NCBI GenBank assembly: GCA_947175195.1
Contig: CAMWLQ010000006.1
Coordinates: 664 to 64,663, forward strand
Origin: an uncultured Clostridia bacterium
GTDB taxonomy: Bacteria; Bacillota; Clostridia; Christensenellales; Pumilibacteraceae
Direction: 5' to 3'
Length of the DNA: 64,000 bases
In this document: in pieces, positions 1 through 64,000 of the stretch
Position numbering within the stretch: position 1 is the first letter of the stretch
Layout of the letters: every line of letters starts with the position of its first letter
Translations under genes and position numbers: made by a program
Notes under the pieces: generated by a model
Database searches by the model: none
The model's input: the letters and a program-made list of their open reading frames with translations, nothing else
Told to the model about the DNA's origin: nothing

Positions 1-2
1 TT

Positions 3-677
3 ACATATTTAGAATACTGTGATTACTTGCAAAAGAAATACGGTATTGGTTTATGTGATTATATGACTAAATCGTGGAATTCCAATCAAAAGTGTTCACG
101 AACACAAGATGGTTTATTCGCACACCATAAATTTGAAGACCATGCAATAAGATTATCCGATAAAGAATACGCTATGAAAAATCCTTTTGAATGGCAATTA
201 GCGGAAAATATCGTTTATTGTGATTATTTGGAACACTTATTTTTACATATTCTTATTTGTGAAAATCCGTCTGTTGATAAGAATGAAAATGAAGAAGTCG
301 GCATTGGTGGCATTTTGCAGTATTTAATCCCAGAACTAAATGATTTATATAGTGCTATTGACGCAAGAAAGTGGTTTGAAGAAACTAAAAACAAGTATGA
401 TGAGAAAGAAACTGCCTTTTGGGATGAAGTGATAAGGGGGTTAGAGCCAAGATTAAAATGGAAAAGAAATTGCAAACAATTAGTGGCAAATGATAAAGAA
501 GTATATTTTACACTATTAAAGAGATTTAGGAATTCATACGAAAAACATCATAAGTATAATAGAAATAGTTTTTGCAAAAGTAAATTTGAAAGGCGTTGCT
601 TGTTTGGTGATAAAATGGATAGAGTTTGGCGTATGGGTTTTATAAAAAGATATACAGCCAAATTAGGAAAGAGCTAA
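3..677 (+). CDS. hypothetical protein, 5'-partial (frame open to the window edge); weak HNH-like pattern
   Basis: ORF track 27..677. The same frame has no stop back to nt 3. A+T-rich. LFAHHKFEDH ... ENIVYCDYLEHLFLH loosely fits H-N-H spacing. Confidence 0.4.
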   Translation, partial: TYLEYCDYLQKKYGIGLCDYMTKSWNSNQKCSRTQDGLFAHHKFEDHAIRLSDKEYAMKNPFEWQLAENIVYCDYLEHLFLHILICENPSVDKNENEEVGIGGILQYLIPELNDLYSAIDARKWFEETKNKYDEKETAFWDEVIRGLEPRLKWKRNCKQLVANDKEVYFTLLKRFRNSYEKHHKYNRNSFCKSKFERRCLFGDKMDRVWRMGFIKRYTAKLGKS

Positions 678-713
678 CTTAACTATTCGTTTTAGGTTAT
701 GACTGCTCCTAAA

Positions 714-745
714 AATCGACAGGCCTTTGTGCTTGTCGATTTTTA
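714..745 (+). terminator. putative intrinsic terminator after the partial ORF
   Basis: AATCGACA / TGTCGATT stem (8 bp) followed by a T-run. Confidence 0.4.
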
Positions 746-754
746 CTTGTTCAC

Positions 755-783
755 TTGCTTTTGGCGCATTTAAATGTTATAAT
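755..783 (+). promoter_or_regulatory. sigma-A type promoter TTGCTT-17-TATAAT, leaderless arrangement
   Basis: -10 ends 6 nt before the ATG at 790. No Shine-Dalgarno sequence fits in between. Confidence 0.5.
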
Positions 784-789
784 ATTAGT

Positions 790-1794
790 ATGTACGGTGT
801 TTACGGCGATATAATAAGCGCAGCGGAGCGTGCGCTTGATAGCTTTTCCGAGACGGAAGAATTGTTGGAATATCCCGAAGTTCAGGCGGACAAGGCGTAT
901 TATTTGTCCGTATTATCCAAATACAATGCGCTCAAATTATTAAAGGATAAGCTCGAATCGCTGACGACCGCGCTGGAAGAGCAAAAGGTGGTTTGGGCGA
1001 TGTTGTCCGACGCTGATTCTGAGTCCGAGCGCGCCGTGATATACGAGGAGATTTCCGCGTTGAAACGTCGGGCGTCCGACAGCGCAGCGGCGCTTTCGGA
1101 TGCGCTCGGCTGCAAGCACGTCGACGAACGTGCGTATTGCAGGCTCAAGCTTGGCGGCGTTTCGGCAAAGCTCGGGGCCATGCTGTTCTCGCTAATTAAG
1201 TCCGACTTGTTGTCGCGCGGCGCGAAGATAGAGGATGAAAACACCACCTACCGCGACGGCAAAGCCAAGGAAATATCGTTCGTCGCGGACGGCGCGGACG
1301 TTATCGCTCGGCTCAGTCCGCTTTCGGGTGCGCACAAGGTGTACACCGCGCAGTCCAATGTTGATGAATTATGCTTTGCCGTTACTCCAGCGGCGACCGT
1401 CGAAAAAATTTCGGAAAGCGATTTGCGGATCGACTTATTCCGTTCGAGCGGAGCGGGAGGTCAGCACATCAACAAGACCGAGTCCGCAGTACGCGTAACG
1501 CACTTGCCTACGGGGATTACCGTCGTTTGCCAGGACGAGCGGTCGCAGCTCCAAAACAAGAAACGCGCTTTGGAAACGATTGAAAAGCGACTGAAGGAGC
1601 GGAGCGATCGGACCGAAAAAAAGCGTATGGAATCGGATATTAGCGCGCAGTATTCACAAAAGCACACGCCGATAACGTTCGACGCGGATACGGGCACGTT
1701 TACCGACGCGCGGCTTAAGGCGTTTACCAAAGCGCCGTTCCCGCTTTCCGCCGAGCAGTTCGCCGCATACCTGAACGGACTTATGGCGTTATGA
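790..1794 (+). CDS. class-I peptide chain release factor homologue (RF1-like, GGQ intact, codon-recognition motif absent)
   Basis: DLRIDLFRSSGAGGQHINKTESAVRVTHLPTGITVVCQDERSQLQNKKRA is canonical RF domain 3. The region aligned to [14 protein letters not shown] reads KVYTAQSNVDELC. Start taken at the first ATG (MYGVYG) inside ORF 727..1794. Confidence 0.7.
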   Translation: MYGVYGDIISAAERALDSFSETEELLEYPEVQADKAYYLSVLSKYNALKLLKDKLESLTTALEEQKVVWAMLSDADSESERAVIYEEISALKRRASDSAAALSDALGCKHVDERAYCRLKLGGVSAKLGAMLFSLIKSDLLSRGAKIEDENTTYRDGKAKEISFVADGADVIARLSPLSGAHKVYTAQSNVDELCFAVTPAATVEKISESDLRIDLFRSSGAGGQHINKTESAVRVTHLPTGITVVCQDERSQLQNKKRALETIEKRLKERSDRTEKKRMESDISAQYSQKHTPITFDADTGTFTDARLKAFTKAPFPLSAEQFAAYLNGLMAL

Positions 1795-1813
1795 TAATCA
1801 TTACGGTAGTACT

Positions 1814-4195
1814 ATGATAAAACTCACTGCACACACGAAAAAAATAGCGTTGTCTTCGAGCCGCCGAGCCTACAAAACCGAGGGCTTTATTTCGCCCACG
1901 CGCAGGGTGCTCGGTATTGACGCGTTTGTTTCTCGTGTAGCCGAAAGCATTTTCGGCGGGGACGAGCTTGCCGCCGGCTGTTATTCCGCGCAAACCGAGG
2001 ACGGAGCGTACACGCTTTTCTTTTTGGTCGGCGGCGGAGATAAAAGGCTGAACGGCGGAGACTTGGTTTTTTACGGGTTTATCGGCGAAAGCGATACCGA
2101 GGGCGGAACGGATAGGCGGTTGAGTGAGTATCTTGCGGCGCACAGCGATATACCGCTTATCGTGCGCGAGACCGACGACGGCATTACCGACGACGACCTG
2201 ACCAGGCTGTATCTTGTGTCGGGGTCGGACGGTATTGTCAATTTTCCGTACCTCAACGCAACGCAGCGCAAGATCGTAGAGACCGAGGACGCTAACATGC
2301 TCGTGCAGGGTGTTGCCGGCAGTGGCAAGACAAACGTTTGCGTAGAAAAGATTGTTTATTGCGCATGCCGAGGCTACCGCGGCGCAGTCCTTTACACAAC
2401 GTTTTCGCGCGGACTTTTGACCGAGACCAAAAGCAGGGTAGAGCTGTTTTCAAAAAACATAGACGACTTTATTTCGGCGTACGAGAGCGGGTGCGTAGTG
2501 TTCCTTGACGGGAACCACAAAAAAGCGGTGGAGAACAAGCTTGGGATTTTATTCTCGGTCGACGAGGACGGCGAGATAATTTCCGCGTTAAAGCGCATTG
2601 CGGCGTTTCTTAAAGAAAAGGTGGAATATCTGCTTATAGAGGATATTTACGCGCAGGCGTTTGAACAAAAGCGAGTCGCGGGCGAGAGCGTTTTCCTTAA
2701 CGAGTATCTCGGCTCGGGCAAAAACTATCGGCTTTCGGGCGCGCTCGAAAAGATAAAGCACATTGCGCCCGAGATAATCTATAAAGAAATTTACGGCATG
2801 ATTTTCGGCAAGTACGAGCTTGACGCCCCCGCCGACATGATGGGCAGGGACGAGTACGCCGCCGCGCGCAGCGACAGCTTTACGCGGCGCGAATGCGACG
2901 TTATATATTCGGTTGCAACCGATTATGCCGAGTTCCTGCAAAAGCGCGGGTACACCGACAACAACCTGATGAGCCGCGAAATATTAAACGGCGCGCCGCA
3001 GCCCAAGTATTCGGTGGGCGTTATTGACGAGGCGCAGGACTTTACGCAGGTCAACCTGTGTCTTATAAAAAAGCTGTGCCGCAAGCTGTTTTGTGTGGGC
3101 GACGCGTTGCAAATGATCAACCCGTCGTACTTCAATTTCGGGTACTTAAAGCGCATAATGTACGGCGACGTTACGGGCGTGGACGAGCTAAAGCACAACT
3201 ACCGCAGCACGGCTACGATAGAACGAATCGCCGAAAAGCTGGGCGAAATGAATACGCAAAGGTTTGGCACGCACAACTTTGTTTTGCGCGGAGAGAGTGT
3301 TCCGTCACCGTTGCCGTCCGCCGCCGTGTTTGTAAAGGACAAAAGCTTTGTGTACTCGCTCGGCGAAAAGCGGTTTGAAAACGTTACGGTAATCGTCGCC
3401 TCACAACAAAAAAAGGAAAAGCTGCGCAAGGTTTTGGGCAAGACCGAAATACTGACGGTTGCCGAGGCGAAGGGCTTGGAGCGTAACACCGTCATACTCG
3501 CCGACGTCCTTAGCGACAACGCCGACAAGTGGCGGTATATGCGCGACATGCTGCTCAACAGAAAGACCGCCGACGAGAACTCCGTTTTTAGGTACTACTT
3601 CAATTTGTTTTACGTCGGCATATCCCGCGCAAAGCAGTATTTGTTTGTAGCCGAGAGCGACTGTCCCGAAACGTTCAATACGCTGTTTAACGATTGTTTC
3701 GAGCGTAAAAACAAAGACGGCGCGCTCGCGTACCTAAAAGACATTGCGGGTAGAATAGAGATAGACGACGACGAGTTTGTCGAGCGTATCGAAAAATTTT
3801 GTTCGCTCGAGCAGTACGAAAACGCGCGTGCCGCTGCCGACAGGCTGTCGTCCGACGAGCTGCGCAAAAAACAGCTATTGTATATTTCGATTCATGAGCA
3901 GTACTTGCGCTACGGGAAACTGCGCGACGCGGGCGTAGAGTATTGGCGGCATGGCATGGACGCCGAGGCGCGCGAGCTGTTTACGCGTTCGGGCGATCAA
4001 AAGCTGTTCCCGCTTATGGACGCGTGCGCAAAGGGCGGCGGTGCGCTCGACCCCGATATTGTTCAGTTTTATCCGCTTGTAGACGACAACGACGTGGCTA
4101 AAAAGATAATAATAGACACGCTCGACAAGGACAGTCGTGAAATAGCGGAGCGTTTAAAATCGGCAAATAATATTCTTAAGAGGAAAAGACAATGA
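1814..4195 (+). CDS. UvrD/Rep-like superfamily-1 helicase with ~170-aa N-terminal extension
   Basis: Motif I GVAGSGKT, motif II GVIDEAQDF, NYRST, TVAEAKGLERNTVIL and FYVGISRAKQYLFV. Confidence 0.75.
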   Translation: MIKLTAHTKKIALSSSRRAYKTEGFISPTRRVLGIDAFVSRVAESIFGGDELAAGCYSAQTEDGAYTLFFLVGGGDKRLNGGDLVFYGFIGESDTEGGTDRRLSEYLAAHSDIPLIVRETDDGITDDDLTRLYLVSGSDGIVNFPYLNATQRKIVETEDANMLVQGVAGSGKTNVCVEKIVYCACRGYRGAVLYTTFSRGLLTETKSRVELFSKNIDDFISAYESGCVVFLDGNHKKAVENKLGILFSVDEDGEIISALKRIAAFLKEKVEYLLIEDIYAQAFEQKRVAGESVFLNEYLGSGKNYRLSGALEKIKHIAPEIIYKEIYGMIFGKYELDAPADMMGRDEYAAARSDSFTRRECDVIYSVATDYAEFLQKRGYTDNNLMSREILNGAPQPKYSVGVIDEAQDFTQVNLCLIKKLCRKLFCVGDALQMINPSYFNFGYLKRIMYGDVTGVDELKHNYRSTATIERIAEKLGEMNTQRFGTHNFVLRGESVPSPLPSAAVFVKDKSFVYSLGEKRFENVTVIVASQQKKEKLRKVLGKTEILTVAEAKGLERNTVILADVLSDNADKWRYMRDMLLNRKTADENSVFRYYFNLFYVGISRAKQYLFVAESDCPETFNTLFNDCFERKNKDGALAYLKDIAGRIEIDDDEFVERIEKFCSLEQYENARAAADRLSSDELRKKQLLYISIHEQYLRYGKLRDAGVEYWRHGMDAEARELFTRSGDQKLFPLMDACAKGGGALDPDIVQFYPLVDDNDVAKKIIIDTLDKDSREIAERLKSANNILKRKRQ

Positions 4196-4908
4196 GCGAC
4201 AACTCGATTAAAGAACTTATAGACAGCTTTATAGCCTACCGCAATTTGATTGCGCCCTTGCAAGACAGCCTGCATTCGGTGAGCAAGACGTACGAGGAAA
4301 TTCGCAACGACCTTGACGCGCTCACCAAAAACTTTTCGGGCAGTGCAATGGCTCAGCTCGACAAGGTGCATGCCACTATCAACGCGCAAGCCAAAAGCGG
4401 GCAGGAGCTTGGCAAAAAAATAGAGGAATACTCGGTTTCGGGCGAAAAGTACGCGCAGGCGGTGGAGAGCATGTCGGCGCGGTTTTCGGATGTAGCGGAC
4501 AGAATTTCGTCGCTCGCCGAAATCGAAAAAAACGTGCAAAGCCAGCTTGCGCGGATAGACGCGCTTATATCCGAAAAACGTTCCTCTTATAACATTAAGG
4601 ATTTACAAAAAGCGCTCGACGGCTACACCGCCAACGTCGAAAAAATAAACGACTTTATAAATAAGGATATAGCCGAGGTCTTAAAGGCAAACGCCGACAA
4701 GATAGAGGCAATCCGCCAGGAAAACGAACAGCTATCAGCAGCCGTTGCGGCGCAAGGCAAGGATATAGCTACGCTTGTTGCGGAGTTTGCCAAAACGTCC
4801 GAGCTACTCAAACAGTCGGTCGAAGGCAGCACGGTCAACGAGCAATATCTCTTTGACGTATTCGACAAATGGGCGGCGGACAGAAAGGTCAAAATCAAAA
4901 AGCAGTAG
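4192..4908 (+). CDS. coiled-coil hypothetical protein
   Basis: ATGA start/stop overlap with the helicase gene. Heptad-like, K/E/Q/L-rich sequence. Shares a duplicated 38-aa segment with the next gene. Confidence 0.55.
   Translation: MSDNSIKELIDSFIAYRNLIAPLQDSLHSVSKTYEEIRNDLDALTKNFSGSAMAQLDKVHATINAQAKSGQELGKKIEEYSVSGEKYAQAVESMSARFSDVADRISSLAEIEKNVQSQLARIDALISEKRSSYNIKDLQKALDGYTANVEKINDFINKDIAEVLKANADKIEAIRQENEQLSAAVAAQGKDIATLVAEFAKTSELLKQSVEGSTVNEQYLFDVFDKWAADRKVKIKKQ
4416..4530 (+). repeat. direct repeat copy A (~115 nt)
   Basis: Aligns with 5113-5227. There is a 25-nt identical core, AGAGCATGTCGGCGCGGTTTTCGGA. It encodes KIEEYSVSGEKYAQAVESMSARFSDVADRISSLAEIEK. Confidence 0.8.
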
Positions 4909-4911
4909 GAC

Positions 4912-7326
4912 ATGGCGCAGTCAATCGAACAACGCTTACTTCAAGCCATAAAAAACGACGACCTCAAGGCGTTTGACGCTTTGGGAAAAACGGCGCGGAT
5001 AGGTGCATACCGTCTGGGCAGGTTCCCCGTGCTGTCGTTGCTGTACCTTTATAAATCGCGAAAAATTCTTGCGGCGCACGAGCTTGAGTTTTTAAAAATA
5101 AATAGCTACGAAAAAATAGATAAATGCTCGGTTTCGGGTAAAAAGCATGCGCAAGCGGTAAAGAGCATGTCGGCGCGGTTTTCGGACGGAGTGGACAGAA
5201 TTTCGCCGCCCGCCGAGATTGAGAAAATAAACGGCTACGAAAAAAAGACCGAGCCGTTGGAGCTGTCCGTAAAGTTTTCGAGCGTAGCCGGTAAATGCTT
5301 GCGACTTTATTATAATGAGGTAGTGTCGCCGCTCGAAATGTTGTTAATTCTCGATAAGACCAAACGCTTGACGCGCGTATTCTCTTATGCCGATACTACA
5401 AAGGAAATCAGGGCGCGCCTTCAATCGATATATTCGATCAAGTACGCGCTTAACGTGCGGTTTGAGGGCGAAAACATAATAATAGATAAACGCCCGTTGA
5501 GCTACCGCGAAAAAAAGAAAATACTGACAGTGTGCTTGTGCTCGGCGCTGGGCGTGGCGGTAGCCGTTTGCGTTCCGACCATCACAGTCGCGCTGATGCC
5601 CGTCCGTGTCGAGGGCGAGGTAAACAAGCTTAGCGATATTAATTTCGCCGCGCACAAAGAATACGTTTTGAAACGCGATATAGTGTTGAACAAAGCGGTG
5701 GACGAGGTGAACTGCACAATCCGCGGCAACGGGCATAAGCTGATTTTTGACAACGGCGCAGCGTTTGCCACGCTAAACGGCGCGCTTACCGATATGACTA
5801 TCGAAAGCTCGGGCGGGGCGTTGTTCTATACCGTTTCAAACAGCGCGCGGGTAACTGACGTAACTATAAACGTAGAGGGCTACGTTTTGTCTAATGAAAG
5901 CACCGCGCTTGTGGCAGTGGTCAATTACGGCGAGTTCGACGGCGTTACGGTTAACGTGCGGGCAATCGCGGATGCGGAAAATCCGAATGACGGAACAACT
6001 GCGGAGCTGACGTTTGGCGGAATAGCAATGAACAACGGCGCTATATTTAACAACAAAACGCAAGAGGTCGATTTCGGCGTTATCAAAAACAGTACGGTCA
6101 ACTATTTTCAGCTTGAGCTGAGCGGCGAGGCGAGCGCAAACACCGCGTTTGGCGGGATTGCGGGTTTCAACAACGGGTACTTGCAGGACTGCACGGTAAC
6201 GGGCGAAATCATTGCGAACACTGTTGACGTGGCGGGCGTTTGCGTAGTCAATAACGGCGAAATAATCGGTTGTGTAAACAATGCGGATATTGCCCAAACC
6301 TCGGGGAATGAAAATTGGAATCCGATTGCTTGCGGAATAGTTATGACCAACTCGTACTTAGTTAACAACTGCGAGAATACGGGCAATATTTCGGCGGTTT
6401 CCACATGCGAGACGGAAAGCGAAAATGCGCGGTCCGCTATCGCGGCGGGCATAGCCTACGTAAACAGTAACGCCAATATCGTGCCGTATATAGTTAATTG
6501 CGCCAACACGGGCGATGTGGAAAGCTCCGCCGTGGGCGGCAACTCGTATGCGGCGGGCGTGTGTATGTCGTCGAGCGGCGGCATCGAGCAGTGCACCAAC
6601 AGCGGCGCGATAAGTGCGGAGTCGGGAAATGGCTATGAAACGTTGGTGGGCGGAATCGCCGATTATGCATACGGATATATTTACAAATCCACCAATAGCG
6701 GCGCAGTATCGGCTGTTGGCAGCGGAACGTCGTATGCCGGCGGCATATCGGCTTTTGCGCGCGCGCAAATTTTGAACTGCGTTTCGAGCGGGGATATTAA
6801 GGTTACGGCAAAGGAAGTTTGCGCGGGCGGAATAATGGGCGTGAGCGAAATCGTCAACAACGGCAAAGGCACCGCCGAGTATTGCATAAGCGAAAATCGA
6901 TTGGACGTTACCGCCGTTAGCGACGGCAAGGCGTACGTCGGCGGGATTATCGGGTACGTAAGCGAGCATCAGTTCCAAGTCGTAGGCGGCGGAACGGCAT
7001 ACTTCGGCGGCGGTGTTACGGACAGCTGCTTTGTGGGCACGTGCGTTGGGTCGGAAATATATTTCGGCAATATCGTCGGCGTGTGCGGCGCTAATATTTA
7101 TTATAGTAATTCATACTATTCGAGCAACGTCGAGTATCACAATTTCGACGGAAATTATTATGTAAATAATTCGTTTTCGGCGTTCGGCGCGACGGCGTCG
7201 ACAAATGAATCGGACAGCACGCTCACGGCCGCTGTGGAAGATAAGGGCGCAACTTCTATGTCGATAGAGGACGTAAAAAAAACCGTAACGTATAAGAAGA
7301 TTCTAAGCGAGCTGGAAAACGTGTAA
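4912..7326 (+). CDS. single-pass membrane protein with GLUG-like repeat ectodomain
   Basis: TM helix ILTVCLCSALGVAVAVCVPTITVALMPV. At least 9 repeats of the type FGGIAGFNNGYLQDCTVTGEI / VGGIADYAYGYIYKSTNSGAV / AGGISAFARAQILNCVSSGDI. Confidence 0.6.
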   Translation: MAQSIEQRLLQAIKNDDLKAFDALGKTARIGAYRLGRFPVLSLLYLYKSRKILAAHELEFLKINSYEKIDKCSVSGKKHAQAVKSMSARFSDGVDRISPPAEIEKINGYEKKTEPLELSVKFSSVAGKCLRLYYNEVVSPLEMLLILDKTKRLTRVFSYADTTKEIRARLQSIYSIKYALNVRFEGENIIIDKRPLSYREKKKILTVCLCSALGVAVAVCVPTITVALMPVRVEGEVNKLSDINFAAHKEYVLKRDIVLNKAVDEVNCTIRGNGHKLIFDNGAAFATLNGALTDMTIESSGGALFYTVSNSARVTDVTINVEGYVLSNESTALVAVVNYGEFDGVTVNVRAIADAENPNDGTTAELTFGGIAMNNGAIFNNKTQEVDFGVIKNSTVNYFQLELSGEASANTAFGGIAGFNNGYLQDCTVTGEIIANTVDVAGVCVVNNGEIIGCVNNADIAQTSGNENWNPIACGIVMTNSYLVNNCENTGNISAVSTCETESENARSAIAAGIAYVNSNANIVPYIVNCANTGDVESSAVGGNSYAAGVCMSSSGGIEQCTNSGAISAESGNGYETLVGGIADYAYGYIYKSTNSGAVSAVGSGTSYAGGISAFARAQILNCVSSGDIKVTAKEVCAGGIMGVSEIVNNGKGTAEYCISENRLDVTAVSDGKAYVGGIIGYVSEHQFQVVGGGTAYFGGGVTDSCFVGTCVGSEIYFGNIVGVCGANIYYSNSYYSSNVEYHNFDGNYYVNNSFSAFGATASTNESDSTLTAAVEDKGATSMSIEDVKKTVTYKKILSELENV
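5113..5227 (+). repeat. direct repeat copy B (~115 nt)
   Basis: Encodes KIDKCSVSGKKHAQAVKSMSARFSDGVDRISPPAEIEK. Offset from copy A is 696 nt (a multiple of 3). Confidence 0.8.
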
Positions 7327-7448
7327 AAGGCACGGCGTTGTATATCGAACAAATGTGCTGGGGCTTAAAGCTATATTTCCAACAAGCAACGTCTTGCATT
7401 TTATGCCATGCTATGATATAATTTTTTACAAAGAATAGAGGTGACGTT

Positions 7449-7934
7449 ATGACTGTTAAGCCTGACGGAATAGATAATGAAATCGACATAGGCGATGAAA
7501 CGCCGCTGTTTACCAAACGCGCAAACACGGCTGCATTCAAACTGTACAATCTTCGGATTTTGCCGATTTTTATTGTTTGCGGAATTGTTATTGCAATTAT
7601 GATATTAGGCGGATATTGGTATGTCGGATTGGTTATCGGCGTATTAATGTTGGCGGGTTTAATAGTTTTATTTGTCCCGCCCAATGTGCCAAAGCTATCT
7701 TATTTTATCACGTCGCAAAGAATAGGCATGGCCAACAAGTCATTCGTCGGTTATTATTCTTACAATGACGTGCGCAAAGTTATAATAAGACGCTTTTCCA
7801 AAACGATCACCCTGAAAGGCAATGGCGGGTTGCCATTAAAAATAGATATTTATTTATCCGCAGAGGACTTCGATTGGTTTATTTCGGAAATCGTGCCGCA
7901 ACTGTCGCAAGCCGAAATAAAAGGAAAAAAGTAA
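7449..7934 (+). CDS. membrane protein, two TM helices plus bacterial PH-like C-terminal domain (tentative)
   Basis: SD GAGGTG. TM stretch LRILPIFIVCGIVIAIMILGGYWYVGLVIGVLMLAGLIVLFVP. A+T-rich. Confidence 0.5.
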   Translation: MTVKPDGIDNEIDIGDETPLFTKRANTAAFKLYNLRILPIFIVCGIVIAIMILGGYWYVGLVIGVLMLAGLIVLFVPPNVPKLSYFITSQRIGMANKSFVGYYSYNDVRKVIIRRFSKTITLKGNGGLPLKIDIYLSAEDFDWFISEIVPQLSQAEIKGKK

Positions 7935-8058
7935 TACATAATTTTTATTTTGCTACCGTACCACTAAATGCGCACCCATACAGGTGCGTTTTTATGTGCT
8001 TGAAAACTACTCCTATTTGTGTTATAATCAAAATACATAATTGTTGGGAGCAGTATTG

Positions 8059-8805
8059 ATGATATTTGCAATAATTGCGATAATTGCAGTGCTATTAATC
8101 ATAATCTTAGTATTCGGTAGAACGATACGTTCTCCTAAGTCCAAAGGCGAACACGGGGAAAGTACTGTTGCCAAAATATTGGGTGAAACTATAGCAGGCG
8201 AACAATATGTTATTAATGATTTGTTATTTAGTAATGAGTCGGGACAATCGTGTCAAATAGACCACATTTACATAAACAAATTCGGAATATGGGTAATTGA
8301 AACAAAAAATTATTCGGGTCGTATTTACGGTGATGAAAAACAACGTGAATGGACACAGGTATTAGCCTATGGCAATGAAATAAATAAGTTCTATAATCCC
8401 GTAAAACAAAATGCAACGCATATCTATCATTTGTCAAAATACCTAAAAGTGAAAAACGTTTTTCAAAATATAGTAGTATTTTTGTCAAGGTCGGATATAT
8501 CAAGCGTAACGTCAAATAATGTATATTCTATCTATGAATTACCATTAATAAAAAGTCAGGTTACTGATACAACTTTGTCCGTTGATAAAATGGAGCGCTA
8601 TTATAATCAGCTTTTGGAGCTAAAGAATAATCCGACAATAAGCAAAGCAGAGCATATCGAAAATATCCATAGAAAGCAAGAGCAAATCAAACAAGGCATT
8701 TGCCCGAGGTGCGGTGGGAATTTGGTATTGCGTGACGGAAAGTACGGACAATTTTACGGTTGCTCCAACTTTCCTGCTTGTAAATTTAAAAAGAATATTG
8801 ATTAG
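8059..8805 (+). CDS. NERD domain protein with C-terminal topoisomerase-type C4 zinc finger
   Basis: N-terminal TM. NERD-like core is QIDHIYINKFGIWVIETKNYSGRIYGDEKQREWTQ. Zinc finger is CPRCGGNLVLRDGKYGQFYGCSNFPACKF. Confidence 0.75.
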   Translation: MIFAIIAIIAVLLIIILVFGRTIRSPKSKGEHGESTVAKILGETIAGEQYVINDLLFSNESGQSCQIDHIYINKFGIWVIETKNYSGRIYGDEKQREWTQVLAYGNEINKFYNPVKQNATHIYHLSKYLKVKNVFQNIVVFLSRSDISSVTSNNVYSIYELPLIKSQVTDTTLSVDKMERYYNQLLELKNNPTISKAEHIENIHRKQEQIKQGICPRCGGNLVLRDGKYGQFYGCSNFPACKFKKNID

Positions 8806-8924
8806 ATTTTTGCGGGAACTAACAATATAATGCGAGCAAAACGTCATAACAAATACCGCTTGTTTTTATTATGACTTTATGATATTATATAGCTATCCAT
8901 TTTATAATTACGGAGCACTGACAA

Positions 8925-9311
8925 ATGAATATCGAAACAAAAGAGGTGAACGGCAACATATCGAGCGCGGGCGAGTGGCGCAGTTTCGGCTGGCAACAAA
9001 CCGCCAGTAGAAAAGTTCGGTCGGGACGGAGCAGGCATAGAACTATATACACTTTGGCGCGCGATAAGGATATGCCCAATTACGCAGCGCTCAATCGGAT
9101 GGAGGGCGAATACTTGGATTTAAAGCGCAACAAAAAAACGTATAACCCGATGGAGGCGAGCAATGTCTTGATTGCTTTTGCGTTCTTAATCATTCCCGGG
9201 ATTATCTACGTTACCGTAAAATTAAAACAAAAGAAAAGAATAAATGAACATAACGCTGACGTTCAAAAACAAATGGACGCGGTAATAGCAAAAGCTCAAC
9301 AGTTGCTATAA
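8925..9311 (+). CDS. small single-TM hypothetical protein
   Basis: SD GGAG. TM helix VLIAFAFLIIPGIIYVTV. Confidence 0.4.
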   Translation: MNIETKEVNGNISSAGEWRSFGWQQTASRKVRSGRSRHRTIYTLARDKDMPNYAALNRMEGEYLDLKRNKKTYNPMEASNVLIAFAFLIIPGIIYVTVKLKQKKRINEHNADVQKQMDAVIAKAQQLL

Positions 9312-9785
9312 TATTAGGTTTTTATAAGCAGCAAAGTGCAATTATCTGAATGTTACATGCACAATAAGATTTTTTAATAAAAAGGTTGCAAATATTATTT
9401 TCGATAATATTTATTGGTATAAATTCGTAGTTCCCGAACAAGGTTTATCCAAAGGCGATTGGCAATGCGCATATTTAGAACAATATCTTAATTGTGAAGC
9501 AATTGTCACCCTTTATTTTGCTTTCTTTATTTACAAATATGAAAAGTAAGAGGAAGAAAGGCACTCCATATGAGATGTTTTCTCTTGAAAGCGCAAAACC
9601 AATCCCTAAATATCTTTTGGAATGCATCGAATTCGAAAGCGAAGATGATGACTAATGAAAATAACAACTCGTGATTGTTTTTTATTGTTCTGCAAAAACA
9701 CGACGTAACAGAGAATGCCTTTGTCATGTGAGCCATATTAAATATGTTTATAAAAACCCATATTTGTATTGTATATAATTATTGC

Positions 9786-9814
9786 TTGACAAATTTACGT
9801 ATAAATGTTAATAT
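9786..9814 (+). promoter_or_regulatory. promoter TTGACA-17-TAATAT
   Basis: Consensus -35, 17-nt spacer, followed by SD AAAGGAG and the ATG at 9839. Confidence 0.55.
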
Positions 9815-9838
9815 TTTTATGCGTGCAAAGGAGAAAAA

Positions 9839-10273
9839 ATGGGTAACTGGCGGAAATGGAATATAACGATATGCTCTCAGTCGTATTTTGTTTCTACAAT
9901 TGACGGGGAAGAAAAATACTTTTTTGTAGGATACGATAACGGGATAAAAGAAAAAAAAGAGGAACTGTATTTTTTGCAACGCGAAAAGGATAAAGAAAAG
10001 TACCAAATCGCATTTAGTCCGAAACCTCATTTTATAAGCTATTCGTTTTTTTACGGTTTTTTTAATGACACTATAACTAAAATGTGCAGTGAATCGGATA
10101 CTACGCATTCGTTTTTGTCACAAAAGAATATAATTCTAAATAAATTTTTCGAGAAATATGCTTTTGATGTTGACGAAATAGTTAACGCCCAAATCAAAGA
10201 GTATGTCATGGCAATAATCGAAAAAAATATTGATATTCAAGATGGGGTGGGCATTAAGAATGGAATTAATTGA
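9839..10273 (+). CDS. hypothetical protein
   Basis: Good promoter and SD. No family recognised. Confidence 0.45.
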   Translation: MGNWRKWNITICSQSYFVSTIDGEEKYFFVGYDNGIKEKKEELYFLQREKDKEKYQIAFSPKPHFISYSFFYGFFNDTITKMCSESDTTHSFLSQKNIILNKFFEKYAFDVDEIVNAQIKEYVMAIIEKNIDIQDGVGIKNGIN

Positions 10274-10718
10274 TATTATAACTCTTGCCCTATCGGCAAT
10301 AAACTCTTTAAGCGTTATCGTTATCGGAGTGCAAACCGCACGACGCGAAAAGAAAGAAAAAATAAAGTCAAAAAAGAAAATTTGGTACAAAACCGAAGTT
10401 ATTTCCAACGATAAAATCAATAAACACGTACAGGCTATTGAGCAGGTATTAAACGAGGAATCTGACAAATTAACCATGTGTCAAAAGCTAAATTCATGTA
10501 TGTTGGATTTTTTTTATTCCTCGATAAATTATATTGCATTCTTTAATATGAAGTATTGCGAACAAATTAAAAAAGAGATAATGGCGGCTATGGATAGCGT
10601 TATATGCGCAGTGGTTTACAGTGAGAATAAGATGAGCGACAGAGATAAAGAAAAAGCATTAAAAATTTATAGAATAAAAATCATGGCCCTATTTTATAAC
10701 TTAGACTTACAATTGTAA
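10260..10718 (+). CDS. hypothetical protein with N-terminal TM helix
   Basis: The internal ATG (MELIDIITLALSAINSLSVIVIG) overlaps the upstream stop by 14 nt. No family recognised. Confidence 0.4.
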   Translation: MELIDIITLALSAINSLSVIVIGVQTARREKKEKIKSKKKIWYKTEVISNDKINKHVQAIEQVLNEESDKLTMCQKLNSCMLDFFYSSINYIAFFNMKYCEQIKKEIMAAMDSVICAVVYSENKMSDRDKEKALKIYRIKIMALFYNLDLQL

Positions 10719-10743
10719 CATTTACAAAAAAGAGAGGTTCCTA

Positions 10744-11259
10744 ATGATAAAAATAATTGATTACGTAATCGACGATATCGTTAAACAGTATCAAAACGAT
10801 GTTTATAACAAAAAAATAGACGATATCTCTCAAGTCGTATATCCGTCTACCAATAAAAAAGATAAATTGGGGGAATGGGTAAGACAATACTTTGTTAAGT
10901 TAGATAGCGTTATTCAAGACGCGGTCAAACAAAGCGGGGTAAAGACCGGCGTTGTTATATTGGGATCTAAGCATACGACGTCAAGCGTGTACGTCAACCA
11001 TTTTGAACCGGGTATGTTGTACGACGTTTTGGAAAATTACGACAAAATGTTTCCTGTTCAGAAAAAATATCGGCACAATGAATGGGATTTTGAATATAAA
11101 AATGGCGCAGCCCATTTGAAATCTATTGCATTGGGAAAGGGTTCAACCGTATTTATTAAAAACGGAGATTTGGTTTTGGGTGATTTTGAGAATATTATTT
11201 ATGCGGAATTTGATTATCGTCCGTTAAAGTCATTCAACATAGTAATTATGGGTGAATAA
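10744..11259 (+). CDS. YjbQ/UPF0047 family protein (secondary thiamine-phosphate synthase-like)
   Basis: GSKHTTSSVYVNHFE ... NGAAHLKSIALGKGSTVFIKNGDLVLGDFENIIYAEFD. Confidence 0.7.
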   Translation: MIKIIDYVIDDIVKQYQNDVYNKKIDDISQVVYPSTNKKDKLGEWVRQYFVKLDSVIQDAVKQSGVKTGVVILGSKHTTSSVYVNHFEPGMLYDVLENYDKMFPVQKKYRHNEWDFEYKNGAAHLKSIALGKGSTVFIKNGDLVLGDFENIIYAEFDYRPLKSFNIVIMGE

Positions 11260-11282
11260 TATAATATATACGGAGGTTGAAT

Positions 11283-11942
11283 ATGTCGAAGCTGATCATA
11301 TTTGATTTTGATGGGACGATAGCCGACTCTATGTGGGCATGGGACGAGTTGGGTGAAGATACGATTAACGAGAATCATCTGCCACTAATAGATGATTATG
11401 AAGATGTGATAAGGACAATGAGCGTCCCCGATTTTGCCGACTATTTATCCGGAATTTATCCGCAATTGGGAAACGGCAAACAAATATTGTCGAATTGGCA
11501 TGAAAAAATGGTCTTTAAATACTGTAATCAGGTTTCTTTAAAAAGCGGGGTAAGAGAGTTTTTAGATTATTTAAAAAGCAACAACTATAAATTATATTTG
11601 GCCTCGGCAACTTGCTATGACGTATTAAATGAGGCATTAAATCATTTTGACCTTAAACAATATTTTGATTTTATTTTAACGGAAGAAATTGTGGGAATAT
11701 CAAAAAGAAACCCTCAAATTTATCAAGTATGTATAGATAGGGCTAAATCCGACATAGATAATACGATAGTATTCGAGGATGCGATTCATGCTGTCGAAAC
11801 AGTTAAAAATTTAGGTATTAAGGTGTGCGCTATTAAAGACTATTCTATGCGCAATCACGAAGAAGAAATTAAAAAAACGGCTGATTTGTATATTGAGGAT
11901 TACTGTAATTTCAATCAATTAAAAAATTTCATTTTAGGTTAG
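11283..11942 (+). CDS. HAD-superfamily hydrolase
   Basis: Motif I is IIFDFDGTIADS. SD GGAGG lies 6 nt upstream of the ATG. Confidence 0.75.
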   Translation: MSKLIIFDFDGTIADSMWAWDELGEDTINENHLPLIDDYEDVIRTMSVPDFADYLSGIYPQLGNGKQILSNWHEKMVFKYCNQVSLKSGVREFLDYLKSNNYKLYLASATCYDVLNEALNHFDLKQYFDFILTEEIVGISKRNPQIYQVCIDRAKSDIDNTIVFEDAIHAVETVKNLGIKVCAIKDYSMRNHEEEIKKTADLYIEDYCNFNQLKNFILG

Positions 11943-12140
11943 TGCTTGACGTAAAACGCGCTATTCAATATTTTGTATTGTAATATATGAACTCGTGCAA
12001 AGTGAGTTCGTATTTTGATTTAGCGGCTAAAATGGAAAATTCAAAGATTAAATTTTAATAAAAAACATTTTGACCTATTGAATTTTATATAAATATGTGA
12101 TATTATTTATATATACCTTATTGAATTATCGGAGGATAGT

Positions 12141-13364
12141 ATGTTTGATTGGGGACTTACCAAAAAGTTGTTTGACGGGTTTATGATACTGCGTTGGACG
12201 GACTTTATAAGACCTATGGAATACACGCAAATGGAAAAAAGCGCAACACAGGCGGTGCTTTCTTATTTAATAGGAAAAGAATACGAGGAGCGAACGGGCG
12301 AATCGTTAGACTGGGAATTTATTGTCAGGAGCAACATATTCGGATTATTAAGCAAGATTGCGACGTCCGACATTAAAGCGACGATTAACAATAAAATCAA
12401 AGCCGAGCATGCGGAGGCGCTCAAAGAATACATCCTCGGCATCTACTTTGACGAAAACGACGAATTCAGGTATCGTCCGAAGGACATAGTCACCAAAACC
12501 GATTTGGCAACGTTTATCGACAAGAGCGACGTCGAGGACCGTATAGAATACGAGATTTGTTATGCGGCGCATAAGTTTGCCACGTACCGAGAGTTTTGCT
12601 ATATAGAAAACCTCAACCTGTGCAGCCCCGACACCGAGATAGTAAAGAAGGAAATAAGTCCCGCGACGTTTATCAATAAAATAAAAGATAAGACTGTCAA
12701 AGAAATCATCAAAAAGCTGGACAATCCCAAAGACGAGCTGTTTTTATTTTTCAGCTACTTTGAAAAGTTAAAACCGCAAATCCGTTGGTCGCAAACATGC
12801 CGTTTGCCCCAAACGACGGTTTTGGGACATTCCATGTACGTTGCGGTGCTGACGTACTTTGCGGCAAAGGAAATGCAAATTGTGACCGACGAGTCCACCG
12901 TTGTGGTAAACAGCTTTTTTGCCGCACTGTTCCATGACCTGCCCGAAAGCTTGACGCGCGATATTATTTCGCCCGTCAAGAGGAGCATAAGGCAATTCGA
13001 AAGCAAGCTTGCCGAGTACGAGTATCAACAGGTACGCGAAATGATGGAGAGCAGAATACAAGACCGCACGTGGAAAGACCACTTCATGCTGCTTTTGGGC
13101 GAGGACGACAAAAAGTTTTTGCCGTTTGACGACCGCCCCGGCGTTTTGGGCGAGCTTGTGGAAACAATGGACAAAATTGCCGCCTTTATCGAGGCAAAAA
13201 TGTCTATCGAGCTGGGCGTCAGTTCGGACGGCTTGAAAAACGGCGTCAGTTCGGGCGCGAATTTTATAATGGGCAAGGTGTTCGATTTTAGGTACAACCG
13301 CGATTGGCGAAAGAGCAAAAAGCCGCTTTACTTGAACGACTTTTTGGCGTCCATACCGCATTAG
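12141..13364 (+). CDS. HD-domain phosphohydrolase family protein
   Basis: LGHSMYVAVL ... ALFHDLPESLTRDIISP (H...HD...D). Confidence 0.7.
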   Translation: MFDWGLTKKLFDGFMILRWTDFIRPMEYTQMEKSATQAVLSYLIGKEYEERTGESLDWEFIVRSNIFGLLSKIATSDIKATINNKIKAEHAEALKEYILGIYFDENDEFRYRPKDIVTKTDLATFIDKSDVEDRIEYEICYAAHKFATYREFCYIENLNLCSPDTEIVKKEISPATFINKIKDKTVKEIIKKLDNPKDELFLFFSYFEKLKPQIRWSQTCRLPQTTVLGHSMYVAVLTYFAAKEMQIVTDESTVVVNSFFAALFHDLPESLTRDIISPVKRSIRQFESKLAEYEYQQVREMMESRIQDRTWKDHFMLLLGEDDKKFLPFDDRPGVLGELVETMDKIAAFIEAKMSIELGVSSDGLKNGVSSGANFIMGKVFDFRYNRDWRKSKKPLYLNDFLASIPH

Positions 13365-13391
13365 TGGTTGGCACGGTATTCGGATATTTGT

Positions 13392-13420
13392 AAACGGCAC
13401 GTTAATGCGTGCCGTTTTGT
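13392..13420 (+). terminator. intrinsic terminator
   Basis: AACGGCACG ... CGTGCCGTT stem followed by TTTGT. Confidence 0.65.
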
Positions 13421-13495
13421 GTATGGATCGTTATTGCCGAGTTTTTACTGCTCGCATTTGCCGAGAAAACCGTTTACGCATAAGTTTCCGCAACG

Positions 13496-13546
13496 GTAAC
13501 GGCGGCAATAATCGAAAGTAACGGCGGTGACGGGCAAAGTAACGGG
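13496..13546 (+). promoter_or_regulatory. three phased direct repeats GTAACGG(C/G)GG (candidate operator/activator sites)
   Basis: Copies start at 13496, 13518 and 13539 (21-22 nt period), just upstream of the TTTACT-17-TATAAT promoter at 13555-13583. Confidence 0.4.
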
Positions 13547-13612
13547 CTAATGTATTTACTCTCGGCGGGGATTATGCTATAATTCGGCAAACAGCGGAAG
13601 GAGGTAGACGCT

Positions 13613-14386
13613 ATGCAGTTTAACGAAAAGCTGAAAGAGCTGCGCACAAAAAAGGGAGTTTCGCAATCGGAGCTTGCCGACAGTATTTACGTGAGCCGAA
13701 GTGCGGTCGCCAAATGGGAAAACGGATTGGGCTTGCCCAGCACCGAATCGTTGCGATTGCTTGCCGAATACTTTGAGGTAAGCGTGGACGAATTGTATTC
13801 GGACGGCTCGACCGAAAAGGTGATAGTAAACAAAAACCAAATAATATCTCGCTCGCGTAGGCTGCTTATAATAATATCCACCGCGTGCGCGGTGGCGATT
13901 ACCGCAATTATAGTTTTGGCTATATTTTTGGGGTATCATATTAACAAGCCCGCCACGCAAGGCGGCGACGATTGGACGGGATCTATTGGCGTAAGCGGGG
14001 CGTTGTATTACGGCGGAGGGTCTTCCGTCTTGAGCGAACGCAACGAGGCTATTTCGGGAAACGAAATTGTATGGGAAAAATATATGGTGTCTGCGGGATA
14101 TGAGTATGTTTTGAAAGTAAGTCCAAGTCCCGGCGGGCATAATGGCAGGGCAGTCAAAATAAGCGCCGACTGCGTGGGTTTTAAATATAACGCCGATATT
14201 TTCGACATTGATTTGCTGCATGACGGCATTGAGATCGACTATGCGCTAAACGTAAAACAGAGTTGCCAAGACGAAGTTATATGGCTGTATAAGGTGGCGA
14301 AAGGCGAGCAGGTTACAGACGCAAGCGTACCTTCTTTTAAAATCATTATAAGCGCCGAGTTCGAGCCGAGCGATGACGGTGTATGA
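13613..14386 (+). CDS. XRE-family HTH protein with TM helix and extracytoplasmic domain
   Basis: LKELRTKKGVSQSELADSIYVSRSAVAKWENGLGLPSTESLRLLAEYFEVSVDELY. TM helix LLIIISTACAVAITAIIVLAIFLG. Confidence 0.75.
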   Translation: MQFNEKLKELRTKKGVSQSELADSIYVSRSAVAKWENGLGLPSTESLRLLAEYFEVSVDELYSDGSTEKVIVNKNQIISRSRRLLIIISTACAVAITAIIVLAIFLGYHINKPATQGGDDWTGSIGVSGALYYGGGSSVLSERNEAISGNEIVWEKYMVSAGYEYVLKVSPSPGGHNGRAVKISADCVGFKYNADIFDIDLLHDGIEIDYALNVKQSCQDEVIWLYKVAKGEQVTDASVPSFKIIISAEFEPSDDGV

Positions 14387-14503
14387 GATGGTTAAACATT
14401 AAGAATAGATTAGAATTGCGAATAAATAAAGATTTTTGTTGTATTTTGGCGAATTATTTGTTAAAATATTTATAGACGTATTTTTTTCGCAGGAGAATGT
14501 TTA

Positions 14504-16336
14504 ATGAAAAAGCGCACTAAGCTAATGGCGGTAGCAATGAGCGGAGTCATGTCGGTATCGGCTATGTTCGGGCTAGCGGGTTGTAACCGCAAAAGGTACA
14601 CGCCGGAAATGCTGGAAGACCTCGGGCTGGATTTTGCATTAACCTTGATGGGCAGCGACGCGTTTGTTTGGAATGCGTTTTCGGCAACGCCGTACGAGAC
14701 ATACGGGTTTGTCGTGTCCGACAATAGCTCGTGGTATTCGTACTCGGGCGTGATGGACAGCTATTCCAAGAATATGATTAACACCATGTTCGGGCTGTAT
14801 GCCGACGAGCTGAGCCATTACAATTTGTCCGAGCTCAGCGGCTCGGCTGCTTTGACGTACCGTGCACTGGACAATGCTTTGGGCTTGTACCAATCGTACT
14901 ACAATTCCAAATACATCAAAAAGTTCGAGCTTTTGGGCGGGTCGTATATAAGCAAAGAGGGCGGGTACGTCGCCGACTTTGCGCAGTCGTTTGAAAACTT
15001 CGAATTCCGCACGGAAAAGGACGTGCAAACGTTGCTTAAAGTAACGCAGTCCACCGGCGATGCGTTTGAATCGTATTTGAATTTTGCGCGCGACCGCGAC
15101 AGCATGGGCTACCCGTTGTACGACTACACGCTTAATGCGATGCGCGATTATTTGGACGACGTTTACGAAAAGGGCGAAGAGTTTTATCTTTATGCGCTGG
15201 CGGACAAAAAGATAGACGACGCCGAATTTTTGAACGAGGCATCCAAAACCCAATACAAGTCCGATTACAAAAGGGCGCTTGACGAAAGCTACATGGAGGG
15301 CGTAAAAGCGCTGTACGACGGGCTTGACGAGTATACCGGCAAGGTTACCAAGGTTGAGCAAAGCTATCTTGCCTCCGCGGGCGCTGCGGGCAAGGCTTAC
15401 TACGAATGGCTGTTCCGCCAAAAAACGGGCATAAAGAACGCCAACATAACCAAAATATACAACGAGCTTGTCGTTGCGTACAACGATTATTTGAACAAGA
15501 TGGACGGCGCGGTAGCCACGATTGACGCTTTGCAAACAACCGACAAAGCCACATACGACGAGTTTTACGAATACTATAATGAAACGAAGGTATTGCTCGG
15601 GCTTACCGATCCCAATGAGATATTGGAATATCTCAAGACTGCGGCAAAGGATATTGTTCCCGATTTAAAAACACAGCCCGATATAGGCTTTAAGTACATG
15701 GACGACACGGTTGCGGAAATAACCAACTCTTTGGCATACTACATGCGCACGCCGCTCGACCTGACCGACGCGAGCGAAAATATTACGCTCAACGGTTACC
15801 AAATGGAACAAAACCCCACCGACCTTTTGACCACCATTGCGCACGAGGGCTATCCCGGACACTTGTACGCATACGTCAGCGCCAAAGAAAACGGCGCGAG
15901 CCTGCTTTCAAACTGCACCACCACATTGGCTTTTTCCGAGGGCTGGGCAAACTACGTCGAGCTTGTGCTTTTGGACAATATAGCCCAAACCGCCGATACC
16001 GCTACGGCTAAGTACTGCGAGTATAAAAAATACGAAACCCTGGCGGGATACACAAGCATGGTATTGTACGATATGCGAGTCAATTATTTCGGCGACACCG
16101 CTACCGATTTGGGGAGGAGCGATATAATAGAGCGGCTAATGGAAATCCCCGCCGCATACGTTCCGTACGGCTATGGTATGTACACTATTTACACCCTTCA
16201 CGAAAAAGCAAAAAGCTCGCTGGGCAGCAAGTACAGCGAAACGGACTTTAACGGCGCACTGCTTGCCGAAGGCTTTGGTCCCACGCTTACGAGAGCGCAA
16301 CAAATAACCGACAATTATATTAAAAAGCACAAATAA
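14504..16336 (+). CDS. DUF885-family lipoprotein (metallopeptidase-like)
   Basis: Lipobox FGLAGC. HEGYPGHLYAY motif. Confidence 0.7.
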   Translation: MKKRTKLMAVAMSGVMSVSAMFGLAGCNRKRYTPEMLEDLGLDFALTLMGSDAFVWNAFSATPYETYGFVVSDNSSWYSYSGVMDSYSKNMINTMFGLYADELSHYNLSELSGSAALTYRALDNALGLYQSYYNSKYIKKFELLGGSYISKEGGYVADFAQSFENFEFRTEKDVQTLLKVTQSTGDAFESYLNFARDRDSMGYPLYDYTLNAMRDYLDDVYEKGEEFYLYALADKKIDDAEFLNEASKTQYKSDYKRALDESYMEGVKALYDGLDEYTGKVTKVEQSYLASAGAAGKAYYEWLFRQKTGIKNANITKIYNELVVAYNDYLNKMDGAVATIDALQTTDKATYDEFYEYYNETKVLLGLTDPNEILEYLKTAAKDIVPDLKTQPDIGFKYMDDTVAEITNSLAYYMRTPLDLTDASENITLNGYQMEQNPTDLLTTIAHEGYPGHLYAYVSAKENGASLLSNCTTTLAFSEGWANYVELVLLDNIAQTADTATAKYCEYKKYETLAGYTSMVLYDMRVNYFGDTATDLGRSDIIERLMEIPAAYVPYGYGMYTIYTLHEKAKSSLGSKYSETDFNGALLAEGFGPTLTRAQQITDNYIKKHK

Positions 16337-16440
16337 CCGGTTTGACCAATTATGAAATAGCAGCGTAATGAAATTATTCATGGCGCGTAGCTATTCGGGT
16401 GTAACGTAAAACCGATTATCGAGTAAATACGCGCCAGTAA

Positions 16441-16479
16441 AAACCCGCTTATTTGTAAAAAACAAGCGGGTTTGTGTTT
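16441..16479 (+). terminator. intrinsic terminator
   Basis: AAACCCGCTT / AAGCGGGTTT 10-bp stem followed by a T-rich tail. Confidence 0.6.
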
Positions 16480-16506
16480 GACAAATTAAAAAAATTTTGT
16501 TAAAAT
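16478..16506 (+). promoter_or_regulatory. promoter TTGACA-17-TAAAAT
   Basis: Consensus hexamers. Leaves a leader of about 200 nt before the ATG at 16705. Confidence 0.55.
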
Positions 16507-16704
16507 CAAGTATGTAGAGTGGTGAAAATAAACGCTCTTCCTGCTGAAAACACAACGACACAAGTTGCGGGTTTCCCCGTGTAAATCTGATTACGGCACG
16601 GTGTTTGGCGTATATCGGGCGCGGGAAAAATCGTACCTTGTTTTTTTATGCCGTTTTTTAACCGCGCCGTAAATCGTACATTTCTTTTACGGAGGGTTTT
16701 TTAT

Positions 16705-18777
16705 ATGGAAGAAAACGAAAACAAGATTTTAGGCGAGGGCAAGCTGTTTAAGCTTATGATCAAGTTTGCCGTGCCGTGCGTGCTGTCGCTGCTGGTGAGC
16801 GCGCTGTACAACATTGTCGATCAAATATTCGTCGGCAACAGCGAGCTCAGCGTGCTGGGCAATGCGGCTACGGGCGTAGTTTTTCCTATATTCATCATTG
16901 CGCAAGCCTTTGCGTGGTGGATAGGCGACGGGTGTGCGGCGTATCTTAACATTTGCCAGGGCAAAAAGAACGCACAAAATGCGCACAAATCCATAGGCAT
17001 GGGCATAATGTTTACCGTTATCGCAAGCGTTGTGCTAATGGCGATATTTTATCCGCTTAAAACACCTATTTTAAAAACGTTCGGCGCGACGGTCGATTCG
17101 GTTGCCGCCGACGGCAAGTTCGTGCCGGGCAGCCTTGATTATGCCATAGAATATTTCGATATAATTCTCGGATTTTTCCCCGTGTTCATGGCGATGAACA
17201 TGATGAACGCCGTAGTGCGTGCCGACGGCTCGCCGGGCTGGTCGATGATTTCCATGCTGAGCGGCGCGATTACCAACATCGTATTAGACGCGGTGTTTAT
17301 TATGGGATTCAAGTGGGGCATGGCAGGCGCGGCATGGGCGACGGTCATCGGACAAACCGTTTCGTTTGTAATCAGTCTGTTGTACTTTATTCTCAAAACA
17401 AAAACGTTCAAGCTGAGGCTAAGCAGCTTTAAGCCTGATTTCAAGGAATTTTCCGCACCCGTCAAGCTTGGGCTGTCCTCGTTTATAACGCAAATAACCA
17501 TTGTTATAATATCGCTTGTGTGCAACATAATGTTGCTTAAATACGGCGCAATGTCGGTGTACGGGCAAAACATCCCCATATCGCTGATAGCGATAGAAAG
17601 CAAGGTGTTTACCGTGGTAATTAACATCGTCGTCGGTATTGTGCTCGGCTGTCAGCCTATAATCGGGTTTAACATAGGCGCCAAAAAGTACGACCGCGTC
17701 AAAAAGCTGTACTTGTACATTTTGTTAAGCACAGTTATTATAGGCGTGGTATTTACCGTGTTGTTCGAGGCGGCGCCCAACGCCGTAGTTGCGATATTCG
17801 GCAATCCCGATCCCAAGCAGGTCGATCCCGATAGATATTGGGAGTTCGGCAAAATGCTGTTCCGCATATTCCTCATGCTGGTAACGTTCACTTGCACGAT
17901 AAAAATGACAAGTATTTTCTTCCAAGCCGCGGGTTGTCCCGTGCGCGCGATTATATCGTCGCTCATCCGCGACATTGTGTGCTTTATTCCGCTCATTTGC
18001 GCATTGCCAGTCGCTATGGGCATAGAAGGAATATTGTGGGCGGCACCGATAGCCGACGGCGTAGCTATGATAGTGGCGGCGCTGTTGACGGTGTTCTTTT
18101 TCCGCTCGCTCGGTCGCGAAAAAGCAAAACAGGGCGAAGGTGCAAGCGCAGTACCCGAACAAAAGATTTCCATTTTGCCGTCGCAATCGGGCGTAATAGT
18201 CACCATTGCGCGCGAGCACGGCTCGTCGGGTAAGCAAATAGGCAAGCTGGTCGCGGAAAAATTGGGATTGCCCTTCTATTACAAGGACATGATTGCGCTT
18301 GCCGCGCAGGAGAGCGGGCTGGATAAGGAATTTATTTCCGATATAAACGCCAACGCGCCGAGCATGCTGAAATCGCTGTATATGAGTGCGGAGGTTGTAA
18401 GCCAAGCCGTAATCGCTCAGGATAAGGCGATTAACATGATAGCCGACAAAGGCGGTTGCGTAATAGTAGGTAGAGCTGCGGATTACGTACTGCGCGACCG
18501 TGAGGAGCTTGTCAGTGTGTTTGTGTACGCGCCGGAGGAATACCGCATTGCGCGCATAACCGAGATATACGGCGACAGCCCTGCGGACGCGCAAAAGAAC
18601 ATTAAAAAGTCGGACAAGGCGCGCGCCGCTTATTACAAAAACATTTCAAATCTCAAATGGGGCGACGTGCACAACTACGACCTTGCCGTGGACAGCTCGA
18701 TAGGCGTGGAACAAACCGCTACGCTGGTTGCCGATTACGTAATTCACAAAACGGAAAATCTTGCCGATAATCGGTAA
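16705..18777 (+). CDS. MATE efflux transporter fused to a C-terminal cytidylate-kinase-like domain
   Basis: N-terminal LMIKFAVPCVLSLLVSALYNIVDQIFVG plus about 12 TM segments. C-terminal VTIAREHGSSGKQIGKLVAEKLGLPFYYKDMI. SD GGAGGG. Confidence 0.75.
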   Translation: MEENENKILGEGKLFKLMIKFAVPCVLSLLVSALYNIVDQIFVGNSELSVLGNAATGVVFPIFIIAQAFAWWIGDGCAAYLNICQGKKNAQNAHKSIGMGIMFTVIASVVLMAIFYPLKTPILKTFGATVDSVAADGKFVPGSLDYAIEYFDIILGFFPVFMAMNMMNAVVRADGSPGWSMISMLSGAITNIVLDAVFIMGFKWGMAGAAWATVIGQTVSFVISLLYFILKTKTFKLRLSSFKPDFKEFSAPVKLGLSSFITQITIVIISLVCNIMLLKYGAMSVYGQNIPISLIAIESKVFTVVINIVVGIVLGCQPIIGFNIGAKKYDRVKKLYLYILLSTVIIGVVFTVLFEAAPNAVVAIFGNPDPKQVDPDRYWEFGKMLFRIFLMLVTFTCTIKMTSIFFQAAGCPVRAIISSLIRDIVCFIPLICALPVAMGIEGILWAAPIADGVAMIVAALLTVFFFRSLGREKAKQGEGASAVPEQKISILPSQSGVIVTIAREHGSSGKQIGKLVAEKLGLPFYYKDMIALAAQESGLDKEFISDINANAPSMLKSLYMSAEVVSQAVIAQDKAINMIADKGGCVIVGRAADYVLRDREELVSVFVYAPEEYRIARITEIYGDSPADAQKNIKKSDKARAAYYKNISNLKWGDVHNYDLAVDSSIGVEQTATLVADYVIHKTENLADNR

Positions 18778-18852
18778 CGTCGGTTATCGACGGTGGCAAT
18801 TAATGTATCCGCTGTATAAGTTTTTTCCTCCTTCTTTTTCAAAAGAAGGAGG

Positions 18853-18881
18853 TTGCATTTGGGAGAAATATATGATAAAAT
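18853..18881 (+). promoter_or_regulatory. promoter TTGCAT-17-TAAAAT upstream of the AAA+/protease gene
   Basis: Hexamers and spacer counted by hand. Partly overlaps a hairpin plus T-run at 18885-18916. Confidence 0.4.
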
Positions 18882-18939
18882 TATAGCCGTAACATTACGG
18901 CTGTAATTTTTTTGTTTTAGGACACGGGAGGAAACGGTT

Positions 18940-21900
18940 ATGGTGCAAAGCGAGCTTTACAAAAAGGTATTGGAATATGCGTTCGGCATGTGCCGCAAGG
19001 ACGGCAAGGCGTCGGTCAACGCCGACTATTTTGTCACGGCGCTGCTCAATATGGTATTGGCGCATAGCCGCGACGAGCTGGACGGCATACCCGAAATATA
19101 TATTTACAACAAGTCGGCGGTCAACAAGGAGTTGGCTGAGGCACGGCGCATATTCGAGCGCTACAACATAAACGTCATGGACGTTGCCGTGCGCATGGAA
19201 AGCGCGGTGCGCCATTCCGCAAACGACGCGGACGCGGGCATAGCCTTTCAAAAAACGGAGCGTGCGGCGCTTGTCAAGCTAAACGAGCAGGGCAGGAACG
19301 AGCTTACCACGTCCGTCATGCTGGAGATATTGCTCGGCGAGCCGACCGAATACATAAAGCAGTTCATAACCTCGGCAGGCATGGTCAAGCAGCCCGACGC
19401 GCCGTTGCCGTACGACAATGACGGCGCTGCGGAAGAGGCTGCCGCAGAGGCGCCCACGCCTGTCCAAGACGAGTATCCCGATATAACGAATAGTGACGAG
19501 AGTATCGACGATTTGATTGCGGACGCTATGGACAAGATAGCTCGGACGTTAGAAGACGACAGGGAATCGCCGCGGCAGGACAGCGACGAAAAACACGGCG
19601 TTACACCGCATAGGCGTTATACCGAAACCGAGCGTTACGGCGGGTACGACGCTCAGCCGCACGAACAGGCGAGCCAAAACCCTACTATTATCGACTATGC
19701 CGAAAGGGTTAAGGCCGTTCAGGACAAGCTGCTTGAGCGTGTGTTCGGGCAGGATTTGGCTGTGGAAATGTTCGTGTCGGGGTACTTTCAAGCCGAGCTT
19801 GTTTCCATGCTGATGAAGGGGCGCAAAAAGCCGCGCGCAACATTTTTGTTTGCCGGTCCGCCGGGGGTGGGCAAAACCTACCTTGCCGAATGTGCGGCGG
19901 AGGCGTTGGGACTTCCGTTCAAGCGGTTTGACATGAGCGAGTACTCCAATAACGAATCGGGACTGAACTTTGCGGGCACGGACAAGGTGTACAAGGGAGC
20001 GCACGAGGGCGCGGTTACGGGCTTTGTCGAGCAAAATCGGCGGTGCGTGCTGCTGTTTGACGAGGTGGAAAAAGCGCATCTAAACGTAATCAATTTGTTC
20101 CTGCAAATACTGGACGCGGGACGGCTGCGTGACACCTTTACCGAGCACGAGGTAGATTTTTCGGACGCCATAATCATACTTACCACCAACGCGGGCAAAA
20201 CGCTGTACGACGATCCCGACATAATCAATCTTTCGAGCGTGCCCAAAAAGACGGTTATTCGCGCGCTGTCCGCCGAACAGCGTTCGGACGGCACGCCGTC
20301 CTTTCCCGAGGCAATATGCTCACGGTTTGCCTCGGGCAACGTCGTTATGTTCAACAAGCTTGGCGCACACGAGCTGCTGCGCATTGCTGGCAACGAGGTC
20401 GCCGTCCACGCCGAGGCGCTCAACAACAAAACGGGCGTCAAGATAGAGCTTGACGAAAATATCAATTACGCAATACTGTACTCGGAGGGCGGCAACGCCG
20501 ACGCCCGCGCCATACGCGGCAGGGCGGTCAGCTTTTTCTACGGCGAGCTGTACGAGTTTTTACGCTTGGCGTCGTCGGACAAGCCCGCGCGCGATTTCGA
20601 TACTATCAAGCTGGATATAGAACAGCCCAATGATGAAAAAATAGCCGAGCTGTTTTCGCCCGCGCAAACCCCAGAAGTGTTAATGTTTACCGACGGTGAA
20701 CGCCAAAATCAGTGCCGCGCCGCGCTAAAAGGCGTAACGGCGCACTACACTTGCGACATAACGACGGCAAAAAACATATTGGCGGAAAACGATATTTCGA
20801 TTATCGTTTGCGATATTAAGTGCGGTCGGCGCAGCGGCAGGCAGTCGGTGCTCAATCTCGAGGACATCGACTCGGAAGGTCGCGACTTCTTCAACTACGC
20901 AAGCCAAAACGTGGCTACGCCTTTGTATGTGCTGGGCGACGGCTACGACATAAAAAGCGAGGAGCTTTTGTCCTTTTCGCGCAACGGCGCAATGGGCGTG
21001 ATAAGCCTGGGCGGCGACGACGTAAAAGACTTTACGGCGCAGGTGCTGGAAAAATGCAATATTGCCAAGCAGCAGCGCAACATGCTCGAGCTTGCGCGGT
21101 CGCAAAAGATTTTGTCGTACCAAACCGCGCAAAGCTTTGACGGCGACGGCACGGCAAGGATAACGCTGTTTGATCTTAAGCTGTCCGTGGCGGTGGACGC
21201 AGGCGACGGCGAAAGCGTGCTCAGCGGAATGTCCCGTCCCGACATCAAGTTCGACGACGTAATCGGCGCGGACGACGCAAAGCGCGAGCTGGGCTACTTT
21301 ACCGCGTATCTCAAAAATCCCAAAATATTCGCAAAAAACGGCGTGCGCCCGCCCAAGGGCATACTGTTGTACGGTCCGCCGGGGACGGGCAAGACCATGC
21401 TAGCCAAGGCGCTTGCGGGCGAGTCGGAGGTGACGTATATCGCCGCCGAGGGCAACAGCTTTTTAAGCAAGTGGGTAGGCGAGGGTCCCAAGCGCGTTCA
21501 CGAGCTGTTCGCAACGGCGCGCAAGTACGCGCCCGCGGTGCTGTTTATAGACGAGATAGACGCTATCGGCATTTCGCGCGCCGACCTAAGCGCCGACCGC
21601 GACACGACAAGTGAAATACTTACCGCACTACTCACCGAAATGGACGGATTTAAGGCTCACCCCGACAGACCTGTGTTTGTGCTTGCCGCAACCAACGTCG
21701 GCGTGGACGACGGCGGTAAAAAGCAGCTCGACCCCGCGCTGCTGCGCAGGTTTGACAGGCGTATAATGGTCGACCTGCCCAACAAGTCCGAGCGCGAAAA
21801 GTTTATGCGCATGCAGTGCGAGCGCAACGCCAACATCCGTCTTTCGGACGAGCAGCTGAAAAACATAGCCGTGCGCTCGACGGGTATGAGCCTTGCCGAC

Positions 21901-22569
21901 CTCGCGTCGGTTGTGGAAATGGCACTGCGCAGTGCGCTCAAAAATCCCGACTTTGACGTCACCGACGACATAATAGAAGAGGCGTTTGAGGAATATAACA
22001 GCGGCGAGGTCAAAAAGTGGGACGACGGCACGCTACTGCGCACGGCGCGGCACGAGTGCGGTCACGCGTTGCTGTACTGGCTGAGCGGAAAAACGCCGTC
22101 CTATCTTACCATTGTCGCGCGCGACAACCACGGCGGATATATGCAGTACGGCGACGAGGAGAGCAAGCCGCTGTATACTAAAGCCGAAATTTTGGCGCAC
22201 GTGCGCACAGCGCTCGGCGGCATGGCGGCGGAGCTTGTGTACTACGGCGATGACGACGGGCTGTCCACCGGGCCGAGCGGCGATTTGCAAAACGCGACAA
22301 GGCGAGTGGAAAATCTTATTTGCGCATACGGCATGGACGAAAAGATAGGCTTGGGCGCAATAGACGGCGCGGCGCTTATGCATTCGCCGTACTACGCGAC
22401 GGTGCATGCGCGCGTCAGCGAAATACTGGGCGAGCAGCTGGATGCGGCAAAGCAGGCAATAGAGCAAAACAAGCCCGCCGTTGACGAGCTTGTGCGCGTG
22501 CTTTTGGAAAACAACAAGCTAAAAGGCGAGCAAATCGACGGGATTTTGAGCGGGCTTGCCAAACGCTGA
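18940..22569 (+). CDS. soluble dual AAA+ protein: Clp-N-like + ClpB-D2-like AAA+ + linker + FtsH-like AAA+ and M41 metalloprotease
   Basis: The first module has FLFAGPPGVGKTYLAECAAEALGLPFKRFDMSEY and VLLFDEVEKAH...FLQILDAGRLRD. The second module has ILLYGPPGTGKTMLAKALAGE and VLFIDEIDAIG. The protease part has HECGHAL (HExxH) and GDLQNATRRVENLICAYGM. No TM segment seen. Confidence 0.8.
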   Translation: MVQSELYKKVLEYAFGMCRKDGKASVNADYFVTALLNMVLAHSRDELDGIPEIYIYNKSAVNKELAEARRIFERYNINVMDVAVRMESAVRHSANDADAGIAFQKTERAALVKLNEQGRNELTTSVMLEILLGEPTEYIKQFITSAGMVKQPDAPLPYDNDGAAEEAAAEAPTPVQDEYPDITNSDESIDDLIADAMDKIARTLEDDRESPRQDSDEKHGVTPHRRYTETERYGGYDAQPHEQASQNPTIIDYAERVKAVQDKLLERVFGQDLAVEMFVSGYFQAELVSMLMKGRKKPRATFLFAGPPGVGKTYLAECAAEALGLPFKRFDMSEYSNNESGLNFAGTDKVYKGAHEGAVTGFVEQNRRCVLLFDEVEKAHLNVINLFLQILDAGRLRDTFTEHEVDFSDAIIILTTNAGKTLYDDPDIINLSSVPKKTVIRALSAEQRSDGTPSFPEAICSRFASGNVVMFNKLGAHELLRIAGNEVAVHAEALNNKTGVKIELDENINYAILYSEGGNADARAIRGRAVSFFYGELYEFLRLASSDKPARDFDTIKLDIEQPNDEKIAELFSPAQTPEVLMFTDGERQNQCRAALKGVTAHYTCDITTAKNILAENDISIIVCDIKCGRRSGRQSVLNLEDIDSEGRDFFNYASQNVATPLYVLGDGYDIKSEELLSFSRNGAMGVISLGGDDVKDFTAQVLEKCNIAKQQRNMLELARSQKILSYQTAQSFDGDGTARITLFDLKLSVAVDAGDGESVLSGMSRPDIKFDDVIGADDAKRELGYFTAYLKNPKIFAKNGVRPPKGILLYGPPGTGKTMLAKALAGESEVTYIAAEGNSFLSKWVGEGPKRVHELFATARKYAPAVLFIDEIDAIGISRADLSADRDTTSEILTALLTEMDGFKAHPDRPVFVLAATNVGVDDGGKKQLDPALLRRFDRRIMVDLPNKSEREKFMRMQCERNANIRLSDEQLKNIAVRSTGMSLADLASVVEMALRSALKNPDFDVTDDIIEEAFEEYNSGEVKKWDDGTLLRTARHECGHALLYWLSGKTPSYLTIVARDNHGGYMQYGDEESKPLYTKAEILAHVRTALGGMAAELVYYGDDDGLSTGPSGDLQNATRRVENLICAYGMDEKIGLGAIDGAALMHSPYYATVHARVSEILGEQLDAAKQAIEQNKPAVDELVRVLLENNKLKGEQIDGILSGLAKR

Positions 22570-22598
22570 AAAAGTTGAAAAAAAATCATATTTTCCTA

Positions 22599-22627
22599 TT
22601 GACAACATAAATGTATTATGTTATAAT
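22599..22627 (+). promoter_or_regulatory. promoter TTGACA-17-TATAAT
   Basis: Perfect consensus hexamers upstream of the CDS at 22678. Confidence 0.6.
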
Positions 22628-22677
22628 CATCAGGTCGGTTAAAAAAGACCGTAAAAATCATTCTAAAGGAGCACAAT

Positions 22678-23073
22678 ATGAACGCCATTACATGGGAAGA
22701 CGTTGTAAAACACCTTGAGTCTACGTACAAAACCGACAGAGCGGGTGACATGGTAAAAATCGTGTTCGTGTATCCCGACGATCAAAACAGGACGCAGCTT
22801 GTGCTTGTCGATCACGAGCAACAGTCCAATAGACTACTTGTGGAAGTGGTATCGCGCGTAGGCGACATTGCCACAAGCCGTCTGCCCAAAGCCCTTGAGG
22901 CAATCGGCAAAAAGTATTTTGTCGCATTGGAAAAGATGGGCGACATATATTACGTAAGAGTTACGCTTGATATGAACTATGTTCCGATGTCAGCTATAGG
23001 CAATCTTGTGGAGCTTGTCGGCCGCACGGCGGATACCTTGGAAAAGGATTTTTGCGGCGGCGACGAAAACTAA
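22678..23073 (+). CDS. hypothetical 131-aa protein (YbjN/chaperone-like fold suspected, weak)
   Basis: SD AAAGGAG, own promoter and own terminator. Confidence 0.5.
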   Translation: MNAITWEDVVKHLESTYKTDRAGDMVKIVFVYPDDQNRTQLVLVDHEQQSNRLLVEVVSRVGDIATSRLPKALEAIGKKYFVALEKMGDIYYVRVTLDMNYVPMSAIGNLVELVGRTADTLEKDFCGGDEN

Positions 23074-23099
23074 CAGCCTGTATCATTACAAAGAACAAG

Positions 23100-23133
23100 T
23101 GCATGGGTGTAACTGCGCCCATGCATTTTTTTG
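23100..23133 (+). terminator. intrinsic terminator
   Basis: TGCATGGG / CCCATGCA stem followed by T7. Confidence 0.7.
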
Positions 23134-23172
23134 TTGTCAACTATCTAAATCCATAAAAGGAGTTAATACCCT

Positions 23173-23526
23173 ATGAAAAAAATAGAATACCGCGCAATCA
23201 ACTGGAAAGCCACGGGGCGCAACCTGCAAAATTTGAGGTTGAATAATTACAATTTGCGCAAGTACGTGTGCTGGCAGCTGAAAAGCGGCGACAGTAATTG
23301 TATAGGCGATTGCGAAAAATGCAAGCTGGATATGGACAATCATATCAGCCAGGGCGAGCTCGCGCGCGTTTTCTATTTGGACAACGAGAGCAGGATAGTG
23401 AACTGGGAAAAGGGTAGAGCACGCCCTACGATAAGCGACCTATTGTACTATGCGGAAATATGCCGTATTCCGCTCGAGCAGGTGCTTATATTCGAAAATA
23501 GCGCAACCAACAATAAAGACCAATAA
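23173..23526 (+). CDS. XRE-type HTH regulator interrupted by a C-x9-C-x3-C-x2-C insertion
   Basis: TGRNLQNLRLNN ... CWQLKSGDSNCIGDCEKC ... ISQGELARVFYLDNESRIVNWEKGRARPTISDLLYYAEICRIPLEQV. Confidence 0.6.
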   Translation: MKKIEYRAINWKATGRNLQNLRLNNYNLRKYVCWQLKSGDSNCIGDCEKCKLDMDNHISQGELARVFYLDNESRIVNWEKGRARPTISDLLYYAEICRIPLEQVLIFENSATNNKDQ

Positions 23527-23710
23527 TATAATCGACCGATGTCATGTAAATTTTCGGTCGACTCGATTCGAGGAACATTTTTGCTTGCTTGCAATGGCAA
23601 AAATGCGACGACGACAAATTTGGTGAATACCAAATTTATAGACCGAAAATAAGCCGTGATACGTCACGGCGGCACTATGCCGGTTTATGCGCTTTTGCGC
23701 GCAGTCAATC

Positions 23711-23746
23711 GAGAACTTGTAAAATTTACAGGTTCTCTTTTGTTTT
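23711..23746 (+). terminator. intrinsic terminator 185 nt downstream of the regulator stop
   Basis: GAGAACTTGT / ACAGGTTCTC 10-bp stem (one G-U) followed by TTTTGTTTT. Confidence 0.65.
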
Positions 23747-23781
23747 CGCAAGTTTGCTGTAATAGCTGCGCGCAAACTGCG

Positions 23782-23810
23782 TTGAAGAGGTGCTTGACTT
23801 TTGCTACAAT
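23782..23810 (+). promoter_or_regulatory. promoter TTGAAG-17-TACAAT driving the structured leader and clpP-like operon
   Basis: Hexamers at 23782-23787 and 23805-23810. No other promoter-like sequence lies before the ATG at 24230. Confidence 0.55.
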
Positions 23811-23817
23811 ATCTATG

Positions 23818-24111
23818 GAGGGGAGGAAGCCATAGTGGACCCGAGCTCCGCAAGCCCAAACGCCGCATTATTGGCTATTTTGCCCCTTACGTCGCTTGAC
23901 GTACCGCAATGGGTACGACTGCGCTCCGTAAGTGTCAAACTATCTCAAAACTTCGGCGTTTGGGTGCGAGCAGTTTTTGGGAGCATAATGCGCCGTCAGA
24001 CAAGGAAAAGCGCACGAAGCTGTACTCTCTGTAGTACCGCGAGTGTGCTTTGACGCAGTATCACGGCGCAGGATGCCCCAAAAACCTTACGGGTTCGAGT
24101 CCACTATGGCT
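23818..24111 (+). ncRNA. unclassified structured RNA / long 5' leader (~290 nt)
   Basis: Perfect long-range helices: 23828-23840/24099-24111 (13 bp), 23855-23865/23954-23964 (11 bp), 23973-23981/24077-24085 (9 bp) and 23989-23996/24063-24070 (8 bp). Also 24008-24015/24043-24050 (8 bp with one G-U), local hairpins, and a possible pseudoknot 23866-23871/23985-23990. Confidence 0.5.
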
Positions 24112-24229
24112 ATGCAAAAAGCCGAAGAGATAAGCAAAGAGTTAAGCAAAAGGCAGGTCGACAACGGCTACAAACGTTTCAACAGCTCAAACACTTTTAA
24201 CGCGGAAAACCGCAAAGGAGAAAAGAACT

Positions 24230-24790
24230 ATGAATGAAAGAGAAAAGTTTTCTTGGGAGTACTCGCTCAACCGCAATACCGTCAATATCTTCGGTGTTGT
24301 GGACACTCCGATGGCTGAGCTGGTCATAGGTCAGCTCCAGTACTTGGACGACAAGTTCAAAAGCGAGGACGTTCCGCCGTCCGAACGCATTATCACGTTG
24401 CAAATCAACAGCCCCGGCGGGAGTGTCAGCGACGGACTTGCCATCTACGACACAATGAACTACATAGACGCCAAGATCCGCACGGTCGGGCTGGGTATGT
24501 GCGCAAGCATGGGCGCGTTTTTGCTGTCGTCGGGCACAAAGGGGATGCGCGCGGCTACCAAAAATTGCGAAATACTCATTCACCAGCCCATCGGCGGCGC
24601 AAGCGGTCAGGCGAGCGACATCATAATCGCCGCCAACCACATCGAGCGCATGCGGGCTCGGCTCAATAACATTCTTGCCGCCAACACCGGCAACACCGTC
24701 AAACGGATCAGAAAGGACACCGACCGCGACACCATTCTCACGGCGGACGAGGCAAAGGCGTACGGACTGATCGACATTGTTATAAAGTAG
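24230..24790 (+). CDS. clpP: ClpP-family (S14) serine protease paralogue with non-canonical short N-terminus
   Basis: INSPGGSVSDGLAIYDTM, CASMGAFLL (Ser), ILIHQPIGGASGQASDI (His), TDRDTILTADEAKAYGLID (Asp). SD AAAGGAG. Confidence 0.8.
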   Translation: MNEREKFSWEYSLNRNTVNIFGVVDTPMAELVIGQLQYLDDKFKSEDVPPSERIITLQINSPGGSVSDGLAIYDTMNYIDAKIRTVGLGMCASMGAFLLSSGTKGMRAATKNCEILIHQPIGGASGQASDIIIAANHIERMRARLNNILAANTGNTVKRIRKDTDRDTILTADEAKAYGLIDIVIK

Positions 24791-24869
24791 GGGTTAAACC
24801 CGAAGGAACGAAACGCATGATTTAAAGCGGCGGCAACGCTTAACTGTATTAATAAAGGAGGAATATATC

Positions 24870-26477
24870 ATGCTTACCAATCAAAACGAACTGTTTTTAT
24901 CGGAATACTTTTTTAGCCGCAGCGTGCTTGGCAAGCTGGTCAAGCACCCCAAGCATATGTTTGACACGCTGGGCGAAATATTCCTTATTCCCAAATGCGA
25001 CGTCGACGGACTGTACGCGCTTGCCGAGGACAAGCTGGTCGCCGACGTAAACAATTACGCCGACTACCTACAGTTTTGCCGTATCGAAAAGTACGTTGCG
25101 CTCGTGGACGGCGACGGCGGCGTCCCCGCCGAAATCGCGGACGTAATAGCGGTAAAGGGCGAGGCGCTGGCGCGGGCATACGACCTTAAGCTTGACGGAA
25201 CGCGCCTCACCGAATCGGCGGTTTTCCGTATGCTTACGGAGGGCGCGGCGCACGGCACGGTTGCGGCAATGCGCATACTCGGTTTTATTCAGTGCGAGGG
25301 CATTTATACCGATCGCGACCTCGCCGCGGGCGTCAAAAATTTGGAGCGTGCGGCGCAGTGGAACAGTGTGGAGGGCACGCTTGCCGCGCTGTACTACAAT
25401 GCGGAACGCCAAGCCGACGTCAACCGCCTGCGCACAGTCGCGGACGGCACGGTGTACCGCGCATTCCCCGCGCTTGCCGAGGCAAAGTACGGCATTGCCG
25501 CGGACGGCGAGGTAAAGGAGAGTAAGCTGCTTAACAAGGCGTTCGCGCTCGGCAAGCTCACGCCCGATATTTATTCGGCGCAGTACGCGCGCATCATATA
25601 CAGCGCGGTGCTTGCTCCGCGCGACAAGGAGCGCACAATGTTCTCGCCCAACGACCAAGCCATATCGGAGGTTGCCGAACTGCCGCTCAAGCTTAGCGGC
25701 GGCGCGCTTGCACCCGACTGTGCGGCATTCGACGGCATGCCGCTTGTGCGGCAAAAAGAGGAGGAGCGCATACGGCTTTGCCTGACCAACAGCGACCTGC
25801 TCGAGCGTTCGGCGTTCCGTCCGCTGTGCGTGTGCGCCGATTCGGAATACATGCGCAAGCTGTACGCGCGGCATATCCGCAAGGCGTTCTCCGCGGCGCA
25901 TGTGGAATACATAGACGTGGCGGGACTGGACGAGCACGACCTGCAGCCGACGGGCAAAAACATATTTGTGCGCAGCTGTGACGAGGACGCGTTCAACGTG
26001 TATCTTATGTCGTTTGTCGGCAATATCGCGGGCGGCGTAATGCAGGAGGCAATAGGATTCCTGCAAAGCCGTCGGCGCAAAAAGTTTTGCCTGCTCAGTC
26101 CGGGCGTGGTTATCGACCTTGGCAAGGTGCTGCCCGTATGCTTTTGCGACAAGGCAAACGCGAAGGAGCTTAAAAAGTACTGCGACGTTGTTACGGTCGG
26201 CGCGGTTTCCGCAGCCGAAAAGCCTGCGGCATACGACGATATGGTCAAGTCCAAACAGCGGCTGTACGGCGCAAAGTCCGTCACCCTGTCGGACGACGCC
26301 GTCGCGCGACTCAACGAGCTTTCGGTGGACGGCGCGGAAAACGTTATCGACTCGGTTATAAGGTTTAACCGCAACAAGGCGGAAACGGTAATCACGCCCG
26401 CGCTCATCGACGAGTGCGCCACTGCGCGCACCGAAAAGAATAGATACGGATTCGGAGGTGACGGCGATGAAATATAG
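24870..26477 (+). CDS. Sel1-like repeat protein with C-terminal AAA+-like half lacking a P-loop
   Basis: SD AAGGAGG. Sel1-like segment AAHGTVAAMRILGFIQCEGIYTDRDLAAGVKNLERAAQ. No GxxxxGK[ST] anywhere. Lid-like end VTLSDDAVARLNELSVDGAENVIDSVIRF. Confidence 0.55.
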   Translation: MLTNQNELFLSEYFFSRSVLGKLVKHPKHMFDTLGEIFLIPKCDVDGLYALAEDKLVADVNNYADYLQFCRIEKYVALVDGDGGVPAEIADVIAVKGEALARAYDLKLDGTRLTESAVFRMLTEGAAHGTVAAMRILGFIQCEGIYTDRDLAAGVKNLERAAQWNSVEGTLAALYYNAERQADVNRLRTVADGTVYRAFPALAEAKYGIAADGEVKESKLLNKAFALGKLTPDIYSAQYARIIYSAVLAPRDKERTMFSPNDQAISEVAELPLKLSGGALAPDCAAFDGMPLVRQKEEERIRLCLTNSDLLERSAFRPLCVCADSEYMRKLYARHIRKAFSAAHVEYIDVAGLDEHDLQPTGKNIFVRSCDEDAFNVYLMSFVGNIAGGVMQEAIGFLQSRRRKKFCLLSPGVVIDLGKVLPVCFCDKANAKELKKYCDVVTVGAVSAAEKPAAYDDMVKSKQRLYGAKSVTLSDDAVARLNELSVDGAENVIDSVIRFNRNKAETVITPALIDECATARTEKNRYGFGGDGDEI

Positions 26478-28146
26478 CAATAAACTGTTAAAGGGTTACG
26501 AGGATATGCGGCTAATCGGTTACGAGGACGCCGCACTCCCCAACACCGTTGCATACGACGAGTTACAGGACAATTACCTTGCCGGCGTGCTTAAAATGAA
26601 CAGGCACAAGGACGGCAAGCTCATTCAAACATACAGCGCTGCGGAAAGCCATGTGGGCGTGATTGCGGCGACGCGCTTGGGCAAAACTACAAGCTACGTC
26701 ATACCCACTATTGTGTCGTTTGCGCAGCAAAAGGTAAAGCGCAGCATGATAATATCCGACCCCAAGGGCGAGCTGTATAAAAGTACGTCGGAGTCGCTGC
26801 GCAACCAGGGCTACGACGTAAAGCTGCTCAACTTTCGCGACTACTTGCACAGCGAGTGCTGGAACATGCTCACGCCCATATACCGCAAGTACCAAAAGGC
26901 GATAGCCATTGCCGACGAGGCGGAGGTCGTAATCGACGGCGAGGAGCTTAAGCACAAGTTTTACGGACGGCTGTACACCGACTTTGCCGAGCTGCAACGC
27001 CAAATAGAGTACTACACCGATATGATGATGGACGAGGTGGGCAACGACATAGACATGCTTTGCTCAATGTTCATCACCACGGAAAAGCTGCAAGATCCGT
27101 ACTGGGAGGACAGCGCGCGCGAGCTGCTCAAGGCGTTTTTGTGGGCGATGCTGGAGGACAGCGGCAAGGAGGCTCACGCCACGCGAATCACCGAGGAAAC
27201 GTTCTCGTTCAGCACCATACTCACCATACTCGCGCAGTTCAAGGACGACAACGGCTCGCAATACAACGACAGCGGATATTTCTCCGCGCGCAAACCTACG
27301 TCGCGCGCATTGCAGCTTGCCAAGAACAACCTTTTGGAGAATGCAAGCAACACCCGCAAATGTATTGTCGCCACGTTCAACACCAAAATGGCTGTGTTCA
27401 GGGAGTGCGCCATGCGGCTGATTACCCGTTGCAACTCGTTTAATTTGGAAACAATTTGCGACAAGCCGACGGCGGTGTTTATAGACTACCGCGACGAGGT
27501 AAAGGTGCATTACCAAGTAATAAGCCTGTTCGTGCAAAACGCGTATAGGTTTTTGATAGATAAAGCCAATGCGTCGGGCAAAGGCAGGCTGGACGTGCCC
27601 TTCTACTTTATACTGGACGAGTTCGGCAACTTCCCCGCAATGCGCGACTTTGAAACGACCATATCGGCATGCGCTGGTCGCAACATATTCTTCATACTCA
27701 TATTCCAGTCGTATGCGCAACTCAACAAGGTGTACGGCGCGGACGTTGCGGAAATCATACGCGACAACCTGAACATGCACGTGTTTTTCGGCTCGAATAA
27801 CCCCGCAACGCTGCGCGCGTTTTCGGAGGAGTGCGGGGAGTACGCAAGGATTTCGCCGCTGTCCGCGCTCAACGGCAAAAGCGACGATATGGAAATGTAC
27901 AGCATAGAAACCATTCCGCTCGTCACCAAAAGTCGGCTTTCGCACTTCGCGCCGGGCGAGTGCATAATAACCGAGGCTAATTCGGGCTACGTAATGTTTT
28001 CCAAGCTGGAACGGTATTACGAATGTGCCGAGTTTTCCGATTTGCCTACTGCGGCGGAAACGGACTATATTTGCGACGTAAATCCGTTCGATAGAAAATA
28101 CGTTTACGAGGTAAAATTCAAGCGCAAGAGTATGTACGATTTTTAG
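26467..28146 (+). CDS. VirD4/TraG-like (type IV coupling protein family) ATPase without TM anchor
   Basis: GVIAATRLGKTTSYVIPT (Walker A), PFYFILDEFGNFP (Walker B), IFFILIFQSYAQLNKVYG. Overlaps the upstream stop by 11 nt. SD GGAGGTG. Confidence 0.75.
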   Translation: MKYSNKLLKGYEDMRLIGYEDAALPNTVAYDELQDNYLAGVLKMNRHKDGKLIQTYSAAESHVGVIAATRLGKTTSYVIPTIVSFAQQKVKRSMIISDPKGELYKSTSESLRNQGYDVKLLNFRDYLHSECWNMLTPIYRKYQKAIAIADEAEVVIDGEELKHKFYGRLYTDFAELQRQIEYYTDMMMDEVGNDIDMLCSMFITTEKLQDPYWEDSARELLKAFLWAMLEDSGKEAHATRITEETFSFSTILTILAQFKDDNGSQYNDSGYFSARKPTSRALQLAKNNLLENASNTRKCIVATFNTKMAVFRECAMRLITRCNSFNLETICDKPTAVFIDYRDEVKVHYQVISLFVQNAYRFLIDKANASGKGRLDVPFYFILDEFGNFPAMRDFETTISACAGRNIFFILIFQSYAQLNKVYGADVAEIIRDNLNMHVFFGSNNPATLRAFSEECGEYARISPLSALNGKSDDMEMYSIETIPLVTKSRLSHFAPGECIITEANSGYVMFSKLERYYECAEFSDLPTAAETDYICDVNPFDRKYVYEVKFKRKSMYDF

Positions 28147-28192
28147 CTAATATTTGACCAAAGCAAAGATTGCAAAGGGATTTATAAGGGGC

Positions 28193-28232
28193 GCAAAAAG
28201 TCTTCGGTTTTTCGAAGGCTTTTTGCTTTTTG
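28193..28232 (+). terminator. intrinsic terminator of the clpP-like operon
   Basis: GCAAAAAGTCTTCG / CGAAGGCTTTTTGC stem followed by TTTTT. Confidence 0.75.
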
Positions 28233-28292
28233 CATAATTTATAAGGAAAAGATAAATACCATACGTAACGATTAATCTTTAAGGAGAATTAT

Positions 28293-28991
28293 ATGTTCGG
28301 GATCAAACCTATATATTGGGTGCTTATCAATTCGACGGTCGCGTTTGTGTATTTGTTCATCATATCCAAGCTGTTGGGCAAAAAGCAAATCGCGCAACTC
28401 GAATTTATTGACTACACCATCGGAATTTCGCTCGGCTCGATTGCCGCCGAAATGACGTTCAGTCAGGAAGTGCCGTTCTATATTTTTCTTATAGCAATGA
28501 CTATATTCTTTGTGTTGGCAATGGCGGTTACGCTGCTGGGGCGCAAGTGCACATTCCTGAAACGCTGGATCAAGGGCAAGCCCGCCACGCTGATATACGA
28601 GGGCAAGATAGATTATAAGCAGCTGAAAAAGAACAATATCGACGTCAACGATTTGCTGTCCATGCTGCGCGAAAAGAATTATTTTGATATATCGGACGTC
28701 GCGTATGCCGTGTTCGAGCCGAGCGGCGAATTGTCGGTCATGCCGGTCGGCGCGCAAAAACCGGTCGTTATGGAGGATTTGGACGAGAGCAAAATAAAAA
28801 AGGCGTCGCTCACCGACGTGCTTATCGTAGACGGCGCGGTGTCGTATTCAGGATTGAACGAAATAAAAAAGAACACCAACTGGCTGTTCTCTCGACTTAA
28901 CATAAAGAACAAGGACGACCTTGATAAAATAATCCTCGCCGTGTACGACGACGAAACGGACGAGTTTAACGTTCATTACAAAAACGATTAA
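28293..28991 (+). CDS. DUF421 (YetF-like) membrane protein
   Basis: N-terminal TM helices. LLGKKQIAQLEFIDYTIGISLGSIAA. C-terminal ...DISDVAYAVFEPSGELSV. Confidence 0.65.
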   Translation: MFGIKPIYWVLINSTVAFVYLFIISKLLGKKQIAQLEFIDYTIGISLGSIAAEMTFSQEVPFYIFLIAMTIFFVLAMAVTLLGRKCTFLKRWIKGKPATLIYEGKIDYKQLKKNNIDVNDLLSMLREKNYFDISDVAYAVFEPSGELSVMPVGAQKPVVMEDLDESKIKKASLTDVLIVDGAVSYSGLNEIKKNTNWLFSRLNIKNKDDLDKIILAVYDDETDEFNVHYKND

Positions 28992-29015
28992 AATCCGTAT
29001 ATCCTATTATATATA

Positions 29016-29054
29016 AACCGTGCAAAACAGTATTGCCTTTTGCACGGTTTTGTT
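29016..29054 (+). terminator. intrinsic terminator
   Basis: AACCGTGCAAAA / TTTTGCACGGTT stem followed by a T-run. Confidence 0.7.
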
Positions 29055-29153
29055 GTATTATATAATTATGTTCGGCGATATAATTCGAGGTATCGGCGAC
29101 GACCAGTCAAGCGATTGGGCGCAACGGCATACATTTAATACAACGGTGAAAAA

Positions 29154-29624
29154 ATGAAGATAGTATTTTTGGATATAGACGGCGTGCTTAATTCGCGCGA
29201 GTACGACCGAGTTCGCGACAAATCAAAGCTGACCAATATAGACGAAACGCGTATTCCGTTTGTCAAACAAATCGTGGAGCAAACGGGCGCGGTTATCGTG
29301 CTCAGCTCGACCTGGCGCACGCACTGGAACAGTGACAGGAACAAGTGCGACGAGGACGGTTTGTATATTATCGATTTGTTCGGCAAGTACGGTGTGGAAA
29401 TATACGACAAAACGCCCGACTTGGGATATTTTGCCGACCGCCCCGACGAAATCAAGCAATACCTAATCGAGCTGGGCGAGGATGTAGAAAGCTTTGTCAT
29501 TATCGACGATTATCTATACGGCTGGGGTGACCTTAGCGATAGGTTTGTAAGGACCGACCCGTACCGTTCGCTCGGCATAGATTCCGACGTTGTCACCCAA
29601 GCCGTGAGGATTTTAAATAACTAA
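29154..29624 (+). CDS. small HAD-like phosphatase-fold protein
   Basis: KIVFLDIDGVLNS (DxDGV motif I). Confidence 0.55.
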   Translation: MKIVFLDIDGVLNSREYDRVRDKSKLTNIDETRIPFVKQIVEQTGAVIVLSSTWRTHWNSDRNKCDEDGLYIIDLFGKYGVEIYDKTPDLGYFADRPDEIKQYLIELGEDVESFVIIDDYLYGWGDLSDRFVRTDPYRSLGIDSDVVTQAVRILNN

Positions 29625-29639
29625 GACCGAATTAAAATG

Positions 29640-29668
29640 TTGACAAAATTCGCGCGCTGTTGTACAAT
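29640..29668 (+). promoter_or_regulatory. promoter TTGACA-17-TACAAT, near-leaderless
   Basis: -10 ends 9 nt before the ATG at 29678. No SD. Confidence 0.6.
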
Positions 29669-29677
29669 CAGTAAGAT

Positions 29678-31372
29678 ATGAAAAACTACTATCAAATTTT
29701 AGGCGTAAAGCCGACGGCGACGGAGGCGGAGATAAAAAGCAGCTACCGCGTCCTCGCCAAAAAATATCATCCCGACGTCAATCCCGATGACGCGTCGGCG
29801 GCAAGCAAGTTTGCTGACATAAACGAGGCAAACGCGGTTTTGTCCGACCCGCAAGCGCGTGCGGAATACGACGCCAAGCTGCGCGAGGCGGCTGCGCCGC
29901 ATCCCAGTCAGGAGGAGATTATCGCACGCCAGCGCGCTCAAGCCCAAGAGGCGGCGCGGCAGGCTGCGTTCCGCAACATGAATATGAACATGGGCGGACG
30001 GCGTGACGCCGCGACCATGGCGCGTATGCGCGCGCAAGCACAGGCCCAGGCGCAAGCGAACATGGCGCAGGCACAAATACAAGCGTTGGTCAACCAAGCG
30101 TATCAGCAGGGCGTGACCGAGGCGCGCGCCCAGCTCGACGCGGAAATCAAAAAGCTGAAGGCGGCGCTTGCAACCGCGGTAGCTGAGAATAAAAAAATTA
30201 AGGCGCTCGAGGACAGCGAGACGGAGCTAAAGCGCAAGCTGCGCGACTCCGAGGAAGATAGGCGCGATTTGGAGCAGGAGCTGTTCAACCGCGACCGCGA
30301 GGCGACTCTCGCCAACACGCGTATAAAGGAATTGGAGGAGGCGCTCTCCGAGCAGGGCGGCAATGCGGCAAAGCGCGCCCGCAACGAAAACTCGGAGCTC
30401 AAAGCCGAGCTCGACAAAGCCAAAAAGACGATAAAAGAGCTTGAACGCGAAAAGTCCGCTATCCAAGCCGAAAAGGAAAAGATAGAAAAGGAAAAATCGG
30501 AGCTTTCCGATAATGTGAGCAAGCTGGAACGCGACAACAAGCAGTACGACCTGAAAAACTCGGCACAAATACGTTTGCAGCAGGATAAGCGCAGGCAGTT
30601 ACAGGACGAGATAGACGGGCTCAACAAAAAGATAGATGAGCTTACAGCCGAGCTGGAGGCGGTGCGTGCCGAAAACGAACAGTGGCAGCAGTACGCCAAG
30701 AGCGAGGAGTTCCTGTCCGACGCCGAAAAGCGTATAGAGGCGTGGACCAAAAAGACCAATGCCGATAAACGCCTTGCCAAGCCCACGCTGTACGGTGATT
30801 TGGGCGTGCTCATTTGGGCGACCGACGAGGAAATCACCGAAACTTACAACAAGCTGCACAAGCGTTATTCGGGCAAGACGGGCGACGCGATAGTAGCCAA
30901 GCTGCAAAAGGTTGAGGCGGCGTATGTCGTACTCGGCGATCCCGACAAGCGCAGGGAATACAACGCGAGCATAAATATTACCGAGGAACGCGTCGAGGCG
31001 GAGCGCAAGCTCATTGCCGAAAACGAGAGCATAATGGAAGAATACCGCAATCAGCTTGCCACCAAAGAGTTTTGGCAAAGGTTTGACGAGCTGACCGCCG
31101 CGGCAATGGAAGGCGACGCCGAATCGCAGTACACTCTCGGCACGATTTACTATTCGGGCGAGGATATTGACATCGACTACGAGCAAGCGTATTTTTGGTT
31201 TAAAGAGGCGGCAAAGCAAAAGCACGCCGACGCAATGTACTACTTGGGTATGTGCTACCTTAACGGTCACGGCACGGAAAAGAACGAAACCAACGGTCAA
31301 GGCTTTATCCGCCAAGCCGCCAAGTTAGGCTCCAAGCCCGCTCAAAAAGCGGTGAAAAAGCAAGGGCAATAG
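29678..31372 (+). CDS. J-domain protein with long coiled coil, a second HPD-less J-like domain and C-terminal Sel1 repeats
   Basis: [32 protein letters not shown]. Second J-like domain [33 protein letters not shown]...[11 protein letters not shown]. Sel1 repeats [55 protein letters not shown]. Confidence 0.75.
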
Positions 31373-31384
31373 AACACGAAATTC

Positions 31385-31412
31385 AAAAGGGACGGCATGT
31401 GCCGTCCCTTTT
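31385..31412. terminator. bidirectional intrinsic terminator
   Basis: AAAAGGGACGGCA / TGCCGTCCCTTTT between convergent genes. Confidence 0.75.
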
Positions 31413-31436
31413 GATTGAGCATAAATTACTGTACGT

Positions 31437-32051
31437 TTACCGTGGGAAATAAATTAACAGCGAGCCGTGCTTTACGCTTATTTTGGCGGGCTTGTCTGTT
31501 GTGGCGTTGGACACGCCCAAAGGAAAGTCGGGCGTAAGCTCCACGTCGTCGAGGATATAGCTTAGGTTTTTATACGTCACGCCGCTTGCCGAGCCGCCGT
31601 ATGCGAATACGGACACGGTGCCGTGCGCGGCTTTGGGTAGCGTTATAGCCGAATCGGTTATTACTGTTGCAACGGCGTCCTTGTCAATCAAATACCCGCG
31701 CGCGTCGTATGCGTTAAGATACGCAAGCGTGGCTATGTTGGCATACGTATGGTCGGGGCGCCCGCCCGTGCCGCCGTACAGCACAAATGTTTTATACCCG
31801 CGCCTAAGCCCCAGCTTGACGGCGGCGAGCATGTCCGTATCGTCCTTGTCGCGGTTGAGCTTAATCACATGCGCGGCGGCGGTCGGCACGCTGCCCGAAT
31901 CGAAATCGCCGATTACTACGTTGGGCTCGAGCCCCGCTTGGGTTGCGGTGGCGTACCCGCCGTCGGCGGCTATTATAAGGTCGTCCTTGCCGAAACGCTT
32001 GCGCGGCGAGTGTACTTCGCCCGCACCGAAAATCACACACAGTTTTTCCAT
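31437..32051 (-). CDS. thiN: thiamine pyrophosphokinase
   Basis: IFGAGE...LIIAADGGY...VVIGDFDSG...DKDDTDMLAAVKL...LYGGTGGRPDHTYANI. Confidence 0.75.
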   Translation of the reverse strand: MEKLCVIFGAGEVHSPRKRFGKDDLIIAADGGYATATQAGLEPNVVIGDFDSGSVPTAAAHVIKLNRDKDDTDMLAAVKLGLRRGYKTFVLYGGTGGRPDHTYANIATLAYLNAYDARGYLIDKDAVATVITDSAITLPKAAHGTVSVFAYGGSASGVTYKNLSYILDDVELTPDFPLGVSNATTDKPAKISVKHGSLLIYFPR

Positions 32052-32057
32052 ATTGCT

Positions 32058-32086
32058 ATTTTACCATTATTCGAGCAAAAAATCAA
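32058..32086 (-). promoter_or_regulatory. promoter TTGATT-17-TAAAAT (minus strand), leaderless arrangement for thiN
   Basis: -10 ends 6 nt before the thiN ATG. Lies back to back with the plus-strand promoter at 32088-32116. Confidence 0.55.
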
Positions 32087-32087
32087 C

Positions 32088-32116
32088 TTTACATTGTCAA
32101 GCGAATGATATATAAT
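32088..32116 (+). promoter_or_regulatory. promoter TTTACA-17-TATAAT for the DJ-1 family gene
   Basis: Hexamers counted by hand. Leader of about 140 nt with two small hairpins. Confidence 0.5.
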
Positions 32117-32262
32117 AGTATTGCACAAGCAACTTGCGCGCCTGTATCGAGAGCCTTCTCTCGAATCAAAACGTAAACGTTTTGAGTGCAGCTATTGTTA
32201 CGCGGCGCAAATTTGCTTGTTAAATAATAGTGATAGCAAATACATAAATTTTAGGAGTTACT

Positions 32263-32811
32263 ATGTCAAAGGTTTACGCTATGATTGCCGACGGCACGGA
32301 GGAGGTGGAGTGCCTCGCCGTTGTGGACTTGCTCCGCCGCGCGGGTATCGATACCGCGCTTGTATCGGTAGACGGCAAGCAAATTGTCGGGTCGCACAAA
32401 ATAAACGTTCAGGCGGACTTAATAGTCGGGCAAGTCGACCTTACCGCCGCGGATTTGATTTTCCTGCCCGGGGGAATGCCGGGGTCGGAGCACCTTGCGG
32501 CATGTGCGTCGCTGATGTCGGCGATAGATAAGCAAATTAAATCGGGCAAGCGCGTCGCGGCTATTTGCGCGGCGCCTGCGGTAGTGCTGGGCGCAAACGG
32601 GTATTTGCGCGGCAAAAAGGCTACGTGCTATCCGGGGTTTGAAGGCGACTGCACGGGCGCGACCGTAGATATTGCCGCGCGGGTCGTCACCGACGGCAAC
32701 ATAACCACGGCGCGCGGACTGGGCTGCGCCGTCGATTTGGGATTGGAGCTTATCCGCCTGCTCGTGGGCGACGGCGTGGCGCAAAAGGTCAAATCGGCAA
32801 TACAGTATTAA
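32263..32811 (+). CDS. DJ-1/PfpI (ThiJ-like) family protein
   Basis: KVYAMIADGTEEVECLAVVDLLRRAGI ... AAICAAPAVVLGANG (nucleophile elbow Cys). Confidence 0.8.
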   Translation: MSKVYAMIADGTEEVECLAVVDLLRRAGIDTALVSVDGKQIVGSHKINVQADLIVGQVDLTAADLIFLPGGMPGSEHLAACASLMSAIDKQIKSGKRVAAICAAPAVVLGANGYLRGKKATCYPGFEGDCTGATVDIAARVVTDGNITTARGLGCAVDLGLELIRLLVGDGVAQKVKSAIQY

Positions 32812-32820
32812 TTCGGAATT
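32810..32820 (+). repeat. AATTCGGAATT motif, 1 unit, overlapping the stop codon
   Basis: Same motif recurs at 42607, 51554 (minus strand) and 54421. Confidence 0.6.
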
Positions 32821-32900
32821 ACAAAAGGGTTGCAATTTGGCTGCCTTTATGGTAAAATATTGATAGTGACGTTGCATAGTTATGTAATATCGAGGTTATT

Positions 32901-33959
32901 ATGGCAAAAAACAACAATCAACAAAACGGGCTTTCTCCCACTGATTTCTTGGCGAAAAAGTATTTCGATCAAGCGGAACGGCATTTTACGGGCGACGGAG
33001 TGCCCGTCGACTTTAAAAAAGCGGTAGACGGCTATACGCAAAGCGCCAAGCTCGGCTACGCGCCCGCCATATTCTCGCTGGGTGTGTGCTACATACGCGG
33101 CTTGGGCGTGGCAAACGACGAAAAAAAGGCTTATGATTTGATTAAGCAAGCCGCGGACATGGGCAATATCGACGCGCAGTTCACGCTCGGGCATTTCTAC
33201 TTTGACGGTTCGGTAGTGGAGCGCGATTACGGCAAAGCGGTGGAAATATTCCAAGCCGCTGCCGACCAAGACCATCCCGGCGGACTTAACGATCTCGGTT
33301 TTTGCTACCAGCGCGGGCTGGGCGTGGAAATCGACTTGGAAAAGGCGTTCGACTGCTATATGCGTGCGGCGGAACAGGATTTTGCCGCGGCGCAAAACAA
33401 CGTGGGCGACTGCTACAACTTTGGGCGCGGCGTAAAAGCGGACGGCGAAAAGGCGTACCTTTACTATTACCGTGCGGCGCAAAACGGATATTCGATTGCG
33501 CAAAACAACGTGGGCATGTGTTATCTCAACGGCAGGGGCGTAAAAATCGATTTTGCCCAAGCCGTGCATTGGTTTGAGCAGGCGGGCAAATCGGGCAACC
33601 CCGTAGCCGTTGCCAACCTCGGATTTTGCTACGAAACGGGCAGGGGACTGGAAAAGAACGCGGAAAAAGCCGTGCAGCTGTACACCATAGCTGCCGATGC
33701 GGACAGCGCACCCGGTCAGTACAATCTTGCCAAATGCCTGCGCGACGGCGTGGGTATAAAGGTGGACGAGTCGCGCGCGTTTTCGCTGTTCAAGCGTTCG
33801 GCGGAACAGGGCTTTCCCGTCGCATACGCCGACCTTGCCGACTGCTATACGCGCGGCATTGGCGTAAAAGCGGACAAAGAGCTTGCCCAAAGATACCAAA
33901 AGCTTGCCGAGGAGGCGGGCTATCCCAATTCCACAGCAAAGCCTGCGACCGACAAGTAA
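32901..33959 (+). CDS. Sel1-like repeat (SLR/TPR-family) protein
   Basis: About 8 tandem ~36-aa repeats of the type A..W...AA.QG...AQ..LG.CY..G.GV..D..KA. Confidence 0.8.
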   Translation: MAKNNNQQNGLSPTDFLAKKYFDQAERHFTGDGVPVDFKKAVDGYTQSAKLGYAPAIFSLGVCYIRGLGVANDEKKAYDLIKQAADMGNIDAQFTLGHFYFDGSVVERDYGKAVEIFQAAADQDHPGGLNDLGFCYQRGLGVEIDLEKAFDCYMRAAEQDFAAAQNNVGDCYNFGRGVKADGEKAYLYYYRAAQNGYSIAQNNVGMCYLNGRGVKIDFAQAVHWFEQAGKSGNPVAVANLGFCYETGRGLEKNAEKAVQLYTIAADADSAPGQYNLAKCLRDGVGIKVDESRAFSLFKRSAEQGFPVAYADLADCYTRGIGVKADKELAQRYQKLAEEAGYPNSTAKPATDK

Positions 33960-33998
33960 GCAAGCAATAATATATGTTATAACTTACACTACAAAAAC

Positions 33999-34029
33999 CG
34001 CGACGGCGTATTGCCGTCGTGTTTTTTTG
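33999..34029 (+). terminator. intrinsic terminator
   Basis: CGACGGC / GCCGTCG stem followed by T7. Confidence 0.7.
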
Positions 34030-34141
34030 CCGTAAAAAAGGTCGATGACGCGCCACTTTGCGCGCTTTGCTTGACTAATCGACAAGTATGTGGTAATATG
34101 TAAACGGTGTGACTTAAAATTGTCACAAAAAGTGGAATTGT

Positions 34142-35452
34142 ATGACAAAAAAGGCAAAAAAGCAAATAATAAATATAGCGGTGCTTGTCATTTTGATAGG
34201 CGTTACGTTTACCGTGCTTTTTGTCAGTCAGGACATCAACATACATGACATAGGCGATTTCCTGTACAACTGCAATCCCTGGTACATTGTGGGCGCGTTC
34301 GGCGGAATGCTCGGCTACATTATGTTCGAGGCGGTAAGCCTGCACATAATAGCGCGCAAGCTGGGACACAAAAGCAAATTCACGTCGTCGATTGCGTACT
34401 CCACAAGCGACTTGTACTATTCGGCAATCACGCCGTCGGCAAGCGGCGGACAACCCGCCTCAGCATTCTATATGATGCGCGACGGCATGAGTGGCGGAAC
34501 GGCGGGCTTTACCGTCCTGTTCAATATAATATCGTATACCGCGGCTACAATACTTGTGGGGCTGTTCGGAATTATCGCATGCCCCGGCATGTTCGGGCAA
34601 ATAGGGCACTGGCTTGCAAAGACGCTTGTTATAGTCGGGTTTGTAATTCAGCTTGCACTGCTTGCGCTGTTGCTGCTTTGCTTGTTCCGCGCTCGCGTAA
34701 TACTCAAAATAGGCAACTGGGGCATAACGCTGCTCTCCAAAATGCATATCGTAAAAAAGACGGACAAGTGGCGGGGCAAGCTGGACGGCGTTGTCACAAA
34801 GTATCGTGCTTGCCGTACCGTAATAAAAAAGCACCCTATGCTGTTTATAAACGCGCTGATACTGAACACTGCGCAGCGCGTGTCGCAAACGCTCATTCCC
34901 TGCTTTGTAATAATGGCGTCGCCGCTGTTCGGCGAGGTGGACGTAACGTTTTTGGAGCTGTTTTGCATGCAGGCGTACGTCATGATAGGGTACAACTCCA
35001 TACCGCTGCCCGGCGGCACGGGCGTATACGAATATTTGTATCCCAACGTATTCGGCATAGGCTTTCCCGACATGACGTTTGTGCTTTCGGCAATGATGGT
35101 GTCGCGTGCGATTTCCTTCTATATAAGCATGGTCGTCACGGGACTGTACACGCTGGTGTATCACGCGATAGGCATCAAAAAGATTAAAAGCGAAGGCGGC
35201 ACGCCGCCCGATATACCCGACGACGTGGACGTGTATTCCGCGCTCAACAGCGACGCGGTTATAAAATCGATTGCGGACGAGGAACAAGCCGAGCCGCCCA
35301 AACCCGCCAAAAAGAACAAAAAAACCGCTGCGGCGGAGGAGTCAGCCGAACAATCGGCGCAAACCCAATCGGAAACAACTGCCGAACAATCGGCGCAAAT
35401 TCAATCGGACGAACAACCAAAGGATGATTATTCGGATGACGGAAACAACTGA
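34142..35452 (+). CDS. LPG-synthase-TM / flippase-like (UPF0104) membrane protein with low-complexity C-terminal tail
   Basis: Multi-TM. SIAYSTSDLYYSAITPSASGGQPA. Tail carries a 36-nt tandem duplication (AEQSAQTQS/AEQSAQIQS). Confidence 0.65.
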   Translation: MTKKAKKQIINIAVLVILIGVTFTVLFVSQDINIHDIGDFLYNCNPWYIVGAFGGMLGYIMFEAVSLHIIARKLGHKSKFTSSIAYSTSDLYYSAITPSASGGQPASAFYMMRDGMSGGTAGFTVLFNIISYTAATILVGLFGIIACPGMFGQIGHWLAKTLVIVGFVIQLALLALLLLCLFRARVILKIGNWGITLLSKMHIVKKTDKWRGKLDGVVTKYRACRTVIKKHPMLFINALILNTAQRVSQTLIPCFVIMASPLFGEVDVTFLELFCMQAYVMIGYNSIPLPGGTGVYEYLYPNVFGIGFPDMTFVLSAMMVSRAISFYISMVVTGLYTLVYHAIGIKKIKSEGGTPPDIPDDVDVYSALNSDAVIKSIADEEQAEPPKPAKKNKKTAAAEESAEQSAQTQSETTAEQSAQIQSDEQPKDDYSDDGNN

Positions 35453-36278
35453 AAGACCCGATACGGTCGACGAAAACATCACTGCAGCCGCCACGGAAAC
35501 GGAAACGCCGCAAAAGCCGCACCGCGATCCCGTGCTTAAACATTTTGTAGGGTATTGGCACTACGGCGTAATACTTACATATCTTTCGCTTGCGTTGTCT
35601 ATTTGCGGCATATGCTTTGCCGCGGCATACGGCGGACCGCGCAGGGACGATATTGCGGCATTCTTCCTTTTGCTTGCTGGACTGTGCGACGCCTTTGACG
35701 GCATGGTCGCCAAAACGCGCAAGCACCGTTCGGACAACGACAAGCTGTTCGGCATGAACATAGACTCGTTAAGCGACATGGTGTCATTCGGCATTGCGCC
35801 TATTATGGTAGGCGTTGCTATGGGCATGACGCGCTGGTACTACTGCATCATATATATTATTTTCGCACTTTGCGGACTTGTGCGCCTTGCATACTACGAC
35901 GTAAGCGAGGTCAACAGGCTCAAAGACCCCACGTCCACAAGGCGGGACAGCTACGAGGGCTTGCCCATAACCAACGTGTCGCTCGCGTTGCCTGTGTTTT
36001 TCCTGGTCGCAACGATGTTCGACAAACACCCCGAATGGATAGGGCTCACCTCCGATACGTTAATAATATACCAAAGCATAATCATGATGACGTGCTACTT
36101 GCTTTGCGCGTTCCTGTTTGTGTTCAAGTTCAAAATGTTCAAGGCGCGCGTTAAAGGGCTCATAATAACGGTAGTCACAATAACGGTGCTGGTAATAAGC
36201 CTTGCGCTCATTCGTTATTACGTGTTTGGCGTAGTACTGTTTGCGCCGCTCACCAAAACGCCGGCAATGGGAATATAA
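35436..36278 (+). CDS. pssA: CDP-alcohol phosphatidyltransferase, phosphatidylserine synthase-like
   Basis: CDAFDGMVAKTRKHRSDNDKLFGMNIDSLSDMV (D-G-x2-A-K...G-x3-D-x3-D). Start is ambiguous (35424 or 35436). Confidence 0.7.
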   Translation: MTETTERPDTVDENITAAATETETPQKPHRDPVLKHFVGYWHYGVILTYLSLALSICGICFAAAYGGPRRDDIAAFFLLLAGLCDAFDGMVAKTRKHRSDNDKLFGMNIDSLSDMVSFGIAPIMVGVAMGMTRWYYCIIYIIFALCGLVRLAYYDVSEVNRLKDPTSTRRDSYEGLPITNVSLALPVFFLVATMFDKHPEWIGLTSDTLIIYQSIIMMTCYLLCAFLFVFKFKMFKARVKGLIITVVTITVLVISLALIRYYVFGVVLFAPLTKTPAMGI

Positions 36279-36283
36279 TCGGC

Positions 36284-37132
36284 ATGAGAGAAACGGTAGA
36301 AAAACCGCAAGTCCCCAAGTCGCTGAGGTTTTTGTATTACACAAAGTTCGGCGGTCTGTGCCTGCGCCTTATCAATCGGCGGTGGCTGAGCAAGCTGGTC
36401 GGGCATCACCTCGACGGCAAATTTTCGCGCCGAAAAATAAAAAAGTATATCAAAAAGAACGGCATAGACATGTCGGAGTTTGTAGAGGAAGACTACAAAA
36501 GCTTTAACGCCTTTTTTACCCGACATATCAAGCCCGAGCTGCGTCCCTTCGATATGGACGAGCAAGCACTGTGCAGTCCGTGCGACGGCAAGGTGTCGGC
36601 GTACAAAATTGACGACGAGCTTAAGTTTAACGTTAAAGGCTTTGACTACACGGTGAAAACGCTGCTACGTAACACCGAGCTTGCGGCGCGCTACCGCGGC
36701 GGTCTGTGCATTGTTTTTAGGCTGTGCGTTACCGATTACCATAGATACCACTTTTTCGACGGCGGCACGGCAAGCGGCAATACGTTTATAAAAGGCAGGC
36801 TGCACACCGTTCAGCCCGTCGCGCTGGAAAACCGCAGGGTGTTCACCGAAAACTGCAGGGAATACACCGTGCTGGACACCGACAACTTCGGCACGGCTGT
36901 GATGGTAGAGGTTGGCGCAATGATGGTGGGGCGCATAGTCAACGCCGTAAAGGACGGCAGGTTCGAGCGCGGACAGGAAAAGGGCAAGTTCGAGTTTGGC
37001 GGCTCTACTGTAATACTGTTGCTGGAAAAGGACAGGGCGGAGCTTGACGAGGAGTTTTTCCAAAACACTGCTGTGGACAAAGAAACGGTGGTCAAGTGCG
37101 GCGAGAAAATAGGGCAAGCAATTCGTAATTAA
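36284..37132 (+). CDS. psd: phosphatidylserine decarboxylase proenzyme
   Basis: FFTRHIKPELRP, TDYHRYHF and the FEFGGSTV self-cleavage motif. Confidence 0.8.
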   Translation: MRETVEKPQVPKSLRFLYYTKFGGLCLRLINRRWLSKLVGHHLDGKFSRRKIKKYIKKNGIDMSEFVEEDYKSFNAFFTRHIKPELRPFDMDEQALCSPCDGKVSAYKIDDELKFNVKGFDYTVKTLLRNTELAARYRGGLCIVFRLCVTDYHRYHFFDGGTASGNTFIKGRLHTVQPVALENRRVFTENCREYTVLDTDNFGTAVMVEVGAMMVGRIVNAVKDGRFERGQEKGKFEFGGSTVILLLEKDRAELDEEFFQNTAVDKETVVKCGEKIGQAIRN

Positions 37133-37209
37133 AAATTGTTAATCCTTAACTATCTTAAAACACTTGCTTATTTTTTTACAGTTTGATATAACTCATATAG
37201 AGGTCAATT

Positions 37210-38268
37210 ATGAGTACCGAAAACCAACAAAACGAAATAACCGAGGCAGCGGAAAACACCGAACAAACGGTACAGACCGATACTGCCGAGCAAATAGCGC
37301 AGGCGGAAGTGGCGGCTGCGGGTGCGGCTGCGGTAGAGCAAAAGCCTGTTGTCGGCGCAAAAAAAGCCAAAGCCAAAAAGGAAAAGGTTGCGCTTACGCC
37401 CGAACAAAAAAAGAAACGCATACGCAACTTTGTTGTTGTGCCTATAATGATACTCGTGGCGTCGTTTATACGCTCCCTTTGCGTACAAGTGTTTATGACG
37501 TCGCCCGAGCTCAACTTTGCGCCCGGCGGCGTTACAGGTATAGGCACTATGATTCAGTATAAGACGGGATTTTCTACGGGCTATACCAACATCTTAATCA
37601 ACATCCCGCTACTCATTATCGCGTTTATCTTTTTGAACAAGGGCTTTGCCATAAAGACGGCGTGCGCGGTTGGCTTGTCTTCGGGCGGCATGGTGCTGAT
37701 GGAAAAACTTAACTTTCCGCAGTACACCGGCGCTAACGTAGAGCCCGTACTCGGCGCAATCGCGTGCGGCGTGTTGGGTGGCGTTGCGGTAGCTATTATG
37801 ATCCGCGCGGGCGCGAGCAACGGCGGCACGGACATAATAGCCGCGCTTATCCAGCGCAAGTACCAAGCGGCGGGCATAACCTGGTTTATAATGGGCTTGG
37901 ACGCGATAGTCGTGTTGGTATCGTACTTTGTGTACGATAACGGACTTACGCCCGTGTTCATGTCGTTCACGCAGCAGTTCAGCAGCGCAATGGTCGGCGA
38001 CGTTATTCTTACCGGTTTCAAGTCGGCTATCAAGTACGAAATAATCACCGACGATCCCGAGGCGCTCTCCGCCGAGCTGATTGCCAAGCTGCGGCACAGC
38101 GTTACCAAAATCGACGCAACGGGCATGTACGCACACAGCAAAAAAGCGTTGCTGGTTTGCGTAATACATAAACGCCAGGTGAGCGAGTTCAACAAGATAC
38201 TCAAAAAGTACGACAACACCTTTGCTTACGTAACAAGCACGAGCGAGGTGCTCGGCAAGTTCTATTAG
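37210..38268 (+). CDS. YitT-family membrane protein (DUF2179 C-terminal domain) with ~75-aa charged N-terminal extension
   Basis: APGGVTGIGTMI, GASNGGTDIIA. C-terminal YEIITDDPEALSAELIAKLRHSVTKIDATGMY. Confidence 0.7.
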   Translation: MSTENQQNEITEAAENTEQTVQTDTAEQIAQAEVAAAGAAAVEQKPVVGAKKAKAKKEKVALTPEQKKKRIRNFVVVPIMILVASFIRSLCVQVFMTSPELNFAPGGVTGIGTMIQYKTGFSTGYTNILINIPLLIIAFIFLNKGFAIKTACAVGLSSGGMVLMEKLNFPQYTGANVEPVLGAIACGVLGGVAVAIMIRAGASNGGTDIIAALIQRKYQAAGITWFIMGLDAIVVLVSYFVYDNGLTPVFMSFTQQFSSAMVGDVILTGFKSAIKYEIITDDPEALSAELIAKLRHSVTKIDATGMYAHSKKALLVCVIHKRQVSEFNKILKKYDNTFAYVTSTSEVLGKFY

Positions 38269-38339
38269 TAGTTTTCGCGCGGCAGTGGGCGATATGCTCA
38301 TTGTCGCGTTTTTCAATGTATAAGGAGTAAATTAAAATT

Positions 38340-40193
38340 ATGAAAAAGTTCAAAGCACAGTCCCAAAAGCTACTCGATTTGGTTGTTAATTCCATATACG
38401 CCAACCGCGAAATATTTTTGCGTGAGCTCATATCCAACGCGTCGGACGCGCTGGACAAGCGCAGGTTTATGTCGCTGACCGACAGTACGCTTGCAGCCGA
38501 TTTCGGCATAGAGCTCAAGGTGGACAAGGCGGCGCGCACGCTTACTATAAGCGACAACGGCGTGGGCATGACCGACAAGGAATTGGAGGACAACCTCGGC
38601 GTTATTGCGGCAAGCGGTACGGAGGCGTTCAAAAAGGAGCAGGGCGTAAAGGAGAATGCCGAATTGATCGGACAGTTCGGCGTGGGATTCTACTCCGCGT
38701 TTATGGTGGCGCAACAGGTCACCGTCATCACCAAAAAGGTGGGGAGCGACCGCGCGTACAAGTGGATTTCGGACGGTGTGGAAGGCTTTGAGATAACGGA
38801 CGCCGAACGCGCGGACGCGGGCACGGACGTAATAATTTCGCTCAAGCCCGACGGCGACGACGACAAGTATTCCGACTATTTGGAAAGCTACCGCCTGACA
38901 ACGCTCGTCAAAAAGTATTCGGACTACATTCGTTATCCCATACGCATGATGACCGAAATGTACACCGAGGACAGGCAAAAAGCCGACGAGATGACCATAC
39001 TCAATTCGATGATTCCGGTGTGGAAAAAGCAAAAATCCGACCTCGGCGAAAACGAGCTGGACGAGTTTTACAAGCACGCATACCGCGACTACCGCACTCC
39101 GTTGCACAACATAATGACGCGCGTAGAGGGCGCGGTGGACTACACGGCGTTGCTGTTTATTCCGTCCGAGCCGCCTTACGACTATTATACCAAGGACTAC
39201 AAGCGCGGACTTTCGCTGTACTGCAACGGCGTGCTCATTATGGACACCTGTGCCGAGCTGCTACCCGAATACTTGGGCTTTGTGCGCGGCGTGGTGGACA
39301 CGCCCGATCTTGCGCTGAACATATCGCGCGAAACGTTGCAGCACGACAGGCGGCTGAAAGCTATAGCGAGCGGTTTGGAAAAGAAAATCCTTTCCGAGCT
39401 TGAAAAGCTGCTCAAAAACGACAGGGAAAAGTACGAAAAGATTTTCACGCAGTTCGGCAAGGCAATCAAGTTCGGCGCTTACAACAATTTCGGCGCGGAC
39501 AAGGACAAGCTCAAAGACTTGCTGCTGTACTATTCGGACAAGAACAAAAAGCATATCACCTACAAGGAGTACACTGCGGAGCTTAAGGAAAAAGCACCCG
39601 TGCTGTACGCGTGCGGCGAAACGGTAGAAAAAATATCCATGCTGCCTCAGCTCGAGGTCGCGCGGGACAAGGGCGACGACGTACTGTTTTTTGTCGACCC
39701 CGTGGACGAATTTGTCGCGCGCATGCTGGAGGACTACGACGGGCATAAGTTTGAAAATATCGCGTCGGGCAGCGAGGACGTAAAGCCCGAAAAGAAAGAG
39801 CATAAGGACTTGCTCAAGCGCATAGAGGAAAAGCTCAAGGGCAAAGCGACGGTTACCGCAACCGACAAGCTTAAGTCGTACCCCGTGTGCCTTGCGGCAA
39901 AGGGCGACGTATCGCTGGAAATGGAACGTATTATGGAGGCGATGGGCGGCGGCATCAAAGCCGAGCGCGTTTTGCAGGTAAATATGGAGCACCCGATTAT
40001 ACTCGGTATGGAAGGTCTTGCCGAGCAAGCCTTTGACGACACGGTTACCGTACTGTACAACGAGGCGTTGATTGCCGAGGGGTACAAGACCGAGCCCGAG
40101 TTTTTGGCGGCAATAAACAGGCTGCTTGCAGGCGAGCAAAAACCGCCGAAAAAGCCCGCTGCCAAAAAGCCCGCCAAAAAAGATGAAGAATAA
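38340..40193 (+). CDS. htpG: molecular chaperone HtpG (Hsp90)
   Basis: FLRELISNASDALDK, GQFGVGFYSAFMVA. Confidence 0.9.
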   Translation: MKKFKAQSQKLLDLVVNSIYANREIFLRELISNASDALDKRRFMSLTDSTLAADFGIELKVDKAARTLTISDNGVGMTDKELEDNLGVIAASGTEAFKKEQGVKENAELIGQFGVGFYSAFMVAQQVTVITKKVGSDRAYKWISDGVEGFEITDAERADAGTDVIISLKPDGDDDKYSDYLESYRLTTLVKKYSDYIRYPIRMMTEMYTEDRQKADEMTILNSMIPVWKKQKSDLGENELDEFYKHAYRDYRTPLHNIMTRVEGAVDYTALLFIPSEPPYDYYTKDYKRGLSLYCNGVLIMDTCAELLPEYLGFVRGVVDTPDLALNISRETLQHDRRLKAIASGLEKKILSELEKLLKNDREKYEKIFTQFGKAIKFGAYNNFGADKDKLKDLLLYYSDKNKKHITYKEYTAELKEKAPVLYACGETVEKISMLPQLEVARDKGDDVLFFVDPVDEFVARMLEDYDGHKFENIASGSEDVKPEKKEHKDLLKRIEEKLKGKATVTATDKLKSYPVCLAAKGDVSLEMERIMEAMGGGIKAERVLQVNMEHPIILGMEGLAEQAFDDTVTVLYNEALIAEGYKTEPEFLAAINRLLAGEQKPPKKPAAKKPAKKDEE

Positions 40194-40959
40194 GCGGCAA
40201 AAGGTAGTAATAATTTCGGGCTGTACCTCGGGCATAGGCAAAGAGCTTTGCAGGCTTTACCGCAATGACGGACACATAGTGGTGGGCATTGCGCGGACGG
40301 CGACCGAGCCCGATATAACGGCGGACGTGACCGACCTCGACGCAGTAAAGCAAGCGGTTGACGGCGTGTACGCGCGCTACGGTCGGATTGATACGGTAAT
40401 AGCCAATGCGGGCGGCGGGCTTTCGGGCGCTACCGAGCTGCTGCCTATCGAGCAAGTTCAAAAGCAAATCGAGCTGAATTTTACCGCCGCGCTTAATCTT
40501 GTAAGGTGCGCGCTGGGGTATATGCAGGCGGGGAGCAACGCGGTGTTTATATCGTCCGCGTGCGCGCTGTTTGCTTTGCCGTACCGCGCCATGTACTGCG
40601 CGAGTAAAGCGGCGGTGAACATGGCGGCTTACGGCTTGTACATGGAATTAAAGGGACACGGCATACGCGTCAGCTCGGTTTGTCCGGGGGATATACAAAC
40701 GGGCTTTACCGCAAACCGAATAAAGTACGACGACGGCGGGGAGCGCTACGGCGACGCTCCCGCGGTTTCGGCGCAAAAAATAGACGGGCGCGAGCATAAA
40801 AGAATGAAACAGGGTCCCGCCGTAAAAAAGATTTACAAGTGCTGCACCAAGAGCAAAAAGCCGCTGTATATAATAGGATTCAAATACAAGGTGCTGAATT
40901 TCCTACGGCACATATTGCCGCAAAAGCTGTTGCTGGATATTACCGCAAAGCTGTTTTAG
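40183..40959 (+). CDS. short-chain dehydrogenase/reductase (SDR)
   Basis: VVIISGCTSGIGKE, YCASKAAV (YxxxK). ATG overlaps the htpG end by 11 nt. Confidence 0.75.
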   Translation: MKNKRQKVVIISGCTSGIGKELCRLYRNDGHIVVGIARTATEPDITADVTDLDAVKQAVDGVYARYGRIDTVIANAGGGLSGATELLPIEQVQKQIELNFTAALNLVRCALGYMQAGSNAVFISSACALFALPYRAMYCASKAAVNMAAYGLYMELKGHGIRVSSVCPGDIQTGFTANRIKYDDGGERYGDAPAVSAQKIDGREHKRMKQGPAVKKIYKCCTKSKKPLYIIGFKYKVLNFLRHILPQKLLLDITAKLF

Positions 40960-40968
40960 GATGTGATA

Positions 40969-42603
40969 ATGATTAAAATCGAAAACGATACTTTTTATAT
41001 TTCGGCGGGCGAGGCGTGCTATATATTCAAGATAGCGGACGGCGTGCCTACCCATACGTATTTCGGCAAGCGCGTCGAGCCGGAGGACGACCTATCCGCG
41101 CTCGGCTGCGGCGGCAAAACCAAAGAGCTTTATGTTCAAGCCGTGACGGGCGGCAAAAAGAAAGAACTTGATTTTTCGTTTGTCGACGCGTGGATAATGA
41201 AGGACGACGACGGAAACGATAAATCGCTTGTTGTGGAGCTGTGCGACGACAATGCCAAGCTGAAAGCGACTATGTATTACACGCCCCATCCGCGCGGCGG
41301 GATATATAGGCGGGTTACAATAAAGCATACGGACAGCGGCGACGTGCAGCTTGCGCTTGTGCGGCAGTCGATCGGTTGCGGCTGTGCCGACAATGTAGAT
41401 AACAACAGTAAAGACTGTGAATTTTTCTCCGCGTTCGGCGGGGAATATAGCGGCGACGCTTACGGATTTTTATGCCCCAACGGCGACGGCAACGTTGCGG
41501 TAAAGCAAAGCGGCGACGGCATAACCGCGACATGCGAAATCGGCGCCACGATAACGATATACGACTTTGATACGGCGGAATGTCCCGAGCTGCTTTGCGT
41601 GTATTCGGATATAGGCAAGGGCGGAATGTCGCGCATATTTCATGACATACTGCGCGAGGACGGGGAGGACGAGCATTTGTCCGAACGCGCCGCCGTACTG
41701 TTTTTGCCCAAAATGGAATTGATGCAAATAGTCGCGGCGGTAAAGGCGGCGGGCGAGCTTGGTTTCGGCGTCGTCGCGCTGGACGGCGGCAGACACACCA
41801 GAGACGAAATATATGCGCTGGGCGTGGCGTGCAAGGAAAACGGGTTGATTGCGGGCTTGCGCATAAACCGCGAGTTTATAGAAGAGACAAGCGCGTTGCG
41901 TACCAATATCTGCAAGGCGTTCGACGGCATATACAAATACGACAATTCGGATGAGCACACGGCTATGTTGTACCATGCGGTGCGTTATTCGTTGTCTAAT
42001 TTCGATATAAAGTACGTTATGATTGACGCGCCTAAAAACGCGACAAGCCGTGACGTCGCGCGCGGCATGTTTGCATTAAGGAATATGATTAAATATAAAT
42101 TTGAAGACATATTTGGCGACTTGCGCGTTGATTTTTGCTTGCGGTCTGATGACGTCAAAGCGTATACGGCATACTATCCGCTTACGTTTATTCGCAATAT
42201 AATAAACCCGACGCCCGAAAACTTTAAATCGCGGTTTGACGTGGCGACGCTCGGCGCGCTCGGGTACGAGTTTAATCCGACCGAGCTTTCGGACGGAATT
42301 AAGCGTGCGGTGCGCGGGCAAATACTATCGTATCAGGACGACGCGCGGTGCGTGCTGCGCGGGGATATTTATAGCTATGGTAACGGCGTTTGCCGCATGG
42401 CGGTGCGCAAGGATAAGTCGCGCGCGTATGCGGTGTGTTTTTCAAAAGGCGAACGCATAAAGTTTTTGGGACTGGACGAGCATAACATTTACAATGTGCG
42501 CGAGCTGAACAAAACGTTCTCAGGCGCGGCGCTTGTGCATTGCGGCATTGCGGTGGGCGAGGGCACGTACGTGTTTCATATTTTGCAGGTTGCGGATTAT
42601 TGA
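40969..42603 (+). CDS. hypothetical protein, distant GH36 alpha-galactosidase-like architecture without recognisable catalytic motifs
   Basis: N-terminal IENDTFYISAGEACYIFKIADGVPTHTYFGKRV resembles the GH36 N-domain. Only about 545 aa. Confidence 0.4.
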   Translation: MIKIENDTFYISAGEACYIFKIADGVPTHTYFGKRVEPEDDLSALGCGGKTKELYVQAVTGGKKKELDFSFVDAWIMKDDDGNDKSLVVELCDDNAKLKATMYYTPHPRGGIYRRVTIKHTDSGDVQLALVRQSIGCGCADNVDNNSKDCEFFSAFGGEYSGDAYGFLCPNGDGNVAVKQSGDGITATCEIGATITIYDFDTAECPELLCVYSDIGKGGMSRIFHDILREDGEDEHLSERAAVLFLPKMELMQIVAAVKAAGELGFGVVALDGGRHTRDEIYALGVACKENGLIAGLRINREFIEETSALRTNICKAFDGIYKYDNSDEHTAMLYHAVRYSLSNFDIKYVMIDAPKNATSRDVARGMFALRNMIKYKFEDIFGDLRVDFCLRSDDVKAYTAYYPLTFIRNIINPTPENFKSRFDVATLGALGYEFNPTELSDGIKRAVRGQILSYQDDARCVLRGDIYSYGNGVCRMAVRKDKSRAYAVCFSKGERIKFLGLDEHNIYNVRELNKTFSGAALVHCGIAVGEGTYVFHILQVADY

Positions 42604-42606
42604 TTT

Positions 42607-42623
42607 AATTCGGAATTCGGAAT
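42607..42623 (+). repeat. AATTCGGAATTCGGAAT motif, 2 overlapping units, 3 nt after the stop codon
   Basis: See the other loci at 32810, 51554 and 54421. Confidence 0.6.
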
Positions 42624-42664
42624 GCAAAATTAAGAATTATCGACGGTAATTGCACAGCACCAAT

Positions 42665-42787
42665 GCGGCGGGTCGAGACCTCTCGACTACGCTCGAGGTG
42701 ATGGGCGTATAAGCCTAACATGTATCCACATCATTTCGACCGAAGTGAGCGCAGCGAACGCAGTGGAGAAATCCAGGCGTTAGCCGC
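42665..42787. repeat. REP/MITE-like element: two inverted diverged units
   Basis: The forward unit GGGTCGAGACCTCTCGACTACGCTCGAGGTGATGGG faces the reverse complement of GGATTTCTCCACTGCGTTCGCTGCGCTCACTTCGGTCGAAATGATGTGG. Confidence 0.5.
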
Positions 42788-42820
42788 ACAATAATTAATA
42801 ATCACTATAAAAACGGCAAC

Positions 42821-42848
42821 AAAAAAACGGGCATATGCCCGTTTTTTG
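42821..42848. terminator. bidirectional intrinsic terminator
   Basis: AAAAAACGGGCA / TGCCCGTTTTTT. Confidence 0.75.
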
Positions 42849-42856
42849 TTTAGAAA

Positions 42857-43387
42857 TTATTCGGCTTTTTGTCCGACTTTGAGAGCGCCGAGGATACCTG
42901 CAACGCCGGCAAGGATTGCGCCGATAGCGCCGATCCAAACGCCGATGCCTGCAGTGGCGTCTAAGCCTTTCATGCCTGCAAGCTGTACCATAACGTCATT
43001 GAACTGACCTGCAAGAATAAAGCCCGCAACAACAACAAGTATGCCGCCTACGATTGCAACTGCGCCGCCTACCAAGCCGATGATTTTGATGTCCTTGCCG
43101 ATCATGCCGAGTATGCCGTGTACAAGCACAATGAGTGCGCCGATAAGCGCTACGACAAATGCAATAATCGGGAACGTGCGGGACGGAACGGTGATGCCTA
43201 ATGCCTCGGCATAGGGACCGTATTGTTCCAACGTGCTCCAATATTCATCGAACAAAGTAGTGGAATCGGTTTCACCTGCAAAAGTCGCCGAAACAACGCC
43301 CGTGCACATACCGATGATTGTGAGTATCAGTCCGACAGCCGCAAGAGCCATAAAGACTACACCCAGTGTGTTGAGTTTTTTAGCCAT
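42857..43387 (-). CDS. Gly/Ala-rich multi-TM membrane protein
   Basis: SD GGAGGT. Four predicted TM helices. Confidence 0.5.
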   Translation of the reverse strand: MAKKLNTLGVVFMALAAVGLILTIIGMCTGVVSATFAGETDSTTLFDEYWSTLEQYGPYAEALGITVPSRTFPIIAFVVALIGALIVLVHGILGMIGKDIKIIGLVGGAVAIVGGILVVVAGFILAGQFNDVMVQLAGMKGLDATAGIGVWIGAIGAILAGVAGILGALKVGQKAE

Positions 43388-43468
43388 GATTTACCTCCAA
43401 ATGATTATATGCTAATGATAACACTATGTGTATTTTATGTCAACACTTTTTTCAAAAATTTTCACAGT

Positions 43469-44359
43469 TTACCGATTTTTATCGAAAGAATCTATGCGTT
43501 CCTGCGCGTCGCGGTAATATCTGCCGTATGCTTTTTTGCAGTATTTGTCGTGCTTGGTAGGGGGTGACGGCTCGTTTGGCTGCTCAAAGCTATATGCGCC
43601 GTTTACCTTCCAACTCCTGAGCAATCCGATGTTTATAGCCGCTTTGGGGCAGGCTTGCACGCAACGCATGCATATTATGCACTTGCCGCCGAACTTTATC
43701 TTGCCCTTTTTGTTTGTGCGGATATTGCCCATAGGACACAGCTTTTGGCACTTGCCGCATTTTACGCATTCCTTATTCGCCTTGTACGACTTGCCTATAA
43801 TGTGCGCGCCCCAGTGTTCGCAGCGCAGCACCCATGCCAAAAATCCGCCCATAAACATCTTTTTGGGTAAACGCGGTTTTCCTTGTAATATTTCGTCTAC
43901 GTCCGCGGGGACAAGCTTTTGCGCGACCGTCCACATTTTGTACACTTGGCTGTCGGTGTGGCGGAATATTATATTGTACGGCATTACGTACTGATACTCG
44001 TTGTTTACTTTGTATCCGCGCCGCTTTAGTATCTTGCGCATTTTCAGCGACGACACGTCGCTCATGCGCACGGGCTCGCCCGACGATTTGAATATGAACG
44101 CGTTTTTATATCCGTCAGTTTTTTTGTTGCGCTTAGGCAACGTTTTGCACAGCGTGAGCAGCAGCTTGGGCGCGTTAAACCCGTGTATGGGATAACCCAG
44201 TCCTATCAGGTCGTACCCGTCTACGTCGGGGAGTGGAGCGGCAAGCGGCAGCTCTATGCTGTCCACCTGCGCCTCGCGCGATTCAAAAGCCGATTTGTAC
44301 AAGTCGGCTATGCGTTTGGTGTTGCCCGTTCCCGAAAAGTATATCAACAGTATTTTCAT
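43469..44359 (-). CDS. flavodoxin-like / 2x[4Fe-4S] ferredoxin fusion (EFR1-type)
   Basis: KILLIYFSGTGNTKRIA. CVKCGKCQKLCP and CIICMRCVQACP. Confidence 0.7.
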   Translation of the reverse strand: MKILLIYFSGTGNTKRIADLYKSAFESREAQVDSIELPLAAPLPDVDGYDLIGLGYPIHGFNAPKLLLTLCKTLPKRNKKTDGYKNAFIFKSSGEPVRMSDVSSLKMRKILKRRGYKVNNEYQYVMPYNIIFRHTDSQVYKMWTVAQKLVPADVDEILQGKPRLPKKMFMGGFLAWVLRCEHWGAHIIGKSYKANKECVKCGKCQKLCPMGNIRTNKKGKIKFGGKCIICMRCVQACPKAAINIGLLRSWKVNGAYSFEQPNEPSPPTKHDKYCKKAYGRYYRDAQERIDSFDKNR

Positions 44360-45882
44360 AGCGACTCCGTCTTTTTTGCATGCGCTACAAAGTCGTTATC
44401 AAACGAGTAAACGTAGTCCTCGTCCTTGTCGTGAGTGTCGTACCATACGGACGCGAACACCTTGTCCTTTTTTGAAAGCCTGTCAAAGTCCCAAAAAAAC
44501 TTTTCGTATATGGGATTGTACCAGTGCCCGGCGCGCAGCACGGTGTACGCCGACGCGGTAAACTTTTCGCCGTCCTGAGTTAAAAAGTCGAGCTTTTTGT
44601 ACATATCGCCGTCAAACTCGGAAAGCAGCTTGCCGCCGTGCGCCTCCGCCACGCTTTGTATATCGGCTTGGGTGATTTGGTCGTCGGGCTTATTAATATC
44701 GTAGCCGTAGTACACGGGGGTGTCGTTGTCGGTGAGGTTTTGTATTTGTGCGGGGTCTTTAAGCGGATAGGTTTTCCACGTTTCCGTTTTGAGCTTGTCG
44801 TAATTATCTCTGCTGCCGAAATATGCTATCATACGCGCCTCGTCGCCCGTCTTTGCCCAGTACGACGGCGCGTTTTTGTCCTTTAACAGCTTGCGGAACA
44901 AAAAGAAATGTATCATACTTTTGGGGACAAGCTTGCCCATTTTGAAAACGGGGTGGGCACGGAAAACCTGTTGCCAGTATTCCTCGGTGGTTTGGCTTTG
45001 GTAGTCGAACATATCGTTGAGTTCGTCGCCGTCCAAATACCACACGCCGTGAAAGTTTCGGGCGGCGTTATACACGGGCTTGAAAAAGTCCTTGGAGCTG
45101 CCGCCCATAATGGCGAAACCTTCGTCGAACGTTTGAATACCGTAGCGGCGGTTAAGCTTTCCGCCTGCTATGTTGTAGCAGCGTTTCCAAAACCTGTCGG
45201 GAATACTGCCGTCTATATATTTCATTATTATATTACGAATCAGTATTCCGCTGTCGTGCGCAGTTACCCATTCCAGCGGCGCGTCGAACGCCGTGTGGAA
45301 CATCAGCCCGTCGTGAATATTGTCCGTTATCATTTGCGGGTGGAGCATTGCCGATTGGCGCAGCACCGCCCATTTGTTTATATTGCTTTCCAGTACGCGG
45401 AACTCGCCGCGCACCTTGGTTGCCGAATACACGTCCAGCGGGCTGGGTAACAGCGGATCGCCCACACGCCCGAACGGGTGCGCGCCCGTGCGGTTGCCGT
45501 ATACCGCAACGGTAGATACGTGTATAAGCGCGGGCTGGTTTTCCGTTATGCTTTCTATCTCGGACACCAGCATGTCGGCGCCCACTTGATTGCATGCTAC
45601 GGCGGCTTTGGGGTTTTGGTCGGAGCGGGGCGGAATGACCGCTGCCATGTTAATGACTATGTCGGCGCCTGTAACCAGTTGCTTTATCGCGTCGCGGTCG
45701 GTCATACTGCCTTGTATTACCTTCACCTTGCCTTTCAGCGCTTTGTTGGCACTTAGCAGTTTTTTAAAGCGTTTCGGTGTGCGGATGAGAAGTCTTATCT
45801 CGTCCACGTCGACGCCGTTAAGCGCCGCGAACGTCGCTTGACCCATGTTGCCCGTTATTCCGGTTATAGCTACCGTAGTCAT
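44356..45882 (-). CDS. NAD(P)-binding epimerase/dehydratase-like protein with unknown C-terminal domain
   Basis: VAITGITGNMGQA Rossmann motif. 4-nt overlap with the downstream gene. Confidence 0.6.
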   Translation of the reverse strand: MTTVAITGITGNMGQATFAALNGVDVDEIRLLIRTPKRFKKLLSANKALKGKVKVIQGSMTDRDAIKQLVTGADIVINMAAVIPPRSDQNPKAAVACNQVGADMLVSEIESITENQPALIHVSTVAVYGNRTGAHPFGRVGDPLLPSPLDVYSATKVRGEFRVLESNINKWAVLRQSAMLHPQMITDNIHDGLMFHTAFDAPLEWVTAHDSGILIRNIIMKYIDGSIPDRFWKRCYNIAGGKLNRRYGIQTFDEGFAIMGGSSKDFFKPVYNAARNFHGVWYLDGDELNDMFDYQSQTTEEYWQQVFRAHPVFKMGKLVPKSMIHFFLFRKLLKDKNAPSYWAKTGDEARMIAYFGSRDNYDKLKTETWKTYPLKDPAQIQNLTDNDTPVYYGYDINKPDDQITQADIQSVAEAHGGKLLSEFDGDMYKKLDFLTQDGEKFTASAYTVLRAGHWYNPIYEKFFWDFDRLSKKDKVFASVWYDTHDKDEDYVYSFDNDFVAHAKKTESL

Positions 45883-45916
45883 TTGTGTTTTTACTCCTTG
45901 CCTATTGCGCCCAATC

Positions 45917-47494
45917 TCAATTTCGATTGTGCGTGGTTATATAGTCCTGCATTTGATCTATAAATGCCTCTTTGTTTACCAGCTCGGCGCGAACGGTCAG
46001 CTCGTCGCCGTCCTGCAAAACGGTTTCGCCGTCGGGCACGAGGTCGTGTCCGTCGCGGCATAAATCCGTAACAAGCGAATTGTGCGGCCACAGCACGTCG
46101 CGTATGCGCCTGCCGCAAATAAACGATTTGGCGTGAATGACGCCCTTGATCGTAACGTTGTCGCTGCCCTTGGCCGTTTGATTGTAAAGCTCTTCCATCA
46201 TGCGGTCGTACAGCGGCGAGGTGCGCAGTATCGCGGCAATGGCTGTTGCAATCCCGACGGCTACCGCGCAGGGCAGTAGATTGGAAAAGCTTGCCGTAAG
46301 CTCCACCGACATTGCAAGCGCGCTGATGGGCGCGCGTACCGATGCGGCAAAAAACGCCGAAATGGTCAGCATTATCACGTTGGGTGCGTATTCGGCGCTC
46401 ATGCCCATTGCCATTGCGGTTTTGGCAATTACAGTGCCGAGTATGCCGCCTATCGCTATCATCGGCAAAAACAGTCCGCCCGTAGCGCCGCTGCCGCTTG
46501 CCGTAACAGTCATTGCAAACCTGAGCACGATAAGCAGTATAAGCATGCCCACGGCGGTGTTTACCGATACGTGTTCAAACGTCCGCTCGCCGCTGCCGAT
46601 AACCGAATATATGCACAGTCCGCAAACGGCTGTGAGCATAAAGGCGGGGAGCAGGCGTAGTGCGGGGTTGTTTATTTTTCCGAACAGCTTGCCGAGTAGG
46701 AATATGCAGCAGTTGAACGCCGCTGCGAGCAGTGCGCACAGTATTCCGCTGGCGGCGGCAATGCCGCACACCGTGAACAGCGCGCCCACCGAGTTGTACT
46801 TTACCTGTGCCAAAAAGGGGAGTACGGTCATTCCCGCGTGTATGCCAAGTCCGCGCAGGTAGGGTAATTGCTCAAAACCCCAAAACAAAAGCTGGGACGT
46901 CATTATTGCGGGAACTACCGCGCTGAACGCCGCGAGCAATATGCCGGGTGCAAACTTGCGGTGCGTTTCCTCCAATGCGAACGCCACGCCGGTGAGCGGC
47001 GCGTTAAACGCTACCGCAAGACCGGAGCTTGCTCCGCCTGTAATCAAGTACCGCCTGAACTGCACCGGCTTTTTTGCCATTCTGCCCACGCCGTCGCCTA
47101 TAAGCCCGCCGACGCCTATGGACGGACCTTCGCTGCCCAGCGGCATGCCCGACAAAAACGCCAAAAGGCTGCCCGCAATAAGCGCCGCAGCCGTGCGTAA
47201 CCATTTAACCTTTAGCATGCCGCGAGCGCAGCCTTCCGCAAGCGGAATACCGCTGCCCTTAGCGGCGGGGACAAGCATTTGCAGTACCGCCATTATCAGG
47301 CAGCACAGCAGCACGAGTATAAGCGTGCACGCAACCGCGAGCGGCGTGCGTTCCAAAGAATATACCGAAAATGCAAAGCCGATTACAATGCGCGAGCATA
47401 CCAAAAACAGCGCGATAACCGCGCCGCATACTATGCCCGTGATACAGCCGAAAAACAGCGGCTGTAGGTTTTGTAACAGCTTTGTTCGTTTCAT
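45917..47494 (-). CDS. ClC-family chloride channel / H+-Cl- antiporter with C-terminal TrkA-C-like domain
   Basis: GSGIP, GSEGPSIGVG, GLFLPMIAIGG. Confidence 0.85.
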   Translation of the reverse strand: MKRTKLLQNLQPLFFGCITGIVCGAVIALFLVCSRIVIGFAFSVYSLERTPLAVACTLILVLLCCLIMAVLQMLVPAAKGSGIPLAEGCARGMLKVKWLRTAAALIAGSLLAFLSGMPLGSEGPSIGVGGLIGDGVGRMAKKPVQFRRYLITGGASSGLAVAFNAPLTGVAFALEETHRKFAPGILLAAFSAVVPAIMTSQLLFWGFEQLPYLRGLGIHAGMTVLPFLAQVKYNSVGALFTVCGIAAASGILCALLAAAFNCCIFLLGKLFGKINNPALRLLPAFMLTAVCGLCIYSVIGSGERTFEHVSVNTAVGMLILLIVLRFAMTVTASGSGATGGLFLPMIAIGGILGTVIAKTAMAMGMSAEYAPNVIMLTISAFFAASVRAPISALAMSVELTASFSNLLPCAVAVGIATAIAAILRTSPLYDRMMEELYNQTAKGSDNVTIKGVIHAKSFICGRRIRDVLWPHNSLVTDLCRDGHDLVPDGETVLQDGDELTVRAELVNKEAFIDQMQDYITTHNRN

Positions 47495-47500
47495 TCGATT

Positions 47501-48049
47501 TTATCTCTTTTTTGGAGTGCGCGCGGGTTTGTTTTCCGCCGCGTCGGTTTCGTCGCCGCTTTGCGCCTGCTTGGGCGTTGAGGGGCGCGCGCGGGTAATG
47601 GTTATCGAGCGCGTGGTGTAAGTTCCGCCCTGCTCCCTTGAATTGGGAATCTCCGTGTTGCGAGCGCTGCTCGACCGAGCTTTGCCGCCGCGCGTCGGGG
47701 CGGGACCTTGAGGAAAGCCGCCAAGCGGGACGGTGGGGATTGCGTTCAAAAAGTCGGGCGTGTTTTCGGTCGCGCTTTTACGCGTCGGGGTGCGGCGCGG
47801 CTTTGGCGGATCGATAGGTATGGTATCAACTCCGCCCTCGGGCATTGTGGGCGCAGGCTCGGACACGGCGGGCTTTTTGGTAGATTTCTTTTTGTGCGAC
47901 TTTTCGCGGAAAAACACCGTGCGGAAATTTTTACTGGCGGCAAGCGATATAAGCAGCACCGCAAAAATTACTGTGATCAGTACAAACACGGTAAGCGCAA
48001 TAGCGAGAGCAAACTCGTTTGCGCACAGCGTATTTACGTTAAGCTGCAT
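47501..48049 (-). CDS. membrane-anchored, Pro/Arg/Thr-rich disordered protein
   Basis: TM helix LAIALTVFVLITVIFAVLLISLAA. Overlaps the upstream gene by 11 nt. Confidence 0.4.
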   Translation of the reverse strand: MQLNVNTLCANEFALAIALTVFVLITVIFAVLLISLAASKNFRTVFFREKSHKKKSTKKPAVSEPAPTMPEGGVDTIPIDPPKPRRTPTRKSATENTPDFLNAIPTVPLGGFPQGPAPTRGGKARSSSARNTEIPNSREQGGTYTTRSITITRARPSTPKQAQSGDETDAAENKPARTPKKR

Positions 48050-50105
48050 TAAGTGTTACCTCCTTGCTCACTACGGGCTGTTCGTTTGCCGCACGCAGCA
48101 TCGCGTTAAACTCGTTTGCGCGCGCGCCTTTAAAGTAGTCCGCGGCAAAAATTCGGTTTACGTGCGAAATTTTGTCCAGCAGCACGGTAGCCTTCTTTTC
48201 TACGTCATCCAAATATTCGGCGTCCACGTCGGGCGCTTTGTAGATGATATTGCTCAGGCTGTTAAAGTAAATCTTGTCGGTAAGGAATTTATCGTAGGCG
48301 CGGGAGTACAGTATGGACTCTTCGGGTGAAAACGCGCTTACGCCGTAGTTCAGGTTGGAAAACACCGTTACGCCCAAAAGGTCGAGTATGGTGGGATAAA
48401 TGTCGCAAACACAAGTGAACTTGTTTATAACGGGATTGCCCAAGTCGCGATTGCCCACCTTTATCATTACGGGCACGCGGTACAAATCGGTGTAGTTTGC
48501 GGTGTCGGTAAAGTAAATATTCTTTGCATAATTGCTTATGCCTTGATAGTATGCGTTGTGGTCGCCGAACATAGTGATTAGCGTTTTGTCGGCTAAGCCG
48601 TTTTGCTCCAAATAGTCGAGCATTACGCCGATTGCCTTGTCGGTGTCCATGCCCGCGGCGCAGTAGTAACGCAGCGCGTTGGCGTCCTCGTCGTCCTCGT
48701 CGTAGGGGAGAATGCCGTACTTATCCATTTTGGCGTAGTAGCCCTTAAGGTTTTCGCGCTCGGCGTATTGACCGTGCTGTGTTATTGTCGTAATGTACGT
48801 GTTGAATCTACGGTCGGTAGGGAACATTTCCTCTTTGCACGCCTCGAACATCATCGAGTCGAGGTTGCGCTCGCCGAGTCCGGTGTCGTCGGTTATCATG
48901 TCCATGTTCTCGGACGAGGTGTAGCTTTTAAAGCCGAGCGCGTTTACATGGTGAATGTTGCGGTTGTAGAACGTATTGGTGCCGTTGTGGAAGGAATTGC
49001 TTTCCACGCCGAACAGCGTGTTGAGTACGTTGGGCATGCTGTACGGTATAGTGTTTTCGGGGTAGCCGTAGTTGATATATTGGTACAACAACGGATAGTT
49101 GCCGAGTATCGATTTGTTTTCCGAAATGTCCGTCTTTTCCAGCGAGTGCGCGTTGTTGAGTATAACGGTGGACTTGCTTTCGTACATACGGTAAAAATTG
49201 GGGTAAAGCTGCTTTAGCGCGGCTTTGATTTCGGCGGGAGAGCGCTCGTCGCCGTTTACAGTGCGCGCAAAGCCGTTGGGGTATTTGTCCGCGTCGTAAA
49301 GGAAGGTAAACCACTCAAAGCTTTCGCAAAGGATTGTCACCACGTTAAAGCCGTCGGCTTTGCCGGTGAGCGGGGTGGGCTCGGTGGTGTGCATGTAAAT
49401 AAAGTCGTGCAGCTCCTCGGTGTCGCCGATGTCTATGTCCGAAAACCACAATCCGCGCACAAGCTCGTTGTATAGGTTGCCCACGATACCCTTGTTGGAG
49501 TACGTGCCCGTTTCCTGCTGGTACAGCTTGTATTTGAGGTCGTTAGAGTCGTAGCGGTAATTGCCGAAGTACGACAGCATGCTGTTGCCGAGTATAACAA
49601 GCGCCGCCAGCGCCGCAGTGGTTATCTTGGCGGAAAACGCCACGTTGGGTTTTTCCACGCGCTTGGTAAACATAAACCCGAGCGTGCCGTAAAGCGCGAT
49701 TATTATGCCCGATACGAACATGAACGTAAAGCTCATCGGGATAACCTCGACAATAATCATGGCGTCGTTGCGCAGGCTGAGCATTGCAAAGTCGAATATC
49801 GTTCCGCCCGTGCTGTCGAAAATAACAATGAATACGAAGTCGAGAATGAAATTGGCGAGTATAAGACACATAAAGTACGCATAGCGCGCTTTGTGATTGG
49901 GAATGTACTGCGAAACAAGGCAAGCCAGGGCTATAAGCGAAAGGTACAGCCATGGCGAGGTCATGTAAAACTTGCCCGCCGTAACCGCAATGCCGGTAAG
50001 CTCAATCAGCACGGAGGCGAATATATACGCGACCATGAGGTAATTTATTTTTATAAAGCGGAGAAATGCTTTTCCCGCGGTTTTGGCGGCTTGCTTAAAC
50101 GACAT
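48039..50105 (-). CDS. LTA-synthase-family sulfatase-fold membrane enzyme
   Basis: Five N-terminal TM helices. FNVVTILCESFEWF, MFGDHNAYY. Confidence 0.75.
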   Translation of the reverse strand: MSFKQAAKTAGKAFLRFIKINYLMVAYIFASVLIELTGIAVTAGKFYMTSPWLYLSLIALACLVSQYIPNHKARYAYFMCLILANFILDFVFIVIFDSTGGTIFDFAMLSLRNDAMIIVEVIPMSFTFMFVSGIIIALYGTLGFMFTKRVEKPNVAFSAKITTAALAALVILGNSMLSYFGNYRYDSNDLKYKLYQQETGTYSNKGIVGNLYNELVRGLWFSDIDIGDTEELHDFIYMHTTEPTPLTGKADGFNVVTILCESFEWFTFLYDADKYPNGFARTVNGDERSPAEIKAALKQLYPNFYRMYESKSTVILNNAHSLEKTDISENKSILGNYPLLYQYINYGYPENTIPYSMPNVLNTLFGVESNSFHNGTNTFYNRNIHHVNALGFKSYTSSENMDMITDDTGLGERNLDSMMFEACKEEMFPTDRRFNTYITTITQHGQYAERENLKGYYAKMDKYGILPYDEDDEDANALRYYCAAGMDTDKAIGVMLDYLEQNGLADKTLITMFGDHNAYYQGISNYAKNIYFTDTANYTDLYRVPVMIKVGNRDLGNPVINKFTCVCDIYPTILDLLGVTVFSNLNYGVSAFSPEESILYSRAYDKFLTDKIYFNSLSNIIYKAPDVDAEYLDDVEKKATVLLDKISHVNRIFAADYFKGARANEFNAMLRAANEQPVVSKEVTLNAA

Positions 50106-50106
50106 A

Positions 50107-50865
50107 TCACAACACCATTATTATTATGCACGCCCAGTACGTAAGGTGGAAACTGCGGTTTGTCAGCTCGTACACCACCGCGTACGCGTAGGTGAGAACG
50201 TAGTACAGCCACGGATACAAATGCGTGGTAGTACCCGCCTCCAATGCGAACTCGATAAGTCCGAACACCGTAACCAAAAATATAGCGCCCCAAGGCACCG
50301 AGTACTTGGTGGGGAGCAGTACGGTAAGCGCACGCTGAACAAGCGCGGCGGCGGTAAGCCCCAGCCACAAATGCAGTCCGTAATAAACGTATACGGCAAG
50401 ATTGATGAGCGCGGTAGCCATGGTGACGCCCGAGCCCATTTCCACTTGAATTTTTACCTTGAACTTAAAGCCGGCGCTGATGCACAGCATGGCGATTGCG
50501 CCGATTAATATAACCGCGAGCGTGCGCGGCACGTCGATATGCTGTTTTTGCGGCAAAAACAATCGGCAGTCACAGTGCTTTTTAAGGTAGCGGTTGAGCA
50601 AAATAATGAACACCGTAAAAACAATGCCGATAAGTATATAATAAAGTATTATAGACAGCGTTGCGTAATACACCAGATCGAACACCGGCTTGAACAGCCA
50701 AAACAGCCGCGACAAAAACAGTACGGCAAGCGTTACGCCCGCCGCAATCAGCATGGTGTAGGCGCGTCGCTTGTCTTCCGACGACACCGAGGCAAATGCG
50801 GACTTAAAGTCGGCGTATTGCTCGGGCGGTGCGGATATTGAGTTTTGTTCGGTGGTTTCTGACAT
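50107..50865 (-). CDS. multi-TM membrane protein
   Basis: Hydrophobic throughout. 1-nt spacer to the downstream gene. Confidence 0.5.
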   Translation of the reverse strand: MSETTEQNSISAPPEQYADFKSAFASVSSEDKRRAYTMLIAAGVTLAVLFLSRLFWLFKPVFDLVYYATLSIILYYILIGIVFTVFIILLNRYLKKHCDCRLFLPQKQHIDVPRTLAVILIGAIAMLCISAGFKFKVKIQVEMGSGVTMATALINLAVYVYYGLHLWLGLTAAALVQRALTVLLPTKYSVPWGAIFLVTVFGLIEFALEAGTTTHLYPWLYYVLTYAYAVVYELTNRSFHLTYWACIIIMVL

Positions 50866-50880
50866 AATGTAATTTTGTGT

Positions 50881-51510
50881 TTATTGCGGGTCGAGCACGG
50901 CAAGTACGTCGTGCATAGACTTGACAAACTCCGCCTCGGACGAGTTGTAAAACAGCAACAGCCCGTCGGCGTCGTCGCCCGATACGCCCTCGGGGACAGA
51001 GAAGTCAATACCTTTGACGTATTCGTCCCAGTGCTTGATTTTGTAAGTGTCGCGGTCGGAGTTGCGGCGCAGCATTCGCGCACGGCAAACCTCGGGCGAG
51101 GTAACTACCCAAATTATGGTCAGCTTGGCGTCTTGAGCGGCAAGCTTTTTTCTCAGCTCGGCAATGTAGTCGGGGTCGCGCACTTCGCGCGTGAACGGCG
51201 CGTTAATCAGCACCGTGTCGTCGTACTGCAATGCCTCAAAGCCGAGGTCGAGTATGACCTCGTATTCATAGTCGCGTATTTGTTCTTCAAAAAAGTCCGA
51301 GCTGCGGTCGTAAGGCTTTTTGCCGACGCGGAATATTTGCTTGGAAAGGGGGATAAGCGTATCTTTGTCCAGATACACCACGTGCCGCAGGTTTTTTGCC
51401 AACTGCTTGGATATGAAAGTTTTGCCGCAGGCAGGCGGCGACGATACCAAAATAAGTCTTTTCATAGGTAAATGCTTTTCTTTATTATATGTGTATTGTA
51501 ACAAATACAA
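50881..51510 (-). CDS. P-loop kinase/ATPase (AAA_33-like)
   Basis: LILVSSPPACGKTFISKQLA. Confidence 0.65.
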   Translation of the reverse strand: MYLLQYTYNKEKHLPMKRLILVSSPPACGKTFISKQLAKNLRHVVYLDKDTLIPLSKQIFRVGKKPYDRSSDFFEEQIRDYEYEVILDLGFEALQYDDTVLINAPFTREVRDPDYIAELRKKLAAQDAKLTIIWVVTSPEVCRARMLRRNSDRDTYKIKHWDEYVKGIDFSVPEGVSGDDADGLLLFYNSSEAEFVKSMHDVLAVLDPQ

Positions 51511-51550
51511 AAAACGGTGTCAAGCGAATAATGCTTTTCACCGTTTTTTG
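51508..51550 (-). terminator. intrinsic terminator after spo0A
   Basis: AAAAACGGTG / CACCGTTTTT stem. Preceded (in sense direction) by the AATTCGGAAT repeats. Confidence 0.65.
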
Positions 51551-51553
51551 AAT

Positions 51554-51585
51554 AATTCCGCATTCCGAATTCATAATTCCGAATT
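51554..51585 (-). repeat. AATTCGGAAT motif, 3 units (sense with spo0A), starting 3-4 nt after the spo0A stop
   Basis: Minus-strand reading is AATTCGGAATTATGAATTCGGAATGCGGAATT. Confidence 0.6.
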
Positions 51586-51588
51586 ATG

Positions 51589-52317
51589 TTACACGCTCTC
51601 CAGCAGCATTTTGTCGGCGACGAGCGCTATAAACTCGCCGTTGGTCGGCTTTTCGTTGTGGTTGTACACGCGCACGCCGAACAGTGTGTTAATGTTTTCT
51701 ATCTTGCCGCGATTCCACGCGACCTCTATGGCGTGGCGAATGGCGCGTTCCACCTTGCTGGGGCTGGTCTTAAAGTGATCCGCCACCTCGGGGTACAGCT
51801 TTTTGGTTATGGAATTGATTATTTCGGGATTGTCAATGGTCATCTTTATAGCCTCGCGCAGGTACTGATAGCCCTTTATGTGCGCGGGTATGCCGACGGT
51901 AATAAAGATATTGCTTATTTTCTCGTCCATAGAGCGGTTTTTGGCGGACGGGCGCTTGTTGTTGAACGCCTCGATTATGCGTTCGTCCAGCACGCCGAAC
52001 GATACCGGTTTCATCATGTAAAAGTCCGCTCCCAATCCCATCGCCTTGGAAATGAACGCCTCCTGACTGAGCGCCGACACGATTATGATTTTCATATTAC
52101 CCTTGTTTACGCGCTCCAGCACCGAAAATCCGTCGAGATTTGGCATGACCAAATCGAGCAGCAGTACGTCCGGACGCACCGTCACCAGCTTGTCCAAAGC
52201 CTGCTTGCCGTCGATTGCTACGTCTACAAGCTCGATCTTGTCCGAAGTGGAAAAGTGCGATTTTATACTCGCCACAAATTCCGCGTTGTCGTCACATACC
52301 ATCACTCTGATTTTCAT
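51589..52317 (-). CDS. spo0A: sporulation master regulator Spo0A
   Basis: Receiver domain VMVCDDN...DVLLLDLVMPNLDG. Spo0A-specific C-terminal GIPAHIKGYQYLREAI...KVERAIRHAIEVAW...KPTNGEFIA. Confidence 0.9.
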   Translation of the reverse strand: MKIRVMVCDDNAEFVASIKSHFSTSDKIELVDVAIDGKQALDKLVTVRPDVLLLDLVMPNLDGFSVLERVNKGNMKIIIVSALSQEAFISKAMGLGADFYMMKPVSFGVLDERIIEAFNNKRPSAKNRSMDEKISNIFITVGIPAHIKGYQYLREAIKMTIDNPEIINSITKKLYPEVADHFKTSPSKVERAIRHAIEVAWNRGKIENINTLFGVRVYNHNEKPTNGEFIALVADKMLLESV

Positions 52318-52629
52318 AAGAAACAGCTCCTTTTTTCTTGCCGATTTAAGAAAATTATACCATTTTCACCGTTAATTTTCAAGTTTCGCATACATGCGTA
52401 AAACGCCTTCTTTTATCAAAAAACGCCGATTTATGCTGTAAAATAGCGAAACGCTTGCGCGGACGGTCGGAAACGTTCCGTTTTTGTACGGAATAAAAAA
52501 TGACACACAATACCTATATATGTATACTTTTTAACGGCAAGTATGGTATATGTGCGTAATTTGCCTTTCATAAATATATAAATAATGTTGTAAGTAGTAT
52601 AATAGCATTAGTAAATCGGAGGACAAAAC

Positions 52630-53502
52630 ATGAAGTTTACATTATCTACCGACACCGTATGCGATATATACAAAAGCGAGCTTAGGGCGCGCGGTATAGA
52701 TTACATATCCACGTACTACACGATAGAAGGCGTCGAGCGTAAGGACGAAATCACGCGCGACGACGAGCTTAAAGATTTTTACGCCAAAATCCGCGAAGGC
52801 GAAATGCCCACCACCTCGCAGGTAACGCAAAACGACTACGAGGAATTTTTCGGCGAGATGATCAAAAAGTACGAGGGCGATATAGTGCATATCACCATAT
52901 CGTCGGGGCTTACCACCTCGCCATTGGCGGCGCGCCACGTTGCCGAGCAAATATTAAAGGAAACAGGGCGGCATATCTACATAGTCGATTCGCTTGCAGC
53001 GACCATTGCCACACGGCTTGTTGTGGACGAGGCGGAGCGCTTGCGCGACGAGGACGTTTCCGCCGAGGACGCGGTTGCGTTTTTGGAGAACTTTGTCAAT
53101 CACGTTCACACATGGTTTATGCCCACCGACCTAATGCACCTCAAGCGCGGCGGCAGGGTGTCCGGTCCGTCGGCGTACATAGGCACGGCGCTCAACATTA
53201 AGCCTATACTGCGTTTCGATCCCGCGGGCGCGCTGGTCGTTATGCAAAAGAAGATAGGCGCGGGCAAGGGCATTGCGGAAATGATCAACATTTTCAAGCG
53301 TGACTGCGCCGAAAAACCGCACAAGGTTTACATAGCCAGCGCAGACAGCGATCTTGCCGAGGGCATGCTCAAAAAAGCGCAGGCGGCACGTCCCGATTGC
53401 GACATAGAGATGGCGTTGATAGGTCCTGTTATCGGCGCGCACACGGGCGCCAACGCCGTAGGTATAACCTTTATATCGGATAAGCTTCGCAGCGAAATCT
53501 AA
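52630..53502 (+). CDS. DegV family fatty-acid-binding protein
   Basis: FMPTDLMHLKRGGRVSG, IGPVIGAHTGANAVGITF. Confidence 0.8.
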   Translation: MKFTLSTDTVCDIYKSELRARGIDYISTYYTIEGVERKDEITRDDELKDFYAKIREGEMPTTSQVTQNDYEEFFGEMIKKYEGDIVHITISSGLTTSPLAARHVAEQILKETGRHIYIVDSLAATIATRLVVDEAERLRDEDVSAEDAVAFLENFVNHVHTWFMPTDLMHLKRGGRVSGPSAYIGTALNIKPILRFDPAGALVVMQKKIGAGKGIAEMINIFKRDCAEKPHKVYIASADSDLAEGMLKKAQAARPDCDIEMALIGPVIGAHTGANAVGITFISDKLRSEI

Positions 53503-53543
53503 TCGAACTTTACATACAAATGAATTTTAAGGAGAATTAAAAA

Positions 53544-54419
53544 ATGGCTTTTACACTTTGCACAGACCGTTCGTGCGATATATTTTGCAGCGACCTCGAC
53601 AATCGAGGAATAAAGTACATATCGCAAGTTTATACAATAGACGAAGTTCCGCATGTGGACGATTTTGACAATGACGAGGACTACAAAGGCTTTTACGACC
53701 TTATCCGCGCGGGCAAAATGCCCACCACCTCGCAAATCAACATTGCCGAGCACGAGGAGTTCTTTGAAAAGGTTTTGGACGAGTGCGGCGGCGAATTGTT
53801 GCATATAACGCTGTCGTCGGGCTTGTCGTCCACCTATCAAAACGCGGTCACTGCCGCCAACAACGTGAACGAGCGTTTGGGCGCGACTCGCGTGTACGTT
53901 TTGGACTCGCTTGCGGCAACCAGCGTACAGAGGCTTGTAGTAGACGAGGCGGAGCGGCTGCGCGACGAGGGCTTGTCCGCGGCAGAGGCTTTGGAAAAAA
54001 TGCAGTACATCACCAAGCATGTATCGGTCAGGTTTATGCCTACCGACCTTATGCACCTCAAACGCGGCGGCAGGGTGTCCGGTCCGTCGGCGTACATAGG
54101 CACGGCGCTGCGCATCAAACCCATACTGTGCATCAACAAAGAGGGCGGCTTGTCGGTCGTAACCAAAAAGATAGGCGTGGGCGCGGGCGTCGCGTACATG
54201 GCGGATTTCTTTAAGCAAAACAACGGCGCAAGCACAAAAAGAGTGTACCTTCCGTCCGCCGACAACTGGGAGGTTGCCGAGGAATTAAAAGCCAAGATTT
54301 TGGAAATCCGTCCCGACTGCGAGGTTATAATCGGCTGGGTAGGACCGGTCATAGGCGCGCATACCGGCGCGGGCATGGTCGGCGTTACCTTTGTCAGCGA
54401 CAAGGAAAGAGATATATAA
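53544..54419 (+). CDS. DegV family protein (tandem paralogue)
   Basis: About half of the residues are identical to the upstream paralogue. Same motifs. Confidence 0.8.
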   Translation: MAFTLCTDRSCDIFCSDLDNRGIKYISQVYTIDEVPHVDDFDNDEDYKGFYDLIRAGKMPTTSQINIAEHEEFFEKVLDECGGELLHITLSSGLSSTYQNAVTAANNVNERLGATRVYVLDSLAATSVQRLVVDEAERLRDEGLSAAEALEKMQYITKHVSVRFMPTDLMHLKRGGRVSGPSAYIGTALRIKPILCINKEGGLSVVTKKIGVGAGVAYMADFFKQNNGASTKRVYLPSADNWEVAEELKAKILEIRPDCEVIIGWVGPVIGAHTGAGMVGVTFVSDKERDI

Positions 54420-54420
54420 T

Positions 54421-54452
54421 AATTCGGAATTCGGAATTATGAATTCGGAATT
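54421..54452 (+). repeat. AATTCGGAAT motif, 3 units, immediately after the stop codon
   Basis: AATTCGGAATTCGGAATTATGAATTCGGAATT. Confidence 0.6.
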
Positions 54453-54465
54453 AAAAGAGGATATT

Positions 54466-55017
54466 ATGCAAAAACCGTACTATTGGTATGTGTTTTACGT
54501 AAGAACAGGCAAAGAAAACCGCGTGGTACAGGATATCGCGCGGTTTGCCGATACTAAGGGTTTTTCGTCGGATACGATTGAGCCCTTTTGTCCGCAAACC
54601 GAATCGTACTACCGTGCGGGCGGAGCGGGCAAGCGCTACCAAAAACGCCCGCTGTTTTCGGGCTACGTATTTGTGGAAACGCGACTCGACCAAACCGAGT
54701 TTTTAACCGAATTCGGCTCGTTCATATACTGCTCGCAGGACATTATCCGCCTGCTCAAAAGCGGCAGGGATAATATTGCATTGCCCGACCACGAGCGCGC
54801 GCGACTGGAGTTTTTGCTGAAGGGCACGCGGTGCGTGGAGCGTTCGGTCGGCTTTATAAACGGCGATACCGTAACGATTACGGTGGGCGCACTCATGGGC
54901 TGCGAGGGAATGATTACCTACATAAACCGTCACAACCGTTACGCCGATATAGAGCTGGATATGTTCGGCGGCAAAACCAAGGCGCGGGTAGCGCTGGAAA
55001 TAGTGGAAAAAAAGTAA
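54466..55017 (+). CDS. NusG-family paralogue (NGN + KOW), LoaP-like candidate
   Basis: YWYVFYVRTGKENRVVQDI (NGN start). KOW-like GDTVTITVGALMGCEGMI. SD AAGAGG. No secE or rplK nearby. Confidence 0.65.
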   Translation: MQKPYYWYVFYVRTGKENRVVQDIARFADTKGFSSDTIEPFCPQTESYYRAGGAGKRYQKRPLFSGYVFVETRLDQTEFLTEFGSFIYCSQDIIRLLKSGRDNIALPDHERARLEFLLKGTRCVERSVGFINGDTVTITVGALMGCEGMITYINRHNRYADIELDMFGGKTKARVALEIVEKK

Positions 55018-55048
55018 AAACGTGATAATCGAAAATATTGTTTTGGGC

Positions 55049-55078
55049 TGCCACTCCGTTTTGGGTGGCATATTTTTT
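55049..55078 (+). terminator. intrinsic terminator
   Basis: TGCCAC / GTGGCA stem followed by T6. Confidence 0.55.
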
Positions 55079-55176
55079 GCGTTAAAAATACTTTGGAACA
55101 GTTGACGAACGGCAAGAAAAAGTCTATATTGAATTTAATAAAAACTATGCAAGATCGGTAAACACAAGATTAGCAT

Positions 55177-56163
55177 ATGAAAAGCGGTAACGAGCCGAAA
55201 AACAACAAGCCGAATACGGAAGAATATTCGGACGAGGTCGCGGCAGTTGAGCAAAGCTCGCAGCACATACTTCCGATAGCGCCGTATTTGGAAAAATATT
55301 TGCGCCGCCGTCTTGACGGAAAAGACGGGGACGGGCAAAACGCGCACGAAGGACACAGGAAAAGACTGCGCAATTCCGCCAAAAACGACGTCGACCTTGC
55401 AGGACTCAGCGACGTCGAGTTGGTCGAATTGCTGCTGTCCTTTTTTATTCCGCAAAAGGACACCAACGTTATTGCGCACCGGTTGATAGACAGGTACGGC
55501 TCGGTGGCGGGCGTGCTGTGCGCGCCGCAGTCGGAGCTTGTGAATATAACACATATCACCGCGCAAGCCGCGTCCATGCTGCCCGCGCTGTTCGGGCTTT
55601 GTCTTGCGGGCGGGCAAAAATCGGTAAGGCTGAAAAACCGCGCCGAGGCGGCGGACTTTTTCGGCATAGCGTATTTGGGCAAGCTGACGGTTGGCACGTA
55701 TGCCGCGTTTTTGGACGACGAGTTTACCGTGCGCGCAATAGAATGTTATTCGGCGGACGGCGTGCCCATGCGCGATATACTCAGTTCGGCGTGCAAGCAT
55801 GCTTGCAAGTACGTGTTTATAGCGCGGCGCGAGCCGAACATGTTTCCGCAAACCTATAATATAGCGGCGGAGGTTGCCGAGCTTGCGGGCATGCTTAAAG
55901 ACGTAAACGTAACAATGCTCGACTATCTTATTTTCGGCGATTACGGCTACTACACCGTGGGTATGCCGCCGCGTGATAAGGACTGGTACCCGATGTACAT
56001 TTTTGTGCCGTCCGTCAAATATATGCGTTCGCCCGACATGGTCGGCAGCATTGCCGCGCCCGACGATTACGTATTGTACGCGGGCAGGGAAACCGCCGAG
56101 CCGCTGCCCGATTTTGCCAAGCAGCTTTGCGACGTATTGAATGACGGCGACGACGCGGCTTAG
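55177..56163 (+). CDS. RadC-like protein with degenerate JAMM motif
   Basis: HEGHRKRLRN...LSDVELVELLLSF...DTNVIAHRLIDRYGSVAGVL. The position of HNHPSG reads ARREPN. Confidence 0.6.
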   Translation: MKSGNEPKNNKPNTEEYSDEVAAVEQSSQHILPIAPYLEKYLRRRLDGKDGDGQNAHEGHRKRLRNSAKNDVDLAGLSDVELVELLLSFFIPQKDTNVIAHRLIDRYGSVAGVLCAPQSELVNITHITAQAASMLPALFGLCLAGGQKSVRLKNRAEAADFFGIAYLGKLTVGTYAAFLDDEFTVRAIECYSADGVPMRDILSSACKHACKYVFIARREPNMFPQTYNIAAEVAELAGMLKDVNVTMLDYLIFGDYGYYTVGMPPRDKDWYPMYIFVPSVKYMRSPDMVGSIAAPDDYVLYAGRETAEPLPDFAKQLCDVLNDGDDAA

Positions 56164-56252
56164 TCAATTTAATTGACAAAATGCGGTTGCGCGTGTATAC
56201 TTAAATCGTTACGTACATACTAAAAGCAAAACGTAAAACAAGGAGATTTATC

Positions 56253-56462
56253 ATGGCTAACAAAGTTACACCCGATATGACAATTTACGACGTACTGTGC
56301 TTGGCGCCCGAAAACGAAAAGGTAGCACAGGTGTTTTTCGACATGGGTATGCATTGCTTGGGCTGCCCCATTTCGCGCGGAGAAACGGTTGCGGAGGCAG
56401 CCGCCGCTCACGGCAATGACGTGGACGAATTGGTAAGCAAGCTTAATGCGGTAATAGACTAA
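56253..56462 (+). CDS. DUF1858 (hybrid-cluster-protein-associated redox disulfide) domain protein
   Basis: FFDMGMHCLGCPISRGETVAEAAAAHG. Confidence 0.65.
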   Translation: MANKVTPDMTIYDVLCLAPENEKVAQVFFDMGMHCLGCPISRGETVAEAAAAHGNDVDELVSKLNAVID

Positions 56463-56465
56463 TCT

Positions 56466-57044
56466 ATGAAACTTATTGTCGGCTTGGGTAATCCCGGCAG
56501 CGATTACAGCAACACGTACCACAATATCGGATTTATTGCGGCGGACAAGGTGGCTGCCTTGTTCCGTGCGCCCGATTTTGTGTTGGACAAAAAAAGCAAT
56601 GCGTATATATCAGATAGCAATATATACGGGCAAAAAGTGCTGTTGGTCAAGCCGAATACATACATGAATCTTTCGGGCGACGCCGTTGGCTTTATCGCGC
56701 GGTATTACAAGATAGCGCCGCAAGATATTCTTGTCATATACGACGATATAGATATGCCTAGGGGCACGGTGCGCGCAAGGCAAAGCGGCAGTTCGGGCAC
56801 GCACAATGGCATGCGCGATATTGTTGCCAAGCTTAGCTCGGAGGGTTTTGCGCGGGTGCGCATCGGCATAGGACCAAAGCCCAATTACATGGCGCTTGCC
56901 GATTACGTATTGTCCAAAATGCCTGCGCCGTGGTCAAATAGCGTTATGGACAAGGCGTGCGGCTTGGCGGCGGAGTTTGTAGAGGATTGGATTTCGGGCA
57001 AGCCGTGGCAGGACTTGACAAAAACGGTTAAAATCGATACATAA
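56466..57044 (+). CDS. pth: peptidyl-tRNA hydrolase
   Basis: MKLIVGLGNPGSDYSNTYHNIGF. Confidence 0.9.
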   Translation: MKLIVGLGNPGSDYSNTYHNIGFIAADKVAALFRAPDFVLDKKSNAYISDSNIYGQKVLLVKPNTYMNLSGDAVGFIARYYKIAPQDILVIYDDIDMPRGTVRARQSGSSGTHNGMRDIVAKLSSEGFARVRIGIGPKPNYMALADYVLSKMPAPWSNSVMDKACGLAAEFVEDWISGKPWQDLTKTVKIDT

Positions 57045-57071
57045 GCGAACGAGAATAGACGGTACAACGGT

Positions 57072-60000
57072 TTGAGCGATATGCGAAGTATAGGTCGTGT
57101 AATCAACGACATGAACGGCGTTACCTCCGATATTATTTCGGCGGTAAACGACGGCAAACGCGCGTCGGTGTTCGGCTTGACAAAGTCGGACGTCCGACTT
57201 TTTTGCTGTGCGTTCAATAAGTTTATGTACGTTTGCGCCGACGTTTTGTCGGCACGCGCCGCGTATACCGAGCTGTCTATGCACTTTCCGTCGGTCGAGC
57301 TGCTTTTGCCCAAAAACAACGTTATACTCGTTTCGGGCAACGAGCGGTCGGGCGATAGGGCGCGCGCGCTGTATAATATGGCAAGCGGCAAGTGCGACGT
57401 GGTGGTGACTACCGCCGAGGCGTTTATGCAATTAGTGCCGCCACCCGAAATGGTGCTGGACGCGACTGTCGATTTCGAGGTGGGTAAGTCCATTCCCACC
57501 GACCGATTGCTGAATAAGCTTATCGCGGCGGGGTACGCGCGCGTAGGACACGTGGACGAGCCGTCGCAGTTTGCAGTGCGCGGCGATATTGTGGACGTGT
57601 GCGCGCCCAACGGCGAGGCGGCGCGTATAGAATTTTTCGGGTACGAGTGCGACGGCATACGCAGGCTGGACATAGGCTCGCAAAGCGCGGGGGAAAGCTT
57701 GTCGTCATTTACCGCATACCCCGCGACCGAAACGGTGTTCGGGGACAAGACCGTCGCGACCGAGCAGCTGCTCAAGGCGGGCGAAAAGCGCAAGACGGCG
57801 GGCGTGCCGATAGAGCACCGCATGGCGGAGCGGCTTGCCTCGGGCGATACCGACGGCGAGCAAACGCTTATTTCCCTATTTCCGCACACCACCGTGGACA
57901 AGTTTTTCGGCGGGCTCGTTATAGCCGAGGACGCCAAGTCGGTTTACGACAACTGCATATTTGCCTACCGCGAGCATGCCTCGCGCGCAAAGCGGCTTAT
58001 CGAGGCGGGTGAGGCGCCCTTTTGCGCCGCGGACAATCTTGTGTCCGTGCCGCCCACGCATAACTTTAGACTATGCTTTCACTCGGTTGACAGCAACAAC
58101 CGTTTCTTTTCGCCCGACCGCGTGTATAAGCTGAAAAGCATAGACCTTCCGCTGTACGGCAAAAATTTCAATCAGTTAAAAGACGATATTGCGGTGTGGA
58201 AAAGCCGCGGAATAAACGTGATTATCGGCGCGGACGTGCGCGACGGGCTGGAAAGCGTGGAGTGCTACGACGTCGAGTATATAGAGCCTGTTTCGGACGG
58301 CGGCGTGTTCTTTGACGGCAACACCGTCATTATCGGCATGCGCAACGTCGGCAAAAAGCGCGACCCGTTCACTTCGGTCAAGCGCGTCGGGCTGGCGGAG
58401 CTGCCTAAGCCGGGCGATTACGTCGTACACGAAACGCACGGCATAGGTATTTGCGAGGCTGTGGGCGCAGTCGATTACGGCGATTACGAGCGCGATTATA
58501 TAACCGTCAGGTACGCGGGCGGCGATACGCTGTACGTGCCCGTGGAAAACATGAGCCGCCTCAGCAAGTACGACTTTAACGACAATCCGCCCAAGCTCAG
58601 CAAGATAGGCGGCGCGGAATTCGAGCGCGTCAAAGCAAAGGTCAAGTCGCGGCTCAAAGCAATGGCGTTCGACCTTTTGGCGCTGTACGCGCGGCGCGAA
58701 ACGGTAAAGGGCAAGGTGTACGACGACGGCGGGGAGCTGGAGGACGAGTTTGCCGCCGACTTTCCGTATTCGGAAACGCCCGATCAGCTTTCGGCAATCG
58801 ACGCGTGTTTCGAGGACTTGACAAGCGGCAAGATTATGGACAGGCTCGTTTGCGGCGACGTTGGTTTCGGCAAGACCGAGGTGGCGCTGCGCGTCGCGTT
58901 CAAGGTGATAGCGCAGGGCGGGCAGGTGGCGTTTATGTCGCCGACGACCGTGCTTTGCCACCAGCACTACAACACCACCAAGGCGCGAATGGAAAAGTTC
59001 GGTATTAAAGTTGCCGCGTTGTCCCGCGCGGAGGGCGACGTTGCAAAAACGCTAAAGGGGCTTGCCGACGGCTCGGTGGATATTGTGTGCGGCACGCACA
59101 AGCTGCTGGGCAGCTCGGTCAAGTTCAAAAACCTCGAATTGCTCATACTGGACGAGGAACAAAAGTTCGGCGTGTCCGACAAGGAAAAGATTAAAAATCT
59201 CAAGACCGATATAAACGTGCTTACGCTTTCGGCTACGCCCATCCCGCGCACGTTGCACATGGCGATGTCGGGCATACGCGACGTGAGCATGCTGGAAACG
59301 CCGCCCACGGGTAGACTGCCCGCGCAGGTGTACGTTACCGAGTATTCGGACGCGCTCATAGTGGACGCTGTCACTCGCGAGGTGGCGCGCGGCGGTCAGG
59401 CGTTTATAGTGTACAACTACGTAAACGGCGGACCGCGTGCGGGCGGCATTGCCGAATACACCGCGCGCTTGCAATCGCTCATGCCCGAATTGCGCTTTAC
59501 CTATGCGCACGGGCAAATGGACAAAAAACTGATGAACGCCGCAATGGAATCGTTTGCTGAAAACAAGGCGGACGTGCTTGTCGCCACCACCATTATAGAA
59601 AACGGAATAGATATTCCCAACGCCAACACCATGATTGTCTACGGCGCGGAAAACATGGGGCTTAGCCAAATGTACCAGCTCAAGGGCAGGGTAGGTAGGT
59701 CTGACAGGGTGGCGCAGGTGTACTTTACCTACGGCAGCGAAAGCAATCTTGCGGGCGCGGCGCTCGAGCGGCTTACCGCAGTGTCGCGGTATACCGACCT
59801 CGGCAGCGGCGTAAAGATAGCCGAGCAGGATATGCGCATACGCGGCGTGGGCAACGTGTTCGGCGCCGAGCAGCACGGGCATATGGTAAGCGTCGGCTAC
59901 AATATGTACTGCAAGCTGCTCAACGAGGCGGTGGCGGAAATAAAGGGTCAGGCGGTCGCCAAGCACAAAGACCCCGTAATGAAGGTGGACTTTACCGCGG

Positions 60001-60362
60001 TCATTCCCAAGGACTACTGCGACAGCGCCATGCGCGTCGAGCTGTACAAGCGCATTTCTCAGTTAAAATCGGAGGCGGAGCGCGACGAGCTGCTAAACGG
60101 ACTGAAGGACGCATACGAAACGGTGCCCGTGGAAATACGCAACCTCGCCAATGTGGGTTTAATAAAAAACCTCGCGTCCGCAATGAATGCGTCGACGGTT
60201 ACGCTGCTTAGGTCGGGCGCGAAAATCGAGTTCACCGACGTGCAGGACGTCAAGGACGGGTTTGAAAAATTCGGCGGCACGTTTACCGCCGTCAAAGCCC
60301 CGCTCATCATATTCGACAGCGTGAAAAACCTTCTCAAATACGTCACGCAAGCAAGCGCGTAA
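57072..60362 (+). CDS. mfd: transcription-repair coupling factor
   Basis: GDYVVHETHGIG, CGDVGFGKTEVALR, LLILDEEQKFG, QLKGRVGRS. Conserved pth-mfd synteny. Start uncertain (57072 non-ATG or ATG at 57081). Confidence 0.9.
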   Translation: MSDMRSIGRVINDMNGVTSDIISAVNDGKRASVFGLTKSDVRLFCCAFNKFMYVCADVLSARAAYTELSMHFPSVELLLPKNNVILVSGNERSGDRARALYNMASGKCDVVVTTAEAFMQLVPPPEMVLDATVDFEVGKSIPTDRLLNKLIAAGYARVGHVDEPSQFAVRGDIVDVCAPNGEAARIEFFGYECDGIRRLDIGSQSAGESLSSFTAYPATETVFGDKTVATEQLLKAGEKRKTAGVPIEHRMAERLASGDTDGEQTLISLFPHTTVDKFFGGLVIAEDAKSVYDNCIFAYREHASRAKRLIEAGEAPFCAADNLVSVPPTHNFRLCFHSVDSNNRFFSPDRVYKLKSIDLPLYGKNFNQLKDDIAVWKSRGINVIIGADVRDGLESVECYDVEYIEPVSDGGVFFDGNTVIIGMRNVGKKRDPFTSVKRVGLAELPKPGDYVVHETHGIGICEAVGAVDYGDYERDYITVRYAGGDTLYVPVENMSRLSKYDFNDNPPKLSKIGGAEFERVKAKVKSRLKAMAFDLLALYARRETVKGKVYDDGGELEDEFAADFPYSETPDQLSAIDACFEDLTSGKIMDRLVCGDVGFGKTEVALRVAFKVIAQGGQVAFMSPTTVLCHQHYNTTKARMEKFGIKVAALSRAEGDVAKTLKGLADGSVDIVCGTHKLLGSSVKFKNLELLILDEEQKFGVSDKEKIKNLKTDINVLTLSATPIPRTLHMAMSGIRDVSMLETPPTGRLPAQVYVTEYSDALIVDAVTREVARGGQAFIVYNYVNGGPRAGGIAEYTARLQSLMPELRFTYAHGQMDKKLMNAAMESFAENKADVLVATTIIENGIDIPNANTMIVYGAENMGLSQMYQLKGRVGRSDRVAQVYFTYGSESNLAGAALERLTAVSRYTDLGSGVKIAEQDMRIRGVGNVFGAEQHGHMVSVGYNMYCKLLNEAVAEIKGQAVAKHKDPVMKVDFTAVIPKDYCDSAMRVELYKRISQLKSEAERDELLNGLKDAYETVPVEIRNLANVGLIKNLASAMNASTVTLLRSGAKIEFTDVQDVKDGFEKFGGTFTAVKAPLIIFDSVKNLLKYVTQASA

Positions 60363-60445
60363 TATTGATTGTTGCATAATGTAAACCGATTGTGTCTTGA
60401 TTTTTCCGATGCGCCGGTATAGAATAGAGCGGGAGGTGACAAGCG

Positions 60446-61387
60446 GTGGAATACAACGAACGTATCAAACAACTCAGAATTCAAAAAAATATTACCCAAC
60501 AACAGCTGGCGGACGAGATAGGCGTATCAAGACAATCGGTCGTGCGCTGGGAAAACGGTCTTTCCGTACCATCCATGTATTACGCGCAACGACTCGCCGA
60601 ATACTTTGGCATTACGGTGACCGGACTTATGACAGGGTTTGACGATCTGCCCAAGGTGGCAAAGCCGGACAGTGATATGCGTGTTAAGCGCGGCACGTCG
60701 ACAATACGGTTTTGTCTTACAGCGTTTCTAATTGTAGTGGTATATGCTCTTATTATCAACGTAATTCAGGTGGTAAGCTACTCCAACGTACAGGCGGGCA
60801 ACGATTCCGTAACGGTTCGCTCCGTCTTTGCAATGATAAACGCCATTATTGACGGCCTTGCGGTTGTGGCTATGGCGGTCGCGCTCGCCATGTGGATTTC
60901 GCGCTTGGTAGTATGGCTGAGCGCCTCCGACGATAGATTTACATGGTACGGAATTTATAAAAAGTGGATGGTCGGGCTTGCCGCTTGGCTTGTGAACATG
61001 CTCACTGTCGTACTGCTAATATGCATGTATATCATGCCGATTGTTTTTTTATATGCCATGGCGGCGGTGATAGCTATTCCCATATACTGCATAATCGATT
61101 TTGCGCTGAAAAAGGCTTTGAGTGACAGAATGATTGTAGCCGGAAATAAAACGTTGAAAATTATAAATTCGATTTTTTGCGCGATAATAAGCTGCGGTGT
61201 CGTTGCGCTGATCGCTTGGATAGTTTACGCCGTAGCAACGTTCCGTCCCACATACGGCTTGGAAGTTGCGTTCGCCGTTTTGTACTTTTGTATTGCGGCA
61301 GTCGTTGTGATAATTTCCTATATTATAACTCGATTAATACTGCATCGCGTAACCACACGCCACATGAACTATGACGCGCAAAAATAA
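60446..61387 (+). CDS. XRE-family HTH protein with multi-TM C-terminal domain
   Basis: IKQLRIQKNITQQQLADEIGVSRQSVVRWENGLSVPSMYYAQRLAEYFG. GTG start after SD GGGAGGTG. Confidence 0.7.
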   Translation: MEYNERIKQLRIQKNITQQQLADEIGVSRQSVVRWENGLSVPSMYYAQRLAEYFGITVTGLMTGFDDLPKVAKPDSDMRVKRGTSTIRFCLTAFLIVVVYALIINVIQVVSYSNVQAGNDSVTVRSVFAMINAIIDGLAVVAMAVALAMWISRLVVWLSASDDRFTWYGIYKKWMVGLAAWLVNMLTVVLLICMYIMPIVFLYAMAAVIAIPIYCIIDFALKKALSDRMIVAGNKTLKIINSIFCAIISCGVVALIAWIVYAVATFRPTYGLEVAFAVLYFCIAAVVVIISYIITRLILHRVTTRHMNYDAQK

Positions 61388-61409
61388 TAAAATCAAAAAC
61401 GGAGCTATA

Positions 61410-62090
61410 ATGTACGAAACATACGAACAGTGCAAAGCCGAGCTATTAAAAAACGTCGACGAAAAGTACGATAAGTTTAACAATCCTATTGTGAATTGCG
61501 AGGGCTACCCAACGCTCGGCATACGCACGCCCGTAATAAAAAAGCTGGCAAAGTCAGTGCCGATTGCGGCGCGGGATAATGTGCTTAACGGATTTTTTGC
61601 CGACAAAGATTTGTCGTACGATACGGTGCTGTTCGCCGGCGTGCTTGCCGCACGCAAGGGCGAATATTACAATCAGTCGCGCGAAAGCCTTATGTGGCTT
61701 GTTCCGCTGTTCCGCTCGTGGGCGCACGTGGACTGCGTTACGCCATGCCTTAGATGGGCGGACAAGGACACGCTGTGGAATGATTTCCGCTACCTGTTGG
61801 ACTGCGAGGGGCAGTACGAAAAACGTTTCTATATAATGATTATGTTTTCCTGCTGTCTTGGCGCCGAGTACATAGACAAGATATTGGAAACACTGCGGTA
61901 CAACGTCACTTACGGTCAGTACTACGTGGATATGGCGGCGGCTTGGTTGCTTGCCGAATGTCTTGTCAAGTACTACGACAAAACGCTGCCGCTGTTCACC
62001 GCGCAAACGTTCCCCAAGTTCGTGCATAACAAGGCTATCCAAAAAGCGCGGGAAAGCTATAGGATAGACCCCGACACAAAAGTGTATTAA
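61410..62090 (+). CDS. DNA alkylation repair (AlkD-like HEAT repeat) protein
   Basis: Size and N-terminal pattern ...LGIRTPVIKKLAKSVP.... SD ACGGAG. Confidence 0.6.
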   Translation: MYETYEQCKAELLKNVDEKYDKFNNPIVNCEGYPTLGIRTPVIKKLAKSVPIAARDNVLNGFFADKDLSYDTVLFAGVLAARKGEYYNQSRESLMWLVPLFRSWAHVDCVTPCLRWADKDTLWNDFRYLLDCEGQYEKRFYIMIMFSCCLGAEYIDKILETLRYNVTYGQYYVDMAAAWLLAECLVKYYDKTLPLFTAQTFPKFVHNKAIQKARESYRIDPDTKVY

Positions 62091-62123
62091 AACACGCTCA
62101 AAGTAAAATAAAAAGTCACGAAA

Positions 62124-62148
62124 AAAAGCAGCCGAGGCTGCTTTTTTG
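62124..62148. terminator. bidirectional intrinsic terminator
   Basis: AAAGCAGCC GAG GCTGCTTT flanked by A- and T-runs. Confidence 0.75.
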
Positions 62149-62158
62149 TGTTTTACCT

Positions 62159-62545
62159 TTAACTGAAACCGTATCTTATCCCGACGGCAATGGCTATAAC
62201 AACAGCCAAAAGAATGATAATGACGCTTATCATTAAACCGGCTGCCGCAAGACCGTTGTTTTTCTTTTGACCCATGCCGATAATGGAAAAAATCAAGCCG
62301 AGTATAGGAATGAGGAACGCAAACACAAATCCGAGCAAACCGTAAATCCCTTCGTCCGCCGTTGTGGTTTGCGGTTGAGCCTGCGGTGTATGGTTATTTG
62401 TCGCCGGGGTTACGGCGGGCTCGGGGCGATTGTAATTGTTATCCTCAATCGAATCTTTTTGTTTGGCGAGGTGGGTGGGTGCACCGCACTTGTAGCAAAA
62501 CATGCTGTCGTCGGATATTTGTGTGCCGCATTTAGTGCAAAACAT
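62159..62545 (-). CDS. zinc-ribbon + TM protein
   Basis: MFCTKCGTQISDDSMFCYKCGAP. C-terminal TM pair. Confidence 0.65.
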   Translation of the reverse strand: MFCTKCGTQISDDSMFCYKCGAPTHLAKQKDSIEDNNYNRPEPAVTPATNNHTPQAQPQTTTADEGIYGLLGFVFAFLIPILGLIFSIIGMGQKKNNGLAAAGLMISVIIILLAVVIAIAVGIRYGFS

Positions 62546-62572
62546 ATTTTTTCTCCTGTTGCATTACGTTGT

Positions 62573-63004
62573 TTAATAGTAGTAATAGGAACTGGTTCCC
62601 GCTGTTACCCCGACAATGATTGCGATTACCGCGATAATTATGACCACAAGGCTTAGTACAAAGCCCGCTGTCGCCAAGCCGTTGTTTTTCTTTTTGCTCA
62701 TGCCGATAATGGAAAAAATCAAGCCGAGTATAGGGATGAGGAACGCAAACACAAATCCGAGCAAACCGTAAATCCCTTCGTCCGCCGCGGAGGTTTGCTG
62801 TTGCGGTTGGTGCTGCGCCTGCGGTTGAGGCCGCGGTTGCGGCGTAGGCGCGGGGTTGTAGCTGGCGGTAGGCGGAAAATCAAACGGGTCGTAATCGTTT
62901 GCGGCTATTTGATCTTTTTGCTCGGCAATGTGCGTGGGTGTGCCGCACTTATAGCAAAACTTGCTGTCATCGGATATGTGTGTGCCGCAATTTTTGCAAA
63001 ACAT
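62573..63004 (-). CDS. zinc-ribbon + TM protein (tandem paralogue)
   Basis: MFCKNCGTHISDDSKFCYKCGTP. Start taken at the internal ATG of ORF 62573..63070. Confidence 0.65.
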   Translation of the reverse strand: MFCKNCGTHISDDSKFCYKCGTPTHIAEQKDQIAANDYDPFDFPPTASYNPAPTPQPRPQPQAQHQPQQQTSAADEGIYGLLGFVFAFLIPILGLIFSIIGMSKKKNNGLATAGFVLSLVVIIIAVIAIIVGVTAGTSSYYYY

Positions 63005-63159
63005 ATTAATGCTTACCGTCCTTTTGTGTTTTACATATATATTATATATACGGTATTCACCAAAAGTCAATATATTTAAGATTAGAATATGATTAAAAAG
63101 TGAATATTTTTGTGCCCTAAGTGTAACTATCGGGAATTGTGTGTTTTTTCTAAAATTGC

Positions 63160-63188
63160 TTGCATTAACGGCTTATATAATGTATAAT
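63160..63188 (+). promoter_or_regulatory. promoter TTGCAT-17-TATAAT, leaderless arrangement
   Basis: -10 ends 6 nt before the ATG at 63195. Confidence 0.55.
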
Positions 63189-63194
63189 TATGGT

Positions 63195-63863
63195 ATGAAA
63201 AACTTTGTATTCGATTTTTATAACACGCTTGTCGATATTCGCACCGACGAGCATAGCGAACAAAGCTGGCAGGGCGTTGTCGAGTTTCTTGCCGAGCGCG
63301 GAATAGAGTCCGACCCGAAAAGGCTCATCGAGCTTTACGACGAGTGCTGGGCGAGCCACTTGGACGAGCTTAAAAGCACGACCAAGTACGCTTATCCCGA
63401 GGGCGATATTACCGAGGTGTACAAGCGCATGGCGGCAGCTCTCGGCGGCACGCTCACCGACAAGGACGCCGTTTTGTGCGCCAAAATCGCGCGCAAGGAT
63501 TCCATTCGCAAGTTCGATCTTTTCGACGGAACGTTGCCGCTGCTCAAAACGCTCAGGCGCAATGCCAGGCTGTATATTTTGAGCAATGCGCAAAGCGCGT
63601 TTACAATGGACGAGATCGAGGCGGCGGGCATTGCCGATTTGTTCGACGGCATTATGCTCAGCTCGGACTACGGCTGCCGCAAGCCCGACAAGGAGTTTTT
63701 CGATTGCTTGTTCAAAAAGTACAAGCTTAAACGGCTGGACACCGTTATGGTGGGCGACGATATAGAAAGCGACGGCAAGGGCGCTACCGCTTACGGTTTG
63801 AGATACGTGTATGCCGGCGGCGGCGCGGCGGCGCATCGCATAGAGATTATCACACTGGCTTAA
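63195..63863 (+). CDS. HAD-superfamily hydrolase
   Basis: FVFDFYNTLVD (motif I variant) ... VMVGDDIESDGKGA (motif IV). Confidence 0.7.
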   Translation: MKNFVFDFYNTLVDIRTDEHSEQSWQGVVEFLAERGIESDPKRLIELYDECWASHLDELKSTTKYAYPEGDITEVYKRMAAALGGTLTDKDAVLCAKIARKDSIRKFDLFDGTLPLLKTLRRNARLYILSNAQSAFTMDEIEAAGIADLFDGIMLSSDYGCRKPDKEFFDCLFKKYKLKRLDTVMVGDDIESDGKGATAYGLRYVYAGGGAAAHRIEIITLA

Positions 63864-63869
63864 GACTAT

Positions 63870-64000
63870 ATGTCGATTGATACTATTATATTCGATTTGG
63901 ACGGAACGCTACTCGATACGTTGGACGATTTGACGGCGGCGGTTAATCATGCGTTTACGGCGTTTTCGCTCCCGACTATGACACGGGCGCAGCTGCGGCG
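63870..64000 (+). CDS. HAD-superfamily hydrolase (phosphoglycolate phosphatase-like), 3'-partial
   Basis: MSIDTIIFDLDGTLLDT. Runs off the window. Confidence 0.6.
   Translation, partial: MSIDTIIFDLDGTLLDTLDDLTAAVNHAFTAFSLPTMTRAQLR

Follow-up and report, generated by a model that had tools for sequence, protein, structure and literature searches.

A possible three-tier protease in gut Clostridia: a conserved module of a ClpP paralogue, a P-loop-less AAA+-fold protein and a soluble VirD4-like ATPase

In the ClpP1P2 pairs of Mycobacterium, Chlamydia, Pseudomonas and Listeria, one ClpP is a diverged second copy whose partner specificity is altered. Proteasome activators (PAN and Mpa with HbYX or GQYL motifs, and Bpa/PafE) are ring-forming proteins whose flexible, aromatic-bearing C-terminal tails dock on and gate the protease, and Bpa does so on its compartmentalised protease without ATP. 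Type IV coupling proteins (T4CPs) are best known for relaxase-ssDNA handling, and to our knowledge no ATPase of the FtsK/HerA/VirD4 class is known to feed a compartmentalised protease. Clp ATPases dock into hydrophobic pockets of ClpP via a flexible (V/I)G(F/L) motif (PMC8182300).

The operon described here lies in a 64 kb stretch of DNA from an uncultured Clostridia bacterium (the whole stretch analysed, hereafter the window). It resembles ClpXP, ClpAP and ClpCP in its operon organisation, in an S14 ClpP with a Ser-His-Asp triad, and in a partner that combines a Lon/Clp-type AAA+ fold with a flexible Φ-G-F motif resembling (V/I)G(F/L). In contrast to those systems, the AAA+-fold partner (the middle protein, Mid) has neither Walker A nor Walker B, its docking-type motif belongs to a C-terminal tail and not to an internal loop, the sole ATPase is a separately encoded RecA-fold protein of the FtsK/HerA/VirD4 class, and ClpP lacks the pocket tyrosines as well as the N-terminal axial segment. 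The features of the locus are as follows.

23173-23526, + strand: candidate regulator, an XRE/HTH-type protein of 117 aa (weak HTH_3 match; PADLOC HTH_VI, 7e-5)
23711-23737, + strand: terminator hairpin of the upstream HTH gene (12-bp stem and T-run)
23782-23810, + strand: sigma-70-type promoter, TTGAAG-17-(TG)TACAAT with extended TG (consensus scan)
23828-24123, + strand: inserted structured RNA element, about 285-295 nt (closing stem 23828-23840/24099-24111; helix-rich part 23828-24111)
24124-24229, + strand: native short 5' UTR upstream of clpP, with Shine-Dalgarno AAAGGAGAAAAG (aligned, conserved in L006-L009)
24230-24790, + strand: ClpP paralogue CDS, 186 aa
24870-26477, + strand: Mid CDS, 535 aa
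26467-28146, + strand: VirD4-like ATPase CDS, 559 aa
28193-28232, + strand: intrinsic terminator ending the operon (15-bp stem at 28193-28226, 4-nt loop, T-run)

The three coding sequences and the 11-nt overlap of the ATPase start with the Mid stop were recovered by ORF analysis just as the original prediction had placed them. The closing terminator, too, is where it had been predicted, and a homologous hairpin is present in the related locus L010. A GTG at 26458 is also open as a start of the ATPase frame.

The original prediction called this an orphan operon, a description that does not hold. The Mid family comprises at least 256 clusters at 50% identity (E <= 1e-30), nearly all of the top 150 being about 510-560 aa long, and the same trio recurs whether Mid, the ATPase or ClpP is used as the anchor. 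The gut Clostridia compared, all uncultured and many bearing the label Christensenellaceae, are represented by 50 species-level genomes. The Mid and VirD4-like genes are adjacent in 49 of these, overlapping or nearly so, and the ClpP paralogue is directly upstream of the pair in 31; a linked ClpP is missing in the other 19. The co-occurrence that the prediction had proposed to check is seen. Across loci where Mid drops to 28-40% identity, the ATPase is 49-94% and ClpP 58-97% identical to the window's proteins, which indicates strong purifying selection. The three genes are one conserved, co-oriented and tightly coupled module, neither a chance neighbourhood nor a decayed ICE. Their neighbours are chromosomal and often proteostasis-related (soluble FtsH-like/AAA_2, DnaJ-Sel1, HtpG, DJ-1/PfpI, Hsp70-like and Clp_N proteins).

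By profile and alignment, the first protein is a true ClpP paralogue. It matches PF00574 at E = 1.5e-59, its core is 55-60% identical to Firmicute ClpP structures, and it keeps the Ser-His-Asp triad contexts in the family alignment, as had been noted; against TIGR00493 it scores 190.9, below the cutoff of 308.6. Unlike the members of ClpP1P2 pairs, it is linked to non-Clp partners. The claimed loss of the canonical N-terminal axial segment is borne out: relative to B. subtilis and E. coli ClpP, about 11 residues are missing from the N-terminus. There is also an 8-aa insertion. In the docking pocket, Gln takes the place of Tyr63 (B. subtilis/S. aureus numbering), which controls the gate (PMC8182300), and the positions of E. 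coli Y60, F112 and L114 hold T, A/R and T. The pocket is more polar than the canonical one, so that its acceptance of a GF motif is not obvious. A phage prohead protease identity was considered and rejected, since there are no capsid genes around the gene and its product scores 86.6 with the prohead-type model NF045542, whose cutoff is 120; overall, cellular ClpP models score about 191-203 bits and prohead proteases 87-95 bits, below cutoffs.

Mid has an N-terminal helical/Sel1-like domain, a Lon/Clp-type AAA+ fold without a P-loop and a disordered C-terminal tail with YGFGG. No match was found in Pfam, NCBIfam or PADLOC. Its assignment comes from the AlphaFold2 model, which is confident (pLDDT 90.3) except for tail residues 520-535 (below 50), and from Foldseek, which returned the LonA AAA+ module at E = 1e-7 and viral Lon/ClpA at 2e-7. 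The best match, LonA, shares helical N-terminal elements, an αβα core and a lid with Mid (E about 1e-7 over 340-360 aligned columns), although the TM-score is only about 0.4 and the identity 13-17%. Unlike LonA, Mid lacks nucleotide-binding motifs as well as a fused S16 protease domain; its protease would be ClpP, acting in trans. GxxxxGK[ST] occurs in 0 of 226 family members, and the predicted AAA+-like fold is confirmed by the structural model and the Foldseek matches. The Sel1-like repeat fares less well, with a profile match to 6ok3 at E = 9.5e-4 that offers weak support. The prediction was right to distrust the internal AIGFLQ as a sign of a docking loop, since this stretch is not conserved in the family alignment; the conserved (Y/F/I)GFGG is C-terminal, and had been overlooked.

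This tail motif, which lies in the last ~16 residues, disordered in the model, looks ClpX-like in sequence. It is near-universal among the 226 relatives, 4-14 residues from the C-terminus, and its first residue is Y in 105, F in 37, I in 34, L in 9, V in 2 and M in 2, followed by G-F. ClpP-linked loci (the 31 genome loci plus the non-duplicate extra loci L056, L057, L073, L077 and L080) all have an aromatic-GF or GFGYGG tail and in none is the first residue aliphatic, whereas the tail is IGF in 13 and MGF in one of the 19 ClpP-less loci. Despite the absence of ClpP within 6 kb, the tail is still aromatic in L012, L041 and L042. The tree shows at least two independent switches, and the association rests on only about two independent evolutionary events.

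The third protein matches PF02534 (E = 5.9e-50), PF12696 (E = 2.5e-25) and PF10412, and reaches 247.1 against NF045973, the NCBIfam model of the 'CD1115 family' of Firmicute conjugative elements, just under the cutoff of 250. Like type IV coupling proteins (VirD4/TraG/TrwB and the NF045973 family), it has a nucleotide-binding domain, an all-alpha domain and a TraG-D_C region. Walker A (AATRLGKT) is found in 102 of 119 relatives, and YFILDEFGN is the Walker B. Its top structural matches are Cagβ (8dol), TrwB and DotL, and its own predicted model is poor (pLDDT 64.7). The VirD4/TraG motifs and the lack of N-terminal transmembrane helices had both been read correctly: the protein has 559 aa and no TM helix (Kyte-Doolittle maximum 1.32), compared with 729 aa and a maximum of 2.44 in a plasmid homologue. 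In the loci read it always adjoins Mid and never T4SS or relaxase genes, and it ends, unlike coupling proteins, in a conserved basic linker followed by ΦFD(F/Y/L), here ...MYDF. This tail is conserved regardless of whether ClpP is present, which fits docking onto Mid. Within the FtsK-HerA superfamily, the ATPase is an offshoot of the CD1115-type coupling proteins of Firmicutes, and a soluble one.

What is observed is that the genes are linked, that the proteins have these folds and motifs, and that the tail motif goes with the presence of ClpP. We suggest tentatively, with a probability of about 0.42, that the products of the operon form a three-tier ATP-dependent protease, specific to this lineage, in which ATPase, pseudo-AAA+ adaptor and ClpP are stacked. 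Degradation would take place inside the ClpP paralogue, which shortened axial loops and altered docking clefts would tie to a dedicated partner instead of ClpX or ClpC. Mid would be a ring-forming adaptor without nucleotide binding that docks onto ClpP through its flexible tail and binds substrates or the motor through its N-terminal domain; its likeness to proteasome activators is a mechanistic analogy only, as ClpP is not 20S and the motif differs. The motor would be the hexameric ATPase, with Walker A and B intact, translationally coupled to Mid and docking by its own conserved ΦFD(F/Y) tail; it would use ATP to drive the translocation or unfolding of which Mid is no longer capable. Rings would stack physically, protein would be the substrate, and the role could lie in proteostasis or regulatory proteolysis. 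Where a lineage has no dedicated ClpP, Mid with its canonical IGF tail presumably uses housekeeping ClpP. The original idea of a non-AAA+ translocase feeding ClpP is strengthened because Mid has the Φ-G-F tail, the tail tracks ClpP and the ClpP pocket is remodelled, while the feeding itself we infer. If true, this would be a protein-degradation machine with an unexpected kind of motor. In 14 loci the ATPase gene has on its 3' side a gene for an FtsK-gamma protein (DNA-binding winged-helix; families f5 and f19), a hint that DNA could be involved.

A rival explanation, which we consider unlikely, is that Mid opens the gate of ClpP, or serves as its adaptor, independently of ATP, like Bpa/PafE or PA28, and that the ATPase does not feed ClpP and is instead a substrate, regulator or DNA-handling partner whose level or activity Mid-ClpP controls. 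A docking-type tail without a nucleotide site would suit such a role, a ClpP without axial gate segment and gate-controlling Tyr (PMC8182300) may admit unfolded substrates motor-free, and small partners regulate T4CPs elsewhere, for example CagZ with Cagβ in 8dol. However, it is Mid and the ATPase that form the invariant, translationally coupled pair while ClpP is dispensable, the ATPase is the best conserved of the three and keeps its catalytic motifs, and its C-terminal tail looks more like a docking element than a degron.

Equally doubtful is defence against conjugation or phage, in which a domesticated coupling protein would recognise or translocate invader DNA or a pilot protein (relaxase) and Mid would couple it to ClpP, leading to destruction of invader or host proteins (abortive infection). 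The descent of the ATPase from conjugative CD1115-type T4CPs speaks for this, as do the FtsK_gamma proteins directly downstream in many loci, a weak PADLOC mad8 match of the ATPase (5e-6), recurrent HAD_SAK_2 neighbours and conflict-like neighbours at L077 (ThiF/E1 and AAA_2) and L080 (helicase-kinase-PP2C). Sir2-HerA and DUF4297-HerA, in which FtsK/HerA-class ATPases scaffold effectors, appear as weaker structural matches; they likewise couple a hexameric FtsK/HerA-superfamily ATPase genetically to an effector not engaged in DNA translocation. The present ATPase, however, belongs to the VirD4 branch rather than HerA, its effector would be a self-compartmentalised protease reached via a pseudo-AAA+ adaptor, and the operon has no defence context. 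PADLOC models match neither ClpP nor Mid and no system was called; the contexts read hold no integrase, transposase or defence-island signature beside the operon, and most neighbours have housekeeping or chaperone functions; no close relatives of Mid or the ATPase lie on plasmids; the FtsK-gamma gene is absent from the window's clade; and conservation is high and looks vertical, with an architecture uniform over hundreds of clusters, unlike fast-evolving, patchy defence genes. The protease-based defence module that had been proposed as an option is not supported.

Far less probable still is an accident of mobile-element decay, a conjugative remnant beside a prohead protease, for although Pfam and NCBIfam name the third protein a conjugative coupling protein and head-maturation models match ClpP below threshold, this reading is effectively refuted by three intact genes strongly conserved over at least 50 species, by the absence of T4SS genes among the ~46 window ORFs scanned (as predicted for the 64 kb) and of relaxase, VirB4, pilin, capsid, portal and terminase genes from the window and every locus context read, by an ATPase only 25-30% identical to plasmid coupling proteins, which have TM helices and sit in conjugation loci, and by a ClpP far nearer the cellular enzymes.

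Upstream of the operon, the 117-aa HTH protein has a homologue on the same strand in 16 related loci and is a candidate regulator; the terminator hairpin of its gene is conserved in L006-L009. The predicted promoter was found by the scan, and both hexamers are kept at the same relative position in these four related genomes; promoter-like matches as such are not enriched over shuffles (8 found, 5.6 expected). For the leader (23815-24229) the folding energy is -161.7 kcal/mol (z = -8.1), a stability that 0 of 100 shuffles reached, in keeping with the helix-rich leader of about 290 nt that had been described. It is not an operon feature, however, because the structured part is missing from the same leader in the close relatives L006-L009 and L056-L059. 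The RNA of about 285 nt is a separate, unclassified structured element, without a match in Rfam, that was inserted within this operon's leader in this genome only and lies outside the conserved operon. Further copies occur in L034 (11960-12282) and L071 (702-995), a deleted relic survives in L010/L060, and compensatory changes are seen in 20 of its 92 pairs.

The operon occupies the forward strand of the window as three tightly packed open reading frames (ORFs) between a promoter and a terminator:

23782-23810, promoter TTGAAG-17-TACAAT with an extended TG, from the consensus scan and its conserved position in relatives
24230-24790, + strand, ClpP paralogue, 186 aa
24870-26477, + strand, middle protein (Mid), 535 aa
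26467-28146, + strand, VirD4-like ATPase, 559 aa, overlapping the Mid stop by 11 nt
28193-28226, 15-bp terminator

These three ORFs, the promoter, the structured leader, the terminator and the lack of type IV secretion system (T4SS) genes had all been noted in the original prediction, and the ORF, promoter/terminator, fold and Pfam checks bear them out. The consensus scan for promoters is not significant when taken alone (8 promoter-like sites found, 5.6 expected); both hexamers of the operon promoter lie at the same place in four related genomes. The region from the promoter to clpP folds to -161.7 kcal/mol, far better than shuffled sequences (z = -8.1). No T4SS, relaxase or phage structural gene was found among the ~46 ORFs scanned across the 64 kb, and those seen were ordinary chromosomal genes (among them RF-1/PCRF, Mfd/TRCF, HtpG, lipid synthesis, DegV and a CLC channel).

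Relatives of Mid form about 100 close clusters, nearly all of 531-541 aa, and an exhaustive profile search widened the family to 492 representatives (50% identity), of which 256 have E <= 1e-30. When one genome per species was scanned, 50 Mid loci emerged, all from uncultured gut Clostridia, many labelled Christensenellaceae or Christensenella. Mid is followed by the VirD4-like gene, overlapping or a few bases apart, in 49 of these 50 loci; the ClpP paralogue lies directly 5' of Mid in 31, and the other 19 have no linked ClpP. The same trio was recovered when the ATPase or ClpP served as the search anchor. As such, genes that had been called an orphan operon are syntenic in related genomes and include a large protein family, and the suggestion that they might not occur together elsewhere falls away. 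The flanks vary by clade (V-ATPase, ThrRS/SmpB/RNase R, RelA/SpoT, YitT-HtpG) and are all chromosomal, with no integrases seen in the flanking genes of the related loci read. In loci where identity of Mid to the window protein drops to 28-40%, the ATPase is still 49-94% and ClpP 58-97% identical to the window proteins, which fits strong purifying selection. The three genes very probably constitute a functional module. A published description of the trio was not found in the literature searched, nor in the defence and family libraries.

The first protein is a clear member of the Pfam ClpP family (PF00574, E = 1.5e-59; 201.4 bits against a threshold of 20.2) and over residues 15-185 has 55-60% identity with Firmicute ClpPs of known structure. 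The contexts of its Ser-His-Asp triad (GMCASMGAFLL, ILIHQP and DTDRD) align with those of the solved enzymes and are conserved in 32 paralogues, while the protein scores below every NCBIfam cutoff for ClpP equivalogs and subfamilies (TIGR00493, for instance, at 190.9 against 308.6). An alignment of the 32 members with B. subtilis and E. coli ClpP shows that the N-terminal axial loop segment is absent family-wide: the first ~11 residues are missing, and what remains of it is replaced by the family-specific motif E(K/E)FSW(E/Q)YSL(N/K)RNT. In ClpP this segment gates the pore and contacts the unfoldase. An insertion of 8 residues is also present in most paralogues. Where E. coli ClpP has the hydrophobic docking-pocket residues Y60, F112 and L114, the family has T, A/R and T, and the conserved Tyr63 of the pocket (B. 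subtilis/S. aureus numbering) is Gln. Tyr63 is a pocket residue that controls the N-terminal gate, and the ClpP pockets are the docking site of Clp ATPases, which bind through a flexible (V/I)G(F/L) motif (PMC8182300). Because the docking cleft is changed at the pockets that receive Clp ATPases, ordinary service of the paralogue by ClpX or ClpC appears unlikely; ClpX would probably have no effect on this ClpP, and ADEP-type activators may have none either.

Grouping of the ClpP paralogue with phage prohead proteases had been considered at the outset and does not hold. The scores against the head-maturation families fall below their cutoffs (NF045542, 86.6 against 120 bits; NF045540, 95.1 against 475), the NCBIfam scores place the protein much nearer cellular ClpP, and no capsid or portal genes lie nearby. 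A C-terminal extension (...IPSxNKAKGG...) is conserved in many paralogues of the L023-L055 group of related loci (e.g. L030, L032, L036) and is absent from that of the window.

The AlphaFold2 model of Mid, built on a 30-sequence alignment, is of high confidence (pLDDT 90.3, pTM 0.79) and comprises an all-helical N-terminal half followed by an α/β domain and lid, that is, an αβα nucleotide-binding fold, with residues 520-535 disordered. Foldseek matches the model to LonA AAA+ modules (E = 1e-7, probability 1.0, 340-360 columns, TM ~0.4), and also, again with probability 1.0, to viral Lon and ClpA AAA+ modules. Not one of 226 full-length members has the motif GxxxxGK[ST], and the sequence at the β1-α1 junction is a short PLCxxxDSxY. 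Similarly, no AAA match for Mid was obtained in Pfam or NCBIfam, and its sequence lacks AAA+ Walker A/B motifs. Pfam gave no Sel1 match, while the family profile matches the Sel1 protein of PDB 6ok3 weakly over residues 113-195 (E = 9.5e-4); apart from this match, sequence searches of PDB, Pfam, NCBIfam, PADLOC and plasmids were uninformative. The original description of Mid as a P-loop-less AAA+ protein was therefore correct, and the Sel1-like stretch that it names may be present. The internal AIGFLQ was rejected as a docking loop, as it is not conserved in the family alignment. The disordered tail carries a near-invariant Φ-G-F-G-G, 4-14 residues from the C-terminus; the counts for the first residue of this motif among the 226 members are Y 105, F 37, I 34, L 9, V 2 and M 2. 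Compared with the (V/I/L)-G-(F/L) of Clp partners, this Φ-G-F is borne on a tail rather than a loop and mostly begins with Y or F rather than I or V.

The third protein matches the Pfam families PF02534 (170.9 bits, E = 5.9e-50), PF12696 (89.3) and PF10412 (56.5), and narrowly misses the cutoff of its best NCBIfam match, NF045973 'VirD4-like, CD1115 family' (247.1 against 250). Cagβ/VirD4 is its only sequence match in the PDB. The AlphaFold2 model is mediocre (pLDDT 64.7) and served for coarse fold matching only, where Foldseek placed Cagβ, TrwB and DotL first, followed by HerA complexes. The protein has the P-loop nucleotide-binding domain and the all-alpha domain of coupling proteins; Walker A (AATRLGKT) is present in 102 of 119 relatives, and Walker B (YFILDEFGN) is conserved. 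The ATPase has no transmembrane helix, its highest 19-residue Kyte-Doolittle value being 1.32 at the Walker B strand, whereas a CD1115-family homologue on a C. difficile plasmid is 729 aa long, has two N-terminal transmembrane helices (2.44, 2.27) and sits in a conjugation locus. The nearest plasmid coupling proteins are only 25-30% identical, and no plasmid relatives of Mid were found. Neither the window nor the Pfam-annotated contexts of related loci have a T4SS or relaxase gene beside the ATPase. At its C-terminus (window 28090-28146) a Lys/Arg-rich linker ends in ΦFD(F/Y/L), seen as MYDF, PFDF, LFDF and PFDY, and this ending is conserved in homologues of ~45 loci with or without a linked ClpP. 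Such a tail may serve as a second docking element, and its simplest target would be Mid as the invariant partner.

Acidic, DNA-binding FtsK_gamma winged-helix proteins (families f5 and f19) are encoded directly 3' of the ATPase gene in many clades, with 14 loci in all, for example L030 9327-10703, L034 9299-10321 and L004 11305-12021 (E down to 3.9e-20), and none is present in the window.

The first residue of the Mid tail motif varies with ClpP linkage. In the ClpP-linked set, which consists of the 31 genome loci and the non-duplicate extras L056, L057, L073, L077 and L080, it is always aromatic (YGF, FGF or a GFGYGG variant) and never aliphatic. In the 19 ClpP-less loci, the tail is IGFGG in 13, MGF in one and CGF in one, and four keep Y or F, one of these being cut at a contig end. 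IGF is the tripeptide of ClpX-type partners. In a tree of Mid, the IGF loci fall into a single clade of 13 members and L046; the latter is nested among loci with YGF and ClpP, which makes at least two independent switches of the tail. The raw association between tail and ClpP is very strong but rests on few evolutionary events. It is suggestive of a tail that contacts ClpP, namely the dedicated, remodelled ClpP where the residue is aromatic and the housekeeping ClpP where it is IGF, and on balance we lean towards docking of the Mid tail on ClpP. The IGF and Y/FGF tails, with and without a dedicated ClpP, would offer a natural experiment in the co-evolution of docking tail and pocket.

Taken together, we read the trio as a putative ClpP protease complex whose motor has been exchanged and whose adaptor is a pseudo-AAA+ protein. 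In the proposed mechanism, the three proteins would stack as a coaxial, three-tier machine in which the VirD4-type hexamer acts as the motor, a ring of Mid as a dead-AAA+ adaptor whose N-terminal helical domain would bind substrate or a partner, and the ClpP paralogue as the chamber. That Mid and the ATPase are translationally coupled suggests that the two form a stoichiometric complex. The double-ring Clp/Hsp100 proteins are analogous, although in the proposed machine the active tier would be exchanged for another ATPase class. We give this full three-tier model a probability of roughly 40%. A pocket more polar than the canonical one, the absence of ClpP from 19 of 50 loci and the FtsK-gamma genes in 14 loci point against it. 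To our knowledge, every known energy-dependent compartmentalised protease (ClpXP/AP/CP, HslUV, Lon, FtsH, proteasome) has an AAA+ motor. The stronger claim, that the trio is the first self-compartmentalised protease with a non-AAA+ motor, a soluble hexamer of the VirD4/FtsK-HerA class threading proteins through a dead AAA+ ring into a dedicated ClpP, is doubtful. If true, it would represent a new class of ATP-dependent protease that evolved by domestication of a conjugative coupling protein. A nucleotide-blind AAA+ ring with a VirD4-type protein as sole motor would broaden the AAA+ rule, and would show directly that coupling-protein ATPases can work on proteins where no membrane or secretion channel is involved. 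The case would be one of a conjugation gene domesticated to a chromosomal function in abundant, uncultured, Christensenellaceae-like gut Clostridia.

The trio could also serve in defence against plasmids or phages, as the ancestry of the ATPase and the FtsK-gamma neighbours might suggest. This is unlikely given the pattern of conservation, the chromosomal contexts and the lack of a PADLOC call; in PADLOC-DB v2, ClpP and Mid have no match and the ATPase has only a weak one to mad8 (5.2e-6). Were it right, the trio would be a new protease-based anti-plasmid or anti-phage system. Likewise improbable is an arrangement in which Mid activates ClpP independently of ATP and the ATPase is a regulator or a substrate. 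That the genes are a remnant of an ICE or phage is highly improbable, and the original concern that relatives would show the T4CP-like gene inside an ICE or T4SS is effectively refuted by the synteny of the trio, its chromosomal contexts and the absence of T4SS, relaxase and phage structural genes from the window and the related contexts read, which also show no integrases.

Returning to the protease complex, its physiological role is more likely to be proteostasis or regulated proteolysis than defence, in view of the high conservation, the chromosomal contexts and the chaperone and protease genes that recur nearby. These recurring neighbours include a soluble FtsH-like protein with a ClpA-D2-like domain, DnaJ-Sel1, HtpG, DJ-1/PfpI, Hsp70-like and Clp_N proteins and, in several clades, AAA_2 proteins.

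The helix-rich leader, which the original prediction took as part of the operon, proved to be a separate insertion. In an alignment of operon leaders from four related loci (L006-L009), the conserved promoter is followed by a short leader of ~85-95 nt, while that of the window is longer by an insertion of ~295 nt (23828-24123) placed ~18 nt downstream of the -10 hexamer. The element is missing too from relatives in which Mid is 84-87% identical, and a conserved cis-regulatory role in the operon was rejected because close relatives do without it. Further copies were found as follows:

L034 11960-12282, sense, full copy 2.7 kb downstream of that genome's operon
L071 702-995, full copy on a 1.3-kb metagenome contig
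L010 9307-9400 and L060 13311-13401, sense, internally deleted relics between the ATPase stop and the terminator

The copies near the operon are all in the sense orientation, and their sites differ between genomes. Each of the three full copies is built of a closing stem of ~23 bp, a variable arm and a conserved arm of ~95 nt, and compensatory double changes occur at 20 of 92 predicted pairs; in a two-sequence comparison, 16 of 71 pairs were compensatory and none was broken. ARAGORN found nothing tmRNA- or tRNA-like in the leader, and Rfam gave no match to the element in the window or L034 copies at gathering thresholds or at E <= 10. The only Rfam hit, mir-22 (E = 0.023), overlaps the upstream terminator and the promoter and was dismissed as chance. 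No further copies turned up in 739 kb of related loci, either by nhmmer or with a covariance model built on the conserved arm (R1). Metagenome and viral contigs had no match to a strict 23-nt pattern, and blastn gave no match to phages or plasmids. A looser 5'-end pattern returned 10 loci, of which only L071 is real. The element looks like an unclassified structured RNA that may be mobile in the manner of a MITE; its terminal inverted repeats measure 13-21 nt. We do not count it towards the protease module.

Several other genes around the operon are of interest. The window encodes, at 18940-22569 (+), a soluble 1209-aa protein without a transmembrane helix (Kyte-Doolittle maximum 1.22), in which an N-terminal region and a ClpA/ClpB-D2-like AAA_2 domain are fused to an FtsH-type AAA domain and M41 metalloprotease. 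Only the window's clade (L001, L010, L060) has this protein conserved immediately 5' of the operon, and the AAA domains of the protein give IetA/DolB-like matches in PADLOC. Proteostasis-type genes cluster round the operon, namely a DnaJ-coiled-coil-Sel1 fusion, DJ-1/PfpI, a 7-repeat Sel1 protein and HtpG (29678-31372, 32263-32811, 32901-33959 and 38340-40193). Divergent clades, with nine loci in all (e.g. window 29154-29624, L004 13647-14123), have a gene for HAD_SAK_2, a 'Swiss Army Knife' RNA-repair-type HAD protein, a few kb 3' of the operon, and Metallophos and Clp_N proteins recur in the clade of L004.

In three loci from an abundant gut species (L077-L079), YitT-HtpG-SDR directly adjoins the trio, whereas it lies ~9 kb downstream in the window, which implies insertions gained in the window's clade. 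Directly upstream of the trio in these loci (2035-6083) are a ThiF/E1-like protein of 702 aa, an AAA_2 ATPase of 451 aa and a 200-aa protein, and this ThiF/E1-AAA_2 set could be a ubiquitin-like conjugation or conflict module. In another related locus (L080 1-6732), the trio is preceded by genes for a large SF1 helicase (AAA_11/AAA_12), a Ser/Thr kinase, Fe-S proteins, a PP2C phosphatase and a transglutaminase-core protein. Finally, window 1814-8805 encodes a UvrD-like helicase, two unannotated proteins (238 and 804 aa) and a NERD-Zn-ribbon nuclease, followed by a stretch of low GC (8000-12000; 0.33-0.35 against ~0.50), and this region may represent an islet of defence or mobile genes that has no connection with the trio.

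Follow-up and report, generated by a model that had tools for sequence, protein, structure and literature searches.

What is the long, stably folded segment that separates a promoter from the clpP start codon in the genome of an uncultured Clostridia bacterium, and does it regulate that gene? The segment drew attention at positions 23818-24111 of the window, by which we mean the whole 64,000-nt stretch of contig CAMWLQ010000006.1 that was analysed. An initial annotation, made from the letters of the DNA, had described it as a promoter-driven RNA of no recognisable class and most simply as a ~410-nt clpP 5' leader serving as a riboswitch-like, protein-binding or processing element, or else as a processed stable RNA, with the added remark that its nearly mismatch-free helices could reflect an element acting at the DNA level.

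The surroundings are those of an ordinary chromosome. Annotated neighbours comprise a 1209-aa fusion of ClpA/B-like and FtsH-like parts, two small proteins, clpP itself (24230-24790, plus strand) and a 535-aa protein of unknown family with more than 100 homologues, and further annotated genes include those for a VirD4-like ATPase, YetF, DnaJ-Sel1, HtpG, phospholipid synthesis and Mfd; no transposase, HUH enzyme, reverse transcriptase, relaxase or VirB4 was found among the window genes. The upstream operon closes with an intrinsic terminator (23711-23737, plus strand; a 12-bp stem, then a T run), which precedes the native clpP promoter, TTGAAG-N17-(TGc)TACAAT, located by a promoter scan at 23782-23810 on the same strand. 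This bears out the promoter-driven start proposed earlier, and we infer that transcription begins near 23817 (GGAGGGGAGG). The scan likewise showed the interval from the element to the clpP ATG at 24230 to be free of plus-strand terminators, as the initial annotation had said, and both the native ribosome-binding site (AAAGGAG, 24214-24220, plus strand) and the clpP coding sequence lie downstream of the element and outside it. Judged by the promoter consensus, the element would be transcribed from the clpP promoter.

All of the helices that had been folded by hand could be located. The 13-bp closing helix (23828-23840 with 24099-24111) and an 11-bp helix (23855-23865 with 23954-23964) are exact and perfect by coordinate check, and present too are helices of 9 bp (23973-23981 with 24077-24085), 8 bp (23989-23996 with 24063-24070) and 8 bp with one G-U (24008-24015 with 24043-24050), the hairpins at 23900-23917 and 24022-24037, and the motifs CCTTACG (at 23885 and 24085) and CGTAAG (at 23927). 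Comparison with relatives, described below, sets the element at 23827-24125 of the plus strand (~299 bp, boundaries good to ~10 nt either way), the orthologous site being empty in about a dozen of them. Thermodynamic folding gives the 13-bp closing helix, a 1x1 loop and seven further pairs, which lead into a three-way junction with two large domains. The left imperfect terminal inverted repeat (23828-23848, plus strand), which reads AGCCATAGTGGAC, C and CGAGCTC, supplies the 5' arm of the closing helix, and the right terminal inverted repeat (24092-24111, plus strand), which reads GGGTTCG, A and GTCCACTATGGCT, supplies the 3' arm; the two, TAGCCATAG...CTATGGCTA, pair as a closing helix of ~21 bp, of which 13 bp are perfect, with 18 of 21 positions paired across the extended arms. 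The right arm also contains, at 24092-24102, a look-alike of a T-loop, GGTTCGAGTCC. Domain A (23849-23968, plus strand) is a long hairpin built of a 12-bp helix (23854-23865 with 23954-23965), a helix between CCTTACG and CGTAAG, and the apical hairpin at 23900-23917. Domain B (23973-24085, plus strand) is a long irregular hairpin with its apex at 24022-24037 and conserved internal loops, in which AGAC.AGGAAA faces TTGACG.AGTAT.ACG. The two copies of CCTTACG form a direct repeat (23885-23891 and 24085-24091, plus strand), and past the inverted repeat runs a 3' tail, TATGCAAAAAGCC (24112-24125, plus strand).

That this structure exceeds chance, as had been claimed, is borne out by shuffling: the plus-strand RNA has a minimum free energy of -143.1 kcal/mol against -96.5 +/- 5.5 for shuffles (z = -8.5), and comparable values were obtained for the minus-strand RNA (z = -8.2) and for the plus strand folded as DNA (z = -8.5). 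The helices are nearly all Watson-Crick. The element is small (below ~500 bp) and non-coding; its sole long ORF (87 aa) begins upstream of the inferred transcription start, and copies of the element are separated by insertions and deletions that break the frame.

Known RNA families offer no home for it. Rfam 15 returned no hits over the whole window at the gathering threshold, nothing overlapping the element at E-values up to 10 in a search of 23500-24400, and nothing at E-values up to 1 across four loci with homologues, in line with the earlier statement that no RNA class could be recognised. A mir-22 hit at 23719-23804 was set aside as spurious, as it falls on the upstream terminator and promoter. 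The G-rich start region GGAGGGGAGG, immediately upstream of the element, and the motif at 24092-24102, which equals a canonical T-arm sequence, could prompt the idea of a tRNA-like or tmRNA-like RNA. However, the motif forms one side of the long closing helix instead of a local hairpin, its would-be invariant T-loop positions vary between copies (GGTCCGAG, GGTGCGAG), there is neither an acceptor stem nor a CCA end, and ARAGORN finds 0 tRNA and 0 tmRNA genes in the window. Given its place in the closing helix and its variability among copies, we reject the tRNA-like and tmRNA readings and accord them practically no probability.

To place the segment in its evolutionary setting we used as a comparison set the 535-aa operon as retrieved from 54 genomes of Christensenellales-type uncultured Clostridia. 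The VirD4-like gene was considered as a sign of a conjugative element and rejected as such, since it belongs to a conserved chromosomal operon in these 54 genomes, without relaxase or VirB4. In the loci that we label L002-L005, L007 and L025, whose 535-aa proteins are 68-85% identical to that of the window, nucleotide homology ends at window positions 23821-23829 and restarts at 24181-24210, with ~25-40 nt in between. These relatives keep promoter and ribosome-binding site as well as the GGAGGGGAGG start region and a small GCGG-AAAA-CCGC hairpin, and the structured segment is absent from their clpP leaders. In six other relatives (L060-L065) the gap between the upstream gene and clpP measures ~310-330 nt versus 704 nt in the window, with no covariance-model match. 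Upstream of clpP the element was thus seen in the window genome only and in 0 of the ~12 relatives examined; 51 of the 54 related genome loci have no copy within 13 kb, and the 64-kb window holds a single full copy. As the relatives keep promoter and ribosome-binding site yet lack ~23827-24125, we read the segment as a lineage-specific insertion, and on this sequence comparison the element is a ~300-bp newcomer to a pre-existing clpP leader of ~110 nt.

This result bears directly on the idea of a cis-regulatory leader specific to clpP, whether riboswitch-like or a thermosensor. The position between promoter and clpP with no terminator between them speaks for such a leader, as does the abundance of protein-quality-control genes in the neighbourhood. 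Yet none of the relatives examined has the element upstream of clpP, homologues of it adjoin unrelated genes, the clpP ribosome-binding site lies ~100 nt downstream of it and is unpaired with it, and Rfam offers no hit; assignment to riboswitches or cis-regulatory leaders was rejected, conservation upstream of the gene being absent in the ~12 relatives and in other loci of the 54. Contradicted by the comparative data, this reading appears to us very improbable. Of the ~410-nt leader originally proposed, the position in a predicted transcript stands and the operon-specific regulation does not. The initial annotation had itself named a lack of conservation in homologous loci as grounds for refutation, and there the segment is missing from relatives whose promoter, ribosome-binding site and clpP-535aa-VirD4-like operon are the same.

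Where else, then, does the element occur? Counting the window, we found it at eight independent sites, the seven others all intergenic and located in other uncultured gut Clostridia. Their settings vary: after stop codons and before terminators, after terminators, beside promoters, and in one case on a small mobile element, upstream of a rolling-circle Rep gene. Searching the fetched loci with a profile yielded two copies, one of full length in L032 (11962-12279), 4.3 kb downstream of the 535-aa gene, and a short form of ~90 nt in L006 (9310-9395), between the stop codon of the VirD4-like gene and its terminator. A covariance model of Domain B added a mini copy in L032 (L032b, 12650-12716), between a DUF378 gene and its terminator, so that the two L032 copies flank the DUF378 gene. 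The remaining copies came to light when the translation of the spurious 87-aa ORF was searched in protein collections, where gene-caller artefacts mark the copies in L066, L067, L068 and L069. L066 and L067 are one locus from two samples, between divergent genes, and Domain B is a stub in one of them and absent from the other. L068, which like L032 carries two copies on its contig, has a full-length one (10481-10766) that immediately follows the stop codon of a collagen-like gene and precedes a terminator, and a second (L068b, 19082-19285) after a terminator, which keeps the ends while its interior has been swapped for another palindromic repeat. The last is a homologous region on L069-type contigs (~4040-4415), upstream of the Rep gene. 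Runs of N in two scaffolds fall exactly at Domain B.

Beyond these sites the searches were empty. BLASTN of the element against plasmid and phage collections gave no match; an exact-pattern scan of metagenomes with the Domain B block gave 4 matches, all due to chance; three pattern scans of viral contigs gave 0, 0 and 108 chance matches and no true copy; and two covariance models, R1 (Domain B) and R2 (the core short form), found no copies other than those listed in ~0.8 Mb of related loci. The family is apparently patchy and low in copy number.

Size variants have arisen through deletion between short direct repeats, as in L006 (at CCTTACG), in L066 versus L067 (at CAAA), in L032b and in L005. 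The L006 short form is window 23824-23891 fused at CCTTACG to 24085-24115, so that the first and second window copies of this heptamer mark the left and right end points of the deletion. Of the 12-bp Domain A helix it retains the 5' strand without the partner strand, which makes the short form derived and not ancestral. The site between the VirD4-like stop codon and the terminator exists in several states: empty in L002 and L003, occupied by 11 nt in the window (GGATTTATAAG, 28178-28188, plus strand), by a 25-nt remnant holding GCCATAGTGGC in L005, and by the ~90-nt short form in L006. The 11 nt in the window may be a footprint or an unoccupied target site. Empty orthologous sites are known for 2 of the 8 sites; none was found for the L032 copies among the fetched loci.

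With copies in hand, we asked whether the structure is conserved. The window, L068, L032 and L066 copies were aligned (pairwise identity 55-88% overall), and their consensus fold comprises 89 pairs, with 90.8% of cells forming standard pairs. Both sides have changed in 24 of the 89 pairs; 0 of 500 shuffles reach any observed measure, and sliding the partners by 1-3 columns leaves only 0-5 pairs changed on both sides. A single position of the closing helix, for example, reads G-C, U-A and C-G across copies. Covariation is strong in all three helical regions, loops vary among copies while stems covary, the terminal inverted repeat is kept as an inverted repeat in every copy, and the helix between the first CCTTACG and CGTAAG is retained among the aligned copies. 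The check for covariation suggested at the outset has thus come out in favour of the helices. The pseudoknot proposed between 23866-23871 and 23985-23990 has not fared as well: the segments are complementary in the window, but L068 sets GATTAC against GGAAAG, and L066 and L067 have no partner segment. Since the helices covary, we take the structure to be selected, as that of a dispersed repeat and not of a clpP regulator.

On what molecule would such selection act? One answer is a functional RNA module copied into several transcription units, for instance a protein-binding, RNase-processing or stable processed small RNA, with selection on the RNA and mobility incidental. Besides the strong covariation in three helical regions, the eight sites are all co-oriented with the neighbouring genes and likely transcribed, whether as 5' UTR or as a 3' UTR that precedes a terminator. 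In 3 of 3 copies tested the plus strand gives a slightly better fold than the minus strand, and the window, L068 and L032 share conserved internal loops in Domain B. These unpaired blocks, together with a conserved pyrimidine-pyrimidine mismatch near the Domain B apex, hint at a specific partner. Domain B of the window is ~70% identical to that of L032, where the neighbouring 535-aa proteins are only 36% identical, and this identity, with the constant orientation, suggests a function over mere parasitism, a point that weighs against the MITE-like reading given below. On the other hand, Domain A, Domain B or both are dispensable in L066, L067, L006, L032b and L068b, and most related genomes have no copy at all. 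Juxtapositions of G-U versus A-C number 18 versus 11, which shows no clear strand preference, and assignment of the strand by wobble pairs was rejected for this reason. Orientation is no better a guide: because all chromosomal copies are both co-oriented with genes and on the strand of positive GC skew, that is the lagging-strand template, orientation to transcription is inseparable from orientation to replication. We regard an RNA module as an unlikely account of the family.

Another answer is DNA. The element could be a module of single-stranded DNA, serving as a single-strand origin (sso) or as the hairpins on which an HUH Rep endonuclease acts, and derived from a rolling-circle mobile element; the solo chromosomal copies would then be orphans, or satellites mobilised by Rep, that fold on the lagging-strand template. 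The L069-type element speaks for this idea. It is ~5.5 kb long, occurs on at least 49 contigs, mostly from mouse gut, and encodes a TnpX-like large serine recombinase, several small helix-turn-helix proteins and a 352-aa HUH Rep, which matches PF23343 (REP_ORF2-G2P) and resembles microvirus replication initiators. The structured region lies between a terminator and the Rep gene, immediately upstream of the latter and in the same sense, and shares with the window element a Domain A apex (40 of 43 positions identical), a Domain B-like hairpin and the 3' tail (GACTGCAAAAATATTATAAGG in L069, resembling that of the window). A position of this kind is what one would expect of a single-strand origin or of a region recognised by Rep (PMC4595007).

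Further features agree with single-stranded DNA. The near-complete Watson-Crick pairing and the z of the DNA fold are what we reported above, and every chromosomal copy, as noted, occupies the lagging-strand template. The two apical hairpins are alike, with GTAC-type stems, as are the paired end hairpins that IS200/IS605 elements have. Single-strand origins are orientation-specific, structure-dependent regions of like size (PMC4595007). Against this stand several observations. The operon around the window copy is an ordinary chromosomal one, with neither a Rep nor a relaxase in its vicinity. Upstream of the closest Rep relative found (38.7% identity) there is no comparable structure, and we accordingly rejected the element as an obligate partner of the Rep family; no loop sequence is conserved as a nick site; and no conserved 4-5-nt target adjoins the left end, where the flanks read AGGA, AAGT, AAGT, GTTT and GACT. 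The element is also internal to the L069-type element and the ends of the two do not match, so that the latter could be just another insertion site; as the L069-type contigs are near-identical, a native origin and one more insertion site are indistinguishable there. Mobilisation by the TnpX-like serine recombinases was rejected on the same grounds of internal position and unmatched ends, and although those of L068 and L069 are 47% identical, no link was found between them and the element ends. Placement on a rolling-circle replicon in the sense of Rep holds for the L069-type copy and not for the window or the other chromosomal copies. We judge the single-stranded-DNA reading unlikely, if the foremost of the alternatives. 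Its more specific form, in which the element is the cognate module (origin or recognition hairpins) of a mobile element with HUH Rep and serine recombinase and the solo copies are mobilised by Rep, we hold to be rather unlikely; if true, gut Clostridia would harbour non-autonomous elements of a new, hairpin-guided kind, whose folded form also appears in mRNA UTRs. What the sequence data say, for RNA and DNA alike, is that a single-stranded folded form in one orientation would be the form that matters.

How, then, is the element best classified? The features seen are those used to define miniature inverted-repeat transposable elements (MITEs): small size, lack of coding capacity, terminal inverted repeats, dispersal, and presence/absence polymorphism between relatives. 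At the flanks we read TA/TA for L006 and for L032, AA/TA for the window and TA/TG for L066. TA is palindromic and possibly part of the inverted repeat; the empty sites in L002, L003 and L005 carry TA at the insertion position, and the TA flanks, if suggestive of a target-site duplication, are inseparable from the repeat. No 5-bp direct repeats flank any copy, and an autonomous partner whose ends match was absent from both the window and the fetched loci. Membership in the IS200/IS605-type or REP/RAYT groups was rejected, as the left flanks differ and terminal inverted repeats are present. We conclude that window ~23827-24125 is probably a full-length copy of a previously unclassified, MITE-like family of structured intergenic repeats, with homologues in unrelated intergenic contexts. 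The earlier remark on a DNA-level element pointed in the right direction.

If the MITE-like reading is correct, a copy would have inserted, in the lineage of the window, between the clpP transcription start and ribosome-binding site, and the element would spread, or have spread, as DNA through an enzyme supplied in trans, the folded plus-strand form presumably being what selection or the spreading mechanism sees. The clpP promoter would transcribe the inserted copy, lengthening the 5' UTR from ~110 to ~410 nt. The element would sense no ligand, and its effect on clpP, if any, would be structural, a long double-stranded RNA that might alter mRNA processing or stability as Correia, ERIC and REP sequences do. 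By the same analogy, a clpP mRNA with a leader of which ~300 nt are mostly double-stranded might be a substrate for a double-strand-specific RNase.

Several consequences follow from the MITE-like reading. A stable promoter-proximal fold upstream of clpP is removed as a false lead, being neither a new riboswitch nor a clpP regulator, and poorly studied uncultured gut Clostridia of Christensenellales type would gain a new structured repeat family with clear covariation and natural deletion variants. Such repeats confound searches for non-coding RNA and break assemblies. They can also change the 5' or 3' UTR of a core gene, and in the present case the clpP leader would gain ~300 nt of double-stranded RNA. 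The Rep-adjacent copy and the strict orientation also provide a handle on whether some MITE-like repeats of Firmicutes are single-strand-DNA elements.

Among known systems, our best reading is that the family is new and that bcr1, ERIC and Correia elements are its nearest conceptual counterparts. The single-strand origins of rolling-circle plasmids, phages and ICEBs1 are non-coding regions of 150-300 nt that depend on structure and work in one orientation (PMC4595007). Compared with them by description, the element has in common several stem-loops, a premium on structure over sequence, orientation specificity, and one homologue beside a Rep gene; they reside on replicons, whereas the window copy and most others occupy ordinary chromosomal intergenic regions. 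REPINs and REP sequences (RAYT) and IS200/IS605-derived palindromes are likewise hairpin-forming extragenic repeats, often between stop codon and terminator and maintained via compensatory change, and they act as single-stranded DNA on the lagging-strand template. They are, however, short hairpins (20-110 nt) with a conserved tetranucleotide tag or target and without inverted repeats that span the element, while here no such tag or target is conserved and no RAYT or TnpA gene was seen.

The Correia (CREE/nemis) and ERIC elements, both of them bacterial MITEs, come nearer. As in our element, their terminal inverted repeats form a long RNA hairpin, length variants exist, and insertions lie near promoters and in UTRs; terminal TA is a further shared trait, seen at both ends in several copies of our element. 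RNase III has a role in the processing of Correia and ERIC transcripts. These elements are simple hairpins of 100-160 bp present in tens to hundreds of copies in Proteobacteria, in contrast to the three-way junction, two large internal domains, asymmetric conserved 5' region and uniform orientation described here. Both are reported to affect mRNA processing and stability (PMC3184786).

In our assessment the nearest analogue on record is bcr1, a repeat of the Bacillus cereus group known from work by Okstad, Klevan, Kristoffersen and colleagues, and the element is not a member of that family. Mobile, transcribed and ~155 bp long, bcr1 takes the shape of a cruciform with two stem-loops, which compensatory changes maintain (reviewed in PMC3184786). 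Set against this description our element differs in length (~290-320 bp), in lacking the 5-bp direct repeats of bcr1, in its host, an uncultured Christensenellales-type Clostridia, and in its apparently low copy number. Nevertheless, both are non-coding dispersed repeats of Firmicutes that lie in transcribed regions, predicted ones in our case, and whose distribution is unconserved between relatives, and both combine a cruciform-like fold of two independent stem-loops, marked by compensatory changes, with copies that lose structure over time.

Directly upstream of the clpP ribosome-binding site lies a small hairpin (GCGG-AAAA-CCGC; window 24199-24213) that is kept in all close relatives, whether or not they carry the structured palindromic element, and which we therefore assign to the native clpP leader. 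A weak Rfam match to mir-22 at 23719-23804 (21 bits, E = 0.03) overlaps the clpP promoter and the terminator that precedes it, and was dismissed as a chance match.

Small palindromic repeats of more than one family are present in these genomes. On L068, a contig from another uncultured gut Clostridia bacterium that holds two copies of the element, a second palindromic repeat unrelated to it (TGTCATTCT...GAAGAATC) occurs at 10905-10950 and 19150-19235, with one of its copies nested inside the second copy of the element. With its first bases, the first element copy overlaps the stop codon of a gene at 10020-10484 that encodes a collagen-like (Gly-X-Y)n protein. This is the true gene at that position; the 223-aa arginine-rich gene called at 10001-10672 was read in the wrong frame.

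A mobile-type unit of approximately 5.5 kb, whose genes include those for a TnpX-like serine recombinase and an HUH Rep resembling microvirus proteins, was found on at least 49 contigs, chiefly from mouse gut (among them L069-L072 and L182-L190). These contigs break consistently about 65-80 nt past the Rep gene and their flanks diverge at the same point, which suggests that a boundary of the unit lies there. The N runs in scaffolds L070 and L071 coincide exactly with the long irregular hairpin of the palindromic element (Domain B).

Elsewhere in the window, positions 8001-12000 have a GC content of 0.33-0.35 versus roughly 0.50 in the remainder, and may constitute an island; among its genes is one whose product combines a NERD domain with a Top1 zinc ribbon, and it also contains several ORFs without a family match.

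The clpP gene itself belongs to a conserved chromosomal cluster (18940-28146). The cluster includes a 1209-aa protein in which a ClpA/B-like AAA_2 domain, an FtsH-like AAA domain and an M41 peptidase are fused; after it come two small proteins, clpP, a protein of 535 aa that matched no family, and an ATPase resembling the VirD4 coupling protein (247 bits against NF045973, below the cut-off of 250). The operon was found again in 54 genomes, with neither a relaxase nor VirB4 nearby. A coupling-protein homologue is a puzzling presence in such a protein-quality-control setting.
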